Shown: positions 1-64,000 of the stretch, piece after piece
How positions within the stretch are numbered: the first letter of the stretch is position 1
How the letters are laid out: every line of letters begins with the position of its first letter
Virus record (IMG/VR): IMGVR_UViG_3300009685_000011
Span: 1 to 64,000 of that record
Source: a virus
Taxonomy: Duplodnaviria; Caudoviricetes
DNA: 64,000 bases
Reading direction: 5' to 3' (one strand)
The notes under the pieces: generated by a model
Database searches by the model: none
Told to the model about the DNA's origin: nothing
What the model saw: the letters and a program-made list of their open reading frames with translations, nothing else
Made by a program: the position numbers and the translations under genes

Positions 1-2
1 GG

Positions 3-3000
3 GGTGATTTAAAATTTATCGCAAAAGGAAACAAAATAGTTCCTCTTCTTAAGTTTGACTTTAATAAAAAGACCAGATTTGAACACCCCAAAGAGATAAA
101 CACTGATGATTTGATTGAGGCTCTTAAAAAAGCAAGGATTAATGTCTTTAAAGATTGGGTAGGTCAGGAGGTTTTGTTTCCTATTATATTTAACGGAGGG
201 CTTCAGTTTAGCAAAGTAAACTTTAATGATTTTTATCTTGACCATCACCAGACTACTTATCGTCAAGTTAACGTAGAAGGTAGTAATGAATTTGGCCCAA
301 TCAAATCTCTTTTGTTTGATGTTGAAACCCAAGCAGATCAAATAATCAAAGAAAGAGAACAAATACAGGAAAATCCTGTATTTGGAAGTCTTCCTATTGA
401 GAAGGATTCTATTCATTCTACTCTTGACGTAATTAAAGAGTTTCCTACTTTAATCAATAAAGTAAAAGGAATAAATAACGATGTTCTGGTTATTTTAAAC
501 TCTCTTTTAGAGAACAAACAAGTACAAGAAAGACTAAAAGACTCCACTGTAACTTTTACTACACAATACGGGCAAGACTTTAAGGGTATCTCTGGCGGTA
601 AAGAAATACTTGTAAACTTTTATCTACATACCAACCCTGAATTTTTTGTAGAATTAGTTGCACACGAAGTCATTCATACACTTACAGCAGACTGGGTTAC
701 TTCCAATTCTACTGACCCATTAGTAGAAAGATTGGAAGAACTTGTTAGACAAGTTCCTGAGTCTGTTGTGAATCTTATTGGAGACCAAGGATATGGTAAA
801 GATGATCCAAGATTCAAACTCGAAGTCTTGGCAAGACTTAGTGATCCCAAGGTTGCTAAGGAATTAAAAAAGATAAAAACAGGAAAGAAGAATTTCCTTG
901 ATACCTTAAAAGATATTGTAAAAGAAATACTCGGTAAAATATTCGGTATTAACAGTCAGTCTACTTTGTATTCAGACTTCCTTGAAAATCTTATCGAAAT
1001 CAGTACCAAGGTTAAAGAGAAAAAAGAACACACTTCTATATACGATCAGTTTAGTATATCTGATCTTGGAGATCTTACTTTTGGTTATTCTCAAGAAGAT
1101 GTTGACACTATTCAAAATAAATTCAGCCCTGTTTATTTGGAACAAGCCATTAATAGACTGAATGGTGAAATATTTCATTTTATTCACTCTAAAGGTGGAA
1201 GTAATCAGTTTCTTAATGGAGAAGTTAGTTTTGATAAAGTGTTCTTGCACTATTATCAATCAGTAGTAGATTATCTAAAAGCCAACGAAGGTAAGGTAGG
1301 AAAAGAAGAACACGACTTCTTGTTTGAGTTTCTTCTTAAAAACAGAGACTTTGTAAAAGACTACTGGATAGAAAATACTAATCTGGCTTCTTTGAGAAAA
1401 CCAAAGAAAGGAGAATACATATCTGATAAAGTTGTAGAAGACTATGAACCTTTAAGTGATCCTAATGAAGTCACAGATAGTGAAAACGAGGAAAAAGAAA
1501 AAGACCTTCGTGATATAACCGGAGGAGAAGATATTAATGAAAAGACATTTGACTTTGACAGGTCTGGTGTAGAACAGTCTTCTTTAGAAGCAGCAGATCC
1601 TATCAGTAGGGCTTTTGTAAAAATGATTCCCAAGATTGAAAGAGGAGAAGAAGGTACTAAAATCTACTCTGATGAAGATCGTAAAAAAGCAATAGATAAT
1701 GGTGCTAAGTCAGATCATTTTGTTTCAGTTCCAGGAGGTTTCATTAAATATGAAACTGATGAGACTAACTCAATAGTTCTAAATGACTATACTCAAAACT
1801 GGAACCTGATGGGTATTCATTTTCAAGGAAAAATGTCCTTGGAAGAAATGCTTAAATCTATAGATGATACACCAAGTCTTATTGACGTAGTTCCTGAAAT
1901 TTATGTATTTAAAGACAGATTAAGTCTTGACATTAAAAACGATTCTCAATTTACATTAAATGCTTCTTTGGAACGTGCCTTTAAAAAAGCATTTGTAAAT
2001 ACTTATGTTCTTATTAGAAACGAAGATGGTAGACTTTACTTGGTGAATGAAAGTAAAGACCTCACCACGATAGGAAAACGAAAAATAGACTCTGGTTTTC
2101 TTCAAACTATAGATGAAAAATATCCTCAGTTCTACGAAAGAGAAACAGATGAAGTTAGAATCAAGGCTCTTGTAGAATTTCTTAGAAGCAGAAAAGAAAA
2201 CGAGAACAAATCTCTTAGTGAACTTTTGGGGTTTGGATTTCACCCCAAGACCATCAAAAACAACGGGGTATTTACTTCGGAGATTACAAACTTTGACGAG
2301 CATCTTGAGAACATGTTCACTAACACTGAACTTGTTAATGTTCCTATTTCTATCTCTGAAATAATATTTAAAGGAACTTATGTAGGAAACAAAAAAATAG
2401 ATGGTGCTGCTGGTTTAGCCAAATCAGTTCTTAAACTGGAAGATAAGAATCGTCCTCTTAGTGCTACCACAGTGATTAAAAACGCAGAAGGAGAAAATCA
2501 ATCTACACTGTCTGTTCTTAACAGTATTCTTCAGTATAGAGAAATCTTAAACAACGCTCAGACCATTGAAGAACTTAACGAAAAAATGGAGAGGACTAAA
2601 AACCCTCTGTTTAATTATTCGTTGACAAAAAAAGCACTGTTCACTACTCTGTTAAACGAAAGTACTAATGAACTTGTAGAAGAAAGAACTAACGTTAAAG
2701 TAGATATAGGTCTTTTTAACGGATTCAAACAAGAGCAAAAAGGTAGAGCAACAAAAGGTAAACTTACAATTGATCTGGAAGGTGCAGATTGGTTAATGTT
2801 GAATTTTGTAGGGATGATTAAAGGAGGGATTATAGAAAATACTCGTGCTGAAACAGCCTCTACTTCTTACTATTTCAAGTTGACTAATTGGAGCAACGAA
2901 GTAGGTACGAGTGATACTCCTTTGAAAATTAGTGATGTTTTTTCTCAATACAACAAGAGAGAAGGAAAAATAAACATCTCCAAAGAATCAAAGATATTTA

Positions 3001-6000
3001 ATATTTGGTCAGATTACTTTAAGGGTAATCTTGAGAGGATGAATCTACAACAGTCTGACAAGTGGGGTCTTTTTGACTTCTTATCCAGGGAAGGAAAAGA
3101 GATTCTTAGAGACGGTCTTAACGAAGATGTTTTACTTGATGAACTTAACTCTTTCTTTAATAAAGAGTCAGACGAGTTTAGAAGAATGTTCGATCAAGAA
3201 ATAGGTGGTTATGAAGCAATAGTAGGTGATGCTATGGTCTTAGATAAACCTACTTACGGAGATAGAGAACTCTGGAACAAGATTAAAGGATTTGAAGAAG
3301 AGTACAAGGCTTTCTATGTATTGAATTCAATGATTATTCACACCGAAGAGACTATTCTTTTTCAGGGTGATCTTAGCCAAACTCCCAAGTACTACAAGAG
3401 AGCAAAAGGTGTACAATCTACCGGAACTCCTGTAAGTCAATCTCCTTCATTAGTTCAATGGGTAAACAAGTCTCTTGAGAATAATTCTATTGCTGTTGCT
3501 TTAGGATTTACACCCACCCAAATAGGTAAGAACTATTTGAGTTCCACTATGAAGGATGATGAAAAACCTTCTGCTTACAAAGACAGGTTCTTAGATGGTT
3601 TTGTAAAGTCTCAAAAACTGTACTATAGTTCAATCGGAGTAAATATCTCCGAGGATCAACTTAGAGAAACTGCACAAAATCTTCTTGTTCCCAAAACCAA
3701 AAAAGGAGAAGGTAACTATGGTATGGTAAATATTGGAGATGGTGCTGCGTATACCCATCCTGATTTTCATTATGCTACTCTCAAATTAATAGGTAACATT
3801 TCTACTGAACAACAAAAAGTTTATGAGGCTCTTGTACTTGATACTATTAAAAACTCGAAAGAGTATTTTGGAATAGAATCAAGACAAATTACAGAATCTG
3901 AAGAAAAAAAGATTAAGGAAGGTTTTGCTCTCTTAGCAGAGGGAAAAGGACAGTTTCCTCTCATTAAGTTTACTTATCGCAATACCATGAGTAACTCTGA
4001 TTCCGTAGTTAAGGAAGAGGTCATGGATAAGTTTGCTTTGTTTCCTTTGTTTCCACAGTTTGTTCACGACAAACCTGTAGCAAAAGAAATGCTGAAAAGC
4101 ATGATGAAAGAAGGTCTTGGTTATGTAAAGTTCCAGTCAGGTACCAAGATTGACACTACTCCTCCTATTGATTTCATAGGCATGGTTGAAAAAGGAGAGG
4201 TAGATGTTAGTTTTGAAAACTTCACACATGAACTTTCTACAGAATTTTTAAGAGAACAGATCAAAACCCCCAACAAGCACAAAACTAAGAACACATTTGG
4301 ATCTCAGGTTAGAAAAAATATCCTGGCAGAACTTGGTCAGGTTAAACTCTCACGAGAAGAAAACAAGGGAGACTTTAAAAGAAAATGGGAAAAACTAAAC
4401 CAGGAATTTTCTCTTGCACTTAAAAGAGAAATTCTCGGCAGGTTTAAAATCAAAGAAACTGCTCCTGACCAGTGGGATTTCACCAAAGTAGATAAAGCAC
4501 AAGTTGCTCAAATTCTTTTGGAAGAGTCCACCAGAAGAGAACTACCTTATAATCTAAAAGTGTTCTTTGATAAGTATCGCAGAGGAATATTTAAAGAAGC
4601 ACAGTTGATTTCTGCGTATGATCTTTTTGAATCTTCTATGGGTGCTCCACAGATTCAAAACTTGCTCGCATCTATTATTAAGAAGATCAGTATTCAAAAA
4701 CTGAAAGGCGCTCAATACCGTCAGGTAGCAAGTTCTCCTTTTGATCGTAAAATTAAATCAGAAGGTAAAACAAGAGAATTGGGTTTTTACGAATTTAACG
4801 AAGAAGGTACTAAAGCAGCAGAATGTAAAATAGGTATGGGTGGAGATTTCCTTAATCTCTTAAACCTTAAGGACATCACTAACTATATAGAGTACAGACA
4901 ACAAGAAGATACCATTTTTAACAGACTTAGTGCCCTCAATAAAAAACTTGAAGATGATGCTTGGGTAGAAGCACACAAAGATGTTCTTACAATAGCATCT
5001 TATCGTATTCCTAACCAAGGTCATAACTCTGACGAAGTGTTTGTCATTCGAGAGTTCTTACCTCCTATGCACGCTGGCGAAATTATCCTTCCTCCAGAAG
5101 TAACTACTCAATCTGGTACTGACTATGACTATGATAAAATGAGTGCTATTGTACCTTCTATTAATAAAGACGGTACTTTAGTAACAAAAGGTTCTAAAGG
5201 TATTCAGAACGAAATGATTAAGACTTTTTCTGATATTCTTTTAGACCCTGTTAATTATTGGAAACTGATTGTACCTAACTCCAATCAGATTATTTTCGAT
5301 CTATTAAAAGAAAAGTTACTTCCTAAACTTTATCCCAACCTAAAGTTAGATTCTTTCTCACCATCAGAGATTATTACTCTTGGAAGAAACTATCGCCAGT
5401 TTAAATCAGTACAAGGTAAAAACCTCTTAGGTATAGCAGCAGTGTGGAATCCTTTTACTACCATACTTCAGAATCACAACATTCGTGTAAACTCGATCTA
5501 TAAAAAGAAAGTAGGATTTGGTACAGAGGCTTTTTTTATTGAGGTTCCAATTAACCCTTTGTTTGGTTCTACTGACGTTTCCCTTTACACCAAGGACAAT
5601 CTTAATAAATTAGAAGTCATATCTCAACTTATTAACGTTACCGTAGATATGCCTTCAGATGATACCTTTGGTATGTCTGTGTTTACACAAGATGACTTCA
5701 GTGCTTTTATTTACGGAATGTCTCTTTTGAATTACGGGTTTGAGAATTCGATGATGTTTTTTCACCAACCTATTATTTATAAATTTAAAGACCTTATAAG
5801 TAAAACAGTAAGAAAAGGTTATAAAAAGAGTCGTGCTAATCTTATGGTTGCACACAAACTTTTAGACATTGAGTTAATCAAAACTCAAGATGGTAATATT
5901 AACGTTCGTAAATCAGAAGCAAATCTTTTTAAAAAACTAACAGAGATAGAAAAGTCTCTTAACAGTGAACTTTTAGCAGGTCAACTCAAGAGCGTAGAAG

Positions 6001-8786
6001 AAGCAGTTCAAGTAGAAAGATTTTCAGATCAACAAAAGGCTGTTTTAGCACACTACTTAAAGTTGTTAGATCAGGCTAATCAAGTTAGAACTGTACAATC
6101 TGCTCTCAACTTTGATACATCTCCTGATAACAACCTTGCCAAAACAAGAGATAGACAAAAAGATTTTATAGAAGCACAACTTTCAGAAATCATTCCTTAT
6201 GAAAAAATAATCGAGGTGAAAGAAGATTCTGTTATCTCTGGTCTATATGTAAGTGTTATTTACGAAAGTCTTGTTTCCGAGATATTTCCGGTGCTTTATT
6301 CCAGTAAAACTAAAGAAGCATTTGACCAATTAAGGGATAAGTTTGTAGAACACTCTGAAGTAGCGTTTAGAAAAGCCACAAATGACTTCCTTCTTGCGAT
6401 AGTTCAAAATTACGGTACCTACAAAAACCAGAACATTACAGACTTTACTCTACCTTATATAAGAGGAGATAAAAAAGCAGACCTTATCAGAGAAGCAACC
6501 AAAATTAAAAAACAACTAAAGGAACAAGGTAAAAGACTTAGACTTTTAGATATTCTTGTAGCCAACACTTCAAGAAAAGGAACTCCTACTTTATCTAATC
6601 CTCAATTAATTATGGGTATGGAGAACTCCTCTGGAGATAAAGATCAGATCACAGAAGAATTCAGAGAACTTCTTAACAACCCTAAGACTAAGGATTTTGC
6701 AGAAACACTTGCTATTGTAGGATTGGTTCAAAGTGGTTGGTCTAAATCACCACTGTACTTTTCGGATGTTATACCTGAAGAGTTTATTACTCCAATAATT
6801 AATAAAGCCCTCAAAGAATACCAAGAGTTATCCAAAATAGATAAAAGAGGTTTCATCATTGCTTTTAAAAGTAATTTTGAAGACTACCAGGCTAAATCTT
6901 TAGGTGGTAGAGGTAACTATGAAGATGCTTATAGAATAATGGACTACACCGTTAACGTTCAGCCTACCATAGAAGCAACAAGAAAGGCTTATGAAGAAAA
7001 GAAAAAAGAAGATGAATTTACAGAGTATGAAGTTATTGAAACTGAAACCAAACAGTTAGGTGGTGGAAACACGATTGATATAAGTCAATTTGTTAACCAC
7101 TCTGGAGGTGCATTGGGAGCAGATAGTGCTTGGGATGAGATAGGTAAAGAATTTGGAATGCTCACCAATAGACACTATTACTTTAAAGACAAAACTCCAA
7201 AAGGCAATATTGAAATTACTCAAGATCAATTTGACGAAGGTATAAAAAAAGCAAATAGTGCTGCCAAAGCAACTTATGGGTTTCAATATTCTTTTAGTGA
7301 TAATAAAGTAGGCAGATTATTGTCTCGTAATTGGCAACAAGTGAAAAACAGTGATGCTGTTTTTGCTATAGGTAAGATTGTTCAAAAGGGAGACAAACTA
7401 TTTGATGATGACAGAATTGCATTAAAACCTGCTGTCAGTGGAGGTACAGGATATGCTGTAGAAATGGCAATTCAAGAAAACAAACCTGTTTATGTATTTG
7501 ACCAAAATAAAAACCAGTGGTTTACTTGGGATGGTTCTGATTTTATTCAAATAGAGACACCGACTTTAACCAAGAATTTTGCAGGAATAGGTACAAGACA
7601 GATCAACGAACAAGGTAAACAAGCAATAAAAGATGTTTATCAAAAGACTATAGAACAAGGTGTACAACCAGATCCAACTTTAGGGTACAATCAAGAATCT
7701 TTAGAAGCAAAAGAAATACAAATCAGTTATGGATCAGAAGACAATTACTTGGAGGCACTTAAAAAAGTGTCTGAACAAAGAGGAAAAATTAAATGGGAAG
7801 ATGTATTTAGAAATTACTCCAGATTTCCTCAAAGAGTTAAAAACGCTCTTACACGTTCTTCAACATTACGAGAAAATGATAAATTATTTTCCGGTGGATC
7901 ATTTGAGACTTCCGGGAGAAGAATAGAATCTATTCAAGATTTAGCAGATTTATATCTGGTTCACAGAAGTCCTACTATTGAAAAACTACACTATATCTTT
8001 TTGAAAAACAATGAAATTGTAGCCACTCATGCTGCCACAGCGGGATTAGTAAACAGGACTGCTAAGTTTAATAAAGGGTTGTTTGAAAAAACCTACGAAG
8101 AAAGTGGAGCAGACTCAGTTTATTTACTACACAACCATCCTTCTGGAAATCACCTGCCTTCTGATGCTGATTTGTTGATGACTCATCAAATTACCAAAAG
8201 TAGTAACGTAAATTTTAAAGGACAGTTAATAATCAATACAGATAAATTCTCCTTTATCCCTGCAACAAAGGATATATTTAAATATTTGGAATATGAAGAA
8301 GTAGATTACAAGAAGAAACCAGATGTTTTATTTAAAACAAGGATAACCTTAGGAACTTCTACAAAACAAATTACCAACTCGTTAAAGCAAATTGGAGATA
8401 TTTTACTTAAAGAACCAGGTATAAATTCTGTAATTTACTTAGATGTTTATGCTACAATAGTTGGTTACGATTCATTTACTGACGGAGATGTTTCTAAAAT
8501 TGATTTTCAAGACCAAATGAAAAAGAAGGGTGCTTATTCTTATGTAATCTTTAGTCCTTCTAAAGAAAGTAATGATGCAGTAGAGTCTTCCAGCAATCAT
8601 GTCAAAGGTTATTCTTCCTTCTATCTTGAAAATGGACAGATAAAAGCATCTCTTAGATTTGATAAAGAGTTTACCAATCAGGTTGATTTGGAGCCTAACC
8701 AAATACAGTTTTGGGAGAAGGTGTTTTTTCAACCTGAAGATGTCTTGGATACTATTACACAACCAAAAATATGTACTAAGATGTAA
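3..8786 (+). CDS. Giant virion-packaged RNA polymerase, crAss-like (phi14:2 gp66-type), 5'-partial; extra zincin-like, SLOG-like and JAB/RadC domains
   Basis: Frame is open from base 3, so the start lies upstream of the window. Motif YRIPNQG...EFLPP...GEIILP.EVTTQSGTDYDYDK with DYDYD at 5121-5135 matches the crAss-like RNAP DFDID-type catalytic loop. HEVIH at 663-677; HSGGALGAD...SGGTGYA at about 7098-7460; HNHPSGNHLPSDAD at 8130-8171. Confidence 0.9.
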   Translation, partial: GDLKFIAKGNKIVPLLKFDFNKKTRFEHPKEINTDDLIEALKKARINVFKDWVGQEVLFPIIFNGGLQFSKVNFNDFYLDHHQTTYRQVNVEGSNEFGPIKSLLFDVETQADQIIKEREQIQENPVFGSLPIEKDSIHSTLDVIKEFPTLINKVKGINNDVLVILNSLLENKQVQERLKDSTVTFTTQYGQDFKGISGGKEILVNFYLHTNPEFFVELVAHEVIHTLTADWVTSNSTDPLVERLEELVRQVPESVVNLIGDQGYGKDDPRFKLEVLARLSDPKVAKELKKIKTGKKNFLDTLKDIVKEILGKIFGINSQSTLYSDFLENLIEISTKVKEKKEHTSIYDQFSISDLGDLTFGYSQEDVDTIQNKFSPVYLEQAINRLNGEIFHFIHSKGGSNQFLNGEVSFDKVFLHYYQSVVDYLKANEGKVGKEEHDFLFEFLLKNRDFVKDYWIENTNLASLRKPKKGEYISDKVVEDYEPLSDPNEVTDSENEEKEKDLRDITGGEDINEKTFDFDRSGVEQSSLEAADPISRAFVKMIPKIERGEEGTKIYSDEDRKKAIDNGAKSDHFVSVPGGFIKYETDETNSIVLNDYTQNWNLMGIHFQGKMSLEEMLKSIDDTPSLIDVVPEIYVFKDRLSLDIKNDSQFTLNASLERAFKKAFVNTYVLIRNEDGRLYLVNESKDLTTIGKRKIDSGFLQTIDEKYPQFYERETDEVRIKALVEFLRSRKENENKSLSELLGFGFHPKTIKNNGVFTSEITNFDEHLENMFTNTELVNVPISISEIIFKGTYVGNKKIDGAAGLAKSVLKLEDKNRPLSATTVIKNAEGENQSTLSVLNSILQYREILNNAQTIEELNEKMERTKNPLFNYSLTKKALFTTLLNESTNELVEERTNVKVDIGLFNGFKQEQKGRATKGKLTIDLEGADWLMLNFVGMIKGGIIENTRAETASTSYYFKLTNWSNEVGTSDTPLKISDVFSQYNKREGKINISKESKIFNIWSDYFKGNLERMNLQQSDKWGLFDFLSREGKEILRDGLNEDVLLDELNSFFNKESDEFRRMFDQEIGGYEAIVGDAMVLDKPTYGDRELWNKIKGFEEEYKAFYVLNSMIIHTEETILFQGDLSQTPKYYKRAKGVQSTGTPVSQSPSLVQWVNKSLENNSIAVALGFTPTQIGKNYLSSTMKDDEKPSAYKDRFLDGFVKSQKLYYSSIGVNISEDQLRETAQNLLVPKTKKGEGNYGMVNIGDGAAYTHPDFHYATLKLIGNISTEQQKVYEALVLDTIKNSKEYFGIESRQITESEEKKIKEGFALLAEGKGQFPLIKFTYRNTMSNSDSVVKEEVMDKFALFPLFPQFVHDKPVAKEMLKSMMKEGLGYVKFQSGTKIDTTPPIDFIGMVEKGEVDVSFENFTHELSTEFLREQIKTPNKHKTKNTFGSQVRKNILAELGQVKLSREENKGDFKRKWEKLNQEFSLALKREILGRFKIKETAPDQWDFTKVDKAQVAQILLEESTRRELPYNLKVFFDKYRRGIFKEAQLISAYDLFESSMGAPQIQNLLASIIKKISIQKLKGAQYRQVASSPFDRKIKSEGKTRELGFYEFNEEGTKAAECKIGMGGDFLNLLNLKDITNYIEYRQQEDTIFNRLSALNKKLEDDAWVEAHKDVLTIASYRIPNQGHNSDEVFVIREFLPPMHAGEIILPPEVTTQSGTDYDYDKMSAIVPSINKDGTLVTKGSKGIQNEMIKTFSDILLDPVNYWKLIVPNSNQIIFDLLKEKLLPKLYPNLKLDSFSPSEIITLGRNYRQFKSVQGKNLLGIAAVWNPFTTILQNHNIRVNSIYKKKVGFGTEAFFIEVPINPLFGSTDVSLYTKDNLNKLEVISQLINVTVDMPSDDTFGMSVFTQDDFSAFIYGMSLLNYGFENSMMFFHQPIIYKFKDLISKTVRKGYKKSRANLMVAHKLLDIELIKTQDGNINVRKSEANLFKKLTEIEKSLNSELLAGQLKSVEEAVQVERFSDQQKAVLAHYLKLLDQANQVRTVQSALNFDTSPDNNLAKTRDRQKDFIEAQLSEIIPYEKIIEVKEDSVISGLYVSVIYESLVSEIFPVLYSSKTKEAFDQLRDKFVEHSEVAFRKATNDFLLAIVQNYGTYKNQNITDFTLPYIRGDKKADLIREATKIKKQLKEQGKRLRLLDILVANTSRKGTPTLSNPQLIMGMENSSGDKDQITEEFRELLNNPKTKDFAETLAIVGLVQSGWSKSPLYFSDVIPEEFITPIINKALKEYQELSKIDKRGFIIAFKSNFEDYQAKSLGGRGNYEDAYRIMDYTVNVQPTIEATRKAYEEKKKEDEFTEYEVIETETKQLGGGNTIDISQFVNHSGGALGADSAWDEIGKEFGMLTNRHYYFKDKTPKGNIEITQDQFDEGIKKANSAAKATYGFQYSFSDNKVGRLLSRNWQQVKNSDAVFAIGKIVQKGDKLFDDDRIALKPAVSGGTGYAVEMAIQENKPVYVFDQNKNQWFTWDGSDFIQIETPTLTKNFAGIGTRQINEQGKQAIKDVYQKTIEQGVQPDPTLGYNQESLEAKEIQISYGSEDNYLEALKKVSEQRGKIKWEDVFRNYSRFPQRVKNALTRSSTLRENDKLFSGGSFETSGRRIESIQDLADLYLVHRSPTIEKLHYIFLKNNEIVATHAATAGLVNRTAKFNKGLFEKTYEESGADSVYLLHNHPSGNHLPSDADLLMTHQITKSSNVNFKGQLIINTDKFSFIPATKDIFKYLEYEEVDYKKKPDVLFKTRITLGTSTKQITNSLKQIGDILLKEPGINSVIYLDVYATIVGYDSFTDGDVSKIDFQDQMKKKGAYSYVIFSPSKESNDAVESSSNHVKGYSSFYLENGQIKASLRFDKEFTNQVDLEPNQIQFWEKVFFQPEDVLDTITQPKICTKM

Positions 8787-8917
8787 TAGTTATTTTCTTT
8801 CGTTATATAACGATGAAAATATTTATAAGTAACCTGTAAATCAAATAATTATAAAGACTTCGTTTTACTTTTTAATAAAAATTACGATTTAATACTACAG
8901 AAAAGTAAAATTATGTT

Positions 8918-8925
8918 TACTTTTG
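8918..8925 (+). promoter_or_regulatory. Candidate Bacteroidota housekeeping-sigma -7 promoter element (TAnnTTTG)
   Basis: TACTTTTG in the AT-rich intergenic gap, 33 nt upstream of the RepL-like ATG; no clear -33 TTTG. Confidence 0.5.
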
Positions 8926-8958
8926 TAAAATATTTTTACATATAAACACATCTGTAAT

Positions 8959-9438
8959 ATGAATCCTTTTATCAGTCAAGAGTCATTTAAACTTAAAGTG
9001 TTAGAAATTAAAAAGACCACTCACAAGATAGACACGTCTAATATTCCTGAAGATGGAGTTATTGTAGGTGATTATGAAACAGTTACTCGATCTTTTTTAA
9101 TAGAACAACAGAAGAAAAAAAGCATGTATGATGTTCCTTATTTAGATAATATTTTATTTGGAGAACTTACGTCACGAAGTAGAGATTTGTTTCTTTATGT
9201 TTTAAATCACGCTCCGCAAGACTTGGACTATATCAATCTAAAGCAATCAATAGTTTGTAGGAATATCAGAATGAGCAAACCGACTTTAATATCTGCCATT
9301 AAAGAACTTTCTGATGTAGGGGTGATTTGTAGAAAATCACAATCTGAATACTGGATTAATCCCTATTATATTTTTAGAGGAAACAGAGTTAAATTTTATC
9401 AAGAAAACTATCCTAACAAAATAGAAAAACTTAATTAA
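8959..9438 (+). CDS. RepL-like winged-helix DNA-binding/replication protein
   Basis: C-terminal HTH-wing pattern SKPTLISAIKELSDVGVI...YWINPYYIFRG typical of the RepL family. Confidence 0.7.
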   Translation: MNPFISQESFKLKVLEIKKTTHKIDTSNIPEDGVIVGDYETVTRSFLIEQQKKKSMYDVPYLDNILFGELTSRSRDLFLYVLNHAPQDLDYINLKQSIVCRNIRMSKPTLISAIKELSDVGVICRKSQSEYWINPYYIFRGNRVKFYQENYPNKIEKLN

Positions 9439-9440
9439 CT

Positions 9441-10325
9441 ATGTGGATAAACATAATCACTGCTATAATCAATATTCTTAAATACTTATTTAAAAAGAAA
9501 GACCAGACTCAAGTAAATGAACAGGTATATCAAGAAATAAAAGATACTCCTAAAGTAGAAGAAATCAAACCAGTAGAAGAGCCTGTTAACCAAACAATTA
9601 ATCCAATACAATCTGTAGAACCTATAGGAACTGTAGAAACTGTAAAACCTAATCTTAATATAATCCAGAAGTTACTACCACCTAATCAGTATGTCCAAGA
9701 TTCAAAATTTAAACCTAATTCTATTTGTCTACACCATACAAACGGTCACTCTTGGCAGAGTACTTATAATTATTGGGCTTCTGACAACGGATTACGAGTA
9801 GCAACCCATTTTTTAATAGATCGAGACGGGAGTGTAATTCAGTGTATACCATTGGAAAAGGCTTGGGGGTTTCATATCAATATTGCCGCCAAAGACAACA
9901 AAATCCCAACCAAGTACAAAAATCTTGGAAGAAAATATGATATGCAATCAATTGGAATAGAATTATGTTCTATGAGTCAAGTTACTCCCTATAACGGAAA
10001 GTTTTTAGATACTTATGGAAAAGTATTTAAGGGAGAAATAACTAAATTAAATAAACCTTTTAGGGGGTTTGAATACTTTGAGTCTTACACTAAAGAACAA
10101 ATAAACGCCTTAGGATTATTACTTTTGCATTTACTTGACGAGTATCCAAAAATAAAAGAGGGGTTGTATGATAATTACGAAAATAAGTTCGATATTAACC
10201 AAGATGCATTAGAAATGAAACCTGGTATATTTTTTCATGTGAGTTATCGAACAGGTACTAAGTGGGATTTGTATCCACATTCGGGTTTAATAACAATGTT
10301 AAACGATTTAAAAAACAAAATATGA
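9441..10325 (+). CDS. N-acetylmuramoyl-L-alanine amidase (amidase_2-type endolysin)
   Basis: ICLHHT, ATHFLIDRDG...IPLE..W, SIGIEL, FHVSYR..KWDLYP Zn-amidase motifs; hydrophobic N-terminus plus low-complexity linker. Confidence 0.85.
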   Translation: MWINIITAIINILKYLFKKKDQTQVNEQVYQEIKDTPKVEEIKPVEEPVNQTINPIQSVEPIGTVETVKPNLNIIQKLLPPNQYVQDSKFKPNSICLHHTNGHSWQSTYNYWASDNGLRVATHFLIDRDGSVIQCIPLEKAWGFHINIAAKDNKIPTKYKNLGRKYDMQSIGIELCSMSQVTPYNGKFLDTYGKVFKGEITKLNKPFRGFEYFESYTKEQINALGLLLLHLLDEYPKIKEGLYDNYENKFDINQDALEMKPGIFFHVSYRTGTKWDLYPHSGLITMLNDLKNKI

Positions 10326-11206
10326 TAGTAGACAATGGAAAATATTATGTTTATAGACATGTAAGATTAGATACAAATCAAGTATTTTACATAGGAATTG
10401 GGAGTAAAGTTAACAGATCTAATGGAAAATCTATGTATCAAAGAGCATTTTCAAAATCAGATAGAAATAAGTTTTGGAAATCTATCGTATCTAAAACTAA
10501 ATACGAAGTAGAAATTTTATTAGAGTCAGATGATTACGAGTTTGTACAAAGTAAAGAAATAGACTTTATTAAAATGTATGGCAGAAGAAATACTGGTAAA
10601 GGCACTTTATGTAATTTAACTGATGGGGGTGAGGGGGTTATGGGAGTATGTTATTACACAACTGAAGAAATGGTCGATAAATTTAAACAAATACATGGCG
10701 ATAAATATGATTATTCTAAATTTATATATAATAATTTTCTTAAAAAAAGTACAATTATATGTAAAAAACATGGTGAGTTTTTACAAACCCCAGAAAATCA
10801 TTTAAAATCACAAGGATGCCAAAAGTGTGGAAACGAAAGTAGAGTAAGGAGAGAGAGTAAAATAAAAAATTATGCAAAAATATTTGTAGATAAATTAAAG
10901 CAAATCTACCAAGATAGATTTGATTATTCTTTTATTGAATATACAGGTCAACGAAACAGAGTAAAACTTATATGTGCTTTACACGGAGAGTTTACTCAAA
11001 CTCCTATGGATTTATTAAATGGTCACAGTTGTCAAAAATGCGGAAGAAGTAATATTTCAAAAAGTAAACGAAAAGGTTCATCGGAACAAATTGAATATAT
11101 ACAACAGCAACTGTTAATAGGAAAAAGCATACGCGAAATTAGCAAACAAGTTAATCTGTCACGGGATGTAGTTTCTTATATTAAAACTCACGGATATAAA
11201 GATTAG
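10322..11206 (+). CDS. Free-standing GIY-YIG-like homing endonuclease with two Cys/His-rich repeats
   Basis: YYVYRH...FYIGIG...R...E..FI..YGR N-terminal domain; two repeats Y(D/S)YS..Y......IC..HGEF.QTP..(H/L)L.G..CQKC. Start placed at the ATGA overlap with the amidase stop. Confidence 0.8.
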   Translation: MIVDNGKYYVYRHVRLDTNQVFYIGIGSKVNRSNGKSMYQRAFSKSDRNKFWKSIVSKTKYEVEILLESDDYEFVQSKEIDFIKMYGRRNTGKGTLCNLTDGGEGVMGVCYYTTEEMVDKFKQIHGDKYDYSKFIYNNFLKKSTIICKKHGEFLQTPENHLKSQGCQKCGNESRVRRESKIKNYAKIFVDKLKQIYQDRFDYSFIEYTGQRNRVKLICALHGEFTQTPMDLLNGHSCQKCGRSNISKSKRKGSSEQIEYIQQQLLIGKSIREISKQVNLSRDVVSYIKTHGYKD

Positions 11207-11210
11207 TTTA

Positions 11211-11603
11211 ATGTGGACTTTTGACAGACTTAAATTAGAAGTATTTTCATTGTTGGAACGAGTCAGACTTCTGGAGAAAAACACTAACACAGGAGATGCT
11301 TCTTCTATTAGTGTTACTCCTACTGGAAATCTCGGTTCTAATAATGTACAAGATGCATTAGAAGAACTTCAAGCAGATATAGATGTATTATCTTCAGGAA
11401 GTATTTTAACCTATACTAAAACCTTTGGAAACGTACTTACAGATACTATACTTAATTCAGAACACGGCTTATCCACCGTTCATAACGTAATAGTTAAAAC
11501 TTCTTCTGACGATAGAGTTAGTGTAAAAGTTAATATATCAGGAACTACTGTAACTATCAACTCTAATATTTCTTTATTAAACCATAAACTTTTAATTTAC
11601 TAA
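11211..11603 (+). CDS. Hypothetical virion/tail-associated protein
   Basis: 130-aa ORF, coiled-coil N-terminus and S/T/N-rich beta-type C-terminus; lies in a tail-like gene run. Confidence 0.5.
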   Translation: MWTFDRLKLEVFSLLERVRLLEKNTNTGDASSISVTPTGNLGSNNVQDALEELQADIDVLSSGSILTYTKTFGNVLTDTILNSEHGLSTVHNVIVKTSSDDRVSVKVNISGTTVTINSNISLLNHKLLIY

Positions 11604-11615
11604 TTTATAAATCTC

Positions 11616-12359
11616 ATGGCAGATTTAATTTATCACGATTTAGATCTTGTAAGAGTCTCACAACTTAAACAAACAAGAATTCAAAACATCACCACAAGTG
11701 ATAGAACTACTTTAGGTAGTTCTCTTGGTGGTGGTAACACAGGTCTTATCGTATATGATACAGACTTAGATTCTCTTTATATTTGGGATGGGTCTGCTTG
11801 GGATGCAGTAGGTGTTACTGTTTCTGGAGCGATGACTCTTAAAGGAGTAGTTGCTCACAATGCTACTGAACCAGGATCTCCTTCTACAGGAGACTATTAT
11901 ATCTTTAGTTCAGCAGGTTCTAATACTTGGGAAAGTGATGAGGCTGTGGAAGCAGGCGACATGGTAGTTTGGGATGGTACCAACTGGAGGTACATAAATC
12001 GCAATGTTTACGATGCTACAGAAACCTTAGCGGGTAAAATCGAAATAGCAAATACGTCTGAAACTAATGCCGGATCAGATGATACCAGAGCAGTAACACC
12101 TGCTAAACTTGCAGGGTTTATTTCTAACCGTACTCTCGCTAAGGTTTATTTTGCGTCTTCAGTTTCTGTTACAGCAAACACCCCTTTCACAGTAACTCAT
12201 AACCTTGCTCTTCAGAACAGAAACGCTTTCACTATAAATGTGATGAACTCTTCTCACTCTGCCGTGTCTTTAGATGTAGACTCGGTAGATGCAAACTCTC
12301 TCACAATTACTTCGGCTGTTTCCTTAACAGGTCTCAGTGTTACCGTAATAGGATTCTAA
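11616..12359 (+). CDS. Tail fibre-like protein
   Basis: ATETLAGKIEIA...DDTRAVTPAKL phage tail-fibre repeat; GLIVYDTD...LYIWDG..W module; S/T/A/G-rich. Confidence 0.7.
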   Translation: MADLIYHDLDLVRVSQLKQTRIQNITTSDRTTLGSSLGGGNTGLIVYDTDLDSLYIWDGSAWDAVGVTVSGAMTLKGVVAHNATEPGSPSTGDYYIFSSAGSNTWESDEAVEAGDMVVWDGTNWRYINRNVYDATETLAGKIEIANTSETNAGSDDTRAVTPAKLAGFISNRTLAKVYFASSVSVTANTPFTVTHNLALQNRNAFTINVMNSSHSAVSLDVDSVDANSLTITSAVSLTGLSVTVIGF

Positions 12360-12568
12360 TGGCAGATACTATAAGTAATGCTCTCAAAGTACCTGAATTA
12401 TCTTCATCTCCTGCAAATCCTCCTTCAGGGTATTTGGCTATTTATGCTAAAACAGATAATAAACTATATGTAAAAACTGCTGCCGGAGTTGAAATAGAAT
12501 TAACTAATGTTGCCGGTAGTGGTGTTTCGGAAGCAAAAGCACTGATGGTTTCTTCTTTAAGGATTTAA
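12359..12568 (+). CDS. Small tail-associated protein
   Basis: 69 aa, PANPPSGYLAIYAKTDNKLY resembles fibre-associated modules; translationally coupled to the previous gene. Confidence 0.5.
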   Translation: MADTISNALKVPELSSSPANPPSGYLAIYAKTDNKLYVKTAAGVEIELTNVAGSGVSEAKALMVSSLRI

Positions 12569-12593
12569 GAATTTAAGAATCTAAGAATTTAAT

Positions 12594-13796
12594 ATGATTA
12601 TACTTGATTCAACTACAAAAAAACTACAAGCGTATACTTCTGCTACACCAACAACAGACCTTACTTACTATGTGTCTTATATAGATATGTCTTCTTTAGC
12701 CGTATCTAATATAGCCTCCAGTAATGGGACTTTTGATGAAACAGAAACAGACATAGTATCTGCTCCAGGTGCCTCTACACAAAGGCAAGTTAAATATATG
12801 TCTTTGTATAACGCTGATTCTCAAATTCAAACCGTTACTGTAGTTTTAGATGTGTCTGGTACAAACACAGTTCTTGCTCAAGTCTTACTACAACCAGGTT
12901 ATACTCTTACTTACAATAATGACGGTAAGTGGGAGATAATCAATGGAGCACAAGTAATGGATGAGGGGTTTTTATTAAGCGGAGTAGCAGCAGAACCTTC
13001 TGCTCCATCAGAAGATACTATGTGGTTTTACGCTAAAAACATAAGTGGCAGAATGCTACCTAAATGGAAAGGGCCATCAGGTTTAGACACAGCAGTACAA
13101 CCTGGTTTGTTTCAGAATAACATTATGATGCTACTTCCACAAATCTCTACCACAATAACATTATGGGGTACTACTAACACATCAGTAGGTACTGTTTCTC
13201 ACCCCGCGCTTGCTGCTACTAATCTTAGGACTTCAATGCGTAGATGGATATGGACTTCTGCTGCTACTGCTAATGCGGCATCTGAAGGTAGAACAGTAGC
13301 AAGTTTAGTTTGGAGAGGAAATTCCGCAGGGTTAGGTGGGTGGTATTATGCTTGTAGATGGGCCATATCTTCTTCCACTGCTAATCAACAAGTGGCAGTA
13401 GGACTATGGAATGCAACAGGTGCTACAGCAACTACTACAGTACCCTCGAATTTAACTAACTGTATATTTGTAGGATGGGATTCAGCAGATACCAACTTAC
13501 AAGTAATGCATAACGATGCTTCTGGTACTTGCACTAAAATTGACTTAGGAGCATCTTTTCCTGCTAACTCTACTACGGCTGTTTATGAATTTATGATGTT
13601 TGCTCCCCCTAACGGATCTTCTGTATTTTATCGAGTAGTAAGATTAGACACAGGAGATGTAGCAGAAGGAGAAATTACTACAGACTTACCTGCTTCAACT
13701 ACGTTTTTAACTCGTCACGAGTATATGAATAATGGTGGCACTGCTGCGGCTGTAATTCTTGAAGTATCTCGTATTTATATTGAAACTGATTATTAA
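12594..13796 (+). CDS. Tail fibre/spike-like protein, possible receptor-binding C-terminal beta domain
   Basis: 400 aa, T/S/A/G-rich, PSAPSEDTMWFYAK fibre module, beta-rich C-terminus; positional context. Confidence 0.55.
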   Translation: MIILDSTTKKLQAYTSATPTTDLTYYVSYIDMSSLAVSNIASSNGTFDETETDIVSAPGASTQRQVKYMSLYNADSQIQTVTVVLDVSGTNTVLAQVLLQPGYTLTYNNDGKWEIINGAQVMDEGFLLSGVAAEPSAPSEDTMWFYAKNISGRMLPKWKGPSGLDTAVQPGLFQNNIMMLLPQISTTITLWGTTNTSVGTVSHPALAATNLRTSMRRWIWTSAATANAASEGRTVASLVWRGNSAGLGGWYYACRWAISSSTANQQVAVGLWNATGATATTTVPSNLTNCIFVGWDSADTNLQVMHNDASGTCTKIDLGASFPANSTTAVYEFMMFAPPNGSSVFYRVVRLDTGDVAEGEITTDLPASTTFLTRHEYMNNGGTAAAVILEVSRIYIETDY

Positions 13797-13800
13797 AACT

Positions 13801-16800
13801 ATGAACTGTAAACTTCCACACATATCAGCATTAGATAATTCCCGTCAGTTCTTAATTGATCTTGAAGCAATAGACGACTCTAATAAAATATTAGATGATA
13901 TCGCTTTTGACTCAATTGTTAAAGAATTAGAACAAGACAACATTAAAGCCTATCAGGTATCTGGTAAACCCTGGTTACGAGATGTAACTAAAGGAGGTGA
14001 AATTGCTATACCTAATATAGAGGTTTTAAACAAAATAGATCAGAAAAGAAAAGACTTGGGTCTTTACGAAGATCAGTTGAGTGCTGACTTGTCAGAAGAC
14101 AGTGACATTATTCCACCAAATGAACAAGTAGGTTATCAATTTAGAGTTGTTAATGCTTTACAATCGGACAAAGTAAGGCAGCCTAAATTAGATAATCTAC
14201 AGGGATTTTATAATGACCTTCAGAAACAAGGTATACCAAGTCAACAAATAGACTTAGTTAAAGATATTTTATCTGATGTTAAAGGAAGTGTCACTAAGGA
14301 CGATATTATTAAAGAGTTGCTGTTAAAATACAGTTATGGTGTTGAGATTGAAACATCCAAATACAAATATCCGTATAATGCTTCTGATCCTGATTACGAT
14401 AGTCAAGGAAATATTATTCACAACGGCGATCCAACTTCTTACTATTCTGACTTAACTGTAGGGCCAATTAAAAACTACAAAGAAAATAATATTATTGTTC
14501 CTGGTATTACTCCAAGTATCCGTGCGCACGGACAATTTTCTACAGATAATACTATTGGTTGGACACGGACATGGGAATATGATAGTATTCCTAACACTTT
14601 AATTATAGGAGAATTACAGTCGGACTTGTTTCAGAAAAGTAGAGATAAAGGTAATTTAATTTCAGCCGATTCTGAAGATTCTAATTTTGGAATTTTAGAA
14701 TTAGAAAACGGACAATTTGCTGTTGGATATTCTGATAATACAATTATTAATAAGTTTGATACAAGGGAAGAAGCAATTGAAGAAGCAACAAGATTAGTTA
14801 ATATAAAAAAAGATAATAATCAAAACAAATTTCTTCAACTCTTAAACAAAGATAATCAATGGGTTACATTCTTCACCCGATCAATTATCCAGGACAGTGC
14901 TAAAAGAGGTTATGAAAAAGTACTGTTTCCAACAGGTAATACTGCTGCTAAAATAGAGGGACATACTACTATAGAAGAAGAAGAAAGAACAATTAAAGAA
15001 GATATAGAAAAGATAAAAAAAGGTGACATTGAAACATTACGCAATAAGACAATTTCAGAAACCACTTCTCCAAAAGTAGAAAATCAACACGATTACCAAG
15101 GAACAACTAAAGAAGGAGAGAATTTTGTAAATTTAGATCGCACAAAGGGTTACAGCGCTCCAAGGCATTTACATAGATTTACATTAGAAGATTTAGACAA
15201 TCCTAATTTTGAAGAAAGGTATATATATTTTGAACCTACCAGAGATATAGTACATGAATACAGTTACGCGATAAGAGAAAACGGAAAGTATTATAAAAGC
15301 GTCGGGTTTATGGAAAGAGAAGAAATTACCAAAGAAGAATTTATTGAGTTGTATAAAGTAGAAAAAGAAAAACTCGATAAATTAATTAATAGCAAATTAC
15401 TTAAAAATCAAATTGAATACTTAGAAAACAAATTAAAGTATCTTAATACACACGGGTTTGGCGCATTACAACCTATTTTTAAATTCTATGAAGAAACAGT
15501 AGGTAATATTCTTAAAAAGAATTATAAAGATAAAGTCAATCGTATTACTGATGAGTATGGCAATCAGTGGTGGGAACTTAATATAGATAGAAGTAGGGAT
15601 TTAACTGATATAATGTTTCAATTTGAATCTTCTCAACTACCCATCGAAGTAACACCAGAACTAAAGTCTACATTAGAACAGTTTGCTAAAAAACTAAACC
15701 CAGACTTTAAAATAGAAGTTCTTGATGACCTACTTAAAACTAAAGGATTAAACGGTATTGCTAACTTAAAGAACTTTTCTATTCAACTTCAAAGAGGTAA
15801 AGAGTCAGCCTTAGCCGAAGAGGTAAGTCACTTTCTAATAGAGTTGATGGAAGATTCCAACCCTCTTAAACAAACTATGAGGGACGAGATCACAAGAACT
15901 CGACTCTACAAAATGGTTAGAAATAGTCCTGACTACAAGCAAGCCTATGGTAATAACGTAGATTTACTTAAGAGGGAAGCAATGGCTAAACTTGTCAGTT
16001 TGTATCTAACTGATAAAGAATTATTTAAATACTATAGTGGGTCTGACTCTTTGGTAGAAAATCTTGTAAGGTGGATCAAAGACTTCTTTAGATGGGTAAA
16101 AGGAAAGTCTTCTTCAATTGGTTCTTTTATTAAGGCTGCTGAAAAAATAGTAAACCTTGACACCGAAGGATTAACAAGAGATAGAAACCTTCTTGTAGAG
16201 CAAATGTATTCTTTTGGAGAATTTGCTCAAGAGTCTACCGTACTTACTACAGTGGGTAATTTAAATACTCGTCTTTACAATAAGGTCTACATAAATATCA
16301 GTGATACAGTACTTGACTCCAGTAATTATTTCTCTGGTTCCGAAAGCGAAAAGAAATCAGTATTAATGGGAGAAAATCCTGAAACACTTAAAGAGTTTTT
16401 TGCAAATGCTGACTTTACTCACTTGGGTAGAGAACTTGTAGACAAAGTAAGCACTCAAGGAATTACTAACGTAGAATTTTATACGTCTCTTCCTTATGAT
16501 GAGGTTTTAGTTGAAAGGTTTGATTACGCTTTTCCTGGAGCAGAGATTCACTTCTTAAATAAAAGACAACTTCTTGAAGATGAGGATGGAAATCTGATAG
16601 AAGTAATAACTAACACTACAGAAGACTTCTTGAACAAGTCTAAAGAGTCAGGAGAAAAAGCAGTCTTTATAGATAACAAACCTCCTACCAGAGAATTAAA
16701 CATCGAGTATAGAAACTATCGAAACAGCAGGGCTAAGGTTTACGAATCTTTCTTGGATAGAATTCGTAGAAAAGATTCTTCTGAACAAGACAAACTAAAA

Positions 16801-19800
16801 CTTGACACTCTAATTCAAGAACTTAAACAAGCAAACAAAGAGCCTCTTGTTGAAAAAATTAAACAAGCGTTTAATATCGTTAAAAGAGAGGTCAGGGGAA
16901 TTCAATCTTTGGAAAGAAGACTTGAATCTCAAGGTCTTGAAGAAGATGAGTCTATGTCTTTATTTAGAGATGAAGGAGACATTCTTCTTCCTGAAAATAA
17001 AGCACGTCAAGGTTTAGATTTACTTGATAAGGTAGAACGCTACGAAGAACTGTTACTGACGTATGTAGGTACAATAGAGTCTGTTACTGAATTTTTTAAA
17101 AGGAGAAATGCTTCTAATTACGAAGCAATCAAAGATAGGCTCTTATCAGGAACTCAAGAAAATCTTGACATAGCAATTCAAGAACTTTCGTTTGTTACTA
17201 AAATGGGTAACAAGTGGAAAGACTACGTAAACAAACTTAGAGAAGTGATTCGAGATACACCTAACACCAGACTTTTATACGATCTGTTGGGTGATCTGGT
17301 TACTCAAATTGATACTTCGAAAGACAAAAGTAGAAGTCTCGCAGTTCAAGTAATAGGTAATAAACTCGCGCCTGCTCTTGAAGTTTATAATTCTAATAGA
17401 CAAGCGGATGCCAAAGAAATGTCTGAAAGACTTGAAGAAGAAACAGATGAAGACAATAAAAAAAGAATGCAGAAGTCTATTGAATTTCTTGAAAGACAAA
17501 CCACAGCAGAAGATATTATTGACATTCTCAACGGAGAAGTTAAGGATATAACTCCTTTGACAGTATGGATAGAGCCACTTGCTAATACTTCAGACCCTTT
17601 AATAGCGTCCTTGGAAAAATTGCTTATTAAGTCTCAACTTGAAGTAGAAGTAGGTGAAATAGCACAGGCTCAAGAATTAGGAGAACTTGTTACCAAAGAA
17701 GAAAAAATAGTTTCTACTAAAGAATGGCAAGACAAAATCTTATACCTTGACAAGGTATATGTATGGGAAGGTTCTGGAGAAGAACGTAAAAGAGTTACTA
17801 AAGATGCCTGGACTTTCTTACATCCTTTTAAAAACGAATGGAAGAAAGAAGAAAAAGAAATAGAAATGCTTCAGTTCAAAGACAAATGGGTAAAAGCACT
17901 TCAAGACAACAGTGTTAGCGAAGAAAGAAGAGAAGAACTTAAAAAGGAATACTTTAAAAAGAGAGAAGAACTTGAAAACTTTCTTAATTTAAATTGGCAC
18001 CGTGAGTACTTACCAGAGTACTACTCAAAGTACAATGAACTTACACCTGATGAAAACTCAAAAGAACTTCTTGATGAAGTAAAAATGCTTCAACAGTCTT
18101 TGTTTAGTCAAATTGAAAACCTCGCACTTGAAGCAAGGACTCAAGAAGGAAAAATACTAAGAGACACAAATCACAAGATTGAAGTTCTTAAAACAGAACT
18201 TAAACTTTTAAAGAACGAATTTTACCCTGACGGTACTCCTAAGACAGGAAAAGAACTTGAGATAGCAAAACTTCTTCAAAAGAAATCTGAAATAGATCGT
18301 AGGTTTTATGATTATGACTATGACTATGCTCGCTTTAGAGGAGACTTTCATATTTTTATGGAAACCTTAAACCTTCCAGAAGACGTAAAAGAAACTCTTC
18401 GTCTTAAACTCAAAGACAATAACTTTACTGAAGTCTATAGATACGCTCGTAAAAAGAACCTCTTTTCGATTACTAATTGGTTGGATGACAACGCAGTAAC
18501 CCGGTATCACCCTGACTGGTATGAGCAAAGAAAAAACATATCCGAGCAGATAAGTTCTATTAGTGAGCAGATCATAGACATTACAGGTGCTCCTTATAAA
18601 GTAAGACTGAATGAAATATGGCAGGAACTGTTTGGACTTACTTCTTATCTTAGGGATGAAGATGGTATTTTTGATGGTATAATGGCAAGCACTACCGTTC
18701 AGTCCAAAGTTCAAGAATTGGATACTGAAATAGAAAGAATCAGAGAATTAACAAGAGAACACAATAAAGACATTAAAACCCCTATCCTCAAGGAGTTAAG
18801 AGAACAGTTGTCTGATCTCATAAAAGAGTTGGATGACATTCAATCTAAAAAAGTAACCGATTCTTATAAAGATCACTTTAATGAATTAATACGAGAATCA
18901 GGATTCGCTGATATTCATAACAAAGACACCAAAACTATTTGGATAGAAGGTATCAACATTCTTGAATTTATCAATTACGAGTCTTTTCAAAAAACTCTAA
19001 AAGAAAATCCAGAGCATCCTTTTTCAGTGTGGTTTAATAATAACCACTTTAGAAAAACTTATTTTGAAAATGGAGATGCTTACAAAGCATGGACACCTAC
19101 TTACATCTGGTTTAAGATAGAACCTTCTGATAAAAAATACGTATTACTAAGTCCTTCTTTTAAATATTCAAAGAGAATAGTTAAAAAAGAATGGGAAACA
19201 AAGAAAACCGAACTTACTTATAACTCTGCTTTGGATGAGTGGAATCCTAAATCTGAAGAATTTTTTAATCCTGATTATAACAAACTTTATTTAAGTAGTG
19301 ACCCTAAAGACAAGGCTTCTTTAAGAATTCTTAAAGCCCTCACAGACTATCATCTTACAACACAGGCTTCTACGAGTGTAAGAGAAGGACAAATAGGTTA
19401 CACCCTTCCTTACATTAAAAAACAAATGTACGAACCTGGTTATCTTAAGAGCCTCAAAAGGGATTTCTTTGACACTTCCAATAGATTTGAAGAAGGAGCG
19501 GGTAACTTTGACGATCAGGTTAAAAAAACAAACTGGCTTCAAAAAAACAAGACTAAAATTCTAAATTTCTGGAACAATCAGGAGCAAGAAGAAGACACTC
19601 AAGAAGAGTCACAAAAAATAATGAGAGTGGCCGTACCATTTACTCATTACCTTGAGCCAGAGAATACTTCGAAGGATGCTTTAATGAGTGTTATCAGATA
19701 TTCTGCTTCTACCAGAAAAGCAGACAAGATGATGAAAAGCCTACCTCTTATTAACTTGATTGAGGATTCTATTCTTAATTCTCCAAGGATGAAAAAAGGC

Positions 19801-21213
19801 AAACCTGCAAATCCTAACTCACACAGGATAGCAGCCTTAAAGTTTGCCAAAGAGAATATGATCTATGGAATCAACCAGAGATACGAAGTAGGTAAACCTG
19901 TGGAGAACGTAATGAGAACTATTCGTAAAATAAACACAATAGGTTCATTAGGTTTTAATATAGGCAACGTTCTCAAAAACAATCTTCAAGGTAGAATTCA
20001 GAATGTCATAGGTGGAACTTTTGGAGATTGGTCTTCTAATAAGTCTATGTATAAGGCTTCGATGAACCCAAAGACTAACTACGCCTGGTATGTATCTCAA
20101 GCAGAAAAACCTCTTGCACAAAGAGACAGAGACTATCATATTATTTCGTGGTTAAATCCTTCGATGGACACGAACATTTTTGATAATTTAATCCAAGGCT
20201 CTACTAAAAGAAATCTTGGAGACAAGAATATAATGATGTTCAACGAAGTCATGGAGTTTAGTATCAGTGTGAATCTAATGTATGCAAGACTTTATCACGT
20301 CAAAGTAGTTAATGAAAAAGGAGAACAGAAACTTCTCTACGATATTCTCGACACCTCAAGTGGTAAAATGACAGTACTTCCAGGGTGGAAAGATAAAAAA
20401 ACTGGAAGAGCAATTGACATGGACTACATGATGGAAACAAAACTGGCATATAGAACAGTTGCGGAATATGTTCAGGGTAGAGTATCTCAAAAAACCCTAC
20501 TTAGTTCTACCACAATAGGTCAATCGGTGCTTTACTTTAAGAACTGGCTTATTCCTATGCTTAGAAGAAGATTTGATTCCAAGAGAGCCAACTATATGTT
20601 GGGAGAAGATCTTGAGGGTTATTGGAGAGTATTTGGTAGAATGTCTTTACTTATGTTGAGAGACCTTCTTAAAACAGCCAAAGTAAACTGGCATACCTAT
20701 ACACCTCAAGAACAAAGAGATTATGCTATTGCTTTAAAAGAAATAGCATTTATGATTACTTCTCTTATCGTCTTGTCGTTGGTGTTTGGATTTGAAGCAG
20801 ATGACCCCGATAAGTTTAAGAAACTTAAAAAGAATTCTTTTGCTGAAAACTATGCTCTTCTGATGATGATTCAGGCTAAGAATGAAACAGAAGCACTGTC
20901 TCCATTTCCTTTTGCTAATGTGGAAAAATCTTTGGTTCCTCCAGTACTTACTGAAGGTGTCAAGTGGTTTAAGAATCCTACAATAGGTCTTTCTATCATA
21001 GACAACACTTGGAAAACAACTAATGCTGCTTTTGATTTACTTTTTGGTAGAGAAAGTGCATATTACGATAGAAACATGCCACAATTTGATATAGAGAAAG
21101 GTGATACTAAATTGTGGAGACAGTTTGCTAAAATTACACAGTTTGATGACATTCTTCTAAACGACGACCCTGAACAAAAAATTAGAAGTGTAATCAATAA
21201 CATGAAACGATAA
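13801..21213 (+). CDS. Giant virion (ejected) protein, partner of the crAss-like virion RNAP
   Basis: 2470 aa from ATG at 13801 (ORF caller's 13759 start overlaps the previous gene). Mostly helical and charged; ELQSD motif at 14611-14625; degenerate zincin-like EEVSH at 15817-15831; hydrophobic segment near the C-terminus. Confidence 0.75.
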   Translation: MNCKLPHISALDNSRQFLIDLEAIDDSNKILDDIAFDSIVKELEQDNIKAYQVSGKPWLRDVTKGGEIAIPNIEVLNKIDQKRKDLGLYEDQLSADLSEDSDIIPPNEQVGYQFRVVNALQSDKVRQPKLDNLQGFYNDLQKQGIPSQQIDLVKDILSDVKGSVTKDDIIKELLLKYSYGVEIETSKYKYPYNASDPDYDSQGNIIHNGDPTSYYSDLTVGPIKNYKENNIIVPGITPSIRAHGQFSTDNTIGWTRTWEYDSIPNTLIIGELQSDLFQKSRDKGNLISADSEDSNFGILELENGQFAVGYSDNTIINKFDTREEAIEEATRLVNIKKDNNQNKFLQLLNKDNQWVTFFTRSIIQDSAKRGYEKVLFPTGNTAAKIEGHTTIEEEERTIKEDIEKIKKGDIETLRNKTISETTSPKVENQHDYQGTTKEGENFVNLDRTKGYSAPRHLHRFTLEDLDNPNFEERYIYFEPTRDIVHEYSYAIRENGKYYKSVGFMEREEITKEEFIELYKVEKEKLDKLINSKLLKNQIEYLENKLKYLNTHGFGALQPIFKFYEETVGNILKKNYKDKVNRITDEYGNQWWELNIDRSRDLTDIMFQFESSQLPIEVTPELKSTLEQFAKKLNPDFKIEVLDDLLKTKGLNGIANLKNFSIQLQRGKESALAEEVSHFLIELMEDSNPLKQTMRDEITRTRLYKMVRNSPDYKQAYGNNVDLLKREAMAKLVSLYLTDKELFKYYSGSDSLVENLVRWIKDFFRWVKGKSSSIGSFIKAAEKIVNLDTEGLTRDRNLLVEQMYSFGEFAQESTVLTTVGNLNTRLYNKVYINISDTVLDSSNYFSGSESEKKSVLMGENPETLKEFFANADFTHLGRELVDKVSTQGITNVEFYTSLPYDEVLVERFDYAFPGAEIHFLNKRQLLEDEDGNLIEVITNTTEDFLNKSKESGEKAVFIDNKPPTRELNIEYRNYRNSRAKVYESFLDRIRRKDSSEQDKLKLDTLIQELKQANKEPLVEKIKQAFNIVKREVRGIQSLERRLESQGLEEDESMSLFRDEGDILLPENKARQGLDLLDKVERYEELLLTYVGTIESVTEFFKRRNASNYEAIKDRLLSGTQENLDIAIQELSFVTKMGNKWKDYVNKLREVIRDTPNTRLLYDLLGDLVTQIDTSKDKSRSLAVQVIGNKLAPALEVYNSNRQADAKEMSERLEEETDEDNKKRMQKSIEFLERQTTAEDIIDILNGEVKDITPLTVWIEPLANTSDPLIASLEKLLIKSQLEVEVGEIAQAQELGELVTKEEKIVSTKEWQDKILYLDKVYVWEGSGEERKRVTKDAWTFLHPFKNEWKKEEKEIEMLQFKDKWVKALQDNSVSEERREELKKEYFKKREELENFLNLNWHREYLPEYYSKYNELTPDENSKELLDEVKMLQQSLFSQIENLALEARTQEGKILRDTNHKIEVLKTELKLLKNEFYPDGTPKTGKELEIAKLLQKKSEIDRRFYDYDYDYARFRGDFHIFMETLNLPEDVKETLRLKLKDNNFTEVYRYARKKNLFSITNWLDDNAVTRYHPDWYEQRKNISEQISSISEQIIDITGAPYKVRLNEIWQELFGLTSYLRDEDGIFDGIMASTTVQSKVQELDTEIERIRELTREHNKDIKTPILKELREQLSDLIKELDDIQSKKVTDSYKDHFNELIRESGFADIHNKDTKTIWIEGINILEFINYESFQKTLKENPEHPFSVWFNNNHFRKTYFENGDAYKAWTPTYIWFKIEPSDKKYVLLSPSFKYSKRIVKKEWETKKTELTYNSALDEWNPKSEEFFNPDYNKLYLSSDPKDKASLRILKALTDYHLTTQASTSVREGQIGYTLPYIKKQMYEPGYLKSLKRDFFDTSNRFEEGAGNFDDQVKKTNWLQKNKTKILNFWNNQEQEEDTQEESQKIMRVAVPFTHYLEPENTSKDALMSVIRYSASTRKADKMMKSLPLINLIEDSILNSPRMKKGKPANPNSHRIAALKFAKENMIYGINQRYEVGKPVENVMRTIRKINTIGSLGFNIGNVLKNNLQGRIQNVIGGTFGDWSSNKSMYKASMNPKTNYAWYVSQAEKPLAQRDRDYHIISWLNPSMDTNIFDNLIQGSTKRNLGDKNIMMFNEVMEFSISVNLMYARLYHVKVVNEKGEQKLLYDILDTSSGKMTVLPGWKDKKTGRAIDMDYMMETKLAYRTVAEYVQGRVSQKTLLSSTTIGQSVLYFKNWLIPMLRRRFDSKRANYMLGEDLEGYWRVFGRMSLLMLRDLLKTAKVNWHTYTPQEQRDYAIALKEIAFMITSLIVLSLVFGFEADDPDKFKKLKKNSFAENYALLMMIQAKNETEALSPFPFANVEKSLVPPVLTEGVKWFKNPTIGLSIIDNTWKTTNAAFDLLFGRESAYYDRNMPQFDIEKGDTKLWRQFAKITQFDDILLNDDPEQKIRSVINNMKR

Positions 21214-21280
21214 TTAAGACATCATCAAAGTGATGACATAATTTGATTCCGTTTACCTATAAAAAGTATTATTTTTAGAT

Positions 21281-21502
21281 ATGAATACAAATTTGATAAT
21301 TAACCTTGAAGAAACAATTAATAATCTTCAACGTCAGGTTGATGAATTAAAACAAGTAGCAAGAACCACTATTATTCCTTCGTATACTGAAACAGAAAGA
21401 GATGCGCTAACCCCTAAAAAAGGTTTAGTAATTTGGAATGAAACTTCTTCTTCTCTTCAGATATACGATCCTGTTAATGAAACTTGGACAGACGCTAACT
21501 AA
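21281..21502 (+). CDS. Hypothetical protein with fibre-type module
   Basis: TERDAL...GLVIWNET...LQIYD resembles the module near the N-terminus of 11616-12359. Confidence 0.5.
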   Translation: MNTNLIINLEETINNLQRQVDELKQVARTTIIPSYTETERDALTPKKGLVIWNETSSSLQIYDPVNETWTDAN

Positions 21503-21537
21503 TTTATAAACTTTAAAACAAAAAAAAACTAACAAAG

Positions 21538-21861
21538 ATGGCAAACAGACCAGAATGGGTATTTAATTTAGGTACCTACGCAAAGAAAAAAGGTGGCAAA
21601 CAACCTGGACTTGATCTTAAAAGAGCAACTTTTGATTTGCTTCAGAATCAGTCAATGGTAGCAACTACAGATTGTTGCACTTATTATCCAACATTTCCAG
21701 TATTGGTTGTAGCCGATGCTACTGCTCCCACAGAAACAGAGATGGCAGGTGTTCCTATTGGGGGGATATTTATTGCTAAAGAAAGCCTGACTGCTACAGA
21801 TTGGTACATTTGGATGAAAGACGCTGCTGATAGTGCATTTGACTTTGGTAACAACGCTTAA
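21538..21861 (+). CDS. Hypothetical (probable structural) protein
   Basis: 107-aa ORF after an A-rich translation initiation region in the late block. Confidence 0.5.
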   Translation: MANRPEWVFNLGTYAKKKGGKQPGLDLKRATFDLLQNQSMVATTDCCTYYPTFPVLVVADATAPTETEMAGVPIGGIFIAKESLTATDWYIWMKDAADSAFDFGNNA

Positions 21862-21906
21862 TCTAATTGACAATCCCCCACGTTAAATAGAAGTCAAGCA
21901 CTACAA

Positions 21907-22134
21907 ATGGAAAACAGAACTCTTGTGGAACTATCTCTCGTTGCTACTCCTGTAATGTTGGGCATTATTGCTTTTTTCTTAAGATCTCTATACACAAGGT
22001 TTGGAGACTTGGAGCAAGAAGTAAAAAAATCCTTAATTGATAGCGCGACCTATCAACAGAAAGTCATTCAACTTGAAAAAGAAGTTGAAGAGATCAAAAG
22101 GATTGTTTACGAATTCATTAAAAAACACATTTAA
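21907..22134 (+). CDS. Membrane-anchored coiled-coil protein (lysis-associated candidate)
   Basis: One TM segment (LSLVATPVMLGIIAFFL) followed by a heptad coiled coil; adjacent to the holin-like gene. Confidence 0.5.
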   Translation: MENRTLVELSLVATPVMLGIIAFFLRSLYTRFGDLEQEVKKSLIDSATYQQKVIQLEKEVEEIKRIVYEFIKKHI

Positions 22135-22159
22135 AATTTAAAATTTAAAAATTACAACC

Positions 22160-22465
22160 ATGTCTAAATTCGAAGGCGCATATAATTTTATTGCTAAATG
22201 GATTGCGATTCAACTTGATAAACTCAAGATTGCTAATCCGGTAGTATTTGTAGTTCTCCAATCTTTGTTGGGTACTCTTCTTGGATTGTTTCTTACCGAT
22301 ACTATTAATCTTCCCAACATCCAATTTCTTGTAAATCTTACTGAAGATTTGGCTACGGATACTATTGTTGTTGGTATTCTTGGTGCTCTTATGGCAATCA
22401 TTTCACCACGCACCACCGCTCTTAAAAATGGGACTCTACAAGAAATACCGAAAGAAACCAAATAA
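22160..22465 (+). CDS. Holin-like protein
   Basis: 101 aa, two hydrophobic segments, charged C-terminus, at the end of the late block. Confidence 0.55.
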   Translation: MSKFEGAYNFIAKWIAIQLDKLKIANPVVFVVLQSLLGTLLGLFLTDTINLPNIQFLVNLTEDLATDTIVVGILGALMAIISPRTTALKNGTLQEIPKETK

Positions 22466-22496
22466 ACCCAACGGTGTAGATACGACTATATCCAAT

Positions 22497-22625
22497 ATGA
22501 TGGGTTATTCTGGATCAGGTTCTACCAATATGTCTTCTAAAGACTATGGTAAAATAAAATCTAAGGGAGGTCTTACTAAGGCCAACCAAGTTGTTAACAA
22601 GTATCCTAAAAACAAAAAGAAATGA
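22497..22625 (+). CDS. Small basic peptide 1 (42 aa)
   Basis: MMGYSGSGSTNMSSKDYGKIKSKGGLTKANQVVNKYPKNKKK; start reassigned from 22365, which overlaps the holin-like gene. Confidence 0.55.
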   Translation: MMGYSGSGSTNMSSKDYGKIKSKGGLTKANQVVNKYPKNKKK

Positions 22626-22750
22626 AAAAAGGAATCACTAAGGTAAAAAGTGTAATGAACACTGATAAACAAAAAACTAAGGGAGGTTATACTAAAGTAA
22701 ATGCTGTTATGAATACTCCCAAGTATACCAAAAAAGGTAAGGCTTGCTAA
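22622..22750 (+). CDS. Small basic peptide 2 (42 aa), below the ORF-track cutoff
   Basis: Hand translation MKKGITKVKSVMNTDKQKTKGGYTKVNAVMNTPKYTKKGKAC; ATGA overlap with the previous stop; ends just before the terminator. Confidence 0.6.
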   Translation: MKKGITKVKSVMNTDKQKTKGGYTKVNAVMNTPKYTKKGKAC

Positions 22751-22785
22751 TTAATTTTTAATTTCTGAACAAAATAAAATTAAGG

Positions 22786-22817
22786 AAGGCTCCTATCTAC
22801 TCTAAGATAGGAGCCTT
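22786..22817. terminator. Bidirectional intrinsic terminator between the convergent late and early/middle blocks
   Basis: Perfect 13-bp stem AAGGCTCCTATCT/AGATAGGAGCCTT with 6-nt loop, T-rich tails on both strands, at the strand-switch point. Confidence 0.85.
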
Positions 22818-22829
22818 TTCTGTTATCTA

Positions 22830-23663
22830 TTATCTATATTCGTTTAAGTTGTAACAAACAAGTCCGTCTTCAGGAGCATCTAATATGTCAAAAACAATAG
22901 ACTGATCTGTTGTAATCGGAACACATTTTTTGTCTATATCAGAAGTTCTAATGAACCCTCGCTGATAACCATTTCGATACAAGATACTTAGTTGATCTCC
23001 TTCAAACTTATTGGCGAATTCTCGAACAGTCATTTTAATTGTTTCTTTTTTTAATAGAATGGCTTCTTCCATAGAGATGTTGTTGTAATCTCTCTCTTTT
23101 TCAAGAACTTCAACAGGAGTTTCTTGCATTATTTTTTCAACCAACTTTTTCATATATAGTTTTTGTCTCTGTTACCTCTACTGGTTGAACCTGTGTCCAC
23201 ACAAGAGGTTCGTTATTTTCCCATGTATAACCCTCTCCTCCTTCGAAGATAATAGGTGTTTGCCAATAGGTATCAGTAGGAACATGACGAATAATAAAAA
23301 GTTCGTGTGCAAACGCTCTTAGTAGTTCGTATCCATCTTCTATACAATCTACGTATTCCCACTCATTACTGGCTGCTACTCCTTCTTCTTCGTCAAGCCA
23401 GTATAAAATATTATCAAAAGTAATTTGATTAAGTTCTTTCATATTTAAATCTCTATTTCTTTTACAGTTTTAATAGGTACATGATATCTTTTCTTTAATT
23501 CGTCTATTAACTCTTTTTCAGTACCCCTTCTTAATAATACACTTTTATTTCCATTAATACCACAATGAATTTCATAGTAAAATAAATCCCAAAACAAAAA
23601 TCTACTTGAGGCGTAGTACCAGACTTCATCATAGGTTTCAATTCTATGAATTTTAATTTTCAT
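22830..23663 (-). CDS. Cluster of three small hypothetical proteins (22830-23153, 23137-23442, 23445-23663)
   Basis: Abutting or overlapping ORFs with phage-like composition; no motif recognised. Confidence 0.6.
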
Positions 23664-24484
23664 AGTTTATAAAATTTTACAAATTGTTTTACTTGCTCGT
23701 TTAAGTACTCCAGATTTTTGCTGTTGTCAAAAACCCAATCCCATTGTTTGTAACTATCAAGTTCTGTTTCACTTGGGTGATTTCCTGATTGTTTATCTGT
23801 CTCAGGTCTTGTCACTTTAACTACTATACCACCTCTGTCTTTAACAGCCTTAAGTTCATTTCTAAACCTAAGATCAGAAATTATCCATTTAGGAAGTTCA
23901 GGAGGGTGTTGCAATTCATCGTTTTCAGAAACTTCATAAATACCTTTGTTTTTATACCAATAATTATTTTCATAAGAAGACTTGTACTGAGAAAACAAAG
24001 ACTTAACCCACACATCAGGATGTATTTTTGCTCTAAACAAATCAGTACCGATATACTGTAAAAAATAACGAACAGTAGGTATAAATTCTGTAGTGTTTAC
24101 ATTATAAATACCTACTTCTTCGTACAAATAATTACTATAATCATTTGCTTCTTCCTTTGAAGCAAACAAAGCCTCTCCTTCTTCTTTAAATCCTGACCAG
24201 TCTAATTTCCACACTTTCCAATCTGATAATTCTTGTGATTTAACTTCTTCTTTTTCAAGGTCTTTTAAAGAAATACCTGTTATAAGACTTACAATCTCTT
24301 TAATAGGAGTTGCAAATTTTTTGTTTTTCCAATCTCCAAGATTGTCAAAATCACCATTCCATTCTACAAGCGAAGTAACTATAGAATCTTTAAACCAACT
24401 ATCGTCTTTGCAAGTATGATATTGAATCAATTTAGTCAGAGTGTCCTTCCCTGCTGATTTTTTACCATGAATAGCAACTATCAT
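23660..24484 (-). CDS. Deoxynucleoside monophosphate kinase
   Basis: P-loop GKKSAGKDT, FATPIKE, RYFLQYIGTDLFR, IISDLRFRNE, HPSETELD (T4 gp1-like dNMP kinase pattern). Confidence 0.85.
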   Translation of the reverse strand: MIVAIHGKKSAGKDTLTKLIQYHTCKDDSWFKDSIVTSLVEWNGDFDNLGDWKNKKFATPIKEIVSLITGISLKDLEKEEVKSQELSDWKVWKLDWSGFKEEGEALFASKEEANDYSNYLYEEVGIYNVNTTEFIPTVRYFLQYIGTDLFRAKIHPDVWVKSLFSQYKSSYENNYWYKNKGIYEVSENDELQHPPELPKWIISDLRFRNELKAVKDRGGIVVKVTRPETDKQSGNHPSETELDSYKQWDWVFDNSKNLEYLNEQVKQFVKFYKL

Positions 24485-25136
24485 TTTTCAATTAAATTTA
24501 TTCTTCCTTCTAACCAACCAATATAAAAACTTCTCCAATGAAGTTCTTTGATTTGCTGAAGTTGATAAGTTAGTGTTTCTTTTAAAGTAGGAGGTACAGG
24601 CCTGTTACTTTCGAAACTTTCAATAACACTGTCTTCCCAAAGGTATATAATATTTTCTATACTATCTTCAAAAGAAGAGTCCTCTTGTAATTCATCAAAT
24701 CGTTTTCTTGCATCACCTATTAAATCAGTACTGTTCATTACAATTCTTTTAGAATTTTATCAAATTCCATTTGATTTCGAGTTTCTTCAGAAATCATCTT
24801 CTCAAGTTTGGACTTCATTACTTGAAGTTCTTGAATTTGATTTCGAGCACTAAATGCTTCAGTCAGGGTTTCAACATCTTTAAGCCATTCGTTTAAAAGA
24901 AACCCACTGATAACAAAGTTGCTCACAGGACTAAAATTTTTAATTGCTTGTAAAAACGCTTGTAGAAAATTCAATTCAGAAATTTGACAAGTATGAAGAT
25001 TATACCTCTTGCCAAAGATTTCTAAATTAGCGTTTGTAATTAGTTCTACTTTCTTTTTAGTAGAAAGGTTTTTAATCTTGTCTTCAATAAGACCAAGAGT
25101 TTCAGTTACTTTACTATCCGTTAATTTGTTTACCAT
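24481..25136 (-). CDS. Two hypothetical proteins (24481-24738, 24738-25136)
   Basis: Coupled ORFs, no recognised motif. Confidence 0.6.
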
Positions 25137-26166
25137 TTTCTAAAATTAAAGTTCCTTGATATATTTTATGTGGTTTGGCATAGTCCAATCGTGCCCATCG
25201 TCCTCCATTATTTTCTACTGCTTCTTCAAAAGTATTGTAATAATATTCAGAAGACTGTGTGTAATATGAATTTTTTAAAAAATCTGGATGAAGACCTAAA
25301 CTTGTGTCTCTAAAAAACAAACCGTCTTGTTCGACAATAATAAGATACAAACTATGGTAATGTTTATCTTTTAGATATTTTTCCATCAAATCTTCTACAG
25401 TAACAGCCGTTTTATCCCAAACTACTTCTTTTACTTTACAGAACCTTGTGTCTTCTTCCAGTTTATCATATAGATAAACAAAGTTTTTATCCTCTTCTAA
25501 CTTAGATTTAATAGAAGATAAAGAAGAAACAAAATAAAAGTCACCGCCTTGCCTAAACCAGTATTTTTTACCCAAGAGTTTCTGCTCTTGTTTTTCCTTT
25601 GAGTAAGAAAGAAATCTTTCATAAGTGTCAAACTTACCCATGTAAGTCACTTCTTCATTTTTAGCAGTCAAGTATTTCCATCCGGGAGTCATGTCTTTTA
25701 CTCCTACTTTACCTTCTTGTAATTTAGTAAAAGCAACCATTTGAGTATATTCAGGAGCATTTTCTGGAACAAGAACAAGTTCTGTGCCACTCCATCCATA
25801 TACAAATTTTCCTTCAAGTCCTTTACCTTTGATTGAATTAGTGTTCTCCAAGATGTAAAGAAGATTAGGAATACTTATTTCAAACTCAAAGCCTCGTGGA
25901 TCATATATCCTGCAATACGTATTACGAGGATTCCAACTATAATTCTTTCCACCTACTTTTTTGTTTAACACAAATCCTTCAACAGGAGTGTTATCAAAAT
26001 CATCTGCGTCTATTGTATTATCTCGCCAACTATTCCAGGATGCCTCTTTTCTAAGAACTTTTTTGTTATCCCAATAGATAACATAGGCTAATTTATTTGT
26101 GTAGGTATCTGTTCGTTTCTGATAACCTACTTTAATTTTTTCTGGTATAAATATGTTAGTGTTCAT
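25114..26166 (-). CDS. Conserved-looking phage hypothetical protein
   Basis: 350 aa; KVGYQKR.DTYT.KLAYVIY...GFVLNKKVGG...DPRGFEFEI pattern recalled from other phage hypotheticals; function unknown. Confidence 0.6.
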   Translation of the reverse strand: MNTNIFIPEKIKVGYQKRTDTYTNKLAYVIYWDNKKVLRKEASWNSWRDNTIDADDFDNTPVEGFVLNKKVGGKNYSWNPRNTYCRIYDPRGFEFEISIPNLLYILENTNSIKGKGLEGKFVYGWSGTELVLVPENAPEYTQMVAFTKLQEGKVGVKDMTPGWKYLTAKNEEVTYMGKFDTYERFLSYSKEKQEQKLLGKKYWFRQGGDFYFVSSLSSIKSKLEEDKNFVYLYDKLEEDTRFCKVKEVVWDKTAVTVEDLMEKYLKDKHYHSLYLIIVEQDGLFFRDTSLGLHPDFLKNSYYTQSSEYYYNTFEEAVENNGGRWARLDYAKPHKIYQGTLILENGKQING

Positions 26167-26167
26167 G

Positions 26168-27142
26168 TTACTTTTTTTCTACAATATATCTAAGTGAGAT
26201 AAATCCTCGGTAGTTATCACACCAGCCGTATTCACACTCACCAGGTCTGTTTCTATAAAAAGCAGCGTATTCACCCTCATCCATAACTCTACAAACGTGT
26301 TCAAGAGGAGACCAATGTTTCATTTTTACAAGTTTATCAAACAAGTCTATGTCTTTCAGGTAGTCATTTGACTCATTAAGATAACTAATGCGAGCAATTC
26401 TTGCACACGCTACCTTCCTACAGATAGTATCATAGTCAAGTTCAAATTCTTTTTTAACATTCTCTGGATCAAGAAAATCTCGTAAAGAAGAATAATCTGG
26501 TTCCAAAGGAATATGCCACTCTCCCTCTTCAAGAGTTAATGGACTGCTTTCATGGTAAGCAGTATACATCATTTCCGCTAACTCCTGAATTTCAGGTTGA
26601 GCAGTTGATTCATTAATCAAATTAAAATCCCCATCAAACTCTGGATACCAAGCAAGTAAGTCTTTCTTAGAGAAGAAGTTCTGTCCTTTGTATCTGTATT
26701 TAGGACACCTCAAATTAAAAAAGTTCCACCATTCAGTACCAGTCATAATCATTTCTTGATACTCAAAAGGCTGAAGTAATCTACTTGCGTGTTGTTTGTG
26801 TACATTATATCTACCAAGTGTTTCTACTGTTTCAACTACTTTATCAAAGCATTCTTTCCATACACGGTCTGCAAGGTTATCATACAAAGGTTGTAAGACT
26901 TCTTTTGCACTCATTCCTTTTTGATCCTTAGTAAAAGGACTTGGTACATAAAGTTCTTCAATGGTATCCTGAAGGTGTTTTTCAAGATTACGTGCTCTGG
27001 AACTTGCAGCACTATATGAAAACATACGGTGCCTAAGTATCTCCGCTTCAATGATTCGAGGAAACTTAATCCTATAAGTTATAATTCTGTCTCCTGTTTT
27101 AGTACGAGAGTCTGCTAAAATTGTTGCGGTAGTAAAGCCCAT
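26168..27142 (-). CDS. thyX: Flavin-dependent thymidylate synthase
   Basis: RHRMFSYSAASSR matches the ThyX RHRxxSxxxxSxR motif; HKQHASRLLQPF and HWSPLEH also fit. Confidence 0.85.
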   Translation of the reverse strand: MGFTTATILADSRTKTGDRIITYRIKFPRIIEAEILRHRMFSYSAASSRARNLEKHLQDTIEELYVPSPFTKDQKGMSAKEVLQPLYDNLADRVWKECFDKVVETVETLGRYNVHKQHASRLLQPFEYQEMIMTGTEWWNFFNLRCPKYRYKGQNFFSKKDLLAWYPEFDGDFNLINESTAQPEIQELAEMMYTAYHESSPLTLEEGEWHIPLEPDYSSLRDFLDPENVKKEFELDYDTICRKVACARIARISYLNESNDYLKDIDLFDKLVKMKHWSPLEHVCRVMDEGEYAAFYRNRPGECEYGWCDNYRGFISLRYIVEKK

Positions 27143-29990
27143 AAAATTATTTTATTAGATGAATGTTTTGCCTTTCTTTCGTTAAGCACCCTTCCTGTAT
27201 AGTCAAACCAAGTATCGTATACGTCATTATAATATCCTTGTATATAAAAATTACCTGTTTCTCCACCAAATGCTCTACGTAATCCTTTGTGGTAGTAAAT
27301 TATAATAGGAGCGTATACAGGAGGTAATTCTTCTGCTGGTTTAAACCCAAGAGTCATAGTCACTGTCTTCATTGTCGTATACAGTATTAATATTAATATG
27401 TCCAAAATAAAAATGACCATTTGAAATCCAAGCATCAAAATCAGTTTCAAACGTAACTATGTACATTCCTTCTTCTGTTTCTACTTGTTTTTCAGTATAG
27501 CATTTGTCAATATTAAGCATCTCTACAGGTAGAATACCAATAAGACCCGCATCTACCCAATATTTCCTACCATAATTATCAAAATAAGTACCGTCTCCAT
27601 AGGCTGTACCACCTACTAAACAATCGTGTCCAAAAATATTTTCTACAGATTCCGATTGAAAATAATCTGTTTGTTCTAATATTTGATCCCAAGATTTGTT
27701 AAAGATATAACAAGGATCTCCAATGTAATAAGTACCCGCTTTAAATGTCATCTGGTGTAAGATTTAAAATGCTATTTTTTAATGCAAACACTTCTATATT
27801 TTCTCCACTGTGTCTATCAAAACTATCTGTTACGTTATAATCAACTTTTACATTGTCTGCTGCTGTTTTAAGAGCAAGTTCCCATACAGATGTTAGAATT
27901 TCTTCGAAGTCAAGTTTTGTTAGATAGGTATTTTCCAAAATATCATCTTCATCAAAAGTAACTCCCATTCCAGTAAGTATTTTTTCAAAGTGTCTGTTCA
28001 TTATCTAAGGCTTCTTTTAAAGATTCATACTCTCGTCTTGTTTCATACGAAGCAAGTACACCATTTTCTACATTTCTTGCTTGCCACCACAGTTTAACTT
28101 CTGGCCAAGATTGTCCACATTGCCATATCCATACGTGCTCTTTTTCAAAACCTATACTATGTTGGGGTATACTTTCTTTGGTAACTCTTTTAGCGAGAAT
28201 ATCTGCGTTGTCAAAAATAATTTTATAACCAAGTTCAACAGCATAATCCCACAATTTTAAATCGTCTCTCATTTTACTTTTTTAATTACATCTCCTTTAG
28301 TATAAAGAGGTTGATAACGAAAATAAACAGTAATAATATTTTCAAATACAGACTCCCACATATTAATCTGGAAGTTAAATCTCACGCTTGTAACAAGCAT
28401 TTGTTTCATAGTTTTTTCAATATTCCTTTAGATGCGTTAAAATATACTTTTCCTCGTATGTCTTCAGAAAACGCTTTAATAAACCCTTTCTTAAGACTTA
28501 GATTAAGTTCTTTACAGGCCCTAACTTCAATGTCGTTTTGAGGAACATACCTGTTAAATTTTAGACATACTGAATTTTCATCTTCATCAATCCCGTCAAA
28601 ATTAAATATATTTTGAAAGGGAGAGATTTCTTCCTTAAATCTCTCCCATTCTTCTTTATTGAAATTCTGAAGTGTAATCCAGTAGTACGAACAATATTTA
28701 TGTTCTGGATAATTCATTGTACCACTTGTTTTACATCATAAAGAAAATACTGACGAAGCATTTCATAAATTTCAGAGTCTCGTCTAAAGCAATCTTTAAC
28801 AAGAGTCTTACTATACTTGGATTGAATTGTGTTGTAGATATAAGATGGGTGCATGTCGCAAATAGCCTCTATTGAAAGTTTTGTAGTGGAAAAATGCTGA
28901 CCTCTCAATCTCAAACGATACATTTTATGGTTTTCTTTATTCCAAGTACCAGCAAACTCAAAAAGCCTTTCAAAAGTAGAATCAAATTCCTTATCTACAG
29001 ATTCTTTTAGTATACCTATGTTCAATAAATGTTGTTTCAATTGTTTTTTAGAAAAAGAAACAGTTGTATCCAGGTTTTTAAGTTCAGTTTCTATTTCTGA
29101 CGGTACGCGCACCCATTTTGTAACTATAGAATTTTTAATTCCCTGTGCTTTAAGGTCTTTAGTAATAATCTTACTTACTTGAAGGTGAGTAAGATTTATA
29201 CCTTGTAAAGCAAGATTATGCTGCACATCAGCAGTAGTAGCATTTCCTTTGCTTTCAATGAGAGAAAGCAATACGTTTTTTACTTGTTCTTTCATTTATC
29301 TATTCCTTTTAAAAATATGTTTCCTATACGACTTGGTATATATTTATATGTAGTATCTGTGTAGATAACTTTTGTTAAAACACTCCATTCACTTGACCAA
29401 ACTCTGTTACTACTATTTAAGGTTTTAAGCGTTTCATATATTTTAATACAGTCTTCTGCATCTTGTTTAAATTCAGTTTCCAGTTGTTTCTGAAGTTTCT
29501 CTAATAGTTTCCCCATAGTTATTGATTATCCGCAACAGTTTTTAAAAGTGCATCAACTATATCACGCACAGACCACTGTCCTTTTTCTTGAGCAAGTCTT
29601 TCAATTTCTTTTGTGGCTTTACTTGCAAGTTCAGATTCAAAATTAGCACACAAATCTGCCCACCTACCAAGGTTTTTAATTTCGTGAACTTGTGCATAAT
29701 AACTGGCATTTTTCATTACTTTGGAGTGTTGTTCTTTCCAAATTAACCAGAGTCCTTCTCCAACTCCATCTATTTGATATTTGTCGAAGGGAATATATTT
29801 TCTCCCTTTCTTAATGTAGTAAACTTCAGGTTCTATTTTCATTTTGTTACGTCTATTGTTTCAAGTTCTTCAATAAATTCTTCATCATAACCTCTGGATA
29901 AAAGCCATTCTTTAAATAAATTCCACAACGATTGTTCGTTGATAAACTCATCCAATAACATTAGATACTCTTCTTTTTGTGTCATTTTAT
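27115..29990 (-). CDS. Cluster of about nine small hypothetical proteins (incl. 27341-27751, 27741-28001, 27985-28272, 28406-28717, 28714-29295, 29292-29516, 29519-29842)
   Basis: Tightly packed ORFs with 1-4 nt overlaps; 28714-29295 has an N-terminal wHTH-like pattern. Confidence 0.6.
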
Positions 29991-30457
29991 TATAGTTTAG
30001 TTACTTTGATTCGATATTGTTTTAGTTTTTCAATTCCACTTAAATCTCTGTATTCGTTCAGATAGACTACTTCGGATATTCCTACTTGTGCCAAAAGAGA
30101 TGCACAATGGAGACATGGATTGTAATTACAGTAAATAACACAGCCTTTAAGAGAAATACCATGTAATGCTGCTTGCGCTACAATATTTTCTTCTGCGTGA
30201 AGCACTTCTGGCTTTGTATTACCGTTTTCATCTTCTAAAGATTCATCTCCATATCTACTAACAGTACCGTTGTATCCTGTGCAGACTATTCTCTTGTCTT
30301 TAACTGCCACAGCCCCTACTTTGAGTCTATTTCCTTTGGACATTTCAGATGTTCTGATAGCAACATCCATGAAGTAATTATTCCATTTGTCTTCGTGAGG
30401 CTCAATCTCTAAATAGGTAAACACAGAGTCTCCTATTTTCATTTCCTTTTTTATCAT
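29990..30457 (-). CDS. dCMP deaminase
   Basis: LKVGAVAV...TGYNG, HAEEN and PCLHC zinc-deaminase motifs. Confidence 0.9.
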   Translation of the reverse strand: MIKKEMKIGDSVFTYLEIEPHEDKWNNYFMDVAIRTSEMSKGNRLKVGAVAVKDKRIVCTGYNGTVSRYGDESLEDENGNTKPEVLHAEENIVAQAALHGISLKGCVIYCNYNPCLHCASLLAQVGISEVVYLNEYRDLSGIEKLKQYRIKVTKL

Positions 30458-30717
30458 CTGTTAGCAAGTTCTCTTAAACACTTCAGTCTTTCCAAGTGGT
30501 TTTCAATATTGGCTATAATTTCGTCAATTTTATCTTTAGCATGATAAAACTTGTGAGTAGAACCTATTACTTGTTCGTTAGTAGACATATTTATCAAAGT
30601 ATGACCATTAAGCCCTGGTTCCGAAAGAAGCCATACGGGTGCAAGATTTACCTTTTTGGGGTTAAAGGCAAGGTCTTCTTGAAGAATAATCAAATCTCCT
30701 CTGTTAAAATAATTCAT
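30454..30717 (-). CDS. Hypothetical protein
   Basis: 87-aa coupled ORF. Confidence 0.55.
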   Translation of the reverse strand: MNYFNRGDLIILQEDLAFNPKKVNLAPVWLLSEPGLNGHTLINMSTNEQVIGSTHKFYHAKDKIDEIIANIENHLERLKCLRELANR

Positions 30718-31307
30718 TGTGTTTGTCTTTGACTTTGTTTAAAACTCGCAATTAGTATAATAAGGTTAAAAACAGTAAGTGCTAATCTAAATCCCATGTT
30801 ACCGTTAAACAGTCTTGGTACTTTAATACCAAAAACCGAATAATAAGCACCAGAATTAACATTGGTACCTTGATAGTACCAGGAATGACCTCCAAGAATG
30901 TTGATAAAAAACTTTTGAAAGAACACCGCTGGAGTGACAAGTAAAAGAAGTCTCCACCACTTTTTAGGGTTGTTAAGAAACATTCCAAGTGTCTGGAAAG
31001 ATTGAGCAAGCAAAGTAAAAAAATGGATGTCAACAAGTAAAAAAGGAAACAAAAATCCTAAAAAAGTCAACAAAGTACTTAGTAAAGATCCAATTAATGA
31101 CATCCACCATAGAAAGTTATTAGACTTTTTTACTTTTTTTCTTTGTCTTTTAGTTCTTCTTAGACTTATCCAAGTAAACAGTAAAGTAAAAACCAACCCC
31201 ACAGGTGCTAACCAGTCATACTCTCCGTAAAAAGAACCATTCATTATTCCTGAAGAAGCCCTGCTTAGTATAAACGCAGACTCTTCAATTGGTAGTATTT
31301 TTTGCAT
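30714..31307 (-). CDS. Multi-pass membrane protein
   Basis: Three to four hydrophobic segments with a basic cytoplasmic loop (RRTKRQRKKVKK). Confidence 0.6.
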   Translation of the reverse strand: MQKILPIEESAFILSRASSGIMNGSFYGEYDWLAPVGLVFTLLFTWISLRRTKRQRKKVKKSNNFLWWMSLIGSLLSTLLTFLGFLFPFLLVDIHFFTLLAQSFQTLGMFLNNPKKWWRLLLLVTPAVFFQKFFINILGGHSWYYQGTNVNSGAYYSVFGIKVPRLFNGNMGFRLALTVFNLIILIASFKQSQRQTQ

Positions 31308-31308
31308 A

Positions 31309-31348
31309 GTAAAAAATTAAAAAAGGAGGACATCTTACGACATCCTCC
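31309..31348 (-). terminator. Intrinsic terminator
   Basis: Minus strand GGAGGAUGUC-GUAA-GAUGUCCUCC (10 bp with two G-U pairs, GNRA loop) followed by UUUUUUAAUUUUUU. Confidence 0.8.
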
Positions 31349-31389
31349 CCACATAATTAAATCTCACAATGATGAATACTTTTTAACTT

Positions 31390-31758
31390 TTAATCTTTCC
31401 ACTCATTTTTAAACATAAACCAGAGTGTGCGTTTACGCCACTCATTAATTTTAACACCTCCGCCTGTTTCCATCCATTGATCTGCTGCTTTTTTATTACC
31501 ATCTTCATAAGTCCAAGATTTAGTAATAACATTGTAAGTAGAAACTCCAAGTGGAGTTTTCAAATCTACTACAATAGCATAGACCACAACTGTGTCATTA
31601 ACACTCCCCGTAGGAGTGAGATAGATAGTCGAGTCTTTTTTTACTTGTTGAGACTGACCAGCATTAACAGTTGCATTAGAAGGTGTTTGTACAGGTTTAC
31701 CAGATTGCCCATGAAGAGCAACTGCACACATTAGAAAGATAATACTTAGGTACTTCAT
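31390..31758 (-). CDS. Secreted/periplasmic protein with signal peptide
   Basis: MKYLSIIFLMCAVALHG-Q: SPI-type signal with Gln at +1, as common in Bacteroidota. Confidence 0.6.
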   Translation of the reverse strand: MKYLSIIFLMCAVALHGQSGKPVQTPSNATVNAGQSQQVKKDSTIYLTPTGSVNDTVVVYAIVVDLKTPLGVSTYNVITKSWTYEDGNKKAADQWMETGGGVKINEWRKRTLWFMFKNEWKD

Positions 31759-32321
31759 TTAATTGTAAATGTTTTAGTTAGAAAAACTTGATTGAATTGT
31801 TTATTATTGAAATCTACACCTAAAGACCATCCTTTATATCCCACTCCTGTGTAGAAATTTAGTTTATCACTAAGTCCCACTGTCAAAGACCAATCTGGAA
31901 TTTTAGGTATAAACACCTGTTCTTCCTGAATAGTTGAAGTACTATCGGTATAAAGTGTGATTTGAGGGTTCAAAGATACAAGTTCTCCCATTACTTCAGC
32001 GCTATAACTAAATTTATATTTATCAGTTTCTACCGAATCAATATAAACGTTATAAGGAACCATTAACTGTCCAGAATCAGAATACACAGAGTCTTGAATT
32101 ACCATCCATTTGGGAACTTCTCTTTCCACGTATTTGACAACGGGAACAGGTACTCTTAATACCACAGTATCTAAAAGAGTATCTGTGTGGTGTTCAATCC
32201 AAGTGTTGTTGATAATCTTTGATTTTTCAGGGACATATACACATCCTTTGTCTGTAAACCAAAGACATCCCAAGAACCCTATGAGTCCTGAAATAAACCA
32301 GTTAATTAGTTTCTGCTTCAT
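31755..32321 (-). CDS. N-terminally membrane-anchored protein with beta-rich C-terminus
   Basis: TM segment WFISGLIGFLGCLWF, then DT..DTV and beta-strand-like C-terminus with alternating hydrophobics. Confidence 0.55.
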   Translation of the reverse strand: MKQKLINWFISGLIGFLGCLWFTDKGCVYVPEKSKIINNTWIEHHTDTLLDTVVLRVPVPVVKYVEREVPKWMVIQDSVYSDSGQLMVPYNVYIDSVETDKYKFSYSAEVMGELVSLNPQITLYTDSTSTIQEEQVFIPKIPDWSLTVGLSDKLNFYTGVGYKGWSLGVDFNNKQFNQVFLTKTFTIK

Positions 32322-32701
32322 ACATATAATAAGTTGTGCCGTTTACTTTATAGGCAGCAATCACATTAGTGGAGTATTTTGCCATCACAACATCTGCTCT
32401 GTCAATACCTAACTGACGACTGATTTCTTTTATCGTAAATCCACTGTCTTTATTACGTTCGAGAAGACTTACAACTTTATAACGCTTGGGACATCTGCAA
32501 TTATGGCAATTATCACACTTGCTCATAAATATAATATACGGATTTATTTACTTTATAAGCACCAATTTTATCTTTATTTAAAAAGACCGTGTGCCAAACA
32601 TCTCCTCGTGTTACTTTAAGTTTTTTAGTAATAGCCTTTGTTGTAAATCCATATTTAGAGTTTTCCTTAAGAAACTCTACAATTTTAGATCGTTTTGTCA
32701 T
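32302..32701 (-). CDS. Two tandem paralogous small winged-helix-like proteins (32513-32701, 32302-32526)
   Basis: Both fit V..L..N...GFT.K.I...L...R.DV..........AYKVN...YY.YE. Confidence 0.6.
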
Positions 32702-32704
32702 AAT

Positions 32705-33649
32705 TTAAACAAGTTCAAGATTCGTGTTATCGTTGTTATCTTCTTCCTCTTCTTCAAAAGTATCTGTTACGATATTAAATTCGTCTTTAATATCCTGAAT
32801 TTTATTTGCAAGTTGTCCATAAGTTTTACACTCTTCCAACTCTCGGATAATCTGTGTTAATAGGACTTCAAAGTTGTTCATTTTCTTTTTGTTTAGATAG
32901 ATGTAAATACCTGACGCTCTAACTCTCTGTGATAAAAACCATCCCAAAGATTATCCCATTCACTTTTATGTCTAAACTCTGATTTTCTGTAGTTAAATAT
33001 AGGAACAACATCTTCGTCTGTCATCTTATCATACTCCTTCTGAGTAAGAAAAACACAAGTAGAAACATTAGGCCCGGTGCTATTCCAATTTCCAGCAGCC
33101 CAAACATGGTCTTTAATTAGTTTTTGCGATGCTCTTTTATCTGTTTTTTTTATTGTTTACGATTAAAATAAGCGTTCCAAAATTGAGTACGTTCCTCTTT
33201 ATTAAAAACGTATTTAAGAGCACGAGCGAGTGCTATTTTTCTACCTGTTTCTTTTACAAAGCGATCATTTTCAGATAGATAACATGTTCCCTTGCAAAAC
33301 TCAACAAATCCTTGAGTTTCTATAATACAAGTTGTTACTTTATTTTCAAAGTATTTAAAAGTGATCCAGTAATCTACATTATTGATATTGACTTTCATAC
33401 ACAAAGTTTTAAATTAATATGATATTCTGCGCAAACATTATCCAAAACAAACACGAGGTTTTCAAATTCTGAATAACCTTGAGACTCTTCGAGAGAGTCT
33501 ATAAGTTCCTGAATTTTGGGTATTTCATAAATAGAGTCTTTCATAAGACGATCTACAAAAGCAGCCTTATAAAAAGAAAACCCTACTGTGTCCAGAGGGT
33601 CTACATCAGTAAAACAAATGTCAGTTAAATCAATCGTTTTCGTGTACAT
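32705..33649 (-). CDS. Cluster of small hypothetical proteins (32705-32881, 32893-33153, 33150-33404, 33395-33649)
   Basis: Contiguous ORFs; 32893-33153 found by hand and lacks a canonical start near its 5' end. Confidence 0.5.
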
Positions 33650-34094
33650 CTTTAGGTGTTTGATACACTAGACTCTTAAGAACTTTTCCGTCATGGCGTT
33701 TAATCACATAGATGCTCCCAACGCGCTCCCAATAGCACTCAATAACTTGACCTGGTTTATCCCAATGCTCTCCTTTAAGATACGCATTAACTGTTTCTTG
33801 AGCAGTTTCTTCTGTTGTGCAGAATTTAGACCAGTTACTCATAGAAACACGGTTGGCATATTCTTCAAATTCTTCAAAAGATATACCATTGAATACCAAG
33901 TTGTTGACTATCATCCACATCAAATCTACACATCCATCTTTAACCCCATCTCGATCTTCTTTAAGAATTGCTTCTGTCAACTCATCAGTCTCTTCTTTAA
34001 TCAGTTCAACACCAAACATCTGTTGTCCTGTGGTACCGTTAGATTTAACTCCTGCTGTTTCCAACCAATCATAAACATCTTTAATCATTTTCAT
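33630..34094 (-). CDS. MazG-like NTP pyrophosphohydrolase (all-alpha dUTPase/PRA-PH-like)
   Basis: LIKEETDEL...DGCVDL...SNWSK...DGKVLKS pattern. Confidence 0.8.
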   Translation of the reverse strand: MKMIKDVYDWLETAGVKSNGTTGQQMFGVELIKEETDELTEAILKEDRDGVKDGCVDLMWMIVNNLVFNGISFEEFEEYANRVSMSNWSKFCTTEETAQETVNAYLKGEHWDKPGQVIECYWERVGSIYVIKRHDGKVLKSLVYQTPKDVHEND

Positions 34095-34372
34095 TACGCA
34101 AAGATTTTGTTAATATAAATATCGTTTTCACAATCAAAAAGTTCACAAACGTAATAACTACCTATTTCTACTTTGTTAAAAGTTTCTTCACTTACATATA
34201 CGTCTAAATATATCCCGTTACTAAAACTTAGTGTTAAATAATACCGTTCGTATTCATCCTGGTAGATTTTTCGAGTGAGAAGTCCTCGTTCTTTATAGGG
34301 GATACACTCACAAAAGAAAATATAATACAGCACAATAACAATAAGCAAAAAAAGAAGAAACGTGTAAACCAT
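34094..34372 (-). CDS. N-terminal TM hypothetical protein
   Basis: MVYTFLLFLLIVIVLYYIFF anchor. Confidence 0.55.
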   Translation of the reverse strand: MVYTFLLFLLIVIVLYYIFFCECIPYKERGLLTRKIYQDEYERYYLTLSFSNGIYLDVYVSEETFNKVEIGSYYVCELFDCENDIYINKIFA

Positions 34373-34386
34373 ACCATTATTTTAAG

Positions 34387-35031
34387 TTAAAGAATCTTTT
34401 TTGTCTTTTCAATAATTTCAAGTCTTAGTTTGGTCAGTTGTTCGTTTTCATCTTTACCAAGAGCACGAATATCCATCACCTTATCTAAACCCCACTTAAA
34501 CACATCATAGAGTTCTTTACGATCTCCTTCTGTAAATCTTATTGTTGTTTGTTTAGTTACAGAATCCCAATTTTCTATTGTGATACTATAATACTCAAAC
34601 AATCGTTTTGCCAAATAGATCACATGCAGTTGATTGTGGAGGTTCTCTTCTGGTAAAGTAGGATAACAATTTCTCAAATCCCATCGTACACATCTAAAAC
34701 GTCTACTTACAAGGTGAGCACAATGACTTCCAGAAGGCTCAAGATGAACTCCAGTAGAGTGGCAAATAGGAGGATAAATGTTACGAACCAGTCGAGAAAA
34801 AATCATATCTAATTTTTTCTCTGTAATACGTTCTCTTTTAATCCTTCTTTTCTGTTTTGCCTTTTCTTCCTTAGTTTTCTTTTTGTTCTTCTCTGCTTTT
34901 GTAGCACAATTTTGACAACACTTTTTCCTATTACCATCTATGGTAAGGGTTTTCCATAGTGACGGAAAACCCTTCCCACATAGTTGGCAGATTTTAAGTG
35001 TTTGTTTTTTTTGACGTGTCTGCGATTGCAT
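34387..35031 (-). CDS. ninG: NinG-like (Rap) recombination endonuclease
   Basis: LDMIFSRLVR...C...G....CAHLVSR....RWDLRNCY....N pattern; N-terminal CxxC...CxxC. Confidence 0.7.
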   Translation of the reverse strand: MQSQTRQKKQTLKICQLCGKGFPSLWKTLTIDGNRKKCCQNCATKAEKNKKKTKEEKAKQKRRIKRERITEKKLDMIFSRLVRNIYPPICHSTGVHLEPSGSHCAHLVSRRFRCVRWDLRNCYPTLPEENLHNQLHVIYLAKRLFEYYSITIENWDSVTKQTTIRFTEGDRKELYDVFKWGLDKVMDIRALGKDENEQLTKLRLEIIEKTKKIL

Positions 35032-35613
35032 TATGCAACAACGTTAGCGTTAAAATAACGAAGGAGAGATGCAATTTCTTCAGGGTTTTCTACCTTTTGA
35101 AGCATGGGTTGCATCACTTTAACTACTTCTTCGTGTTTAAAGTATTCCTGTGCTTTAGTCTGTTTTACTCGAATAGAGTGTTTCAAAGGTACAGGATAAA
35201 CTTGTTCGGCAACAACATTATATTCAATACCAATATATTCTGTTGTTGTAGTTTGTTTTTCTCCTTCTTTTTCTTCTTCTTTAGTGATGACTACGTGACT
35301 AAACCTCATAATATTAGAGGCTCCTGTAGGTGTAAAGAAAGTGACGTGGTACCCTTCTTCAGGGATACTCATAGTTGTTTTAATATACATATAGTAGTTA
35401 TTTAGATAAACATTTTTCAGCCTCTGGCTTATGCCTAAGTATTTCTTTAAGAAATTCTTTTACTTGCTTGGGATCAATTCCAATTGAGTTTACTGTAGAG
35501 TTTCCATAATGATATTGGCTTAATTCTATTGTACCATTGTAGTAAGCAACTTGAATTGGTTGCTCTTTCCCGTTGTGGAAAACAAAAGAAGGCACTGTTA
35601 CTAAATCTGTCAT
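35031..35613 (-). CDS. Two hypothetical proteins (35031-35390, 35398-35613)
   Basis: ORFs without recognised motifs. Confidence 0.55.
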
Positions 35614-36008
35614 AATTCGTTAGATGGTAAATTAACATGTAATTCTTCAGCGGCAAATATATATACCCTTTGCATAAAGTCTGACATTTCTTGTTTGTTT
35701 AATTTAGAGGTCTCTGGTGGAATAGAGTAAGTATGTCCGTCTATTTCTTTTTCTTCGCATCCCAAAAACTTGCATTTCAACCAGTATTTGACCACTTCAT
35801 TATCTTCTCCTATTTCACTGCTAATAATATTAATCCACTTATGAAACAAAGCATTTTGATTCAGAGACCTTTTGCGAGAGATAGTAATAACCATTTCTGC
35901 ATTTAAGGGAGTCTCTCTAAGAAAAGAATAATACTCTCCCTTAGGAAATTCTAAAGAAGGTAATCCTTCTCTTTCTTTTCTAATTGCTTTTAGGGTTATT
36001 TCGTTCAT
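35610..36008 (-). CDS. ninB: NinB/Orf-like recombination protein
   Basis: KRSLNQNALFHKW...I....G....K..FLG...TSKLNKQEMSDFM..V...A.E.L pattern. Confidence 0.7.
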   Translation of the reverse strand: MNEITLKAIRKEREGLPSLEFPKGEYYSFLRETPLNAEMVITISRKRSLNQNALFHKWINIISSEIGEDNEVVKYWLKCKFLGCEEKEIDGHTYSIPPETSKLNKQEMSDFMQRVYIFAAEELHVNLPSNEL

Positions 36009-36573
36009 TCTTTTCTCTTTTAATATCTACCCAAAGCACAGCCTGTAAAGCAGAAGCAATTATTTTATGTTCGACTGCTTGTTCTTGAATAATAAGTTCA
36101 AGATCACGATACCTCTTTGGAGTAAGATAAATTCCAGGAATCAAATCTTTTTGAATGTGAGTATCTATAGTAACGTGATTCGAAGTTGTTGGGTAGACTA
36201 TGTTGTGATAGAAATTTTTAGTCTTGGGGCCATTTAATATTTTTTGTATGAATCTGTCTTTTTCATCATCAGAATGAACCAAAACCATATCTGAGAATAA
36301 CTGTGTTGCTCTTTTCTTTTGAAGACTGAACGTACCACAGTTTTGACATTCACACCACTCTCGCACAAGTCTTTGGTTCATTTCCCAAGATTTCATTGGG
36401 GAAAACAAAGCAGTAAGACCTGCTACTAATCTTATAGGTAAGTCGTGCTCTTTTGCAAGACTTTCACAAAAACTATTTGCTCTTGGGTACCAAGAAATAC
36501 CCTCTTGTAAAACTTGGGGAGAGGCCCCTAAGAACCTCTCCCTTATTTTATTCTCGATTAAATTGAAACTCAT
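35980..36573 (-). CDS. Conserved phage protein, possible HhH-glycosylase-like fold
   Basis: GISWY..A, ALFSP..SW..N, GPKT.NF..NI, VTIDTH motifs; fold assignment is inference. Confidence 0.45.
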   Translation of the reverse strand: MSFNLIENKIRERFLGASPQVLQEGISWYPRANSFCESLAKEHDLPIRLVAGLTALFSPMKSWEMNQRLVREWCECQNCGTFSLQKKRATQLFSDMVLVHSDDEKDRFIQKILNGPKTKNFYHNIVYPTTSNHVTIDTHIQKDLIPGIYLTPKRYRDLELIIQEQAVEHKIIASALQAVLWVDIKREKNERNNPKSN

Positions 36574-36583
36574 CTAAAAGTGA

Positions 36584-37738
36584 TTAAACTTTAATTACGC
36601 GATCAGAAACATCAGGTACCATTACTTTAGAAATATTGGAAAACATTTCTTTAAAGTTAATATCAGGAACTTCTTTTAAAAGGGTGTGTTTAATTCCTCC
36701 TACGGCAAAGTTATCTTCATCGGCAATAAGAGACTGAAGGGTTTGTTGGTGATCTTGATACAATTGTTCAATCATATCTTCGATTTCAGGAGTCAATTCA
36801 AAGTCGTTAATTTCTTTAATTTCACAAAGAGGTGTGAGTGCTTGAACGCGAAGTTTAGAATTATCGCTGTACGGAGCATGAAGTACGTGCATCGGGTTGA
36901 ATATAACAGCCAAACGTACATCACCATATCCGTAGTCATAGTAACGACCAGAGTGAACATGAAGTCCTGCACTACATTCGGTGGATGAAAAATCACACTC
37001 TTCAACTGGAAGTCGTGATTCTTTACCAAGATAGTATTTCATCCTTCCGTTTTTACCGGAATGTACACTTTCATAATCTGTGTTACTGCCCATATTTGCG
37101 TATAGTTCTTTCAAGCTACCTTCACAAGAACTCCCTACGGCGTTTGTTAAAGACAGTTCTCCATAAACGTTTTTAAAAACATTTACATTAGTGCTTTTTT
37201 TGGTTTTACGAATTCTTTCGTAATTTTCTTTTACGAATTGATTGAGTTCTGAATTAGAGTTTAACTTGTTTGCACGACGAAATGCTACTACAAAACCTTG
37301 TTTCGTAATAAGCATTTTATTAGCCCTCACATAATTATAGAAACTTTCTCTTGATTCAGCAGTTCGAATTAGAGAAGTCCATGCCCAAAACTTATCGAGT
37401 TTAGCAAGTTCCTCTGTACTTTCAGAGTCTATGCAAAACTTGATTCGCTCTGCAAGAACACGAGGAATAGCAACAGGAATTCCAACACGAAACAATTCAT
37501 TTTCTTCCCAATAAAAATCAGGATGTTCAACCTTGATTTTATTGTTACTCTCAACGATTACATCTACTTCTCGTTTAATCTCTTCAGATTTTGGATAAAG
37601 AAGACATACGACTTCTTCTGGAGTAGGATTCTCCAGGTTAATAATTTGTACTGCTACTTCTTTTGGACAGTTAGCAGTAAAAATGGTTCCGTCATCGAAA
37701 ATAACGGTAATGGATGAACTTGAATAATTTACTTGCAT
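36584..37738 (-). CDS. rIIB: rIIB-like protein
   Basis: KFW..., SFYNYV....ITKQG.VVAFR, CSAGLHV...Y...Y......FNP..V...P.D..KLRV pattern; directly downstream of rIIA. Confidence 0.8.
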   Translation of the reverse strand: MQVNYSSSSITVIFDDGTIFTANCPKEVAVQIINLENPTPEEVVCLLYPKSEEIKREVDVIVESNNKIKVEHPDFYWEENELFRVGIPVAIPRVLAERIKFCIDSESTEELAKLDKFWAWTSLIRTAESRESFYNYVRANKMLITKQGFVVAFRRANKLNSNSELNQFVKENYERIRKTKKSTNVNVFKNVYGELSLTNAVGSSCEGSLKELYANMGSNTDYESVHSGKNGRMKYYLGKESRLPVEECDFSSTECSAGLHVHSGRYYDYGYGDVRLAVIFNPMHVLHAPYSDNSKLRVQALTPLCEIKEINDFELTPEIEDMIEQLYQDHQQTLQSLIADEDNFAVGGIKHTLLKEVPDINFKEMFSNISKVMVPDVSDRVIKV

Positions 37739-39867
37739 TTATCTTTTAATTGAGTGAACATTCTTTTGTAATAATCTCGACCTTTCATATAAGAAAGAAA
37801 CGTAGTAAATTCCTTGTCTTTATGGTCAACTACTTTAAGAACGGGCCTTAACTTTAGTAATTCAGATTTTACAAACTCCCACTCCTTAAGAATAGGTTCA
37901 TCTAACAAGTTATTAGCCTTAAAAGTTTCTACCAGAGACTTCATCACCGAGTCATTGTTAAAAGCATTTCGTTTCGCTAAATACTTTTCTATGTTCAGCA
38001 TTGATCTCTTCAAAGACTCGTTTCTTAGTCGACTTCCTTTAAAATCCAGTTTTTTATTGCCTGTAGAGTAACTATATGTTGCACACTTTTCCCACAGGTT
38101 TCCAACAGTACCTTTTAGGTCTTCATATATTATATAAGCAGTGACCCACTTTTTTGCTAATTTAGTGCCACCTTTCATAAATTTTTCAACGGTCATTGCG
38201 TTTTTCACCTTTTCTAAAATTTTTGCATCTGCTTGCGACACTCGTGCAAGAATAAAATTAGATTTTTTATTAAGAGGGTATAAACTCTCAAGTTCAGACT
38301 TTCGAGTACCATAGATAATTAACTTCTTAGGTAAATTATCTAAAGAGAAAGATTGTGGAGATGTCACATAATCAAATCTGTTGTCGTAAGGTAAGTGAAG
38401 TACTAACTCTTCTGCACTACGATTTATAGACGTTCTTGATCCTTTTTTATTAGTACTTTGAAATTTCTCTATTTCTGGAAGATAGTTAGAAAGTCTGTTT
38501 GGAAAAGTATCTTTTACTTTTTGACACTCTTGCTGAATCCAGGTTATACACTCTCTCCATTTTTCTCTTGGTACACTATATGTCTTTAAGTAACGGTAGT
38601 AAAAATTCCAAAGTTTTAAATCTTGTTTTTCAGAAAAGAAAGATCTATACCCAGTTTGTTTGTCTCTAAAATACTGCTTGTGAATGTTCTTAAAAGGAAT
38701 ATCCAAAAAAACATCTTTAGATGAAAAATGACAATATCCTGACGAAGGTTCTAATTTACTGTACCGTTGATAAGTACAATAAGGTAACATATATCCTATA
38801 ATATCAAACGCTACCTTAACAGTAAAGTAGTCATTTTGAAAATACTTACGTTCTTTTATTTCAAAATACTCCATTAGGGTAACTAATGGTTTTTTATCAA
38901 TACGAACTTCTACCTCACCTACTTTTAGAGACCGTATGTTTTGATCTAAATACTTATAATAGTGAACAATACTATCAGTTGGTGTTTTTATCAACCCTAC
39001 TATTTCTTCTACAGCCTTACGAGTTTTATCTAATATTTTCTGAATTGTAGTATCATCCAGAACAAGATTTTCTCGTGAAGGAGTTGGAACTAATCCGTCA
39101 TTAAGACCAAATTTTATTCCAAAAGGAATATCTACATTAGGTAAACCCAAGTCTACAGTATTGATTGTGTACGCAACTTGATCTAATACGATATGAAATC
39201 CATCTAAAGGTAAAGTAGACCACAAAAAGTTCTCACCCTCAATAATCTTTCTTTGGTTAAAGGATTCATTAGAAGTGTGAACACCTTTAAAGTATACCAG
39301 CGTTTCTTCTAAAGCGTTATTCCAGTTTGAATAATCTCCAGATTTAATAGGTACTGTAACCAAAGTACCATTTGATTCATCACACTCTGTTTCGGATACT
39401 TTGAGAACTTGTTTTTTAGAACCGTTCTTTTGAATGATCCAGGTTCTCTTTACTTTGTCTTTAACACTTTCTATAGTAAATTGAGATGTATAACTCAAAG
39501 GAGAATAAATACCAATACCGAAACACCCTAAAGTGTTAGCAGATGCTTCTTTTGTAGAAGCACCTGCCTTGCTTATGGTTTTCATTCTTTCGTCATCAAT
39601 ACCCTCTCCACTGTCCTTTACCCAAAACTTATACATATCAAGACCTACTGCAATAGGACTGACTAAACTATCTACTCCTGCTTGTACTTGAGTATCAAGA
39701 GCATTTGAGCAAAGTTCTCTAATAGTAGATGCTACAGGAAACTTATAATTTCCTTCAAGTAGCATCCAAAGAACCTTGTCTAAATCTGCTTGATCTAAAG
39801 ATACATCCGAGGTTTCAAAATTTCCTTTGGTTAGAACATCTCCCTCTCTGTTTCTTTGTATAATCAT
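37729..39867 (-). CDS. rIIA: rIIA-like protein (GHKL/HSP90-type ATPase N-domain)
   Basis: IRELCSNALD, VKDSGEGI, GASTK, GCFGIG..SPLSYT GHKL motifs; 712 aa; paired with rIIB. Confidence 0.85.
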   Translation of the reverse strand: MIIQRNREGDVLTKGNFETSDVSLDQADLDKVLWMLLEGNYKFPVASTIRELCSNALDTQVQAGVDSLVSPIAVGLDMYKFWVKDSGEGIDDERMKTISKAGASTKEASANTLGCFGIGIYSPLSYTSQFTIESVKDKVKRTWIIQKNGSKKQVLKVSETECDESNGTLVTVPIKSGDYSNWNNALEETLVYFKGVHTSNESFNQRKIIEGENFLWSTLPLDGFHIVLDQVAYTINTVDLGLPNVDIPFGIKFGLNDGLVPTPSRENLVLDDTTIQKILDKTRKAVEEIVGLIKTPTDSIVHYYKYLDQNIRSLKVGEVEVRIDKKPLVTLMEYFEIKERKYFQNDYFTVKVAFDIIGYMLPYCTYQRYSKLEPSSGYCHFSSKDVFLDIPFKNIHKQYFRDKQTGYRSFFSEKQDLKLWNFYYRYLKTYSVPREKWRECITWIQQECQKVKDTFPNRLSNYLPEIEKFQSTNKKGSRTSINRSAEELVLHLPYDNRFDYVTSPQSFSLDNLPKKLIIYGTRKSELESLYPLNKKSNFILARVSQADAKILEKVKNAMTVEKFMKGGTKLAKKWVTAYIIYEDLKGTVGNLWEKCATYSYSTGNKKLDFKGSRLRNESLKRSMLNIEKYLAKRNAFNNDSVMKSLVETFKANNLLDEPILKEWEFVKSELLKLRPVLKVVDHKDKEFTTFLSYMKGRDYYKRMFTQLKDKCK

Positions 39868-40196
39868 ATTTCTTCAAAAATAAATTTAGGTGGTAATGAA
39901 GGAATTCTAATACTATATCCGTTTTTTACACTAACTACAGTAATAGAGTTTACTAAATTATTCCACCAGTTATAAGATTCTTCATCTCGAAATGTTAACT
40001 CTACTTCTTCACAACCTTTTATAGTTTGAATACCTAAGTACAAATCATTCATTCTTTTTTGAACTAAACATTTAGCCTGCGCTAAAGAAAGATTCTTATA
40101 AGTACCACCTGCTAAATATCCAGCAACTAACTTAGGGTTACCTAATAATTTAAAGGCTGAGGTATCTTGTAATGTTTCGTTACCTAAAACAAACAT
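39864..40196 (-). CDS. Hypothetical protein
   Basis: 110-aa coupled ORF. Confidence 0.55.
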   Translation of the reverse strand: MFVLGNETLQDTSAFKLLGNPKLVAGYLAGGTYKNLSLAQAKCLVQKRMNDLYLGIQTIKGCEEVELTFRDEESYNWWNNLVNSITVVSVKNGYSIRIPSLPPKFIFEEI

Positions 40197-40199
40197 ATA

Positions 40200-40922
40200 C
40201 TATGCAAGAATTAGTTTATTTTGGGTAATCTCTTCGTATGCGTCTATAAAGAAGGTTTGAACACCTTGTTGAGTTTGGAAGTAATTAAAGGGGTGTGTAT
40301 CTTTAATAGCGTGTGTAAAATGCTGATACAGAGAGTTAAGACTTTCCGGGTTGTAGTCGTATTTAAAAGAGGGTTCTTCCAACTCTTTACGAATTTTAGA
40401 CACTTGTTCCGGGATAAGTAGATTTTCTTCAAAGATAGCACGACCTGCAAGTTCTGCCATTTCTCTGCGAGTCAGATTAACGTAGTCAAAAGCATTCCAA
40501 ATAGTCTGTGCGTTAGTAACTTGACTTGTTTGAAGATCAAAAACTCCTTTAAAGAACTCGTACATATCTTCTCTAACACCAGTTACATGACGCTCTTGTA
40601 GTTTGTAAGGAGCCATGATTTGAAGATTATAACATATCCAACTAATTGCACCACCTCCGCAACGAAGAGAAAGAGTTTTATTATAAGAGTTCAAGACTGC
40701 TACTTGAAACCCAAATTTGGGATTCCCTGTATCAAAATGAAACCTCATTCGTTGAACTTCACCTTTTTGTTTTGTGTCAAATTCTTCTTTACGAAGGTAA
40801 AGACCCTTGTAACTTACAAATTGGTCAATCGTGTCAAAGATAAGAGCAGAAGAAACAGGTTTATAGTGACTGGTTTCTTCTGGAACTGGAATTGAAATAA
40901 GTTCTGAACGTGTAGTAGTCAT
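40200..40922 (-). CDS. DUF932-like protein
   Basis: HYKPVS, VLNSYNKTLSL..G.G....C.N motif and the C-terminal LYQ.FT..IK helix pattern. Confidence 0.7.
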   Translation of the reverse strand: MTTTRSELISIPVPEETSHYKPVSSALIFDTIDQFVSYKGLYLRKEEFDTKQKGEVQRMRFHFDTGNPKFGFQVAVLNSYNKTLSLRCGGGAISWICYNLQIMAPYKLQERHVTGVREDMYEFFKGVFDLQTSQVTNAQTIWNAFDYVNLTRREMAELAGRAIFEENLLIPEQVSKIRKELEEPSFKYDYNPESLNSLYQHFTHAIKDTHPFNYFQTQQGVQTFFIDAYEEITQNKLILA

Positions 40923-41040
40923 TGTTTTAAATTTTAAATTTTAAAAATGTCGTCGATTTTTTTGAAAGGAATATAGTTGGTCAGATCATCCACGATACAT
41001 TGGATGAATTGATCCCATTCTGTAATACCTGTAAACGTCA

Positions 41041-42162
41041 TTATGCTTTGATTTGATGTTCTTTAATAACTTCTTGAAGTTCGTCCTGGAGCATCGGGGA
41101 CACTTCAAATTCTGTAACATAGTCTTCTCCAATTATCATGTTGTCTACGTCAATTACGGTGACTTCAAGATGCGTGTTTGAATGAACTTCTGCTACATTT
41201 CCTCCACTAACCAGTATAAGAATTTTATTGCTTTCCATCTACAATCAGTTTTATTTTGTCCCACAAATTATTAAATACTTCTGGATAAGTCTCTTCTCCA
41301 TGTTCCAATAAAGATGGAGATATTACTTCTCTCCTAAGAAAAAGATCATTACCATTGTCTTTGTTAATATAGATACAAAGCCAATGACTATCTCCTTCGT
41401 AAAAACGCACTACACAAGGAAATCTTTTTCCTTGTATGCTAAATTCAACTTTATAATATTTAGGTATCATTATTAGTTTTTAAACGACGAAACGATTTCT
41501 TTCTCTTTGTCTTTGCTATACTTATAATTAAGAATTTCATCTTGTGCAAACCAAGTAATATCATATTCTCTTGGGTCATCAGGAATATCATCTACACCAA
41601 AGTATTCATTGATAGTGTTTTTAAGATATTGTTTTCCAATATCTTCTTTTGTTAGTACCGCATAAATATAATTGCGGTATTTTTTACCCTTAATAGTTAT
41701 AAGTTCAGGTATACCTAAGTCTTTAAGTTGTTCTTTTCGATACATTTTAGAATATTCTGACTTCCAAAATTTACTGTAAGAACTCTCATAAGACTTAAGA
41801 TTGAAGACTATACAATGTTGATTTTTACCAAACCAGTAATCATCGAAATAATACTTATTGGTTCTGACCCACATTAAATAATCTTTGAATCTTTTTTTAC
41901 CCTGGTTTATATCAAGATAAAATCTTTTAGATTCGTTATAGGCTCCGTTAACATCGAACACTAAAAATAAATGATGACCTTTTTCAAATCCTTTGGCTCG
42001 GTAATACATTATATCTCCTATCCCTACATGAAGTAGAGAATTTAACATGGAATATCCAAGTCCATAATTTGTTAAAGAGTCCATTTGTTTCAAAAAAATA
42101 CTCCCACAGGTGTTCAACTGCGGGAGTAAGAATTTCACTGAATGATTTTTTCGATACCTCAC
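41041..42162 (-). CDS. Three hypothetical proteins (41041-41238, 41225-41470, 41473-42162)
   Basis: Contiguous ORFs; no function recognised. Confidence 0.6.
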
Positions 42163-42168
42163 AAAAAT

Positions 42169-43239
42169 TTAATTAGTAAAAAATAGGTCGTCTGTTAAAT
42201 CTTCGGTTATTTTTCCTTGGGTTTGCTCATACATCCAATTATAGTCCAGTATACCTTTTTTCGTAAAGTGCTTATACCGACGCAATGCTTCATCCCAACC
42301 ATAATAATTTTTCAAGTAAGTTACAGTATCTAAGTAAGGTACATCAAAAGACTTTTCTTCACTATAGCCGTATTTTCCTACGCTTAAAAGATTGTTACTA
42401 CAATTTATAACAAAAGGAGTAAACTTGGTTCCGTTAGTAGGAATAACTACCCACCGACAAAGTACTTTGTATCCGTCATCAATTAAAGGACTAAAATTGT
42501 TTAGAATACCTTTCAAGTAAAAAGACATTTGAAAAGGATACATCTTTTGACGACAGATTTTAAACCACTCTTCTATTGTATTCACTCCGGTAGATTTAAG
42601 ATCAACCAAATAAATAGTTTTAGTCTCTTCTTCGATTATCACCAGGTCAGCAAGTCCTTTACAAGGTACTTCACCTTCGTTCCAATAGATAGCCCGCTGA
42701 TAATATTTATCTGCGTTAGGCTGGTCTATAAAATACTTTCCTGTAAGTTCGTGACTCAAAGTAAGAGCAGCAAGGTTTTCACATTTTACTTTTTCTTCGT
42801 AGGTAATAATAGACCTTCCTTCTGCTTTAAGCATAAACTCCCAATACTCTGCACCGTCTTTTTCAATAGAGTTCCACAGAGCATCATCCCCCCATTTAGG
42901 TTGATAACCAGATCCCCTAACAATAGGGATTAAGACTTCTTTGTAGTCTTTAAGTTCTCCTAAATTACTGACTGAATCAGTACTTACAAGTATCTCAAGT
43001 AGAGTATTTAAGAACCCCCTAATGTTTTCAGAGGGTCTTTTACTCAAATCTTCTATAAAAAGATCATCTTTGAGATGTGGAGAGGTTAATACGCAATCGA
43101 GGTAACTCCCGATCAATACCGGAACTGTTTCTTTAAAAGGCTTAGTATCATTTACTAATACTTTTTTAAGAAACGATTGAGATACTCTATCACTATCTCT
43201 GTAGGTTTTAAGCGTTACTAAATCTGTGTAAATATTCAT
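42169..43239 (-). CDS. PD-(D/E)XK nuclease (RecE/exonuclease VIII-like)
   Basis: VSQSFLK, IGSY.DC.L, YQRAIYW, CKGLAD, VDLKST, YPFQMSFY motifs. Confidence 0.8.
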   Translation of the reverse strand: MNIYTDLVTLKTYRDSDRVSQSFLKKVLVNDTKPFKETVPVLIGSYLDCVLTSPHLKDDLFIEDLSKRPSENIRGFLNTLLEILVSTDSVSNLGELKDYKEVLIPIVRGSGYQPKWGDDALWNSIEKDGAEYWEFMLKAEGRSIITYEEKVKCENLAALTLSHELTGKYFIDQPNADKYYQRAIYWNEGEVPCKGLADLVIIEEETKTIYLVDLKSTGVNTIEEWFKICRQKMYPFQMSFYLKGILNNFSPLIDDGYKVLCRWVVIPTNGTKFTPFVINCSNNLLSVGKYGYSEEKSFDVPYLDTVTYLKNYYGWDEALRRYKHFTKKGILDYNWMYEQTQGKITEDLTDDLFFTN

Positions 43240-43652
43240 AGATTGACAAGTTCGGGGTTTTCATATATATTTCCTATTACTTCAATTATATGTTGATAGT
43301 TGAACTGGTCAACTATAGCATCCCCAGCATAATTAATTATATCTACAAATTCTAAATTTAGATAACCAAAACAACAAAACCCTTGATGCCACGCAATTGC
43401 ATAAGTGTGTATTTCATCATAATCTGGTAATGCTACCTTTACAATATCTCCTTCATACATCCCTTTACCATGTCTATCTATAACTCCAGTAAATTGCATT
43501 AGATGATACTTTTCTATTAAACGATTTTTTGCTTCCCAAAACCGAGTCCAAGCATCATCATTAATTTGATATTGTGGAGACAGTCCATATTGCTGATTTT
43601 CATACAACATTTGATTACCATCCCACACTCTAAACTTAATTGTTCTGTTCAT
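43236..43652 (-). CDS. YopX family protein
   Basis: IKFRVWD, MQFTG..D..GK.MYEGDIV, IEVIGNIYENPEL. Confidence 0.9.
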   Translation of the reverse strand: MNRTIKFRVWDGNQMLYENQQYGLSPQYQINDDAWTRFWEAKNRLIEKYHLMQFTGVIDRHGKGMYEGDIVKVALPDYDEIHTYAIAWHQGFCCFGYLNLEFVDIINYAGDAIVDQFNYQHIIEVIGNIYENPELVNL

Positions 43653-44180
43653 CTTCTAATTGTTCTGTAATTGTTAATTCAGGTACTAATAGTTCATAAT
43701 TTCCACCATAGAAATAATAACCATTTCTTATTGCTTTTGCTTCTAAAGTCTGCACATATCCTATACTTGTAATTTCAGATATATTTAAACTTTCAGATTT
43801 ATGTAAAAGAGGCTTGTCTTCTGAAGCAGACATAAACCATTGAGATATAACAATGTTTTCTTCCTCTACGGAGGCCACAAGGAGGGTAAAACCACAAGGT
43901 TTGCACCACTTACCATTAGAAAGACACCTGTATCCCATCTGTTTAAGGAACATTTCTATCATTTAGCCTTAAAATCAGAAATAATAAACCAAACAAAACC
44001 AATTAGTACAAGTAAAATGCTCGTACTAATTGAAACAGCAGTACTACCTGCGTCACCTAAACCTATTTTTATACACAGTAGATACATAAAACCTCCAATA
44101 AAAGGAGCCAGTATTATTATAATCACAACCAGTAAGTTTATATATTTTTTGTTCATAATTACAGATTTACAGATAAACAA
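43636..44180 (-). CDS. Hypothetical protein (43636-43962) and small two-TM protein (43959-44180)
   Basis: Coupled ORFs; the second has two hydrophobic helices. Confidence 0.55.
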
Positions 44181-44649
44181 TAGTTACATCCATATCTACC
44201 AAACGTTTCTCAATGATTGGTGCTATGAAAGTTTTAAAGTAGTTTTCAACTGTAGGTACATCAAGAGACTTTCTTAAACGTGTATCTGCTGCAATTCCAG
44301 AAGCAATAAAAGGAAGTCCTATTGATTTTCCTTTATGACTATAGTTGATTTTATATAGAATATGTTCTAATGCTGCACTTCTAATAGCAAAAGAATCTAT
44401 TCCTCTATGACACCCACCTGGTTTGTATTGGGAGTACATATTAATAATACCGTCAATTACTTCGTATGCTCCAAATTTCTCTTCTGGAAGTAGTTTTTCA
44501 AAACTCCCTTGAGTAATTTGAGGAAATTCTGCTGCAAGTGCACCTGCTACGCCCCCACCCATGACACTAAAGCAATTACACTGATGCCCGATCAAGTCAA
44601 ATTTACCTTGTTTGAACATCTGAATTAAATCTCCTTGAACGTATTTCAT
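44167..44649 (-). CDS. Macrodomain (ADP-ribose processing) protein
   Basis: YVQGDL, IGHQCNCFSVMGGGVA..LA..FP, INMYSQY, IGLPFIASGIA macrodomain motifs. Confidence 0.8.
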   Translation of the reverse strand: MKYVQGDLIQMFKQGKFDLIGHQCNCFSVMGGGVAGALAAEFPQITQGSFEKLLPEEKFGAYEVIDGIINMYSQYKPGGCHRGIDSFAIRSAALEHILYKINYSHKGKSIGLPFIASGIAADTRLRKSLDVPTVENYFKTFIAPIIEKRLVDMDVTIVYL

Positions 44650-46866
44650 TGTAGAAATTTTGAAAACTCACTTACAAGATTAGTATATCTCTGAAGATAT
44701 TCCTTTAGAGTTATTACTTCATCTTGTTTAGCAAGTTTAAGAAAAATAATTCTTTTGAGGATAGACTCCATATTACTGAAATAACCTACTGGTACATCTC
44801 GTTCTTTACTTTCTTCAGAACGACTTAAATGATGAGTAGGGTCTGTGTGTTTGACTTCATAAAGAACAATATTGTAACAACCTGTTTCTTCAAAGTCAAT
44901 GTAATAAGGCTCAAGTAACTCGTCTTTTATAGTCATCGTTCGAAATATTTAGTAAATAATTTAAAGTGTAAATTAGCAAAAGGTACTTTAAATTTAAACT
45001 GAGACTGTCTATTAAAAGTTAGTTTAGGATAGATCAACCCCAACACACACATGTTAGAAATATAGACACTTTGAACAATTTCTATCAAATAAATTAAAAG
45101 TAGATAAAAAATCCTTTTTCTCATTTTATATAGTCTTGTTTGAGTCCCCAGCCTAAATTAAACCATGCAAATTCTTTCTCTGCTTGTTCTTTATCGTATT
45201 TTAAAACCCTTGTAAATTGCATTAAACAGAAGGCTTTCCATTGAAGGAAGTCTTCTTCTCTTTTAAACGTATAATATTGATACCAGGGAACTTTTTCAAA
45301 AAAAGTGGGATATTTGATAAATCCAAAAAGTGTTTTGTTAATCTTGAACTTAAACACTTTTTTAAACTCGTGTGTGCCTCCTTTAATTACGTCTTCGTAA
45401 ATAATATCATAAGGATACAACTGTTCGTTTACACACTTAATTATAACCATTTGAATAAGAAGTTCTCTTGTTTTTGGTTGCTCCTCTATTATATAACCTT
45501 CTGTAGCAGGCCACATAAGGTAATCTGAAGCAGTAAGTCTTTCCAACACAGAGACAATTTGATTTCCTTTGTTGTAGACTACATACAATTTATTTGATGA
45601 TTTCATTGAATTCTATACCGTTTTGATTTTTAAAACAATGGGTGAATTCTTTCCACTGGTTTTTTCTTGTGAAAATATTATGTATAAACGGGTCTACGGT
45701 GTCGGGAGTACACAAGTGGTGTGTACCAACAAAATAATAAGTAACACCAACCACTTCATATAATTTTTCAAATAACTTTGATAACCTAACGTCATTTTCT
45801 CTTAATAATAGAACTCCATTGAGTTCCAGTTTTTTACTTAAAGAGTCAAAATCTCTTTCGATCCAACTCTGTCCAAGATCAAACAAAAAAGATAAAAAAC
45901 CATCCTCTGTTGCGTCTGATACTATGAAGACTGATTTAACCTGATTAGGGGAAATATTAAACATAACATTCAAATTTTAATATTGCGTATTTTATATCTT
46001 ATTTTAGCAATTTCAAAAAATATCGCTTTTTTGTTATTTATATTTTTTTCTTGATTAAAGAAATCTACCAACCTGTTTATTTCAGTTATTAGGTCACTTA
46101 TATGTAATCGTAATTTGTTGCGATTAAAATAATAAGGCTTTATTGTTTTTCTAACAATCCACCCTTCATTTTCCATTTTACTTAAACCATCCAAACCATT
46201 AGTCATACCAATATATTCTAATCTGTTAGAATAGTAGTAAGTATTGTGTAACAGAGGATCCCAAGTTATGTATTTTCTGCATCTTGTCTTATAATTAACA
46301 AGAGTCACAATTTCAAATTTTTTCATACATTTTCTCTTCCATAAACTCATCATATTGGTAACACGTAGGTTTCTCTTCTTGACACACGTTACAATACCAT
46401 AATTGTTCATCAACAAGTTCTGCTATTAACCCTGTGTTTACACCTACCCAATGCTGTTGATCCACATCAGGTGATCCACATTCACACAGGTAAGTTTCGT
46501 TTGTTAAATCAACAGAAAGAAATTTACATTCGTCTTTTAATCGTTCTATAAACTCTTCTTTAGTCATTGTCTTTAGATAGTTTTCTTATTTGCTCTATTA
46601 ACTCTATAACAGTATCTTCTATTTCAGACCACTCTGAATCTTTCATATCAAGAATATTAAATTCTTCGTTTATTACATCTCTATAACTCTCATCTGAATA
46701 TACAAAGTCTGTATTAAGTAATTTATTTATTGTGTTAACTATTTCTATTTGTTTATTTGTCATTGGTTTTTGATTTAGGATTATAAAAAATAATTTTCTC
46801 TCCCAATAGCCCTGCTAAAAACAAACAAATAAATACAAGTGCGTATCCTATGATTTCATTTTGATT
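44646..46866 (-). CDS. Cluster of about eight small hypothetical proteins
   Basis: Contiguous ORFs 44646-44936, 44933-45124, 45121-45606, 45590-45973, 45970-about 46329, 46313-46567 (CxC..CxxC), 46560-46763 and a short TM ORF. Confidence 0.55.
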
Positions 46867-47813
46867 CATAAGTTATTTTCAATAAAAGTTAAACAAAATC
46901 TTTCTCCTTGATTCAAGTACATTTCATCAAGGTCTTTACCTCCTTCCGAGAATATCAGTTCTACTGGAGTGTAAAGAAATTGGTTTTTTAGTCTATCAGC
47001 CCCTGCAATACCCGCATTGTCGTTATCGAACCAAGTAAAAACTTTTCTATAATAAGATTCCCACTCAAACATTATATCTGATGGAATTATAGGAGTTTCG
47101 TTTTGTACGGATACTATGTCATAGTCACATAGGTTTTCAAGAACAAAAAAATCTTTATGAGCCTTCTGGATAACTAAAATGTCTGAACCTCTTTTATTAG
47201 TCCATAAATCAGATCCTTTAGCATTACCTATGAATCTTGGTCGTTCTCTTTCAGGAAAGTAAAATTTATACCTTGTATCAAAGTGATAACAATAACACAA
47301 GTCATTAAAATTGACTTTTCTTTCATACGAGTCTTTCTTTTCTAAATATCCATTAAGAGGCAAGACTTTAAACTCACCTTCAAATTGCTTTAAAGAAACT
47401 CCTCTTAAACCCCAATAGTCTATATCTCTTTGTTCCCACTCACGGTAGAAAGGAACATAAGTAGTAGTACTTAAAGACTTGATACCGGGGAATATTTTAT
47501 AAGAAGAAGTTACAAGACCCGGACTTAAATTCAGCAGGTTTGTGCAGATTTCAGTCCAAGACAAGTTAGGATTCATTCTTTTATACCCTTCGATACAGTC
47601 AAATCCTGAACAAGATTTGTCTGCAAAATCTATCAACCTTAATGTACCCTCCATCCAATGAAGTTTACAAGAACCTTTGTTTTTATCTGGCCTAAAAGGG
47701 TTTAGAACCCAATCACCTACTTTTACTGAACCAAGAATTTGTCTCCAGACACTTTCTTGATCTACTCGATGAAGGAGTTCTTTTTTAGAAATATAAAAGA
47801 AAGAGTCAAGCAT
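46866..47813 (-). CDS. DNA primase (crAss-type, Toprim domain)
   Basis: NPFRPDK..SC, DCIE Zn-binding-like N-terminus; KYKFYFP, IQKAHKD, WFDNDNAGIAG Toprim motif. Start reassigned to ATG 47813 (MLDSFF). Confidence 0.8.
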   Translation of the reverse strand: MLDSFFYISKKELLHRVDQESVWRQILGSVKVGDWVLNPFRPDKNKGSCKLHWMEGTLRLIDFADKSCSGFDCIEGYKRMNPNLSWTEICTNLLNLSPGLVTSSYKIFPGIKSLSTTTYVPFYREWEQRDIDYWGLRGVSLKQFEGEFKVLPLNGYLEKKDSYERKVNFNDLCYCYHFDTRYKFYFPERERPRFIGNAKGSDLWTNKRGSDILVIQKAHKDFFVLENLCDYDIVSVQNETPIIPSDIMFEWESYYRKVFTWFDNDNAGIAGADRLKNQFLYTPVELIFSEGGKDLDEMYLNQGERFCLTFIENNL

Positions 47814-47825
47814 ATATAAAAGAAA

Positions 47826-47910
47826 AAAGCAGCGGGGTGTATCGCCACTACACCTTAACACAGGTTAGGCTATCATTGGTACCAATGCCTGTGATCCTTA
47901 TGACTGCTTT
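47826..47910 (-). ncRNA. Candidate structured intergenic RNA/ssDNA element (multi-stem, followed by a U-tract)
   Basis: Closing stem AAAGCAG/CUGCUUU, internal stem CACAGG/CCUGUG enclosing the 14-nt palindrome CAUUGGUACCAAUG, hairpin GGUGUA/UACACC; family not recognised. Confidence 0.45.
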
Positions 47911-47924
47911 AATTAAGAATTAAA

Positions 47925-48581
47925 CTACCACTCAGAAGTAGATGTAGATGCTGGTGGAGTACTTGTTTGGTTTTGTGCAGGACGAGTGTGAAAAAACCTG
48001 TCACTTGCTACAGGAATCGTAGGTACACTACCAATAGCAAAAGGAAACTTATACACACCACCTTCACCAAATGCCGGAGGTGTCAAGTATCCACCTTTAT
48101 TGTATCCAAGAGCAAGATTACCCTCAAGGCTAAACAAACCTTTGTCTTCACAAAGTTTCATCAGACCTTCTACCATAGTAGAGCAGACTTGATAGAGTTT
48201 AGAAATATCAGTAAGTGGAATTGCACTTACTCCTTGTGCTTGACAACCTTTCAAGGAGGCTGCTTTAAGACGTTCTTTTACTTCTTCCTCGTTGGCATAA
48301 GTTTTACCAATCTCCATCAAAAGAGACAGAAAAGTACTAAATGCTTTTTGAGAAACTTCCGTAGAACCCATTGGAGGTTTAGGAAAGTTAACAAAATGAT
48401 TAATTACACTGTCTTCCTTAGAGAAGATAATTTTAAGAGCACCGCTGTCACCACCAACAGTAGTACTCCACTCTTTTACTTTGACTCCGGTATTTACACC
48501 GAAATTAAAACATGTTCCTTTACCAGAAGTAAAGAAATCATCAAGGACGCTTGGGTTTTGATTCTGATTCTGATTATTCAT
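47925..48581 (-). CDS. Putative single-stranded DNA-binding protein
   Basis: Upstream of primase; N-terminal beta-rich region, disordered tail ending in an aromatic residue (STSEW); inference from context. Confidence 0.4.
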   Translation of the reverse strand: MNNQNQNQNPSVLDDFFTSGKGTCFNFGVNTGVKVKEWSTTVGGDSGALKIIFSKEDSVINHFVNFPKPPMGSTEVSQKAFSTFLSLLMEIGKTYANEEEVKERLKAASLKGCQAQGVSAIPLTDISKLYQVCSTMVEGLMKLCEDKGLFSLEGNLALGYNKGGYLTPPAFGEGGVYKFPFAIGSVPTIPVASDRFFHTRPAQNQTSTPPASTSTSEW

Positions 48582-48605
48582 TTTATAAGTTTGTTAAGTT
48601 AATGA

Positions 48606-50817
48606 TTAAAATTCGAGATTTACAGGTTCTTTTAGGTGTGGTTCGTAATTGTCAAAATCAGAATTCTGCCCAACTACTTCAGTTTGAACTTCTACCTTAG
48701 GAGTATCTGATTCTCCTTTCAACTTGATAGTTTCACCTCCTTCAAATTCAAAAGTAATCACATCACTTTTGCGCTTACGATTAGACAAATCCAAGTTGAA
48801 ACCTTTGTTGTAAAATTCATTAAGAAGAAGATAAGGTACTTTAAATCCCATTTCTTCTTCGATAATAGCAGGAATATCCTTGCTTTTAAGTTCACTTGTA
48901 GGTGTGTGGTAAAGTTCGAGCAGACGCTCTTTTTGTTCTTGTGAAATTTTGATTACTGACATAATTATTGTTTATTTTTCAAATTTACTTAACTGATGAT
49001 ATTCAAGGGCTTCGTATTCTTCTGGAGTTAACAAGTTATTCCAGTGACCAAGAGACCACTGAAACAATAAGAAATCTTCCCATTCCATATAATGATTGGT
49101 TAAATGGTTTTAGCGTTTGTTATATTATATAACTGGTCGTAAAGAAATTGTTGTTCCTCACCCCAATATACAGGACATCGAAACACTTTCATTCCATGTT
49201 CTTCAACTGTTTCTCCAGGAGGATTAACAAAAACCTCTCTTTCTTCAGAATGAAAATGTCCACAAGATTCTTTTAGTGGACATCCTTCTCCACTACATTT
49301 TGTTAGTTTTAAAGTTTTCATCTTGTTTAGGTTGTTCTTTAGGTTGTTCTTTGACAACCATTTTCTTCTTAGCCTCTTCTTCCAAGGCTTTAAGAAGTTC
49401 TTCAGCATACTCTGGATCACGGTCTGCTAAAGTAAGTGGATTAAGTGATGGAGTTGTGTTCATACTTTTTGTAATATTGAATTAAATCGTTGTGAAACTC
49501 TAACATTTTAGACAGATTCCAGTTTTTAGAATCTGGTTCCTCAGAGAATAATTTAATCTTACGAATAGACTTAAACAATTCTTCATTTATTTTAACAATT
49601 TCAGTTTCAACCAGTCGTCCAAATCCATATGCGTACTCCAAAGCATCATCGTGCACTATCCTATTGCTTGTATACGACACACTTTTTAAAAAATCAATAA
49701 TTGCTTCAGTATAATCAGGTTGATTAGAATATATATGACCATTAATGTGCCACATATTACCTTGTAAATCATTATAAATAGCACCAAATTGTTTTAACTG
49801 TTCTTCTTCTGTCATTTCAACCCCATTCCAACGACAGAACTCTTCGTTATTTATAAACTCAATCATTGTATTTACTTTATAAACGACCACCATCGTATGC
49901 TAATTGAACGGTTCTCCATTTAAGAATATCCATTAAAGCGTTTTCTACTTGAACTGTTTCTGCAAAAACAGGATTTTCAAAAATAGAATCTCCTTCAAAA
50001 AGAGCAAAAGTGTTTCCTGTTAGAAAATGCCAGTTAGTTTTTGTTCTATCGCTTTGAGATCTTATTTTAATAAATAAAGAATAAAGATAATCACCTTCAA
50101 TAATACGCGCTGATACAATAGCACCTGGATATAACGCTTTAAATTCTTCTTTTGTCATGTTCTATGTTAATTAACTTACTCGCAATTTCATATTCTGCTT
50201 CTTCCCAACTTTCACATCTTGTTTTACTTTCGTATTCATATATCTCATAATATACTATATTGGATAAAACTGCTGGTACGATAGAATATTTATATCCTTT
50301 TTTCCTAAACCAACGTAGTACATCTGTTATGTTTGGCCATTTTACAGTAGCAGAACTACTAAACTCTTGATAAGAGTTTGTTACAGTGTTGTAATATGAA
50401 TTACATTCTTCGTCATAACCAAGTTCTTCGAGAATAAGCAATTGTTCTTTAGTCAGTATCATAATCTCCTTTTAAATAATCTTTTAGTACATCTTCGGGT
50501 ACCATTTTTAAAACTTCATCATATTCTTCTTGAGTTAGGCTTAAAACACGAGTTCCAAAACTATATACTCCAAGTTGCAAATCTAACAGTTCATTAGTTA
50601 TATAGTTAACACCGTCGTGTTTACATACTATCCCTACTTCTACAGTGTTAAAAGGAGTCGAGATAGTGGGTTCATCTTCTGCATCTAACAACTTTTGAAA
50701 ATCTAACTCAATCTTTACTCTTTTAGCCAAGTCATAAGTAGTAAAGTCTTTTCCTGTTACTTTACGATTAGGAAGAGAATTTAGAGTGTGCAAAATATCT
50801 TTAAGTAACTCTGTCAT
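48606..50817 (-). CDS. Cluster of about eight hypothetical proteins (incl. 48606-48962, 49441-49893, 49877-50158, 50139-50462, 50449-50817)
   Basis: Contiguous ORFs; 49100-about 49322 is Cys-rich (C..EGCPLKESC..F...C). Confidence 0.55.
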
Positions 50818-50851
50818 TATTTTGCATTAGTTACAACTTTAGAGATAACTA

Positions 50852-52452
50852 TTATCCTTCGTAATATTCTTTAATTTTATCTACCACGTATCCCATGTCA
50901 TTAGGTATAAACTCATCGTCAAAACAACCTGCTGGGGTTTTACAAGTGGACTGCCCATCACTCTTTGTTCGAAACTTATATTCAATTTTACCAGATTTAA
51001 AATCTTTTTCTACAACAGAATACAAAATAAAAGTAAACAGACCGTCAAGATATACAGAATTATCTAAAAGTTTTCCTGCTGTTTTTAGTTTCAACATTCC
51101 GTCGTCACCTTTTTCTGCATGATTCACACAAATAATATTAAGGTTACGACGCATAGTTCGAGTAGTGTTAAGAATTTTAAAAACAGAACTTGCTAATTCT
51201 GTCCATTTTTCAACTTTCGTACTCTATCTTTCGATAGAGAATAGACTATATCTTATTATTTATTTTTGTAGTAAACATTTTTTCAATACTCCAACCTTTG
51301 TGTTTTCTATCATAAAGCACTTCTTTTGGTATTTTTAACTCGTCTGACCATTCTTTCATAGTTTGACTTTTTCCATTATACCAAATTTGTCTATTGTAGG
51401 GGTCTTTAGAAATCGCTTCTTCAAAGGATAAGCCTTTTAAAAGCCTTTTTCTTAGCGTGGTATATTCAATATTTAATTCTTTTGCCCAGTCTTTTAGAAC
51501 CATTGTTTTATTATTATGTGTGATAATAATATTAAAAGAACCTCTATTTTTCGACTGAACATCCATTGTCGCCCACCTACAATTTTCTTTACAATATCCT
51601 TTAGAATTGTCTATTCTATCTAAAGAGTGTTTATCTGACGGAGCGAAACCCATATCATTGATAAAATGATCAAACGAGTCGATCCATGTTTCACAGACAA
51701 AAATACTATTCAGATGATAGTTTTTAGTATGGTTTGTTTTATTACAAGAAGAATAACACCTTGTCTTCATTGCTTTCCAAGCGCGGTATTCTTTTGTAAT
51801 TTTACCATCAATTCTTGTCGGGTATTTTCTGTTTTTTGCCATATTGTTATATTTTAATTGAACAATATCGCAAAGGTACTAAAAAAAAATAATTCTCCCG
51901 TTTCGGATTTCTAAAAACCCTACTCTACTAACTTTACAGTGTTCGATAGTCGTTGAACCTTTACCTTATTTACACTTAGGTACTTGGCTGCTGATTGCCC
52001 AATTCTACTAATTTTCAAACATTCACACCTACCTTTTCAGGTTATGTTGTAGTTTAGCAGACTCTAAGGGGTTTCCAGCAATTAGAGAGATTTTAAAAGG
52101 GCATGAAGAACTACCCTTTCTCTTTAACTTTATCCATTACGTCAAAACTAAAAATATAGGTAAAATCATCAATTACGATATTTTCTATATCGATACGTTC
52201 TGTATTTACATATTCAAGAATACCTTGAATTACTTTAGGATCAGAAGTTTCTACATAATTACCACCCTCTCGAATTTTTTTATCAGGTGGATATAATTTA
52301 AAGGCTCCCTTTACAGGAAGGGGTTTACTTGCAACATTAATAAGAATTGTTTTTTTTGGGTCTAACCCCTTAATACCTATTTGAGGATTAGGAAAAAGAC
52401 TGGTAGATTTACCACTACCACTTTGAGCAACAAGTGCGATAAGATTTGCCAT
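50852..52452 (-). CDS. AAA ATPase (crAss-type, Sak4-like), two exons: 52452-52113 and 51213-50852, 233 aa spliced
   Basis: Walker A AQSGSGKS and Walker B IVIDD in exon 1; splicing restores KEKG-F-EKWTELA; exon 2 has VNH, KTAGKLL, DGLFT, KTPAGCF. Confidence 0.85.
51246..51842 (-). CDS. Intron-encoded HNH-family homing endonuclease
   Basis: YRAWKAMKTRCY, FDHFINDMG, SLDRIDNSKGYCKENCRWAT...QSKN; two C-terminal K(T/S).T..(D/E)W..EL DNA-binding repeats. Confidence 0.85.
   Translation of the reverse strand: MAKNRKYPTRIDGKITKEYRAWKAMKTRCYSSCNKTNHTKNYHLNSIFVCETWIDSFDHFINDMGFAPSDKHSLDRIDNSKGYCKENCRWATMDVQSKNRGSFNIIITHNNKTMVLKDWAKELNIEYTTLRKRLLKGLSFEEAISKDPYNRQIWYNGKSQTMKEWSDELKIPKEVLYDRKHKGWSIEKMFTTKINNKI
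51871..51878 (-). promoter_or_regulatory. TAnnTTTG -7 element upstream of the HNH ORF
   Basis: TACCTTTG 28 nt upstream of the ATG, inside the intron. Confidence 0.55.
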
Positions 52453-52460
52453 TATTAGTT

Positions 52461-52736
52461 TTATTTATTTAAAGATTCGTGAATAAATTGTTTTTTAGGC
52501 ACCAAACTATCAAGAGCATTTGTACATTGACCCATTATTCGAACTAATGTTTTTTGAAGAGGTGGTAGATCATCAAGATAAACAGGATCTCCTGGCTCCA
52601 TTTTTCTATATACCTTTCCTTTTGCGTCTCTGTATACAACCAAATTCCACCTCATCAAATAGGTATATGTCATTGGTCGTGGAGGAAAATTACAAAGGGA
52701 AATCTCTTCTTGCGGTATGATTTCAATTATTTCCAT
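52461..52736 (-). CDS. Hypothetical protein
   Basis: 91-aa coupled ORF. Confidence 0.55.
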   Translation of the reverse strand: MEIIEIIPQEEISLCNFPPRPMTYTYLMRWNLVVYRDAKGKVYRKMEPGDPVYLDDLPPLQKTLVRIMGQCTNALDSLVPKKQFIHESLNK

Positions 52737-53827
52737 TATTTAAAGTTTTTAATATTCTCTATAAACTTAGTGTATTCAGGACCTCCTGGAGTAGGGATTG
52801 TATCAAACCACCCCGTCCTACCTGCAAAAAATACACTATCGTGAACATTGGTTTCTCCAAATCGTGACTTCAGAATGTTCAAAGTACGAATGTAATTCTT
52901 AAATACTCCTAAATTATGTCCATCCCAAAGTCTTATATTTTGAGTAACAGAACCTTGGTTGGCTTTATTAGGATTTGCTACTCCCAGAAGGTTAAAATAC
53001 GAACGAGCAACTTGTTTATTTACAGCAAGTCCGTTTTCAGTAGGTAAGATAGAGCCTTCTTTACGAGAGTCTTGGTTTTCTGAATCTGCATTCTGGTGAT
53101 GAATACAGACTACTGAATAGTTCAGTTTATTAGCCGAATATGATCTTTGAAATTCTACAGTATTCCAGATGGCCTCTGCTTGATCTTTTTCATTTTGTTG
53201 ATGTCTAATCAGCAAGAGGTGATCTATAACTACTACTACAAATTCATCAGGGTCGTTAGGAACATAGTGATCCCAAGAAGAATCCTTATCAAAGGAAGTT
53301 ACTGGAACATCTTTTAGATAAAACGTACCACGTTTTTGAGCAAAGTCTCTTACTATTTTCCATATACCATACGAGTTATACACGTTGGTATGATAAGAAA
53401 TGTAAGGTAACATTTTCTCTACTCTTTTTTCTGTATCTTCAAGTAAAGAAATGTCTTTCTTATCTATAGTTCTACCTATAGATTCAAAGTCTTTGATGTT
53501 GTACTGAAGACCGTGTTTGACATAACCCTGATACGAGAGCATAGAATATTGAAACTGTTGCGCTGATTCTTCAAGACCTATGTAAATAACATGATAGTTT
53601 TTCTTTTCTTTAATGGCCCACTCAATACCCTGATGAACTACCCAGTGTTTCAAAAGACTTGTCTTAGAACTCGCAGGTGTTCCTGTAAGCCCTGTAACTT
53701 CGCCTCTCATAAATCCCGGAAAGTAATCTGTAAACTTACCAAGTTTTTTAAAAGGAAGATAATTAATCTTACCTTGTACAAAGTCTTCGTGATTTTTTAG
53801 AATCTTTTGGGTTAAAGTCAGTTTCAC
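52736..53827 (-). CDS. DnaB-like replicative helicase
   Basis: PGF.RGE.T.LTGTPASSKTS Walker A variant, VVIDHL Walker B, HHQN, ILKSRFG. Confidence 0.8.
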   Translation of the reverse strand: MKLTLTQKILKNHEDFVQGKINYLPFKKLGKFTDYFPGFMRGEVTGLTGTPASSKTSLLKHWVVHQGIEWAIKEKKNYHVIYIGLEESAQQFQYSMLSYQGYVKHGLQYNIKDFESIGRTIDKKDISLLEDTEKRVEKMLPYISYHTNVYNSYGIWKIVRDFAQKRGTFYLKDVPVTSFDKDSSWDHYVPNDPDEFVVVVIDHLLLIRHQQNEKDQAEAIWNTVEFQRSYSANKLNYSVVCIHHQNADSENQDSRKEGSILPTENGLAVNKQVARSYFNLLGVANPNKANQGSVTQNIRLWDGHNLGVFKNYIRTLNILKSRFGETNVHDSVFFAGRTGWFDTIPTPGGPEYTKFIENIKNFK

Positions 53828-54369
53828 TATTGATAACTTTTATAGTCCATAATAAACGCACTACTTCCTACATAATTAGCAAACTTTTTTGCAAACTTGG
53901 TAGTACGATAATAATTAGAAATCACGTCTGCACATTTTAGTGGGGAAAAACTGTCTCCGAGTGCAACTTTTGCATGGTTAAAAGCATCACGATCTACCTT
54001 AAGTGTAGTGTCAAATATAGAGTATTCCAACTCGTTATTAACATACCCTTTACCTGAGATACCTCGAAAAGTTAGTTGTACTAAAAAATCAGAAAATTCA
54101 TCACTACTAACTCCTCCGAACAAATCAACTTTAAGTTCGGGTTTCAGAGTTTCAGGGTTAGTTCTACATAGGGCGATTTGAAGAGGTTGAAACTCGTCGT
54201 ATTCTAAAATCCCTCTATCAAGAAAGTACTGTTCCAGATTCTTAACCTCATCTTTAAACCTCCAAAAGATAGCAAAAATAAACCCCTTTTCCAATGGAAT
54301 GGGTGGATTGTTTTCTTCACACAATTTTTTAAATTCTTCGTTAATCATCTTGTTATCATTATGGGCCAT
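53827..54369 (-). CDS. Hypothetical replication-module protein
   Basis: 180 aa, coupled to the helicase gene. Confidence 0.55.
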   Translation of the reverse strand: MAHNDNKMINEEFKKLCEENNPPIPLEKGFIFAIFWRFKDEVKNLEQYFLDRGILEYDEFQPLQIALCRTNPETLKPELKVDLFGGVSSDEFSDFLVQLTFRGISGKGYVNNELEYSIFDTTLKVDRDAFNHAKVALGDSFSPLKCADVISNYYRTTKFAKKFANYVGSSAFIMDYKSYQ

Positions 54370-54620
54370 ATAGCCCGATTAAATGTGTCTTGTTGTACAA
54401 ACTCGCCTCTACCAAGAAACACCGCATCTTCTCGAATGAGTCTGTGTTCTAAAATATGAGTAGCAGGGAACAATCTCCCTGCTACTTCACAATAACCTTC
54501 TATACCTTGTTTTTTATAGGTAGAAGGTGAATAATAAAAGTAATATTTAGGCTGTGATACTACACAACTACTTAGCATTAAGATACATAGTAAGAAAAAT
54601 AATTTGTTCGTTTTCGTCAT
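54345..54620 (-). CDS. Putative lipoprotein
   Basis: MTKTNKLFFLLCILMLSS-C lipobox. Confidence 0.6.
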   Translation of the reverse strand: MTKTNKLFFLLCILMLSSCVVSQPKYYFYYSPSTYKKQGIEGYCEVAGRLFPATHILEHRLIREDAVFLGRGEFVQQDTFNRAIWPIMITR

Positions 54621-55189
54621 ACCTTGTCAGTGTTTCCATATCTCTTATTTTTAATTTTAAGCATATATTCAGTGGGATTTTTTAAGTAACCTAACATGTC
54701 AACATCCCATTCATTTGGAGTATCTGTTTCATTATCTACTATGACTAAATATTTTTCACCATAAGATACTTTTACTTCTACACACTTGTAAAAAATATCG
54801 GAAGAGTTACACCCAACTCCGTAATACGGTGGTTTTAATATACAACACCAGTGTTTAGGTGTCGTAGAGTAAAACTGTGTCCAACCTTTAATACACGGAT
54901 AAATTTTAGTATGCATTTATGTTTCTTGATAAATTTCTGGAAAGTTATCTAAATCAATAATAGGCTTTGTAAAAGCAGAACCCATCTTTTCGTAAGATTC
55001 TTTTAAATCCTCAAGTGTATCCCAACTCGCAAGACTATACCCATATCCTACAGCAGCATAATTTGTAGCAACTCCTTCTTCGTAATAGACCTCGGCTATA
55101 TCAAAAAATCTACAACCTTTTACTACACTTGTTACTACTCTAAAATTCCAACTTGTCGGTACGTTTATAATTTCTTTTTGATTATCCAT
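54617..55189 (-). CDS. Two hypothetical proteins (54617-54916, 54917-55189)
   Basis: Coupled ORFs. Confidence 0.55.
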
Positions 55190-56394
55190 TCCTGTTTAAA
55201 TTGTTTTATAAATTCATTCACGTATTTTTCATCCTGAGTATTTGGATAATACATCAAGATAGTTTTAGGTGCTACACTAAGACCACTTCTTGCGAATTTC
55301 TGAACTTGCGTGCCCTGTTTCATTGAAGATTGAAGAATAACTAAGTAATCTACATCCTTAAAATCAACCCCACGAGATAACTGACCTACCGAAAATAGGT
55401 AAGGTATTTCTTTTTTGTTAAACGCTTCTACTAATTCTAAAGATCCAGGTTTGTTACTGTGTACGCTAAATTCTTTATTCAAAAAGTCTGCTTGAGTAGT
55501 GTTATTGCAGAATACAAGAACCCTTGACCCTTCAGGTAATTGACTAAAGAGTTTTTTAAAATGCCGATTTTTAATGTCAGCAAAAAACTTCTTTCGAGTG
55601 TTACCTACTCGCATTTTATTATCTCTGCATATTTGTTGAGTAAAACCTTGTTGTTGAAGAAACTGAACTGTTTGAGACCTTTCTTCAAAAGGAAGATTAA
55701 ACTCATCTTCATAAGATTTCCATCTTATGAATTCTTCACAGACAAGTTGATGATACTCTACTTCTGTGCATTGAATAATTGCATTCCTACTTTTATCCTT
55801 GTAAGCGTTCCATCTATCTGGAAATGGAACAACGTTGGGTTTTTTCTTCTTGTTTTTTCCTTTGTGAAAGAGAAGATACCTGTTCACATTATCCATTTCC
55901 AGACTCACCGAATAAATTTTAGGAGCAGGTAAAATACCCCACTCTACAGCCTCGTTAAAAGTAACTTTAGCGTGGTAATATTTTCCTTTTGTAATCTCCC
56001 TAAATATCTGAATATCCTCTTCTTCTAAGGTTCCAGACATTCCTATCCAATGCTTAGGATTCAGTTCTTTAAGATAAGAAAACCTGTTAGAGGTAAGTAG
56101 GTCACACTCGTCTAAACAGATGACATCGTATATGTCTTCAATCTTATGAGCAGATTGATAACACATTAGATCAGTCTTGTCTATAAGATGAGGATTGTAC
56201 TTCTCAAGGTTTTCCTTCCATTGAGAATTAGTAGAGTTAGCACCGCTAAGTATAAGAATTCTCTCAGGGTTCCATTTATTAATCAAAGCAGTGCTAACAA
56301 TGCTCTTACCAAATCGAGGCACAAGGTCTAAAAGGAAATTAGAATACTTATTGCTTAACTCAACTAACTTCTCTGCGTATTCAAACCTTGTCAT
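55165..56394 (-). CDS. Superfamily 2 helicase
   Basis: PRFGKS Walker A variant, LDECD Walker B, GMSGT motif III, LVFCN, QLSRGVD, QKFARS. Confidence 0.85.
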   Translation of the reverse strand: MTRFEYAEKLVELSNKYSNFLLDLVPRFGKSIVSTALINKWNPERILILSGANSTNSQWKENLEKYNPHLIDKTDLMCYQSAHKIEDIYDVICLDECDLLTSNRFSYLKELNPKHWIGMSGTLEEEDIQIFREITKGKYYHAKVTFNEAVEWGILPAPKIYSVSLEMDNVNRYLLFHKGKNKKKKPNVVPFPDRWNAYKDKSRNAIIQCTEVEYHQLVCEEFIRWKSYEDEFNLPFEERSQTVQFLQQQGFTQQICRDNKMRVGNTRKKFFADIKNRHFKKLFSQLPEGSRVLVFCNNTTQADFLNKEFSVHSNKPGSLELVEAFNKKEIPYLFSVGQLSRGVDFKDVDYLVILQSSMKQGTQVQKFARSGLSVAPKTILMYYPNTQDEKYVNEFIKQFKQEWIIKKKL

Positions 56395-57806
56395 TCAACG
56401 TGCGTTTTATAGTTTTGTCCAAAGATCACACGGTCTGGATTAGTTATAAAATGAATTCCACCCTTTAGTACTGGTACAGTAAGATTGTTAGTAAAATCAA
56501 GAATAATCCCTTTTCCCGGTAATACTTGCTCACACCAATATGCAGTTTGAAGTAATTGATTAGGTAAGCAAATAATTCCTTTAAACCACACCTTGCCATT
56601 TTTCTCAAACATATGGCTAAGAATATAAAGAGTCACTTCTTTGTCTCTACCTATTTTAAAGGCTTTACTTAAAGCCTCCTGGATTTGGTCAAGGTTAATT
56701 TGTTTGAACTTCAGATAGTTCATCGTTAAGAACATTTAAAACTTTTGTACGAATGAATGATTGACCAATTGAAAAACCCACGTTTTCTCCTAACAAAGTT
56801 GACAAGGTAATATAATTAGCAAGAATTGTAGCCTTTGTCTTAGAGAGTTTTAGATATTTAAACAAATCGTCTTCACTATTAATACCTTCTTCAGAGAGTA
56901 AACCTCTAAAATAATCTATACTTGTTTGTTTATACATAGTAAGGTTTTCCTTTTGTTTGCGAAAAGTATTTAAAATGAATTTGAGGGAGAATATCTGATT
57001 CTCTTAATGAGTTTTTAATCATTACAGGATGAATTAACAAAGAGTCACTAATAGATGCAATATTATCCCACACTCTAACAGGAATGTGTTTATGATATTG
57101 TACTATTTTATCTTCTTCAAACTCCACATAATAATTCTTAATTGTACCCTCACCTATGTTTTGTATTTCGTTTGTAGTACAATTAAGAAATTTAGCAGCA
57201 TCGTCTTTGGTTGGAAACTCAAGGTATTCTTCTTCGTTAAACAAGATTACTTTTGTCATTACCAGTTGTAAAGATTTGTAGTATTAAACAGTTCTTTTGC
57301 TATTCTGCTTGATAAAATCATATAATTGTTCTGCTGTGAGATTACACTCATATTCTTTTACTAATATTTTACAACCCTTTTGATTTAATTCATCTGCAAC
57401 TGTGTATGGATAATTTCCAGCATTGATATAAAGATTAAGAGGATATTCATCCTGTTCGAGTACAGTTATTTTAATTGTTTTTGTCATTTTAAATGTTTTT
57501 ATAAATTCTTTTGCAGTAACGCCTTTAAATCCTATTGATTTAATTTCCATCCAATCTTTGTCTTTTCGCTCTTTGAGGTATTTTCTAAATACTCTTTTAA
57601 AGCAATTATCATTGGAGTATTCATTTGTTTTGAAAATGGTGCTTTTGAACCTCATATTGGCTACCTAAAGCAATTTTTAGTTTCAATAGAGCAATTTCTT
57701 CTCTTAAATCATTCATGCACTCCATTAAAACGTCATAAACCATTTTACTTTCTTCGTGCTGAAGAGAGTCTCTGAATTTAGTTTCTTTTTTCATCAGTGT
57801 TTCCAA
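56391..57806 (-). CDS. Cluster of five hypothetical proteins; 56930-57259 has a NUMOD1-like HTH
   Basis: EFPTKDDAAKFLNC...I resembles NUMOD1; others unrecognised. Confidence 0.55.
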
Positions 57807-60800
57807 TAATTAGCAATTTCTGCTTCTGCTCCCATAGGGACTTGTTGACAAATATATCTACCTGCATGTATCATACTTTCAGAAATAATTTTAGAAAATG
57901 CTTCTGAGTCTTCCACTGTAGTCTCACCAATAATTTCATCGTGAACTACATTTACTAAACTACGATTAGGATTTTCAGCAAATGTATTGTAGATTAAAAT
58001 GCAAGCAAGTTTACTCATCGAAGCAGCATTACCTTGAATACGATAATTAAGTCCTTTTCTCTCTAAAGAACCTTTTAGAATCATGTAGTCTTTCCAGATA
58101 TTAGGGTAAAGAATTTTCAACTCTTGTTTGAAATCCTCTTTTTTTTCTTTAGGCCAAGTCTTGTAATCCTCTGGATAATAAGACATTGCTTCTTTCCATA
58201 ATTCTTGCATCCTGCTAAATTGAGGAAAAAAGTATCTTTTATGAGTATAAGAGTCCAGTTCAATCCACCCTCTCTTAACCGCTTCTTTTTTGGTCTTTTC
58301 GAAGTCTTCTTTAAGACCTGGAAAACCATCAAAATAGGCTTGAATAAAAGCATCTGCTTCTTCTTCTGTCACTTGAAGAGTATGCTTAAGAGAAGTAGAA
58401 GATGCTCCATAAGATAAAGCAAAGTTTAGTGCTTTGGCTATATTACGAGCCTTAGGATCAGATTTCTTAGTGATAATTATGGAATCATCTCTACGAATTA
58501 CTCTTTGCATGTTTGTCGCTGCAAAAGAGTGCATGTCATCTCCGAATATACTATGGCCTTTTACAAAGAAATCAATCAATGTTTTTACACCTGATACATC
58601 TGCCAGAATTCTTGCTCCAGTTTAACCAAACTGGCTGGACTTTCTCTTCACCATCTCTGTCAAGTTCAGGTGTACTTCGTAAAGTCTCTACATTTGCCCA
58701 CATACTATTATAGAATGACAGTTCTAAGTATGTTGCTAACACGGGATTAGATGAGGGTCTTTCCCCGTTTTAGAAGTATATTGCCTTTTAGGTTTCCCTA
58801 AAAGCGAGCCAAATTTCAGATATTTTCTCTCTAAGAAATTAATATCTGCCTCTGAATAAAGTAGATCATAAATAACATGGAGTTCTTTTTGCTTAAATAA
58901 ATTAACACTGTACTGAGGATTTTTCCTGCTTTTTGTGTCTATAGATTTAGTGGCTGAAAACCCCTGACTTTTTAAAAAATTATACAATTGGTCAATAAAA
59001 ATTTCTGACCCCGATACAATTTGTAAACGTGCATCGTAGGAACCGTCGTCTCTTTTATTAGACCTGGAGATACAACCGTCTCCGTCGAATACTCCCCTGA
59101 AAAAGTGCCACGTTATAGGATATAGAAATTCTATTGTTAAACTTTTTCTATATGTAATCCCATAAACAAGTAACTTTTCAGAAAGTCCTTTGCATCGAGT
59201 TGAAAATCTGTATAATTTCTTCCCTCTTTTAGGTAAAATACTATTTATATTCAAGAAAGGGTTCATAAAATTTCTAAATTTTTCTACCCATTCTTTATCA
59301 ATAGTTTCAAAAACAATCGCATTGTTAGTTAAACAACCATCTGCTACAATAGCACCTAACCAGTACTGAACGGCAGGGTTTGAATAGTCATCAAAAATAT
59401 TAATGTCTATATTTCTCCAACGCTCAGACGTTCCAACTACAGGTATGTTATTTTTTAACAAAATTCTCCTAATAGTTGTATTGTAGGTATTTAATTCTTT
59501 TGCAATTTGTACTTGAGTTTTACCTGATAAATACTGATGAATAATGTAATCTACTTTATCTTTAGAGTATTTCATATATTGATTATTTTTTGCAAAAGTA
59601 CAACATACCGTACCAACGAAAAAAATAGTCTTATATAATCACTTACTCACGGTTAATTTTTTTTGTTAACTCTTGTGATGCAAAGTCGCAATTTACCCAA
59701 ATTTTATCCTTAGTTTTAAAACACTCTCTATATTCCTTACCAGATGGAATATTTTGAAGGTTTGGATTAGTACTGGACATTCGAGAGGTATTCATATATT
59801 GATTATAAGAAGAATGCACTCTGTAAGTAATAGGATGTACATACTTCAACCAGTCTTCTCCAAAGGTAGTATATGCTTGCTCCGCTTTTTTCAGAAGCAA
59901 ATAATTAAGAATAAGACTCTCGTTATCTACTATCTCTGTTTCTTGATTAGCATAAAACCTGTCTCTATTTTCCGTTGAAAGAAGGTTAAATAAAGCCTTG
60001 GCTCTTACTGTCCATTCTATTCTTTTAGTTTGTTTAGATTTTTCTTTAGGACAGAATTCTAAGTACCTAAAATACTCGATAACTTGTTTAGAAGAAGACC
60101 ATTGAATAGTACAAGTAGGTTTAGAAGTAAACAGATCTACTTTAGAGGCAAATCTTGGACAAGTAGACTCTACATAGTTGTTCAGTTTTTCCAGTCTCCT
60201 TATATATACTTCTTTGTTTTGTAAAGCAAGGTTTTTCCATTGAAGGCTGTCAAATCCCATTCCAGTTACTTCCAAATGTGCAAGGACTTGAGTGAATTTG
60301 TTTTCAAGTTTAAAACCTATTTCAGGTTTGTACAACTCTTCCCCTACTAATCTTCCTTGACGTTGAATTTCATATATTTGTAGAGGAGCAACTATGTCAT
60401 TTACACCATACTCTATTTGTGCCTTTGTAAAAGGGCTGTCACCTATTTCTACAAAACCTAATCGTATAGATTTGTCAACATATTGGATGGGTTCCTCTTT
60501 ATAGTCCAGTAAACTTAGTTCATCTAATTCAACTTCATCGTCTTCTGAAACAGGTTCAGAGAATAAATCTGTATCTTCTACAGATTTTATTCCCAAATAT
60601 CTATCCATGAGTCCTTTAAGAGAGTATGAAAAGGTAATACCATTGTAAAGCACTTTTTCTGCAATCATGGTATCCCATACATTTACAAGTAAAGACTTAT
60701 AATTGACTAAAAAGTGCTTGCCTTCAAACTTAAGGTTATGACCTACTTTTAAAATTTTCTCATCTTCAAAGATTTCTTTTAAAAAAGAACAGTCCACAAC

Positions 60801-61037
60801 TCTTGCATCAATAACGAATCTTTTTTCAAGAGTACCTACTTGCACCATAACAATCCTTGATACATACGGATCAAGACCTGGTCTGTATATAAATTCATTA
60901 TACATTCCTTTAGGGTACTTTCGTCCCGTTTCTATATCTACTCCTATTATAGATTGGCTTTTCAAATAAGCCAAGCACTCTTCTATGCTACAAGAAGGAT
61001 ATTCTTCAAATAAGGTATTTCCTATAAAGTATGTCAT
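57794..61037 (-). CDS. polA: Family A DNA polymerase, two exons: 61037-59669 and 58614-57794, 729 aa spliced
   Basis: Exonuclease VDIET, GHNLKFE, Y..ND; TSRMSSTNPNLQNIP; splicing restores motif A DFASQE-S-RILAD; motif B RNIAKALNFALSYG; NYRIQG; motif C VHDE. Confidence 0.92.
58736..59575 (-). CDS. Intron-encoded double-motif LAGLIDADG homing endonuclease with N-terminal HTH
   Basis: YWLGAIVADGC and FFRGVFDGDGC motifs; N-terminal TQVQIAKEL...TIRRIL. Confidence 0.88.
   Translation of the reverse strand: MKYSKDKVDYIIHQYLSGKTQVQIAKELNTYNTTIRRILLKNNIPVVGTSERWRNIDINIFDDYSNPAVQYWLGAIVADGCLTNNAIVFETIDKEWVEKFRNFMNPFLNINSILPKRGKKLYRFSTRCKGLSEKLLVYGITYRKSLTIEFLYPITWHFFRGVFDGDGCISRSNKRDDGSYDARLQIVSGSEIFIDQLYNFLKSQGFSATKSIDTKSRKNPQYSVNLFKQKELHVIYDLLYSEADINFLERKYLKFGSLLGKPKRQYTSKTGKDPHLIPC
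59593..59600 (-). promoter_or_regulatory. TAnnTTTG -7 element upstream of the LAGLIDADG ORF
   Basis: TACTTTTG 17 nt upstream of the ATG, inside the intron. Confidence 0.55.
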
Positions 61038-61132
61038 TTTCCACAGCCCATATAAAACATTCCCATTATAAACAGACAAACTACAATTAATTCTAACAAA
61101 TTTGATGTGTTTTTATCTATTTCTATTTTCAT
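61034..61132 (-). CDS. 32-aa single-TM peptide
   Basis: Hand translation MKIEIDKNTSNLLELIVVCLFIMGMFYMGCGK; ATGA overlaps at both ends, which also fixes the polymerase start at 61037. Confidence 0.6.
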   Translation of the reverse strand: MKIEIDKNTSNLLELIVVCLFIMGMFYMGCGK

Positions 61133-61590
61133 AATAATATTTTTTTATCTATGTTCCAACTATAACCATAGTCATAGCATTTAATTACACCACGAGGAGA
61201 ATACCCCATTTGAAATTTTATTTCCGCCTCCACTAAGTCATGGCGATAGATTACATTATAAATTTTATTGTCACATTTTTTAAAAAGAGCATTAGAAGTT
61301 TTGAACCTATGCCTTGAAACTTTTTCTTGTATAATCCAAGTAAAACTTGGACACCAATCATAAATCTTGGCAAAATGCTTTATATCCTTTTTATCAGAAC
61401 CGAAATATACATTGTATTCACATTCGTTTTGTAAATAGCCAATATTATTTCTGGCTACTTTAATAACCTTGTTTCCTACAACAAGACACATACGAGAACT
61501 ACCTCTGTATACTTTTCCGTATTTTTTTAGTACTTTGTATTTTTGACTATACGAAGTACAGGCATCTAATTCTTTAATAATGTTTTTCAT
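61129..61590 (-). CDS. Miniature protein-kinase-like protein
   Basis: RGSSR (Gly loop), VIKVA (Lys), QNECE (helix C Glu), IIQEKV hinge, RHDL, YDYG. Confidence 0.6.
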   Translation of the reverse strand: MKNIIKELDACTSYSQKYKVLKKYGKVYRGSSRMCLVVGNKVIKVARNNIGYLQNECEYNVYFGSDKKDIKHFAKIYDWCPSFTWIIQEKVSRHRFKTSNALFKKCDNKIYNVIYRHDLVEAEIKFQMGYSPRGVIKCYDYGYSWNIDKKILL

Positions 61591-61750
61591 TTGTTACTAA
61601 ATAGATACAAAACTACATAAACAGGCCAAAATAAAATAGAAAGCAATATGGCAATAAAAGCAGCATCTATTCTATCTCCTTTTTTATAGTCTGAAAAACA
61701 GGTATAGATATAATTATCCCAAATGCAAGATAAAGACTAATAATCAGCAT
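61587..61750 (-). other. Small two-TM gene split across two frames at A-AAA-AAG (programmed -1 frameshift or 1-nt deletion)
   Basis: Frame 0 gives MLIISLYLAFGIIISIPVFQTIKKEIE*; -1 frame continues GDRIDAAFIAILLSILFWPVYVVLYLFSNK* and ends in an ATGA overlap. Confidence 0.5.
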
Positions 61751-61982
61751 ATACTGTAATAAGATTAGTATGTGAATCGTAAACATTCAATCCTTTTTTA
61801 GAGCCGTAAGTTACCCACGTTTTAAGAAAAGGGTATTCAGTATTAATCCATTCGGACGCTTCTTTAGCACTTGTATTTATCAATGTTAGTTTTAATATAG
61901 TTTTTATCAATAGTTTTTCTCTCTCATAAGCATCTTGTAACTCTTCAAAATGTTTATATTCAAGTGTTATTTGTCTGTCCAT
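61737..61982 (-). CDS. Hypothetical protein
   Basis: 81-aa coupled ORF. Confidence 0.55.
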   Translation of the reverse strand: MDRQITLEYKHFEELQDAYEREKLLIKTILKLTLINTSAKEASEWINTEYPFLKTWVTYGSKKGLNVYDSHTNLITVYADY

Positions 61983-63624
61983 AATAATTAAATACTTTAA
62001 GTTTTTTCTTCTCTACCCACTGTCCTATTAATCTTTCACACACAAAAGTCACAAAATTATAATAATCAAGACCTGTTGCCTCTTTTAGTTTTTCAGCAGA
62101 AAGTCCTGACTTATAATTTGCGTCTTGATTTGCAAGTTCCCAATACTTGTTTTCTAATAGGTAAAGAGCAGGAGTGATTACAGTGTTAATATACTCAAGA
62201 TAAATTTCTGTCTTTAAGAGAAAGAAATTAGAGTATATTGTGTTTTTAGGCTCATTTGTAGGCAGGTTTAAATCTTTACAAACAAGTTTAAACAAGTTCA
62301 TAAACCCTGGATGAGCCTTTTCTGTAAACTTCAAGTAAGGTTGCCCCAAAGGTTTACAGAAGTTGATGCAATCTGCGTCTTTATCAAGAAGAGAATATAC
62401 CCGTTTCTTGTATAGTCCTGTTTTAAAGGGGAACTTCCAGGAAAAGAATCCAGTCCACTTTAAATCTGGGTTAATGTCCTTAAGACAAGCGAGCATTACG
62501 TTATATTCAAACCTCCAAGTTTTATGAATAAGGGTTTTAGACTTATTCATAATAGGTTTGAACTCCCAAGGTTGACTATCTTGGTATCTTATTGTATAGA
62601 TGTTTTGCTCTGGATAAACTTCTTCTTTATTCATTACTTGTTCTATGATTTCATCCCTTCTCTTTACTGACTCCATGAAATCAACTTCTTTTGCTTTTTG
62701 AGAAGTCAATTGTTTTAATTCCCAAAGTTTTTCCTTATCCTTACAAACTTCCAACGTTTTAGTACACCATTCTTTTTCTTTGACGTAGATATGACCTACA
62801 TCAGGAAAATCTTTTTTATTCTTATATAGTTCGTCTAATAGGCATAGAGATTGAGATACTCCTGCTTCCATTACTCTAAGAGAGGATTTACACTTATTAA
62901 AGTGATTATCTTTCAAAGGACATAGAATAACATCAAACTCATTATAGAGACTGATGTAATCATCAACTGGTCTTCCTTCAATAAACTTTCCCAAGTCTCT
63001 AAACTGAATCCAATGGTGCTTAGCAGTTTCATGCCAACCTCCTATTAGAAATTCACAGTTTTCTTTAAACCATTGATTTCTAATCAAAGTGTTTAACCAC
63101 GGTTTAATCTCAAGGTAATCAGACTTGTGATAGAAAGAACCTACAAGTCCTACTTTGATTTTACGAGACATGAATTCTTCTTTAGTTTCTTCTTTTGGAA
63201 GAAATTGCTCGTGTCCATAAGGAATTTTATTAGGAATAACTTCTACCCAAGGATTATACTTAGAAAGTTCTTCAGCAAGTGTTTCTGTGCTTGTGGTTAC
63301 ACAGTCTGCTAAAAATAACAACTCTTTAAATCCTTGAGAATTTTTAAATAATTCTCTGTTTGGGTAGTCTTGAGGAATGTCAAAAGAATCATCCCTGTCA
63401 TAGATGATTTTAAACCCATACAAAGACTTCCAAAGACTGTACATTGCTGCTTGGTATTTGGAAGTTCTTATATAGAGAAGATCAAATTCCTTTACTATTT
63501 CTTCGGTTACTTCTTCTTTCTGAATAAAAGTAACGTCATGTTTAGAAAACTTTAGGAGGTTCAGTCTATGATAAGACGAACCTCCCTTGTCTCCTATTGC
63601 GAGTATTTTTATTGTTTTATCCAC
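61960..63624 (-). CDS. Two-domain glycosyltransferase (GT-B-like N-domain plus second sugar-related domain)
   Basis: GGSSYHRL, YDRDD, ADCVTTST..LAE, VIPN, DVILCPLKDNHFNKCKS.LRVMEAG; C-domain with FFSWKF, HPGF, YSNFF, ERL. Confidence 0.75.
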   Translation of the reverse strand: MDKTIKILAIGDKGGSSYHRLNLLKFSKHDVTFIQKEEVTEEIVKEFDLLYIRTSKYQAAMYSLWKSLYGFKIIYDRDDSFDIPQDYPNRELFKNSQGFKELLFLADCVTTSTETLAEELSKYNPWVEVIPNKIPYGHEQFLPKEETKEEFMSRKIKVGLVGSFYHKSDYLEIKPWLNTLIRNQWFKENCEFLIGGWHETAKHHWIQFRDLGKFIEGRPVDDYISLYNEFDVILCPLKDNHFNKCKSSLRVMEAGVSQSLCLLDELYKNKKDFPDVGHIYVKEKEWCTKTLEVCKDKEKLWELKQLTSQKAKEVDFMESVKRRDEIIEQVMNKEEVYPEQNIYTIRYQDSQPWEFKPIMNKSKTLIHKTWRFEYNVMLACLKDINPDLKWTGFFSWKFPFKTGLYKKRVYSLLDKDADCINFCKPLGQPYLKFTEKAHPGFMNLFKLVCKDLNLPTNEPKNTIYSNFFLLKTEIYLEYINTVITPALYLLENKYWELANQDANYKSGLSAEKLKEATGLDYYNFVTFVCERLIGQWVEKKKLKVFNYYGQTNNT

Positions 63625-63865
63625 CGATTAAAACTTTAAGTATTTCTTTAGTAGGGGTACCTTTTGGAATTTGACCACATCTTGACCACTTATCAAAATG
63701 GTCACAATATTCCCATAAAATATTATTACAGCCATTTTGATACCCTCTAAAAGAATTTTTATGGGAAGAAAACCCTACTCGTTTATCATGTCCATAAGCA
63801 ATAGCAAATTCTCCTTCTTCTTCTCCATAGATCCTGTGAGGATTTGTATTCCATACTTGAACCAA
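63617..63865 (-). CDS. Hypothetical protein
   Basis: 82-aa ORF; an upstream ORF runs off the window end. Confidence 0.5.
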   Translation of the reverse strand: MVQVWNTNPHRIYGEEEGEFAIAYGHDKRVGFSSHKNSFRGYQNGCNNILWEYCDHFDKWSRCGQIPKGTPTKEILKVLIGG

Positions 63866-64000
63866 AAAACCATTGTCTCTAAGAACATCTACTAAGTTTT
63901 TAGAATATTCGCAACTTTGGAAGTTGTTATAGAAAGATAGGTGGCTAATTTTATAGTTTGGATCAAATGTATTTTCCTTTCTGACTTTATACTCATATCG

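What the first reader, a model, noticed from the sequence alone, without database searches (positions are those of the whole stretch)
3..8786. Virion RNA polymerase built as a polyvalent protein (zincin + RNAP + SLOG + JAB)
Seen: one >=2927-aa frame with HEVIH, the RNAP catalytic loop, and about 550 extra C-terminal residues holding two more enzyme-like domains. Established: crAss-like phages inject a giant RNAP (phi14:2 gp66), and zincin, RadC/JAB and SLOG domains recur in polyvalent conflict proteins of phages and conjugative elements. Inference: this RNAP doubles as a delivery vehicle for anti-defence or host-takeover enzymes active before any phage gene is expressed. I do not recall this combination described on a crAss-like RNAP, but cannot check.
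Basis: partly seen in the sequence, partly recalled or inferred. Interest (0 to 1): 0.8.

Follow-up and report, generated by a model that had tools for sequence, protein, structure and literature searches.

The report
CrAss-type virion polymerase with swappable cargo
This giant gene of an uncultured sludge phage is a real crAss-type virion RNA polymerase. It is fused to a zincin-like domain and to two exchangeable enzyme cassettes (SLOG and RadC/JAB) that are probably injected with the DNA. The principle is known, but this carrier and this combination are not described in the papers I could search.

Summary
Window 3..8786 is one open frame of 2927 aa, cut by the contig start; a full-length twin has 3385 aa.

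- **Zincin-like region:** it holds HEVIH and aligns weakly with the HExxH domain of an N4-like vRNAP.
- **RNAP core:** it has the phi14:2 gp66 fold (6VR4; Foldseek E 2.8e-24, profile E 7e-39).
- **SLOG domain:** the fold is closest to cpYpsA (3imk, Z 11.5).
- **RadC JAB domain:** it scores above the Pfam cut-off and keeps the full E…HxH…S..D motif.

An independent wastewater contig carries the same RNAP-SLOG-JAB fusion, so it is not an assembly artefact. A soil contig replaces exactly the SLOG cassette with 2.4 kb of other sequence.

Among 87 relatives the core is conserved but the cargo varies: Pif1-like helicase, SLOG, NADAR, AlkB, RNase H, ART and others. Cargo differs even between cores that are 90-98% identical. 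SLOG similarity does not follow core similarity, and the same module sits in N4-like vRNAPs.

The zincin+RNAP fusion is published. Zincin+RNAP+SLOG already stands in RefSeq Suoliviridae, annotated "DprA-like". JAB on such a polymerase was found only here. This scan has noted similar cassettes on crAss-type polymerases in other genomes.

Injection and any anti-defence role are inferred, not shown. I rate it a new variant of a known kind.

The parts
3..8786 (+). Giant ORF, 2927 aa in the window, cut at its 5' end by the contig start (full length 3385 aa in twin P0002). It is a virion-RNAP polyprotein.
540..935 (+). Zincin-like (MPTase-type) region. HEVIH lies at nt 663-677, and a candidate third-ligand Glu lies in LEVLARLSDP at nt 819-848.
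   Evidence: HExxH is kept in 66 of 87 relatives. hhalign places it on the HExxH region of the N4-like Pylas vRNAP (prob 52%, E 1.5e-4); BLAST gives 43 bits. There is no Pfam, PHROG or PDB hit. The ESM Atlas gives a lead to LPD23/LPD1 polyvalent-protein clusters.
3600..7022 (+). RNAP core (aa 1200-2340) with two double-psi beta-barrels, phi14:2 gp66 type.
   Evidence: AF2 model pLDDT 86, pTM 0.85. Foldseek top hit 6vr4_A, E 2.8e-24, TMq 0.68. Family profile against PDB: 6vr4_A, E 7.3e-39.
5121..5135 (+). Catalytic DxDxD loop (SGTDYDYDK), preceded by YRIPNQGHNS at nt 5001-5030.
   Evidence: G, D, D, D and K are invariant in alignments A1 and A4. D[FY]DxD is present in 85 of 87 relatives.
4782..4826 (+). 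Surface loop (GFYEFNEEGTKAAEC), empty here. In relatives it is a cargo slot holding ART-PolyVal, a P-loop kinase-like insert or a ParB-like insert.
6993..7067 (+). Charged Glu/Lys-rich linker ending in GGG, between the conserved core and the first cassette.
   Evidence: The left breakpoint of the cassette replacement in run X6 is at nt 7067.
7068..7667 (+). SLOG cassette (aa 2356-2555), cpYpsA-like, with motifs NHSGGALGAD, SGGTGYAV and AGIGTR.
   Evidence: Model part pLDDT 85-98. VIA-align: 3imk_A Z 11.5, followed by LOG, DprA, MoCo-carrier and YpsA chains at Z 5.5-6.0. PHROG DprA-like E 4e-7. Pfam is below cut-off. Run X6 replaces exactly this stretch.
7710..8726 (+). RadC-type JAB module (aa 2570-2908). 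The Pfam core is aa 2644-2745 (nt 7932-8237). The Glu of IEK is at nt 7980-7982 and HNHPSGNHLPSDAD starts at nt 8130.
   Evidence: Pfam PF04002 46 bits against a cut-off of 22.1. PDB 2qlc E 1.2e-5. NCBIfam RadC E 2e-11, below its cut-off. The module extent comes from P0210 and P0214.
8766..8783 (+). Conserved C-terminal tail KICTKM, holding one of only three cysteines of the 3385-aa protein.
8787..9435 (.). Strain-variable 649-nt stretch just after the stop. It holds ORF 8959..9438 (159 aa, no PHROG hit) and is absent from contigs of three other runs.
13759..21213 (+). Second giant ORF of the block (2484 aa), related to cr109_1 gp52. In another phage its homologue P0210 carries the closest JAB module at its N-terminus.

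Best explanation
**What it is.** The ORF encodes the virion RNA polymerase polyprotein of a distant crAss-like phage from activated sludge or wastewater, with a genome of about 140 kb. Its parts run in this order:
1. An N-terminal part of about 640 aa, most of it lying beyond the window's start.
2. A zincin-like HExxH domain.
3. A long helical region.
4. A two-barrel RNAP of the phi14:2 gp66 type.
5. A charged linker.
6. A cpYpsA-like SLOG cassette.
7. A RadC-type JAB cassette.
8. A short conserved tail ending in a cysteine.

**How it most likely works.** By homology with phi14:2 gp66 and crAss001 gp47/49/50, the protein is packed in the capsid and ejected, partly unfolded, ahead of or with the DNA. 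It then refolds and transcribes early genes. This step is inferred.

The C-terminal domains are cargo that uses the polymerase as a vehicle, so they are present in the cell before any phage gene is expressed. The cargo consists of exchangeable cassettes placed at a few fixed slots, and this modularity is shown here. The slots are between the core and the tail, in a loop about 100 aa before DxDxD, and in the N-terminal part.

**Likely activities.**
- The SLOG domain most likely binds or cleaves a nucleotide or an ADP-ribose-derived molecule, or an ADP-ribosylated nucleic acid.
- The RadC JAB domain, with an intact metal site, most likely processes nucleic acid or nucleotides rather than ubiquitin-like tags.
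- Together they would protect the entering genome or blunt nucleotide-based immunity.
- The zincin-like domain may release the modules by cleavage.

These activities are all inferred.
For: **RNAP identity.** The fold matches 6VR4. The family profile hits 6VR4 at E 7e-39 and cr109_1 gp53 at E 1e-69. DxDxD is invariant.

**crAss-like genome.** A relative with 53-65% identity, the same synteny and a complete 142-kb genome has a TerL that matches only crAss-like phages.

**Packaging precedent.** Relevant passages are in 10.1101/2020.03.07.982082 and PMC10172136.

**Cargo variability.**
- The 87 relatives share the core but differ after about aa 2790 of P0002. They carry Pif1-like helicase (22), this SLOG module (8), cpYpsA (6), DUF7831 (6), NADAR (3), AlkB (2), RNase H, ART-PolyVal and His-phosphatase.
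- Cores that are 90-98% identical differ by whole cassettes.
- A soil contig replaces nt 7068-7665, exactly the SLOG module, with 2377 other nt and keeps the JAB module.
- SLOG identity is decoupled from core identity: 57% against 29% for P0060, 39% against 65% for P0003, and 49% to the N4-like Pylas vRNAP, whose polymerase is unrelated.
- The closest JAB module sits on the homologue of the neighbouring giant ORF in another phage.

**Domain integrity.** The JAMM residues are intact. The SLOG module has invariant N-H-x-G-G-A-x-G-x-D, G-G-T and A-G-x-G-x-R positions.

**Cysteine depletion.** The cargo has no cysteine, like the rest of the protein, which has 3 Cys in 3385 aa.

**Published predictions.** Viral YpsA-like SLOG domains are predicted to act on ADPr derivatives (PMC9503650). 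RadC in polyvalent proteins is predicted to process nucleic acids or nucleotides, and the MPTase to process the polyprotein (PMC5512222).
Against: - There is no proteomic or transcript evidence for this phage, so packaging and ejection rest on homology only.
- The SLOG module is below the Pfam cut-offs (DprA E 0.023, cpYpsA E 0.06) and has no sequence-profile hit in PDB. Its ligand is unknown, and the Glu of the LOG-type PGGxGTxxE motif is not conserved in the module.
- The JAB part of the model is low-confidence, because the alignment used for that model held no JAB homologues.
- The zincin assignment is only moderate, and HExxH is missing from 21 of the 87 relatives, some of them full-length. 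Cleavage by it is therefore not a general requirement.
- SLOG and JAB never co-occur elsewhere, so they are unlikely to be a functional pair.
- Partner domains such as helicase, primase and RNase H fit a cis role in handling phage DNA as well as they fit counter-defence.
Confidence: 0.7

Rival explanations
1. The C-terminal domains are accessory parts of the polymerase or ejection machinery that act in cis on the phage's own DNA, not effectors against the host. For example, a DprA-like SLOG domain could hold the entering single- or double-stranded DNA end or load the RNAP, and the JAB domain could act as a maturation peptidase or DNA-end processor.
For: - DprA chains are among the structural neighbours (Z 5.7-5.9).
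- The commonest cargo in relatives is a Pif1/Dda-like helicase, and the SLOG module is also found fused to primases and RNase H. These are all DNA-handling functions.
- The N4 vRNAP needs its HExxH-containing C-terminal domain for encapsidation (PMC5512222).
Against: - An essential cis part should not be gained, lost and replaced between 90-98% identical polymerases, or between strains.
- P0006 has neither a SLOG nor a complete JAB domain.
- The closest structure is cpYpsA, not DprA (Z 11.5 against 5.9).
- Other cargo in the same slots (ART-PolyVal, NADAR, AlkB) is typical of conflict systems.
Confidence: 0.2
2. The cassettes are selfish or neutral passengers that insert into tolerant linkers of a very large gene and give the phage no benefit.
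For: Turnover is fast, cassette and core histories disagree, and the breakpoints are sharp. The genome also carries homing endonucleases; the HNH gene at 10262-11206 is absent from the relative.
Against: - Catalytic and binding motifs are intact and strongly conserved across hundreds of carriers.
- The cassettes carry no endonuclease or intein signature.
- They share the extreme cysteine depletion of the carrier. I read this as adaptation to the same route, though that is my inference.
Confidence: 0.07
3. The fusion is an assembly or sequencing artefact that joins separate genes.
For: The record is a metagenome assembly and a fragment (CheckV 55%).
Against: - The same fusion stands on a second contig of different length (P0002, contig 60,698 bp).
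- It also stands on a contig from an independent 2025 wastewater study, unbroken across nt 6000-8733.
- Relatives show the same kind of in-frame fusions.
Confidence: 0.01

Closest known systems
Cellulophaga phage phi14:2 gp65 (zincin-like), gp66 (virion RNAP, PDB 6VR4) and gp67; crAss001 gp47/gp49/gp50
   Same: It has the same two-barrel RNAP fold and DxDxD site. A zincin-like domain lies upstream. It sits at the end of the structural gene block, next to a second giant gene. Fusion of the three proteins into one polyprotein in some phages is published.
   Different: Sequence identity is about 14%. This protein adds a SLOG and a RadC JAB domain after the polymerase. No such cargo is described for phi14:2 or crAss001 in the papers read.
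Suoliviridae giant RNAP genes in RefSeq: cr109_1 KNV50_gp53 and cr113_1 KNV54_gp38 (4328 aa each), cr130_1 KNV59_gp79 (5801 aa)
   Same: cr109_1 gp53, which I examined in detail, has HExxH, then DFDID, then a SLOG module near the C-terminus that is 45% identical to this one. In cr113_1 and cr130_1 I checked only gene size and the position of the SLOG match. The family profile hits gp53 at E 1e-69.
   Different: They have no JAB domain, and cr109_1 reads TAG as a sense codon. They are annotated only as 'DprA-like DNA recombination-mediator protein', and I found no discussion of the fusion. Core identity to this protein is about 24%.
N4-like (Schitoviridae) virion RNAPs as polyvalent proteins (N4 gp50; Klebsiella phage Pylas gp65; Alteromonas phage PT15-A5)
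   Same: They are giant injected polymerases with an HExxH MPTase domain and extra enzyme domains (PMC5512222). Pylas and PT15-A5 carry the same SLOG module, 49% identical in Pylas. The HExxH regions align weakly.
   Different: Their polymerase is T7-like and single-subunit, unrelated to the two-barrel enzyme here. Their SLOG module lies in the N-terminal third (aa about 960-1250), and their HExxH domain lies after the polymerase, not before it.
RadC-bearing polyvalent proteins of conjugative elements and prophages (Iyer et al. 2017)
   Same: The JAB module, with its N- and C-terminal extensions, is homologous to modules embedded in 2-5.5-kaa proteins that carry LPD domains, ART-PolyVal, DdrB-ParB or SNF2/methylase domains.
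   Different: [quoted passage not shown] Here it sits on a phage virion RNAP. None of 166 JAB-bearing proteins tested has the RNAP core.
cpYpsA ('putative molybdenum carrier') SLOG family, PF12694, PDB 3imk
   Same: It is the best structural match (Z 11.5, 140 of 158 residues, rmsd 3.7). It shares the Gly-rich loop after strand 1 and the GGT motif. PF12694 proper occurs as cargo in six relatives.
   Different: It scores 13.5 bits against a Pfam cut-off of 26.2, so it is a separate family within the SLOG superfamily. No biochemical function is known for either.

Membership tests
crAss-type virion RNAP (phi14:2 gp66-like, two DPBB in one chain) | Overall fold like 6VR4 | tested here: met
   Foldseek 6vr4_A E 2.8e-24, prob 1.00, TMq 0.68 over 1268 columns. 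The next hits are cellular beta' subunits and QDE-1 at E about 0.01.
crAss-type virion RNAP (phi14:2 gp66-like, two DPBB in one chain) | Sequence homology detectable by profile | tested here: met
   hmmsearch with the A4 profile: 6vr4_A E 7.3e-39, two stretches covering both barrels. A single-sequence phmmer found nothing.
crAss-type virion RNAP (phi14:2 gp66-like, two DPBB in one chain) | Catalytic DxDxD on the beta'-like barrel | tested here: met
   DYDYD at aa 1707-1711. It is invariant in A1 and A4 and present in 85 of 87 relatives.
crAss-type virion RNAP (phi14:2 gp66-like, two DPBB in one chain) | Crass-like genome context (end of the structural block; crAss-type TerL) | tested here: met
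   Shown on the syntenic complete relative G001: its TerL hits only crAss-like phages at 24-27% identity. The window's own record lacks the structural block.
crAss-type virion RNAP (phi14:2 gp66-like, two DPBB in one chain) | Presence in virions and ejection into the host; early-gene transcription | not testable with these tools
   Known for phi14:2 and crAss001 only.
Polyvalent proteins (Iyer et al. 2017) | Several domains of disparate biochemistry in one polypeptide, in a virion or late-gene context | tested here: met
   Zincin-like, RNAP, SLOG and JAB domains in one ORF. It is followed by amidase, tail-fibre and giant-ORF genes.
Polyvalent proteins (Iyer et al. 2017) | Combinatorial variation of the domains among relatives | tested here: met
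Polyvalent proteins (Iyer et al. 2017) | Zincin-like MPTase hub domain (HExxH helix plus a Glu on the next helix) | tested here: inconclusive
   HEVIH plus a downstream Glu in LEVLA. hhalign against the Pylas vRNAP HExxH region gives prob 52%, E 1.5e-4. There is no Pfam or PDB hit, and the fold was not modelled.
SLOG superfamily | Rossmannoid fold like LOG, DprA, YpsA and the MoCo carrier, with a Gly-rich loop after strand 1 | tested here: met
   The top eight structural neighbours are all SLOG members: 3imk Z 11.5, then 1rcu, 3uqz, 2iz5, 4ljk, 3maj, 2nx2 and 1weh at Z 5.1-6.0. NHSGGAxGxD is invariant.
Pfam PF12694 cpYpsA / PF02481 DprA | Score above the curated Pfam cut-off | tested here: not met
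   cpYpsA 13.5 bits (cut-off 26.2) and DprA 14.3 bits (cut-off 29.6). It is a related but separate family.
RadC-like JAB (PF04002) | Score above the curated Pfam cut-off | tested here: met
   42-46 bits against a cut-off of 22.1. PDB RadC homologue 2qlc, E 1.2e-5.
RadC-like JAB (PF04002) | JAMM metal site E...HxH-x7-S-xx-D | tested here: met
   The Glu of SPTIEKLHY (aa 2660) and HNHPSGNHLPSDAD (aa 2710-2723), read directly from the sequence.
Bacterial RadC proper (NCBIfam PRK00024 / TIGR00608) | Full-length equivalog score, including the N-terminal HhH part | tested here: not met
   44 bits against a cut-off of 180. Only the JAB part matches.

The most novel reading that the evidence does not exclude
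[quoted passage not shown] Their enzyme cassettes (SLOG, JAB, helicase, NADAR, AlkB, ART, ParB-like and others) are traded at the strain level. The trade reaches across to the unrelated N4-type virion RNAPs and to the polyvalent proteins of conjugative elements.

The conserved cysteines at the two ends of an otherwise nearly cysteine-free 3000-4000-aa chain would be part of the packing, ejection or processing mechanism. In this phage, the SLOG and RadC JAB cassettes would act within seconds of entry on ADP-ribose-derived signals or on modified DNA to disarm host immunity.
Probability: 0.3. Interest if true: 0.75.

Novelty: new variant of a known kind. Interest (0 to 1): 0.55.

Why it matters
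**Timing of delivery.** Crassvirales are among the most abundant phages known, and their injected polymerase is the first phage protein active in the cell. If that protein routinely carries exchangeable enzymes, a large and fast-changing set of pre-expression counter-defence or DNA-care activities has gone unnoticed inside genes annotated only as "RNA polymerase" or "DprA-like".

**Convergent use of the same module.** The same SLOG module sits on two unrelated virion polymerases, crAss-type and N4-type. This convergence points to delivery with the DNA as the selected trait.

**A testable model.** The module also occurs in the cultured phage Pylas, which gives a tractable system for finding what viral SLOG domains do. 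That function is still uncharacterised (PMC9503650).

**A check on an earlier generalisation.** A RadC JAB domain on a phage-type polyvalent protein goes against the 2017 generalisation that RadC is confined to conjugative-element versions.

Tried and rejected
**Searches that found nothing or too little**
- Megablast of the whole gene, and tblastn of aa 1-1000 and 1001-2400, against 50,697 phage records found no match. The core is too divergent for pairwise search.
- Pfam and PHROGs gave no RNAP or peptidase hit on the full protein or on its N-terminal parts.
- phmmer of the single sequence against PDB missed 6VR4; a profile was needed.
- The SLOG profile (A2) against PDB sequences found nothing, and Foldseek gave only a weak top hit (3imk, E 0.083). 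VIA-align settled the fold.
- PADLOC gave only weak ShosA (E 2e-4, a short stretch) and JAB (E 7e-4) hits, too weak to use.
- The ESM Atlas places the HExxH region nearest to LPD23/LPD1 polyvalent-protein clusters at 0.97. This is a lead only, and Pfam does not confirm it.

**Tools and alignments that failed**
- Alignment A3 put the JAB homologues onto the SLOG region and was discarded. The C-terminal model therefore had no alignment depth for the JAB and tail part, which came out below pLDDT 50. No fold statement is made for it.
Relatives' DNA came from the search for related loci and the fetch from genomes instead.
- The cr109_1 major capsid protein found nothing in the related 142-kb genome. 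TerL was used for placement instead.
- The remaining 14.8 kb of the window's own record holds only small minus-strand genes and no structural genes.

**Ideas rejected**
- I considered that the internal insertions in relatives' polymerases were inteins. They differ in kind between phages (ART-PolyVal, a P-loop GHPGIGKT domain, a ParB-like domain, a Lys/Glu-rich helical insert), lack intein end residues, and carry no intein Pfam family.
- I considered SLOG and JAB a co-evolving pair. No other protein among those tested has both.

**Limits of the run data**
- No RNA holder was listed among the public runs.
- The 2377 nt that replace the SLOG cassette in run X6 could not be read with these tools.
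Full report
**Observation.**
Window nt 3..8786 (+) is one open frame of 2927 codons. The ORFs on the other frames and the opposite strand over this stretch are at most 135 aa. The window begins at base 1 of a 78,766-bp virus record that CheckV rates 55% complete, so the gene is cut by the contig end. A database protein, P0002 (3385 aa, seen on a different contig of 60,698 bp), equals the window protein over its last 2927 residues and adds 458 N-terminal residues. HEVIH lies at aa 221 and DYDYD at aa 1707.

**RNAP core.**
Pairwise tools saw no polymerase: Pfam, PHROGs, phmmer against PDB and tblastn against 50,697 phage records all missed it. A word-indexed search found 87 giant relatives of 1.8-4.9 kaa. 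With 24 of them as an alignment, AlphaFold2 modelled aa 1200-2340 at pLDDT 86 and pTM 0.85.
- Foldseek against PDB put 6VR4, the phi14:2 gp66 virion RNAP, far ahead of everything else (E 2.8e-24, TMq 0.68, 14% identity). Cellular beta' subunits and QDE-1 followed at E about 0.01.
- A profile of 15 full-length relatives hit 6VR4 at E 7.3e-39 over both barrels.
- A profile of 25 hit the 4328-aa gp53 of the RefSeq crassvirus cr109_1 at E 1e-69.
- G-x-D-x-D-x-D-K is invariant.

**Genome context.**
The window's record lacks the structural genes. A relative with 53-65% identity lies on a complete 142-kb IMG/VR genome with the same local gene order. Its TerL matches only crAss-like phages, at 24-27% identity. 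This is therefore a distant crAss-like lineage. Public runs that hold it come from activated sludge, wastewater and similar samples.

**Zincin-like region.**
HExxH lies about 1450-1500 aa before DxDxD in 66 of 87 relatives. hhalign places VAHEVIHTLTA and a downstream Glu (LEVLA) onto VMHELIHAATA and AEFIA of the N4-like Pylas vRNAP. That region of N4-type enzymes is where a zincin/MPTase domain has been described (prob 52%, E 1.5e-4; PMC5512222; PMC13434306). I rate this as moderate evidence. The fold was not modelled, and no curated family matches.

**C-terminal cargo.**
The BLAST map shows that relatives are collinear with P0002 up to about residue 2790 (window aa about 2332) and differ after that.
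- *SLOG.* PHROG "DprA-like" gives E 4e-7, and Pfam is only sub-threshold. The model of aa 2320-2927 is confident over aa about 2360-2555 (pLDDT 85-98). VIA-align gives 3imk (cpYpsA, "molybdenum carrier") Z 11.5, rmsd 3.7, 140 of 158 residues. LOG, DprA, MoCo-carrier and YpsA chains follow at Z 5.1-6.0. This is a SLOG fold, closest to cpYpsA, but a family of its own.
- *JAB.* Pfam RadC scores 42-46 bits against a cut-off of 22.1, and the PDB RadC homologue 2qlc gives E 1.2e-5. The Glu, HxH, Ser and Asp of the JAMM site are all present. The module is longer than the Pfam core, about aa 2570-2908, and starts with an I-S-Y-G-S-E-D motif shared by its homologues.

**Is the fusion real?**
An 8759-nt contig from a 2025 wastewater run of another study covers nt 6000-8733 without a break, at about 96% identity. 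Together with the P0002 contig, this excludes a chimera as far as contigs can show.

**Is the cargo variable?**
Yes, at every scale examined.
1. *Among the 87 relatives.* The cargo is Pif1/RecD-like helicase in 22, this SLOG module in 8, Pfam cpYpsA in 6, DUF7831 in 6, NADAR in 3, AlkB in 2, and RNase H, ART-PolyVal and His-phosphatase in one each. RadC occurs only in P0002.
2. *Between near-identical polymerases.* P0003 and P0004 are 92-98% identical where they overlap, yet P0004 has an extra 132 aa inside the polymerase and about 555 aa (a helicase) before the SLOG module. P0006/P0008 and P0015/P0016 behave likewise.
3. *Between strains.* A 44.8-kb soil contig follows the window to nt 7067, carries 2377 other nucleotides in place of nt 7068-7665, and resumes at 7666 through the JAB module to the stop. 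The replaced stretch is exactly the SLOG module. Two further runs break at 7668/7696.
4. *Cassette and core histories disagree.* The SLOG module is 57% identical to that of P0060 (core 29%), 55% to P0036 (core 31%), 49% to the N4-like Pylas vRNAP (whose polymerase is unrelated), 45% to cr109_1 (core 24%), but only 39% to P0003/P0004 (core 65%).
5. *The SLOG module has many other partners.* It occurs alone (about 180-210 aa) or fused to helicase, NADAR, AlkB, ART-PolyVal, RNase H and primase domains in hundreds of other proteins.
6. *The JAB module comes from the polyvalent-protein pool.* Its homologues lie inside 2-5.5-kaa proteins with LPD, ART-PolyVal, DdrB-ParB and SNF2/methylase domains. 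None of 166 such proteins has the RNAP core, and none has the SLOG module.
7. *The closest JAB module sits on a different carrier.* P0210 (53% identity) carries it at the N-terminus of a homologue of the window's second giant ORF (13759-21213), which is itself related to cr109_1 gp52. P0006 keeps only the first ~88 aa of the module, which looks like a remnant.

Cargo also sits at other places. One is a loop about 100 aa before DxDxD, which holds ART-PolyVal in P0041, a P-loop domain in P0008 and a ParB-like domain in P0016, and is empty here at nt 4782-4826. A second site about 20 aa after DxDxD holds Lys/Glu-rich helical inserts. The N-terminal part is a third (His-phosphatase in P0047).

**Mechanism.**
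Shown here:
- the domain identities;
- the single reading frame;
- cassette-wise exchange at fixed slots.

Inferred from phi14:2 and crAss001: the protein is packed in the capsid, ejected partly unfolded, and starts early transcription.

Inferred from the above together: the cassettes travel with it and act before any phage gene is expressed. The cargo's complete lack of cysteine, like the carrier's (3 Cys in 3385 aa), fits a shared route. For the activities I follow published predictions. Viral YpsA-like SLOG domains are predicted to sense or cleave ADP-ribose-derived molecules (PMC9503650). RadC-type JAB domains in polyvalent proteins are predicted to process nucleic acid or nucleotides rather than ubiquitin-like tails (PMC5512222). 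The zincin-like domain may release modules by cleavage. A cis role in handling the phage's own DNA is the main rival. It fits the helicase, primase and RNase H partners, but it does not fit the rapid gain and loss.

**Comparison with what is known.**
- The zincin-gp65/RNAP-gp66/gp67 fusion into one polyprotein is published.
- "Large multidomain proteins" in the crAss transcription block are published without the domains named in the text I could read.
- N4-type vRNAPs are described as polyvalent proteins with MPTase, ART, lysozyme and RNase domains.
- Zincin+RNAP+SLOG stands in RefSeq in cr109_1, where I checked the motifs. cr113_1 and cr130_1 have equally giant genes with a SLOG match near the C-terminus. 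All three are annotated merely as "DprA-like DNA recombination-mediator protein".
- I found no paper in the library that describes SLOG, RadC or other enzyme cargo on crAss-type RNAPs.
- This scan has noted the same phenomenon on other genomes: NADAR+SLOG, ART+SLOG, helicase and "swappable cassettes". The theme is therefore recurrent, though those notes are unpublished AI notes.

**Verdict.**
It is a new variant of a known kind: a polyvalent, injected virion polymerase. The specific points here are:
- the first RadC JAB domain seen on such a polymerase;
- a strain-level replacement of the SLOG cassette caught in public contigs;
- the same SLOG module on two unrelated classes of virion RNAP.

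Function remains untested.

Noticed in passing
window 8766-8783 (C-terminal KICTKM); P0002 residues 17, 2066 and 3382: The 3385-aa protein has only three cysteines: the third residue after the likely start Met (MNC...), one in the RNAP loop AAECK, and one four residues from the end. Across the 87 relatives the Cys frequency is 0.08% (median 2 per protein). Even so, 75 of 87 have a Cys in the last six residues and 59 of 87 in the first ten, whatever cargo precedes the tail. The JAB-bearing polyvalent giants are equally Cys-poor (0.08%).
   Followed up: partly
window 8787-9435 (ORF 8959..9438, 159 aa): Contigs of three other runs join nt 8786 directly to 9436, so this 649-nt stretch with a small ORF (no PHROG hit) is a strain-variable insertion right after the polymerase stop. 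The wastewater run X4 has it.
   Followed up: partly
window 4782-4826 and 5142-5216; relatives P0004, P0008, P0016, P0041, P0009, P0019: Relatives have two insertion hot spots inside the polymerase. The loop GFY...AAECK takes different 110-170-aa domains (ART-PolyVal, a GHPGIGKT P-loop domain, a ParB-like domain). A site about 20 aa after DxDxD takes Lys/Glu-rich helical inserts of about 170 aa. They are not inteins.
   Followed up: partly
window 13759-21213: The second giant ORF (2484 aa) has no PHROG hit and starts with MNC like the polymerase. It is related to cr109_1 gp52 and to P0210. P0210 carries the closest JAB module at its N-terminus, so cassettes move between the giant proteins of the block.
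   Followed up: partly
window 10262-11206: An HNH endonuclease gene lies between the amidase and the tail-fibre genes. It is absent from the syntenic relative L004, so it is probably a mobile homing gene.
   Followed up: no
relatives P0014, P0031-P0044 and others: About a quarter of the relatives, some of them full-length and collinear, lack the HExxH motif. Several distant ones carry a second HExxH domain near the C-terminus. The peptidase site is therefore dispensable or replaceable.
   Followed up: no
window 36584-39867 (minus strand): rIIA- and rIIB-like genes (PHROG E 4e-45 and 1e-8) occur in a crAss-like genome, beside a family-A DNA polymerase (59643-61079) and a glycosyltransferase (61960-63624).
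   Followed up: no
window 7973-7976: The independent wastewater contig (X4) has a 1-nt deletion and a 1-nt insertion three bases apart, just upstream of the JAB catalytic Glu codon (7980-7982). The frame is restored and one or two residues change.
   Followed up: no
L010 (cr109_1 gp53 and gp52): The RefSeq cr109_1 polymerase gene has 71 in-frame stops under the standard code. I did not tally which codon they are, but reading TAG as Gln opened the capsid gene of the same genome, so TAG reassignment is likely. The gene is named after its small SLOG domain, which hides the polymerase from text searches.
   Followed up: partly

Follow-up and report, generated by a model that had tools for sequence, protein, structure and literature searches.

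A predicted SLOG domain of the circularly permuted YpsA type is an exchangeable cassette on a crAss-like virion RNA polymerase polyprotein

The giant open reading frame at the start of the phage DNA studied here encodes a domain that, on its predicted structure, is a SLOG domain, of a superfamily that binds or processes nucleotides, its nearest kind being the circularly permuted YpsA type (cpYpsA) represented by 3IMK. The domain is an optional module, horizontally exchanged between two linkers directly after the body of an RNA polymerase, and by strong homology this polymerase would be of the class that crAss-like phages package in the virion and translocate into the host. The explanation favoured as a whole, an intact cpYpsA-type SLOG carried as exchangeable cargo on a virion RNA polymerase and serving early counter-defence or host manipulation, has in our estimate about an even chance of being right. 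Pre-packaged proteins are the only tools available to a phage before transcription, and such payloads reveal which host defences a phage has to overcome within the first minute. The window, meaning the whole stretch of DNA analysed (64,000 nucleotides), is from an uncultured metagenomic contig of a wastewater phage, and its features are given in Table 1.

Table 1. Features of the virion RNA polymerase polyprotein gene and its SLOG cassette, in window positions.
Feature	Position	Strand	Basis or remark
Giant ORF, 5′-truncated by the contig end, 2927 aa in the window	3–8786	+	open frame
HEVIH zincin motif, gp65-like N-terminal region	663–677	+	motif; N-terminal profile
crAss-like two-barrel virion RNA polymerase module, approximate limits	2829–6878	+	profile
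DYDYD catalytic metal-binding loop	5121–5135	+	aligned to gp66 DFDID 1361–1365
Upstream linker (KQLGGG), left cassette junction at 7067	7036–7079	+	
Predicted SLOG domain (circularly permuted YpsA-like Rossmannoid, 193 aa)	7080–7658	+	family HMM, AlphaFold2 model, structure matches
SGGALGAD glycine-rich loop, YpsA-clade GxD signature	7101–7124	+	S, G, G, A, G, D invariant
RNWQQVK helix motif	7326–7346	+	R, W, Q invariant; N, K nearly invariant
GGTG loop	7440–7451	+	invariant (44-member alignment)
GIGTR, strand-1 glycine loop relocated C-terminally by circular permutation; like DprA G-S/T-R	7584–7598	+	
Downstream linker, right cassette junction at 7666	7659–7931	+	
RadC-like JAB domain	7932–8237	+	Pfam PF04002 E 1e-10; PDB 2QLC E 1.5e-5
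C-terminal tail, fold unrecognised	8238–8783	+	absent from 32 nearest polymerase homologs

The original prediction placed a SLOG-like domain at 7080–7670, nearly the same span as that found with the family HMM, which equals residues 2818–3010 of the full 3385-aa carrier (P0123); the latter is identical to the window ORF over their common part. All motifs were read in frame 3 of the + strand within the open frame. The SLOG fold expected on structure prediction was borne out by the AlphaFold2 model of the domain (mean pLDDT 91.1, pTM 0.85), a predicted Rossmannoid alpha/beta sandwich of three layers around a central parallel sheet, for which the top nine structural matches were all SLOG. The best was 3IMK (Z 12.0, rmsd 3.7 Å, 140/158 residues), likewise the best match in Foldseek (probability 0.95), followed by the LOG-like structures 1RCU, 2IZ5 and 1WEH, DprA (3MAJ, 3UQZ and 4LJK), YpsA (2NX2) and ShosA (8ZVA). 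Structures of DprA, LOG, YpsA and ShosA reached Z 5.4–6.4 only, compared with the 12.0 for 3IMK. The sequential alignment to 3IMK paired model residues 15–212 with chain residues 0–157 at 20% identity, displaying the circular permutation; non-permuted SLOG structures aligned only from approximately chain residue 31–36 on (2NX2 from residue 36, Z 6.0) and left the GIGTR element unaligned.

In an alignment of 44 family members, all 23 invariant columns were kept in the window copy. SGGAxGxD, GGTG and GIGTR were invariant across the 44 members, and SLOG-type glycine loops are thus present. Also invariant was G33-x-D35 (numbering of the domain query), the GxD/E of the YpsA clade, a substrate-binding signature represented by G53/E55 in B. 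subtilis YpsA (PMC6459960). No Pfam model covers the family and no member has a solved structure, PDB sequence searches with the domain and the family profile gave chance-level matches only and left 3IMK undetected by the profile, and neither an NCBIfam search of the domain nor a megablast of 5000–9000 against the phage collection gave any match.

A YspA/DprA/LOG pattern had been proposed for the motifs, of which the SLOG assignment stood while the nearest kind proved to be cpYpsA rather than DprA or LOG, with the Pfam matches to DprA and cpYpsA both below threshold. With cpYpsA (PF12694, formerly 'MoCo carrier') the window domain has in common the fold and element order, as seen in 3IMK, and the SGGxxGxD, RN-helix and GGT-type loops, but a beta-hairpin that cpYpsA does not have follows its FAIG strand and precedes its GGTG loop. 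It scored 13.6 bits with PF12694 (gathering cut-off 26.2), and the best PF12694 score among the 44 members was E 1.3e-4. Four related polymerases (P0260, P0263, P0269 and P0274) contained a genuine PF12694 segment in place of the SLOG family domain, and these segments were not detected by the family HMM.

A Rossmannoid SLOG core, an SG-A-G-D loop, an RN helix and a G-T-R loop are shared with DprA/Smf (PF02481), and the domain matched PHROG 768 (E 4e-7), labelled, as in RefSeq, 'DprA-like DNA recombination-mediator protein'. Compared with DprA, however, the domain is predicted to be circularly permuted, no SAM or DML1 domain accompanies it, and the structural Z is about 6, as against 12 for 3IMK. 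By Pfam no flanking DprA domains were found, and the SAM, Rossmann and winged-helix architecture of DprA/Smf is not present; PF02481 itself gave 14.6 bits (threshold 29.6) over a 31-residue stretch, located at GIGTR. This bears on an alternative in which the SLOG serves the polymerase as an accessory that binds nucleic acid, with a DprA-like grip on single-stranded DNA or RNA that aids the enzyme on a single-stranded or melted promoter template. The presence of DprA structures among the next-best fold matches (Z 5.7–6.2), the likeness of GIGTR to the G-S/T-R loop of DprA, as the site of the only Pfam DprA stretch, and the specificity of the N4 virion RNA polymerase for single-stranded DNA templates (PMC13434306) all suit such an accessory, while the missing SAM and winged-helix parts and the non-basic character of the window copy (pI 6.7, net charge 0) do not. 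Together with the distribution of the domain described below, these points make the accessory role unlikely in our judgement.

LOG phosphoribohydrolases have the same SLOG fold (Z 4.7–6.4 against the domain model), and RN and GGTG in the window domain sit where LOG has RK and PGGxGTxxE. The column of the LOG catalytic Glu, four residues after GGTG and occupied by E in the window, was A in 13, Q in 13, E in 9 and S in 3 of the 44 members. Since this Glu is not conserved in the family alignment, any catalysis would use other residues. The same column speaks for a non-catalytic sensor, a second alternative, in which the SLOG detects a host nucleotide or immune signal and switches its neighbours (the RadC JAB, zincin processing or the polymerase). 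The SLOGs of YpsA and ThsA are thought or known to bind ligands, a low copy number is compatible with sensing, and 'SLOG sensor-activated systems' have been proposed by Iyer et al. 2022 for cases where a SLOG is fused to a nucleic-acid enzyme (PMC9503650). The partners and positions of the family domain are, however, too variable for an easily conserved allosteric coupling, and many members, at about 200 aa, lack any neighbour on the same chain that they could regulate; some of these, though, come from short contigs and are incomplete. We therefore regard a pure sensor as doubtful, on a par with the polymerase accessory.

The analogy to ThsA of type I Thoeris, whose SLOG has an ADP-ribose derivative as its ligand, holds at the level of the superfamily and serves as a lead only, as the ThsA SLOG 8BTO matched the model poorly (Z 4.3, rmsd 5.0 Å, 121 residues). 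ThsA also differs in its non-permuted topology, and by Pfam the window protein has no SIR2 partner. The suggestion that the SLOG acts as a sponge, taking up immune second messengers (e.g. gcADPR) stoichiometrically, or as a coat for incoming single-stranded DNA draws on the binding of such ligands by this fold in ThsA and on phage sponges known in other folds. It was weakened by the weak match to ThsA and by the 4 ± 1 copies of the N4 virion RNA polymerase per virion (PMC13434306), a polymerase of a different class. If the present polymerase is as scarce as that of N4, domains fused to it would be too few to titrate a diffusible signal or to cover DNA; a sponge or coat then becomes implausible, with an enzyme or a locally acting sensor as the better fit, and we give sponge and coat very little credence.

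The carrier displayed the domain order gp65-like zincin, crAss-like virion RNA polymerase, SLOG and RadC JAB. A tblastn search of the phage records with the entire 2927-aa protein (E ≤ 1e-5) matched in the SLOG part alone, and profiles were therefore needed to detect the polymerase homology. The polymerase-region profile, built with 69 homologs, matched residues 682–1984 of phi14:2 gp66 (E 8.6e-90, 289.6 bits), and the homology extended over both barrel regions and included the D(F/Y)DxD loop, as in crAss-like virion RNA polymerases. With the N-terminal 1400 aa as a profile, phi14:2 gp65 was matched near HEIMH (E 1.6e-8 in a three-sequence database); compared as single sequences, neither these 1400 aa nor a second giant ORF (13759–21213) matched phi14:2 gp65 or gp67 convincingly. 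For phi14:2 gp66, both presence in the virion and translocation into the host have been demonstrated (bioRxiv 10.1101/2020.03.07.982082). The fusion to an injected protein in the original prediction is in this respect supported, the carrier being homologous to a translocated protein, and by the same homology the window protein would itself be packaged and injected, and its C-terminal extension may survive processing.

A phmmer search with a 227-aa piece against 1.84 billion representatives found 1654 proteins at E ≤ 1e-3, of which 314 reached E ≤ 1e-30, with family representatives counted at 50% identity. The match count and the motif conservation are far beyond chance; a crAss-type query by itself leads one to expect about half of the closest members to be crAss-type. 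Members of the family were small proteins of some 200 aa, parts of many crAss-like virion polymerases, or parts of the T7-like virion polymerases of N4-like phages, namely Klebsiella phage Pylas (aa 983–1160) and Alteromonas phage PT15-A5 (aa 1093–1252), the only N4-like carriers in a collection of 50,697 phage records. It is from this domain that a 4328-aa polymerase in human-gut crAss-like RefSeq genomes bears its misleading name, 'DprA-like recombination mediator'. The domain tree intermingled crAss-type, N4-type and small proteins, and the same family was recruited independently by the crAss-like and the unrelated N4-like virion polymerases. The family thus recurs on the virion polymerases of abundant crAss-like phages and of cultured N4-like phages, and Pylas, as a cultured carrier, makes its function directly testable.

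The independent fusion to two unrelated classes of virion RNA polymerase and the DNA enzymes among the partners would suit a polymerase accessory, but the occurrence of the domain is sporadic. It was found in 11 of the 88 nearest polymerase backbones (6 of the nearest 32), and its placement relative to the RNA polymerase was N-terminal or C-terminal depending on the carrier; with the two N4-like carriers above, this argues against an accessory. Among the 32 nearest polymerases, the backbone was conserved as far as the linker and the content was variable after it. The window SLOG was only 38–44% identical to the copies in the nearest polymerases, compared with 57–63% to copies in other contexts. 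Further evidence against an accessory came from a close relative in an independent soil metagenome run, a 44.8-kb contig (X5), in which exactly 7068–7665 was swapped for 2377 other bases. The swap changes the length by 1779 bases, a multiple of three, and so keeps the frame. The flanks differed from the window in about 6% of bases on the left (5500–7067) and about 1% on the right (7666–8788). Such a natural in-frame swap indicates a slot under active turnover, fitting a module in an arms race, and a core part in transcription is unlikely for the SLOG. X5 also had a 6-base in-frame insertion behind 7036. Scans of IMG/VR and JGI metagenomes found no relatives with the RadC tail, and the soil-run variant was not among the matches of a protein search for such relatives.

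The preferred reading of the SLOG as early-acting cargo may be depicted as follows: as the polymerase would be packaged and translocated with the DNA, the SLOG would reach the cell at the very start of infection, probably in few copies, and would most likely act in counter-defence or host manipulation as an enzyme or a local ligand sensor. The proposed ligand is an ADP-ribose/NAD-type nucleotide or adduct. NADAR was the commonest Pfam partner in the family (7 of 37 mid-size members) and ART-PolyVal was present in 2 of the 37, both of which we count towards this ligand, and phage NADARs have been found experimentally to be anti-DarT1 enzymes (PMC11825919). Against it, the partner in the window protein itself is a RadC JAB and not NADAR, and no match to NADAR, Macro or PF12694 was found in 78.8 kb of the phage's own genome (about 55% of it). 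DNA or RNA may also be the ligand, since other partners in the family (SF1 helicase, AlkB-like, Toprim and RNase H) act on nucleic acids.

A more specific form of this reading, which we put forward tentatively and consider less probable than the general one, is that the family is a catalytic eraser in a swappable payload slot of two unrelated classes of virion RNA polymerase (two-barrel crAss-like and T7-like N4-like), cleaving either an immune signal derived from ADP-ribose or an ADP-ribose adduct carried by the incoming nucleic acid, as the DNA enters and before any phage gene expression. If true, the cpYpsA branch would gain a new enzymatic activity, and pre-packaged anti-defence enzymes a new class. 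That viral YpsA-like SLOGs counter ADP-ribose-derived signals of host immunity was predicted previously (Iyer, Burroughs, Anantharaman and Aravind, Viruses 2022, PMC9503650) for domains that are likewise phage-borne, of the YpsA clade and at times fused to NADAR, helicases and other enzymes. The viral SLOGs in that study were described as typically stand-alone, whereas here the domain is a cassette on a virion polymerase, and virion RNA polymerases and crAss-like phages are not mentioned there. No paper joining SLOG or DprA to the virion polymerases of crAss-like phages turned up in literature searches, nor did any assay of a phage SLOG.

The polyvalent proteins known from phages and conjugative elements (Iyer et al. 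2017, PMC5512222) are likewise giant virion-delivered polypeptides with a zincin, enzymatic effectors and variable payloads. The window protein resembles them in holding zincin, RNA polymerase, SLOG and RadC in one polypeptide with a composition variable among relatives, but unlike them it has a crAss-like two-barrel RNA polymerase as its backbone. No SLOG was met in PMC5512222 under the names DprA, YpsA, MoCo and Smf. The replacement domains of the relatives were helicase, NADAR, AlkB-like, ART-PolyVal or cpYpsA, and homologs of the RadC and tail region bore LPD, ART-PolyVal and InPase domains.

The giant open reading frame that carries the SLOG domain is cut by the end of the IMG/VR virus contig (window 1-3), which measures 78.8 kb, is estimated to be approximately 55% complete and is covered over its first 64 kb by the window. 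The record is without head genes, and the contigs of relatives, 137-147 kb in length, suggest a genome of approximately 140 kb. The same protein was found complete in a protein collection (P0123, 3385 aa), with no mismatches in the shared part and 458 aa more upstream. Judged by sequence, the domain order of the window protein is zincin, virion RNA polymerase (RNAP), SLOG and RadC JAB. A profile of P0123 residues 1401-2750 and 69 homologs gave a collinear match (E 8.6e-90) to residues 682-1984 of gp66 of the crAss-like phage phi14:2. This two-barrel RNA polymerase, in which the loop reads DFDID, was shown to be packed in the virion and moved into the host, and in some phages it is fused to adjacent virion proteins, including the zincin-bearing gp65 (Drobysheva et al., 10.1101/2020.03.07.982082). 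That the SLOG of the window would be injected into the host follows from the homology of its carrier to this translocated polymerase. The RadC JAB and the C-terminal tail (window 7932-8783, +) have homologs in classical polyvalent proteins with LPD, ART-PolyVal, ddrB-ParB and InPase domains.

Features of the giant window protein and SLOG-bearing polymerases of other phages. Nucleotide positions are those of the window.
Feature	Carrier	Position	Strand	Remark
Giant open frame	window	contig edge to 8786	+	2927 aa
HEVIH	window	663-677	+	profile of the N-terminal part matches gp65 around its HExxH
DYDYD	window	5121-5135	+	aligns to gp66 DFDID
SLOG domain	window	7080-7658	+	limits from family HMM
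SGGALGAD	window	7101-7124	+	motif in frame
RNWQQVK	window	7326-7346	+	motif in frame
GGTG	window	7440-7451	+	motif in frame
GIGTR	window	7584-7598	+	motif in frame, absent from the original prediction
RadC-like JAB	window	C-terminal to SLOG		Pfam E 1e-10; PDB 2QLC match
SLOG	Klebsiella phage Pylas (Schitoviridae), N4-like polymerase, 3819 aa	aa 983-1160
SLOG	Alteromonas phage PT15-A5, N4-like polymerase	aa 1093-1252
SLOG	RefSeq crAss-like phage cr109_1, crAss-like, 4328-aa CDS	C-terminal to RNAP module (DFDID)

The motifs quoted in the original prediction were all recovered in the frame of the giant ORF where it had placed them. With the domain as query, Pfam gave sub-threshold hits only, to DprA (14.6 bits, cut-off 29.6) and cpYpsA (13.6 bits, cut-off 26.2), NCBIfam gave no match and PDB sequence searches gave no real match; PHROG 768 ('DprA-like') matched with an E of 4e-7. 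The family is nevertheless very large: one search yielded 542 members close to the domain in length, a second yielded 1654 representatives at 50% identity, and the window copy retained all 23 invariant columns of a 44-member alignment. An AlphaFold2 model made from this alignment (pLDDT 91.1, pTM 0.85) bore out the SLOG assignment, as the nine best structural matches were all SLOG proteins. In a search against representatives, PDB 3IMK, the founding structure of the Pfam circularly permuted YpsA family, ranked first (Z 12.0, rmsd 3.7 Å, 140 of 158 residues, 20% identity), as it did with Foldseek. It was followed at Z 5.4-6.4 by the LOG-like 1RCU, 2IZ5 and 1WEH, the DprA structures 3MAJ, 3UQZ and 4LJK, YpsA (2NX2) and ShosA (8ZVA).

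3IMK aligned with the model from end to end, whereas the non-permuted SLOGs aligned only from about their residue 31-36 on and left the last strand and helix of the model unmatched, so the window domain has the permutation of 3IMK. In this arrangement, strand 1 and the glycine loop belonging to it (here FAGIGTR) are found at the C-terminal end. The GxD/E signature of the YpsA clade (PMC6459960) is represented in the family by an invariant G-x-D. LOG enzymes have a catalytic Glu, but the equivalent column in the 44-member alignment is variable (A 13, Q 13, E 9, S 3). The SLOG of ThsA matched the model only weakly (Z 4.3). In two related polymerases, P0260 (residues 3143-3342) and P0263 (residues 3375-3558), a Pfam-significant cpYpsA (PF12694) segment lies C-terminal to the RNAP with the motif order RT.KN/ADATIAI, SAGEKLT, NIAGNG and then SGGQTGFDEAG. 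Here the SGGxxGxD loop comes last, not first, and the permutation may differ from that of the window domain.

The SLOG domain is a cassette, and the most direct evidence comes from comparison with close relatives in independent sequencing runs from wastewater, sludge, soil and aquatic sources. An 8.8-kb contig from run X4 was collinear with the window, SLOG and JAB included. A 44.8-kb contig from the soil run X5 matched window 5500-7067 and 7666-8788, but between these two blocks 7068-7665 was replaced by 2377 bases of different sequence, a length difference divisible by three. The junctions lie within linkers (…QLGGG| and |QPDPTLG…), and the exchange therefore takes out exactly the SLOG. Contigs from runs X6 and X7 likewise parted from the window at 6960-7067 and 7654-7705.

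Among the 88 nearest polymerase backbones, 11 carried the window's SLOG family, every time C-terminal to the RNAP, and four others had a Pfam-significant PF12694 segment in its place. In the 32 nearest polymerases the backbone was kept up to the linker preceding the SLOG and the content past it varied; neither the JAB nor the C-terminal tail was found in any of them. Six of the 32 had a SLOG of the window family, only 38-44% identical to that of the window, and the backbones of the nearest four of these (P0251, P0252, P0259 and P0281) were 28-69% identical to the window RNAP region (51-69% in three of the four). Copies in other contexts were 57-63% identical to the window SLOG. The crAss-type RNAP module was present in 64 of the 128 nearest representatives, with the SLOG on either side, and an N4-type backbone in nine. 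Architectures were intermixed in a tree of 257 domain copies (FastTree only), in which the well-supported branches alone require at least six changes for the 11 N4-type rows.

N4-type polymerases are T7-like, without kinship to the two-barrel enzymes; that of N4 is present in 4 ± 1 copies per virion, is ejected into the host and uses ssDNA templates (PMC13434306). The polymerase CDS of cr109_1 is labelled 'DprA-like DNA recombination-mediator protein', a misleading label since the product is really a polymerase. Read with table 11, this CDS (L005:1-9795) is interrupted by 47 stops in frame, which fits a reassignment of stop codons in cr109_1.

The sporadic distribution, variable position and replaceability of the SLOG argue for an accessory payload rather than a core role in transcription. 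Its likeliest role is that of an early-acting module for nucleotides of the ADP-ribose/NAD type. Viral YpsA-like SLOGs were predicted to process ADP-ribose derivatives (Iyer et al. 2022, PMC9503650), and the commonest Pfam partner in 37 mid-size family members was NADAR (7), ahead of SF1 helicase (3), AlkB-like (3), ART-PolyVal (2), Toprim (2) and DUF1848 (2). The NADARs of phages have been proven to act against DarT1 as DNA de-ADP-ribosylases (PMC11825919; PMC11125620). The partner in the window protein itself is the RadC JAB, and neither a NADAR nor a Macro domain was found in the 78.8 kb available (approximately 55% of the genome), so the link to ADP-ribose is one of association only. The literature searched held no assay of any member of this SLOG family.

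Two other readings rank equally behind the nucleotide module, and both are rather unlikely: a helper of the polymerase that would bind nucleic acids as DprA does, and a ligand sensor. The sponge for immune messengers or coat for incoming ssDNA envisaged in the original prediction ranks last and is very improbable. Should virions contain as few copies of the carrier as they do of the N4 polymerase, the number would be too small for either, which would favour an enzyme or a sensor that acts locally.

Earlier publications already cover the fold, the superfamily and, in general terms, the functional prediction; polymerase fusions are not described by Iyer et al. 2022 (PMC9503650). In the literature searched, we found no report of a Pfam-less SLOG family recurring as a swappable cassette on two unrelated classes of virion RNA polymerase, of population-level evidence for an in-frame SLOG swap, or of a phage polymerase bearing a RadC JAB. 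In the 2017 polyvalent-protein survey, RadC was seen in conjugative elements only (PMC5512222).

Downstream of the polymerase, a second giant ORF (window 13759-21213, +, 2484 aa) matched nothing in PHROG and showed no convincing similarity to gp65, gp66 or gp67 of phi14:2. An HNH-endonuclease-like ORF in the late module (window 10262-11206, +; PHROG 681/559, E ~1e-20) is flanked by an amidase/endolysin-like gene (9441-10325), the end of which its start overlaps, and a tail-fibre-like gene (11616-12359). Genes resembling rIIA (712 aa, PHROG 612, E 4e-45) and rIIB (window 36584-39867, −) belong to the early or replication arm, as do thymidylate synthase, DNA polymerase, helicase, primase and exonuclease VIII-like genes.
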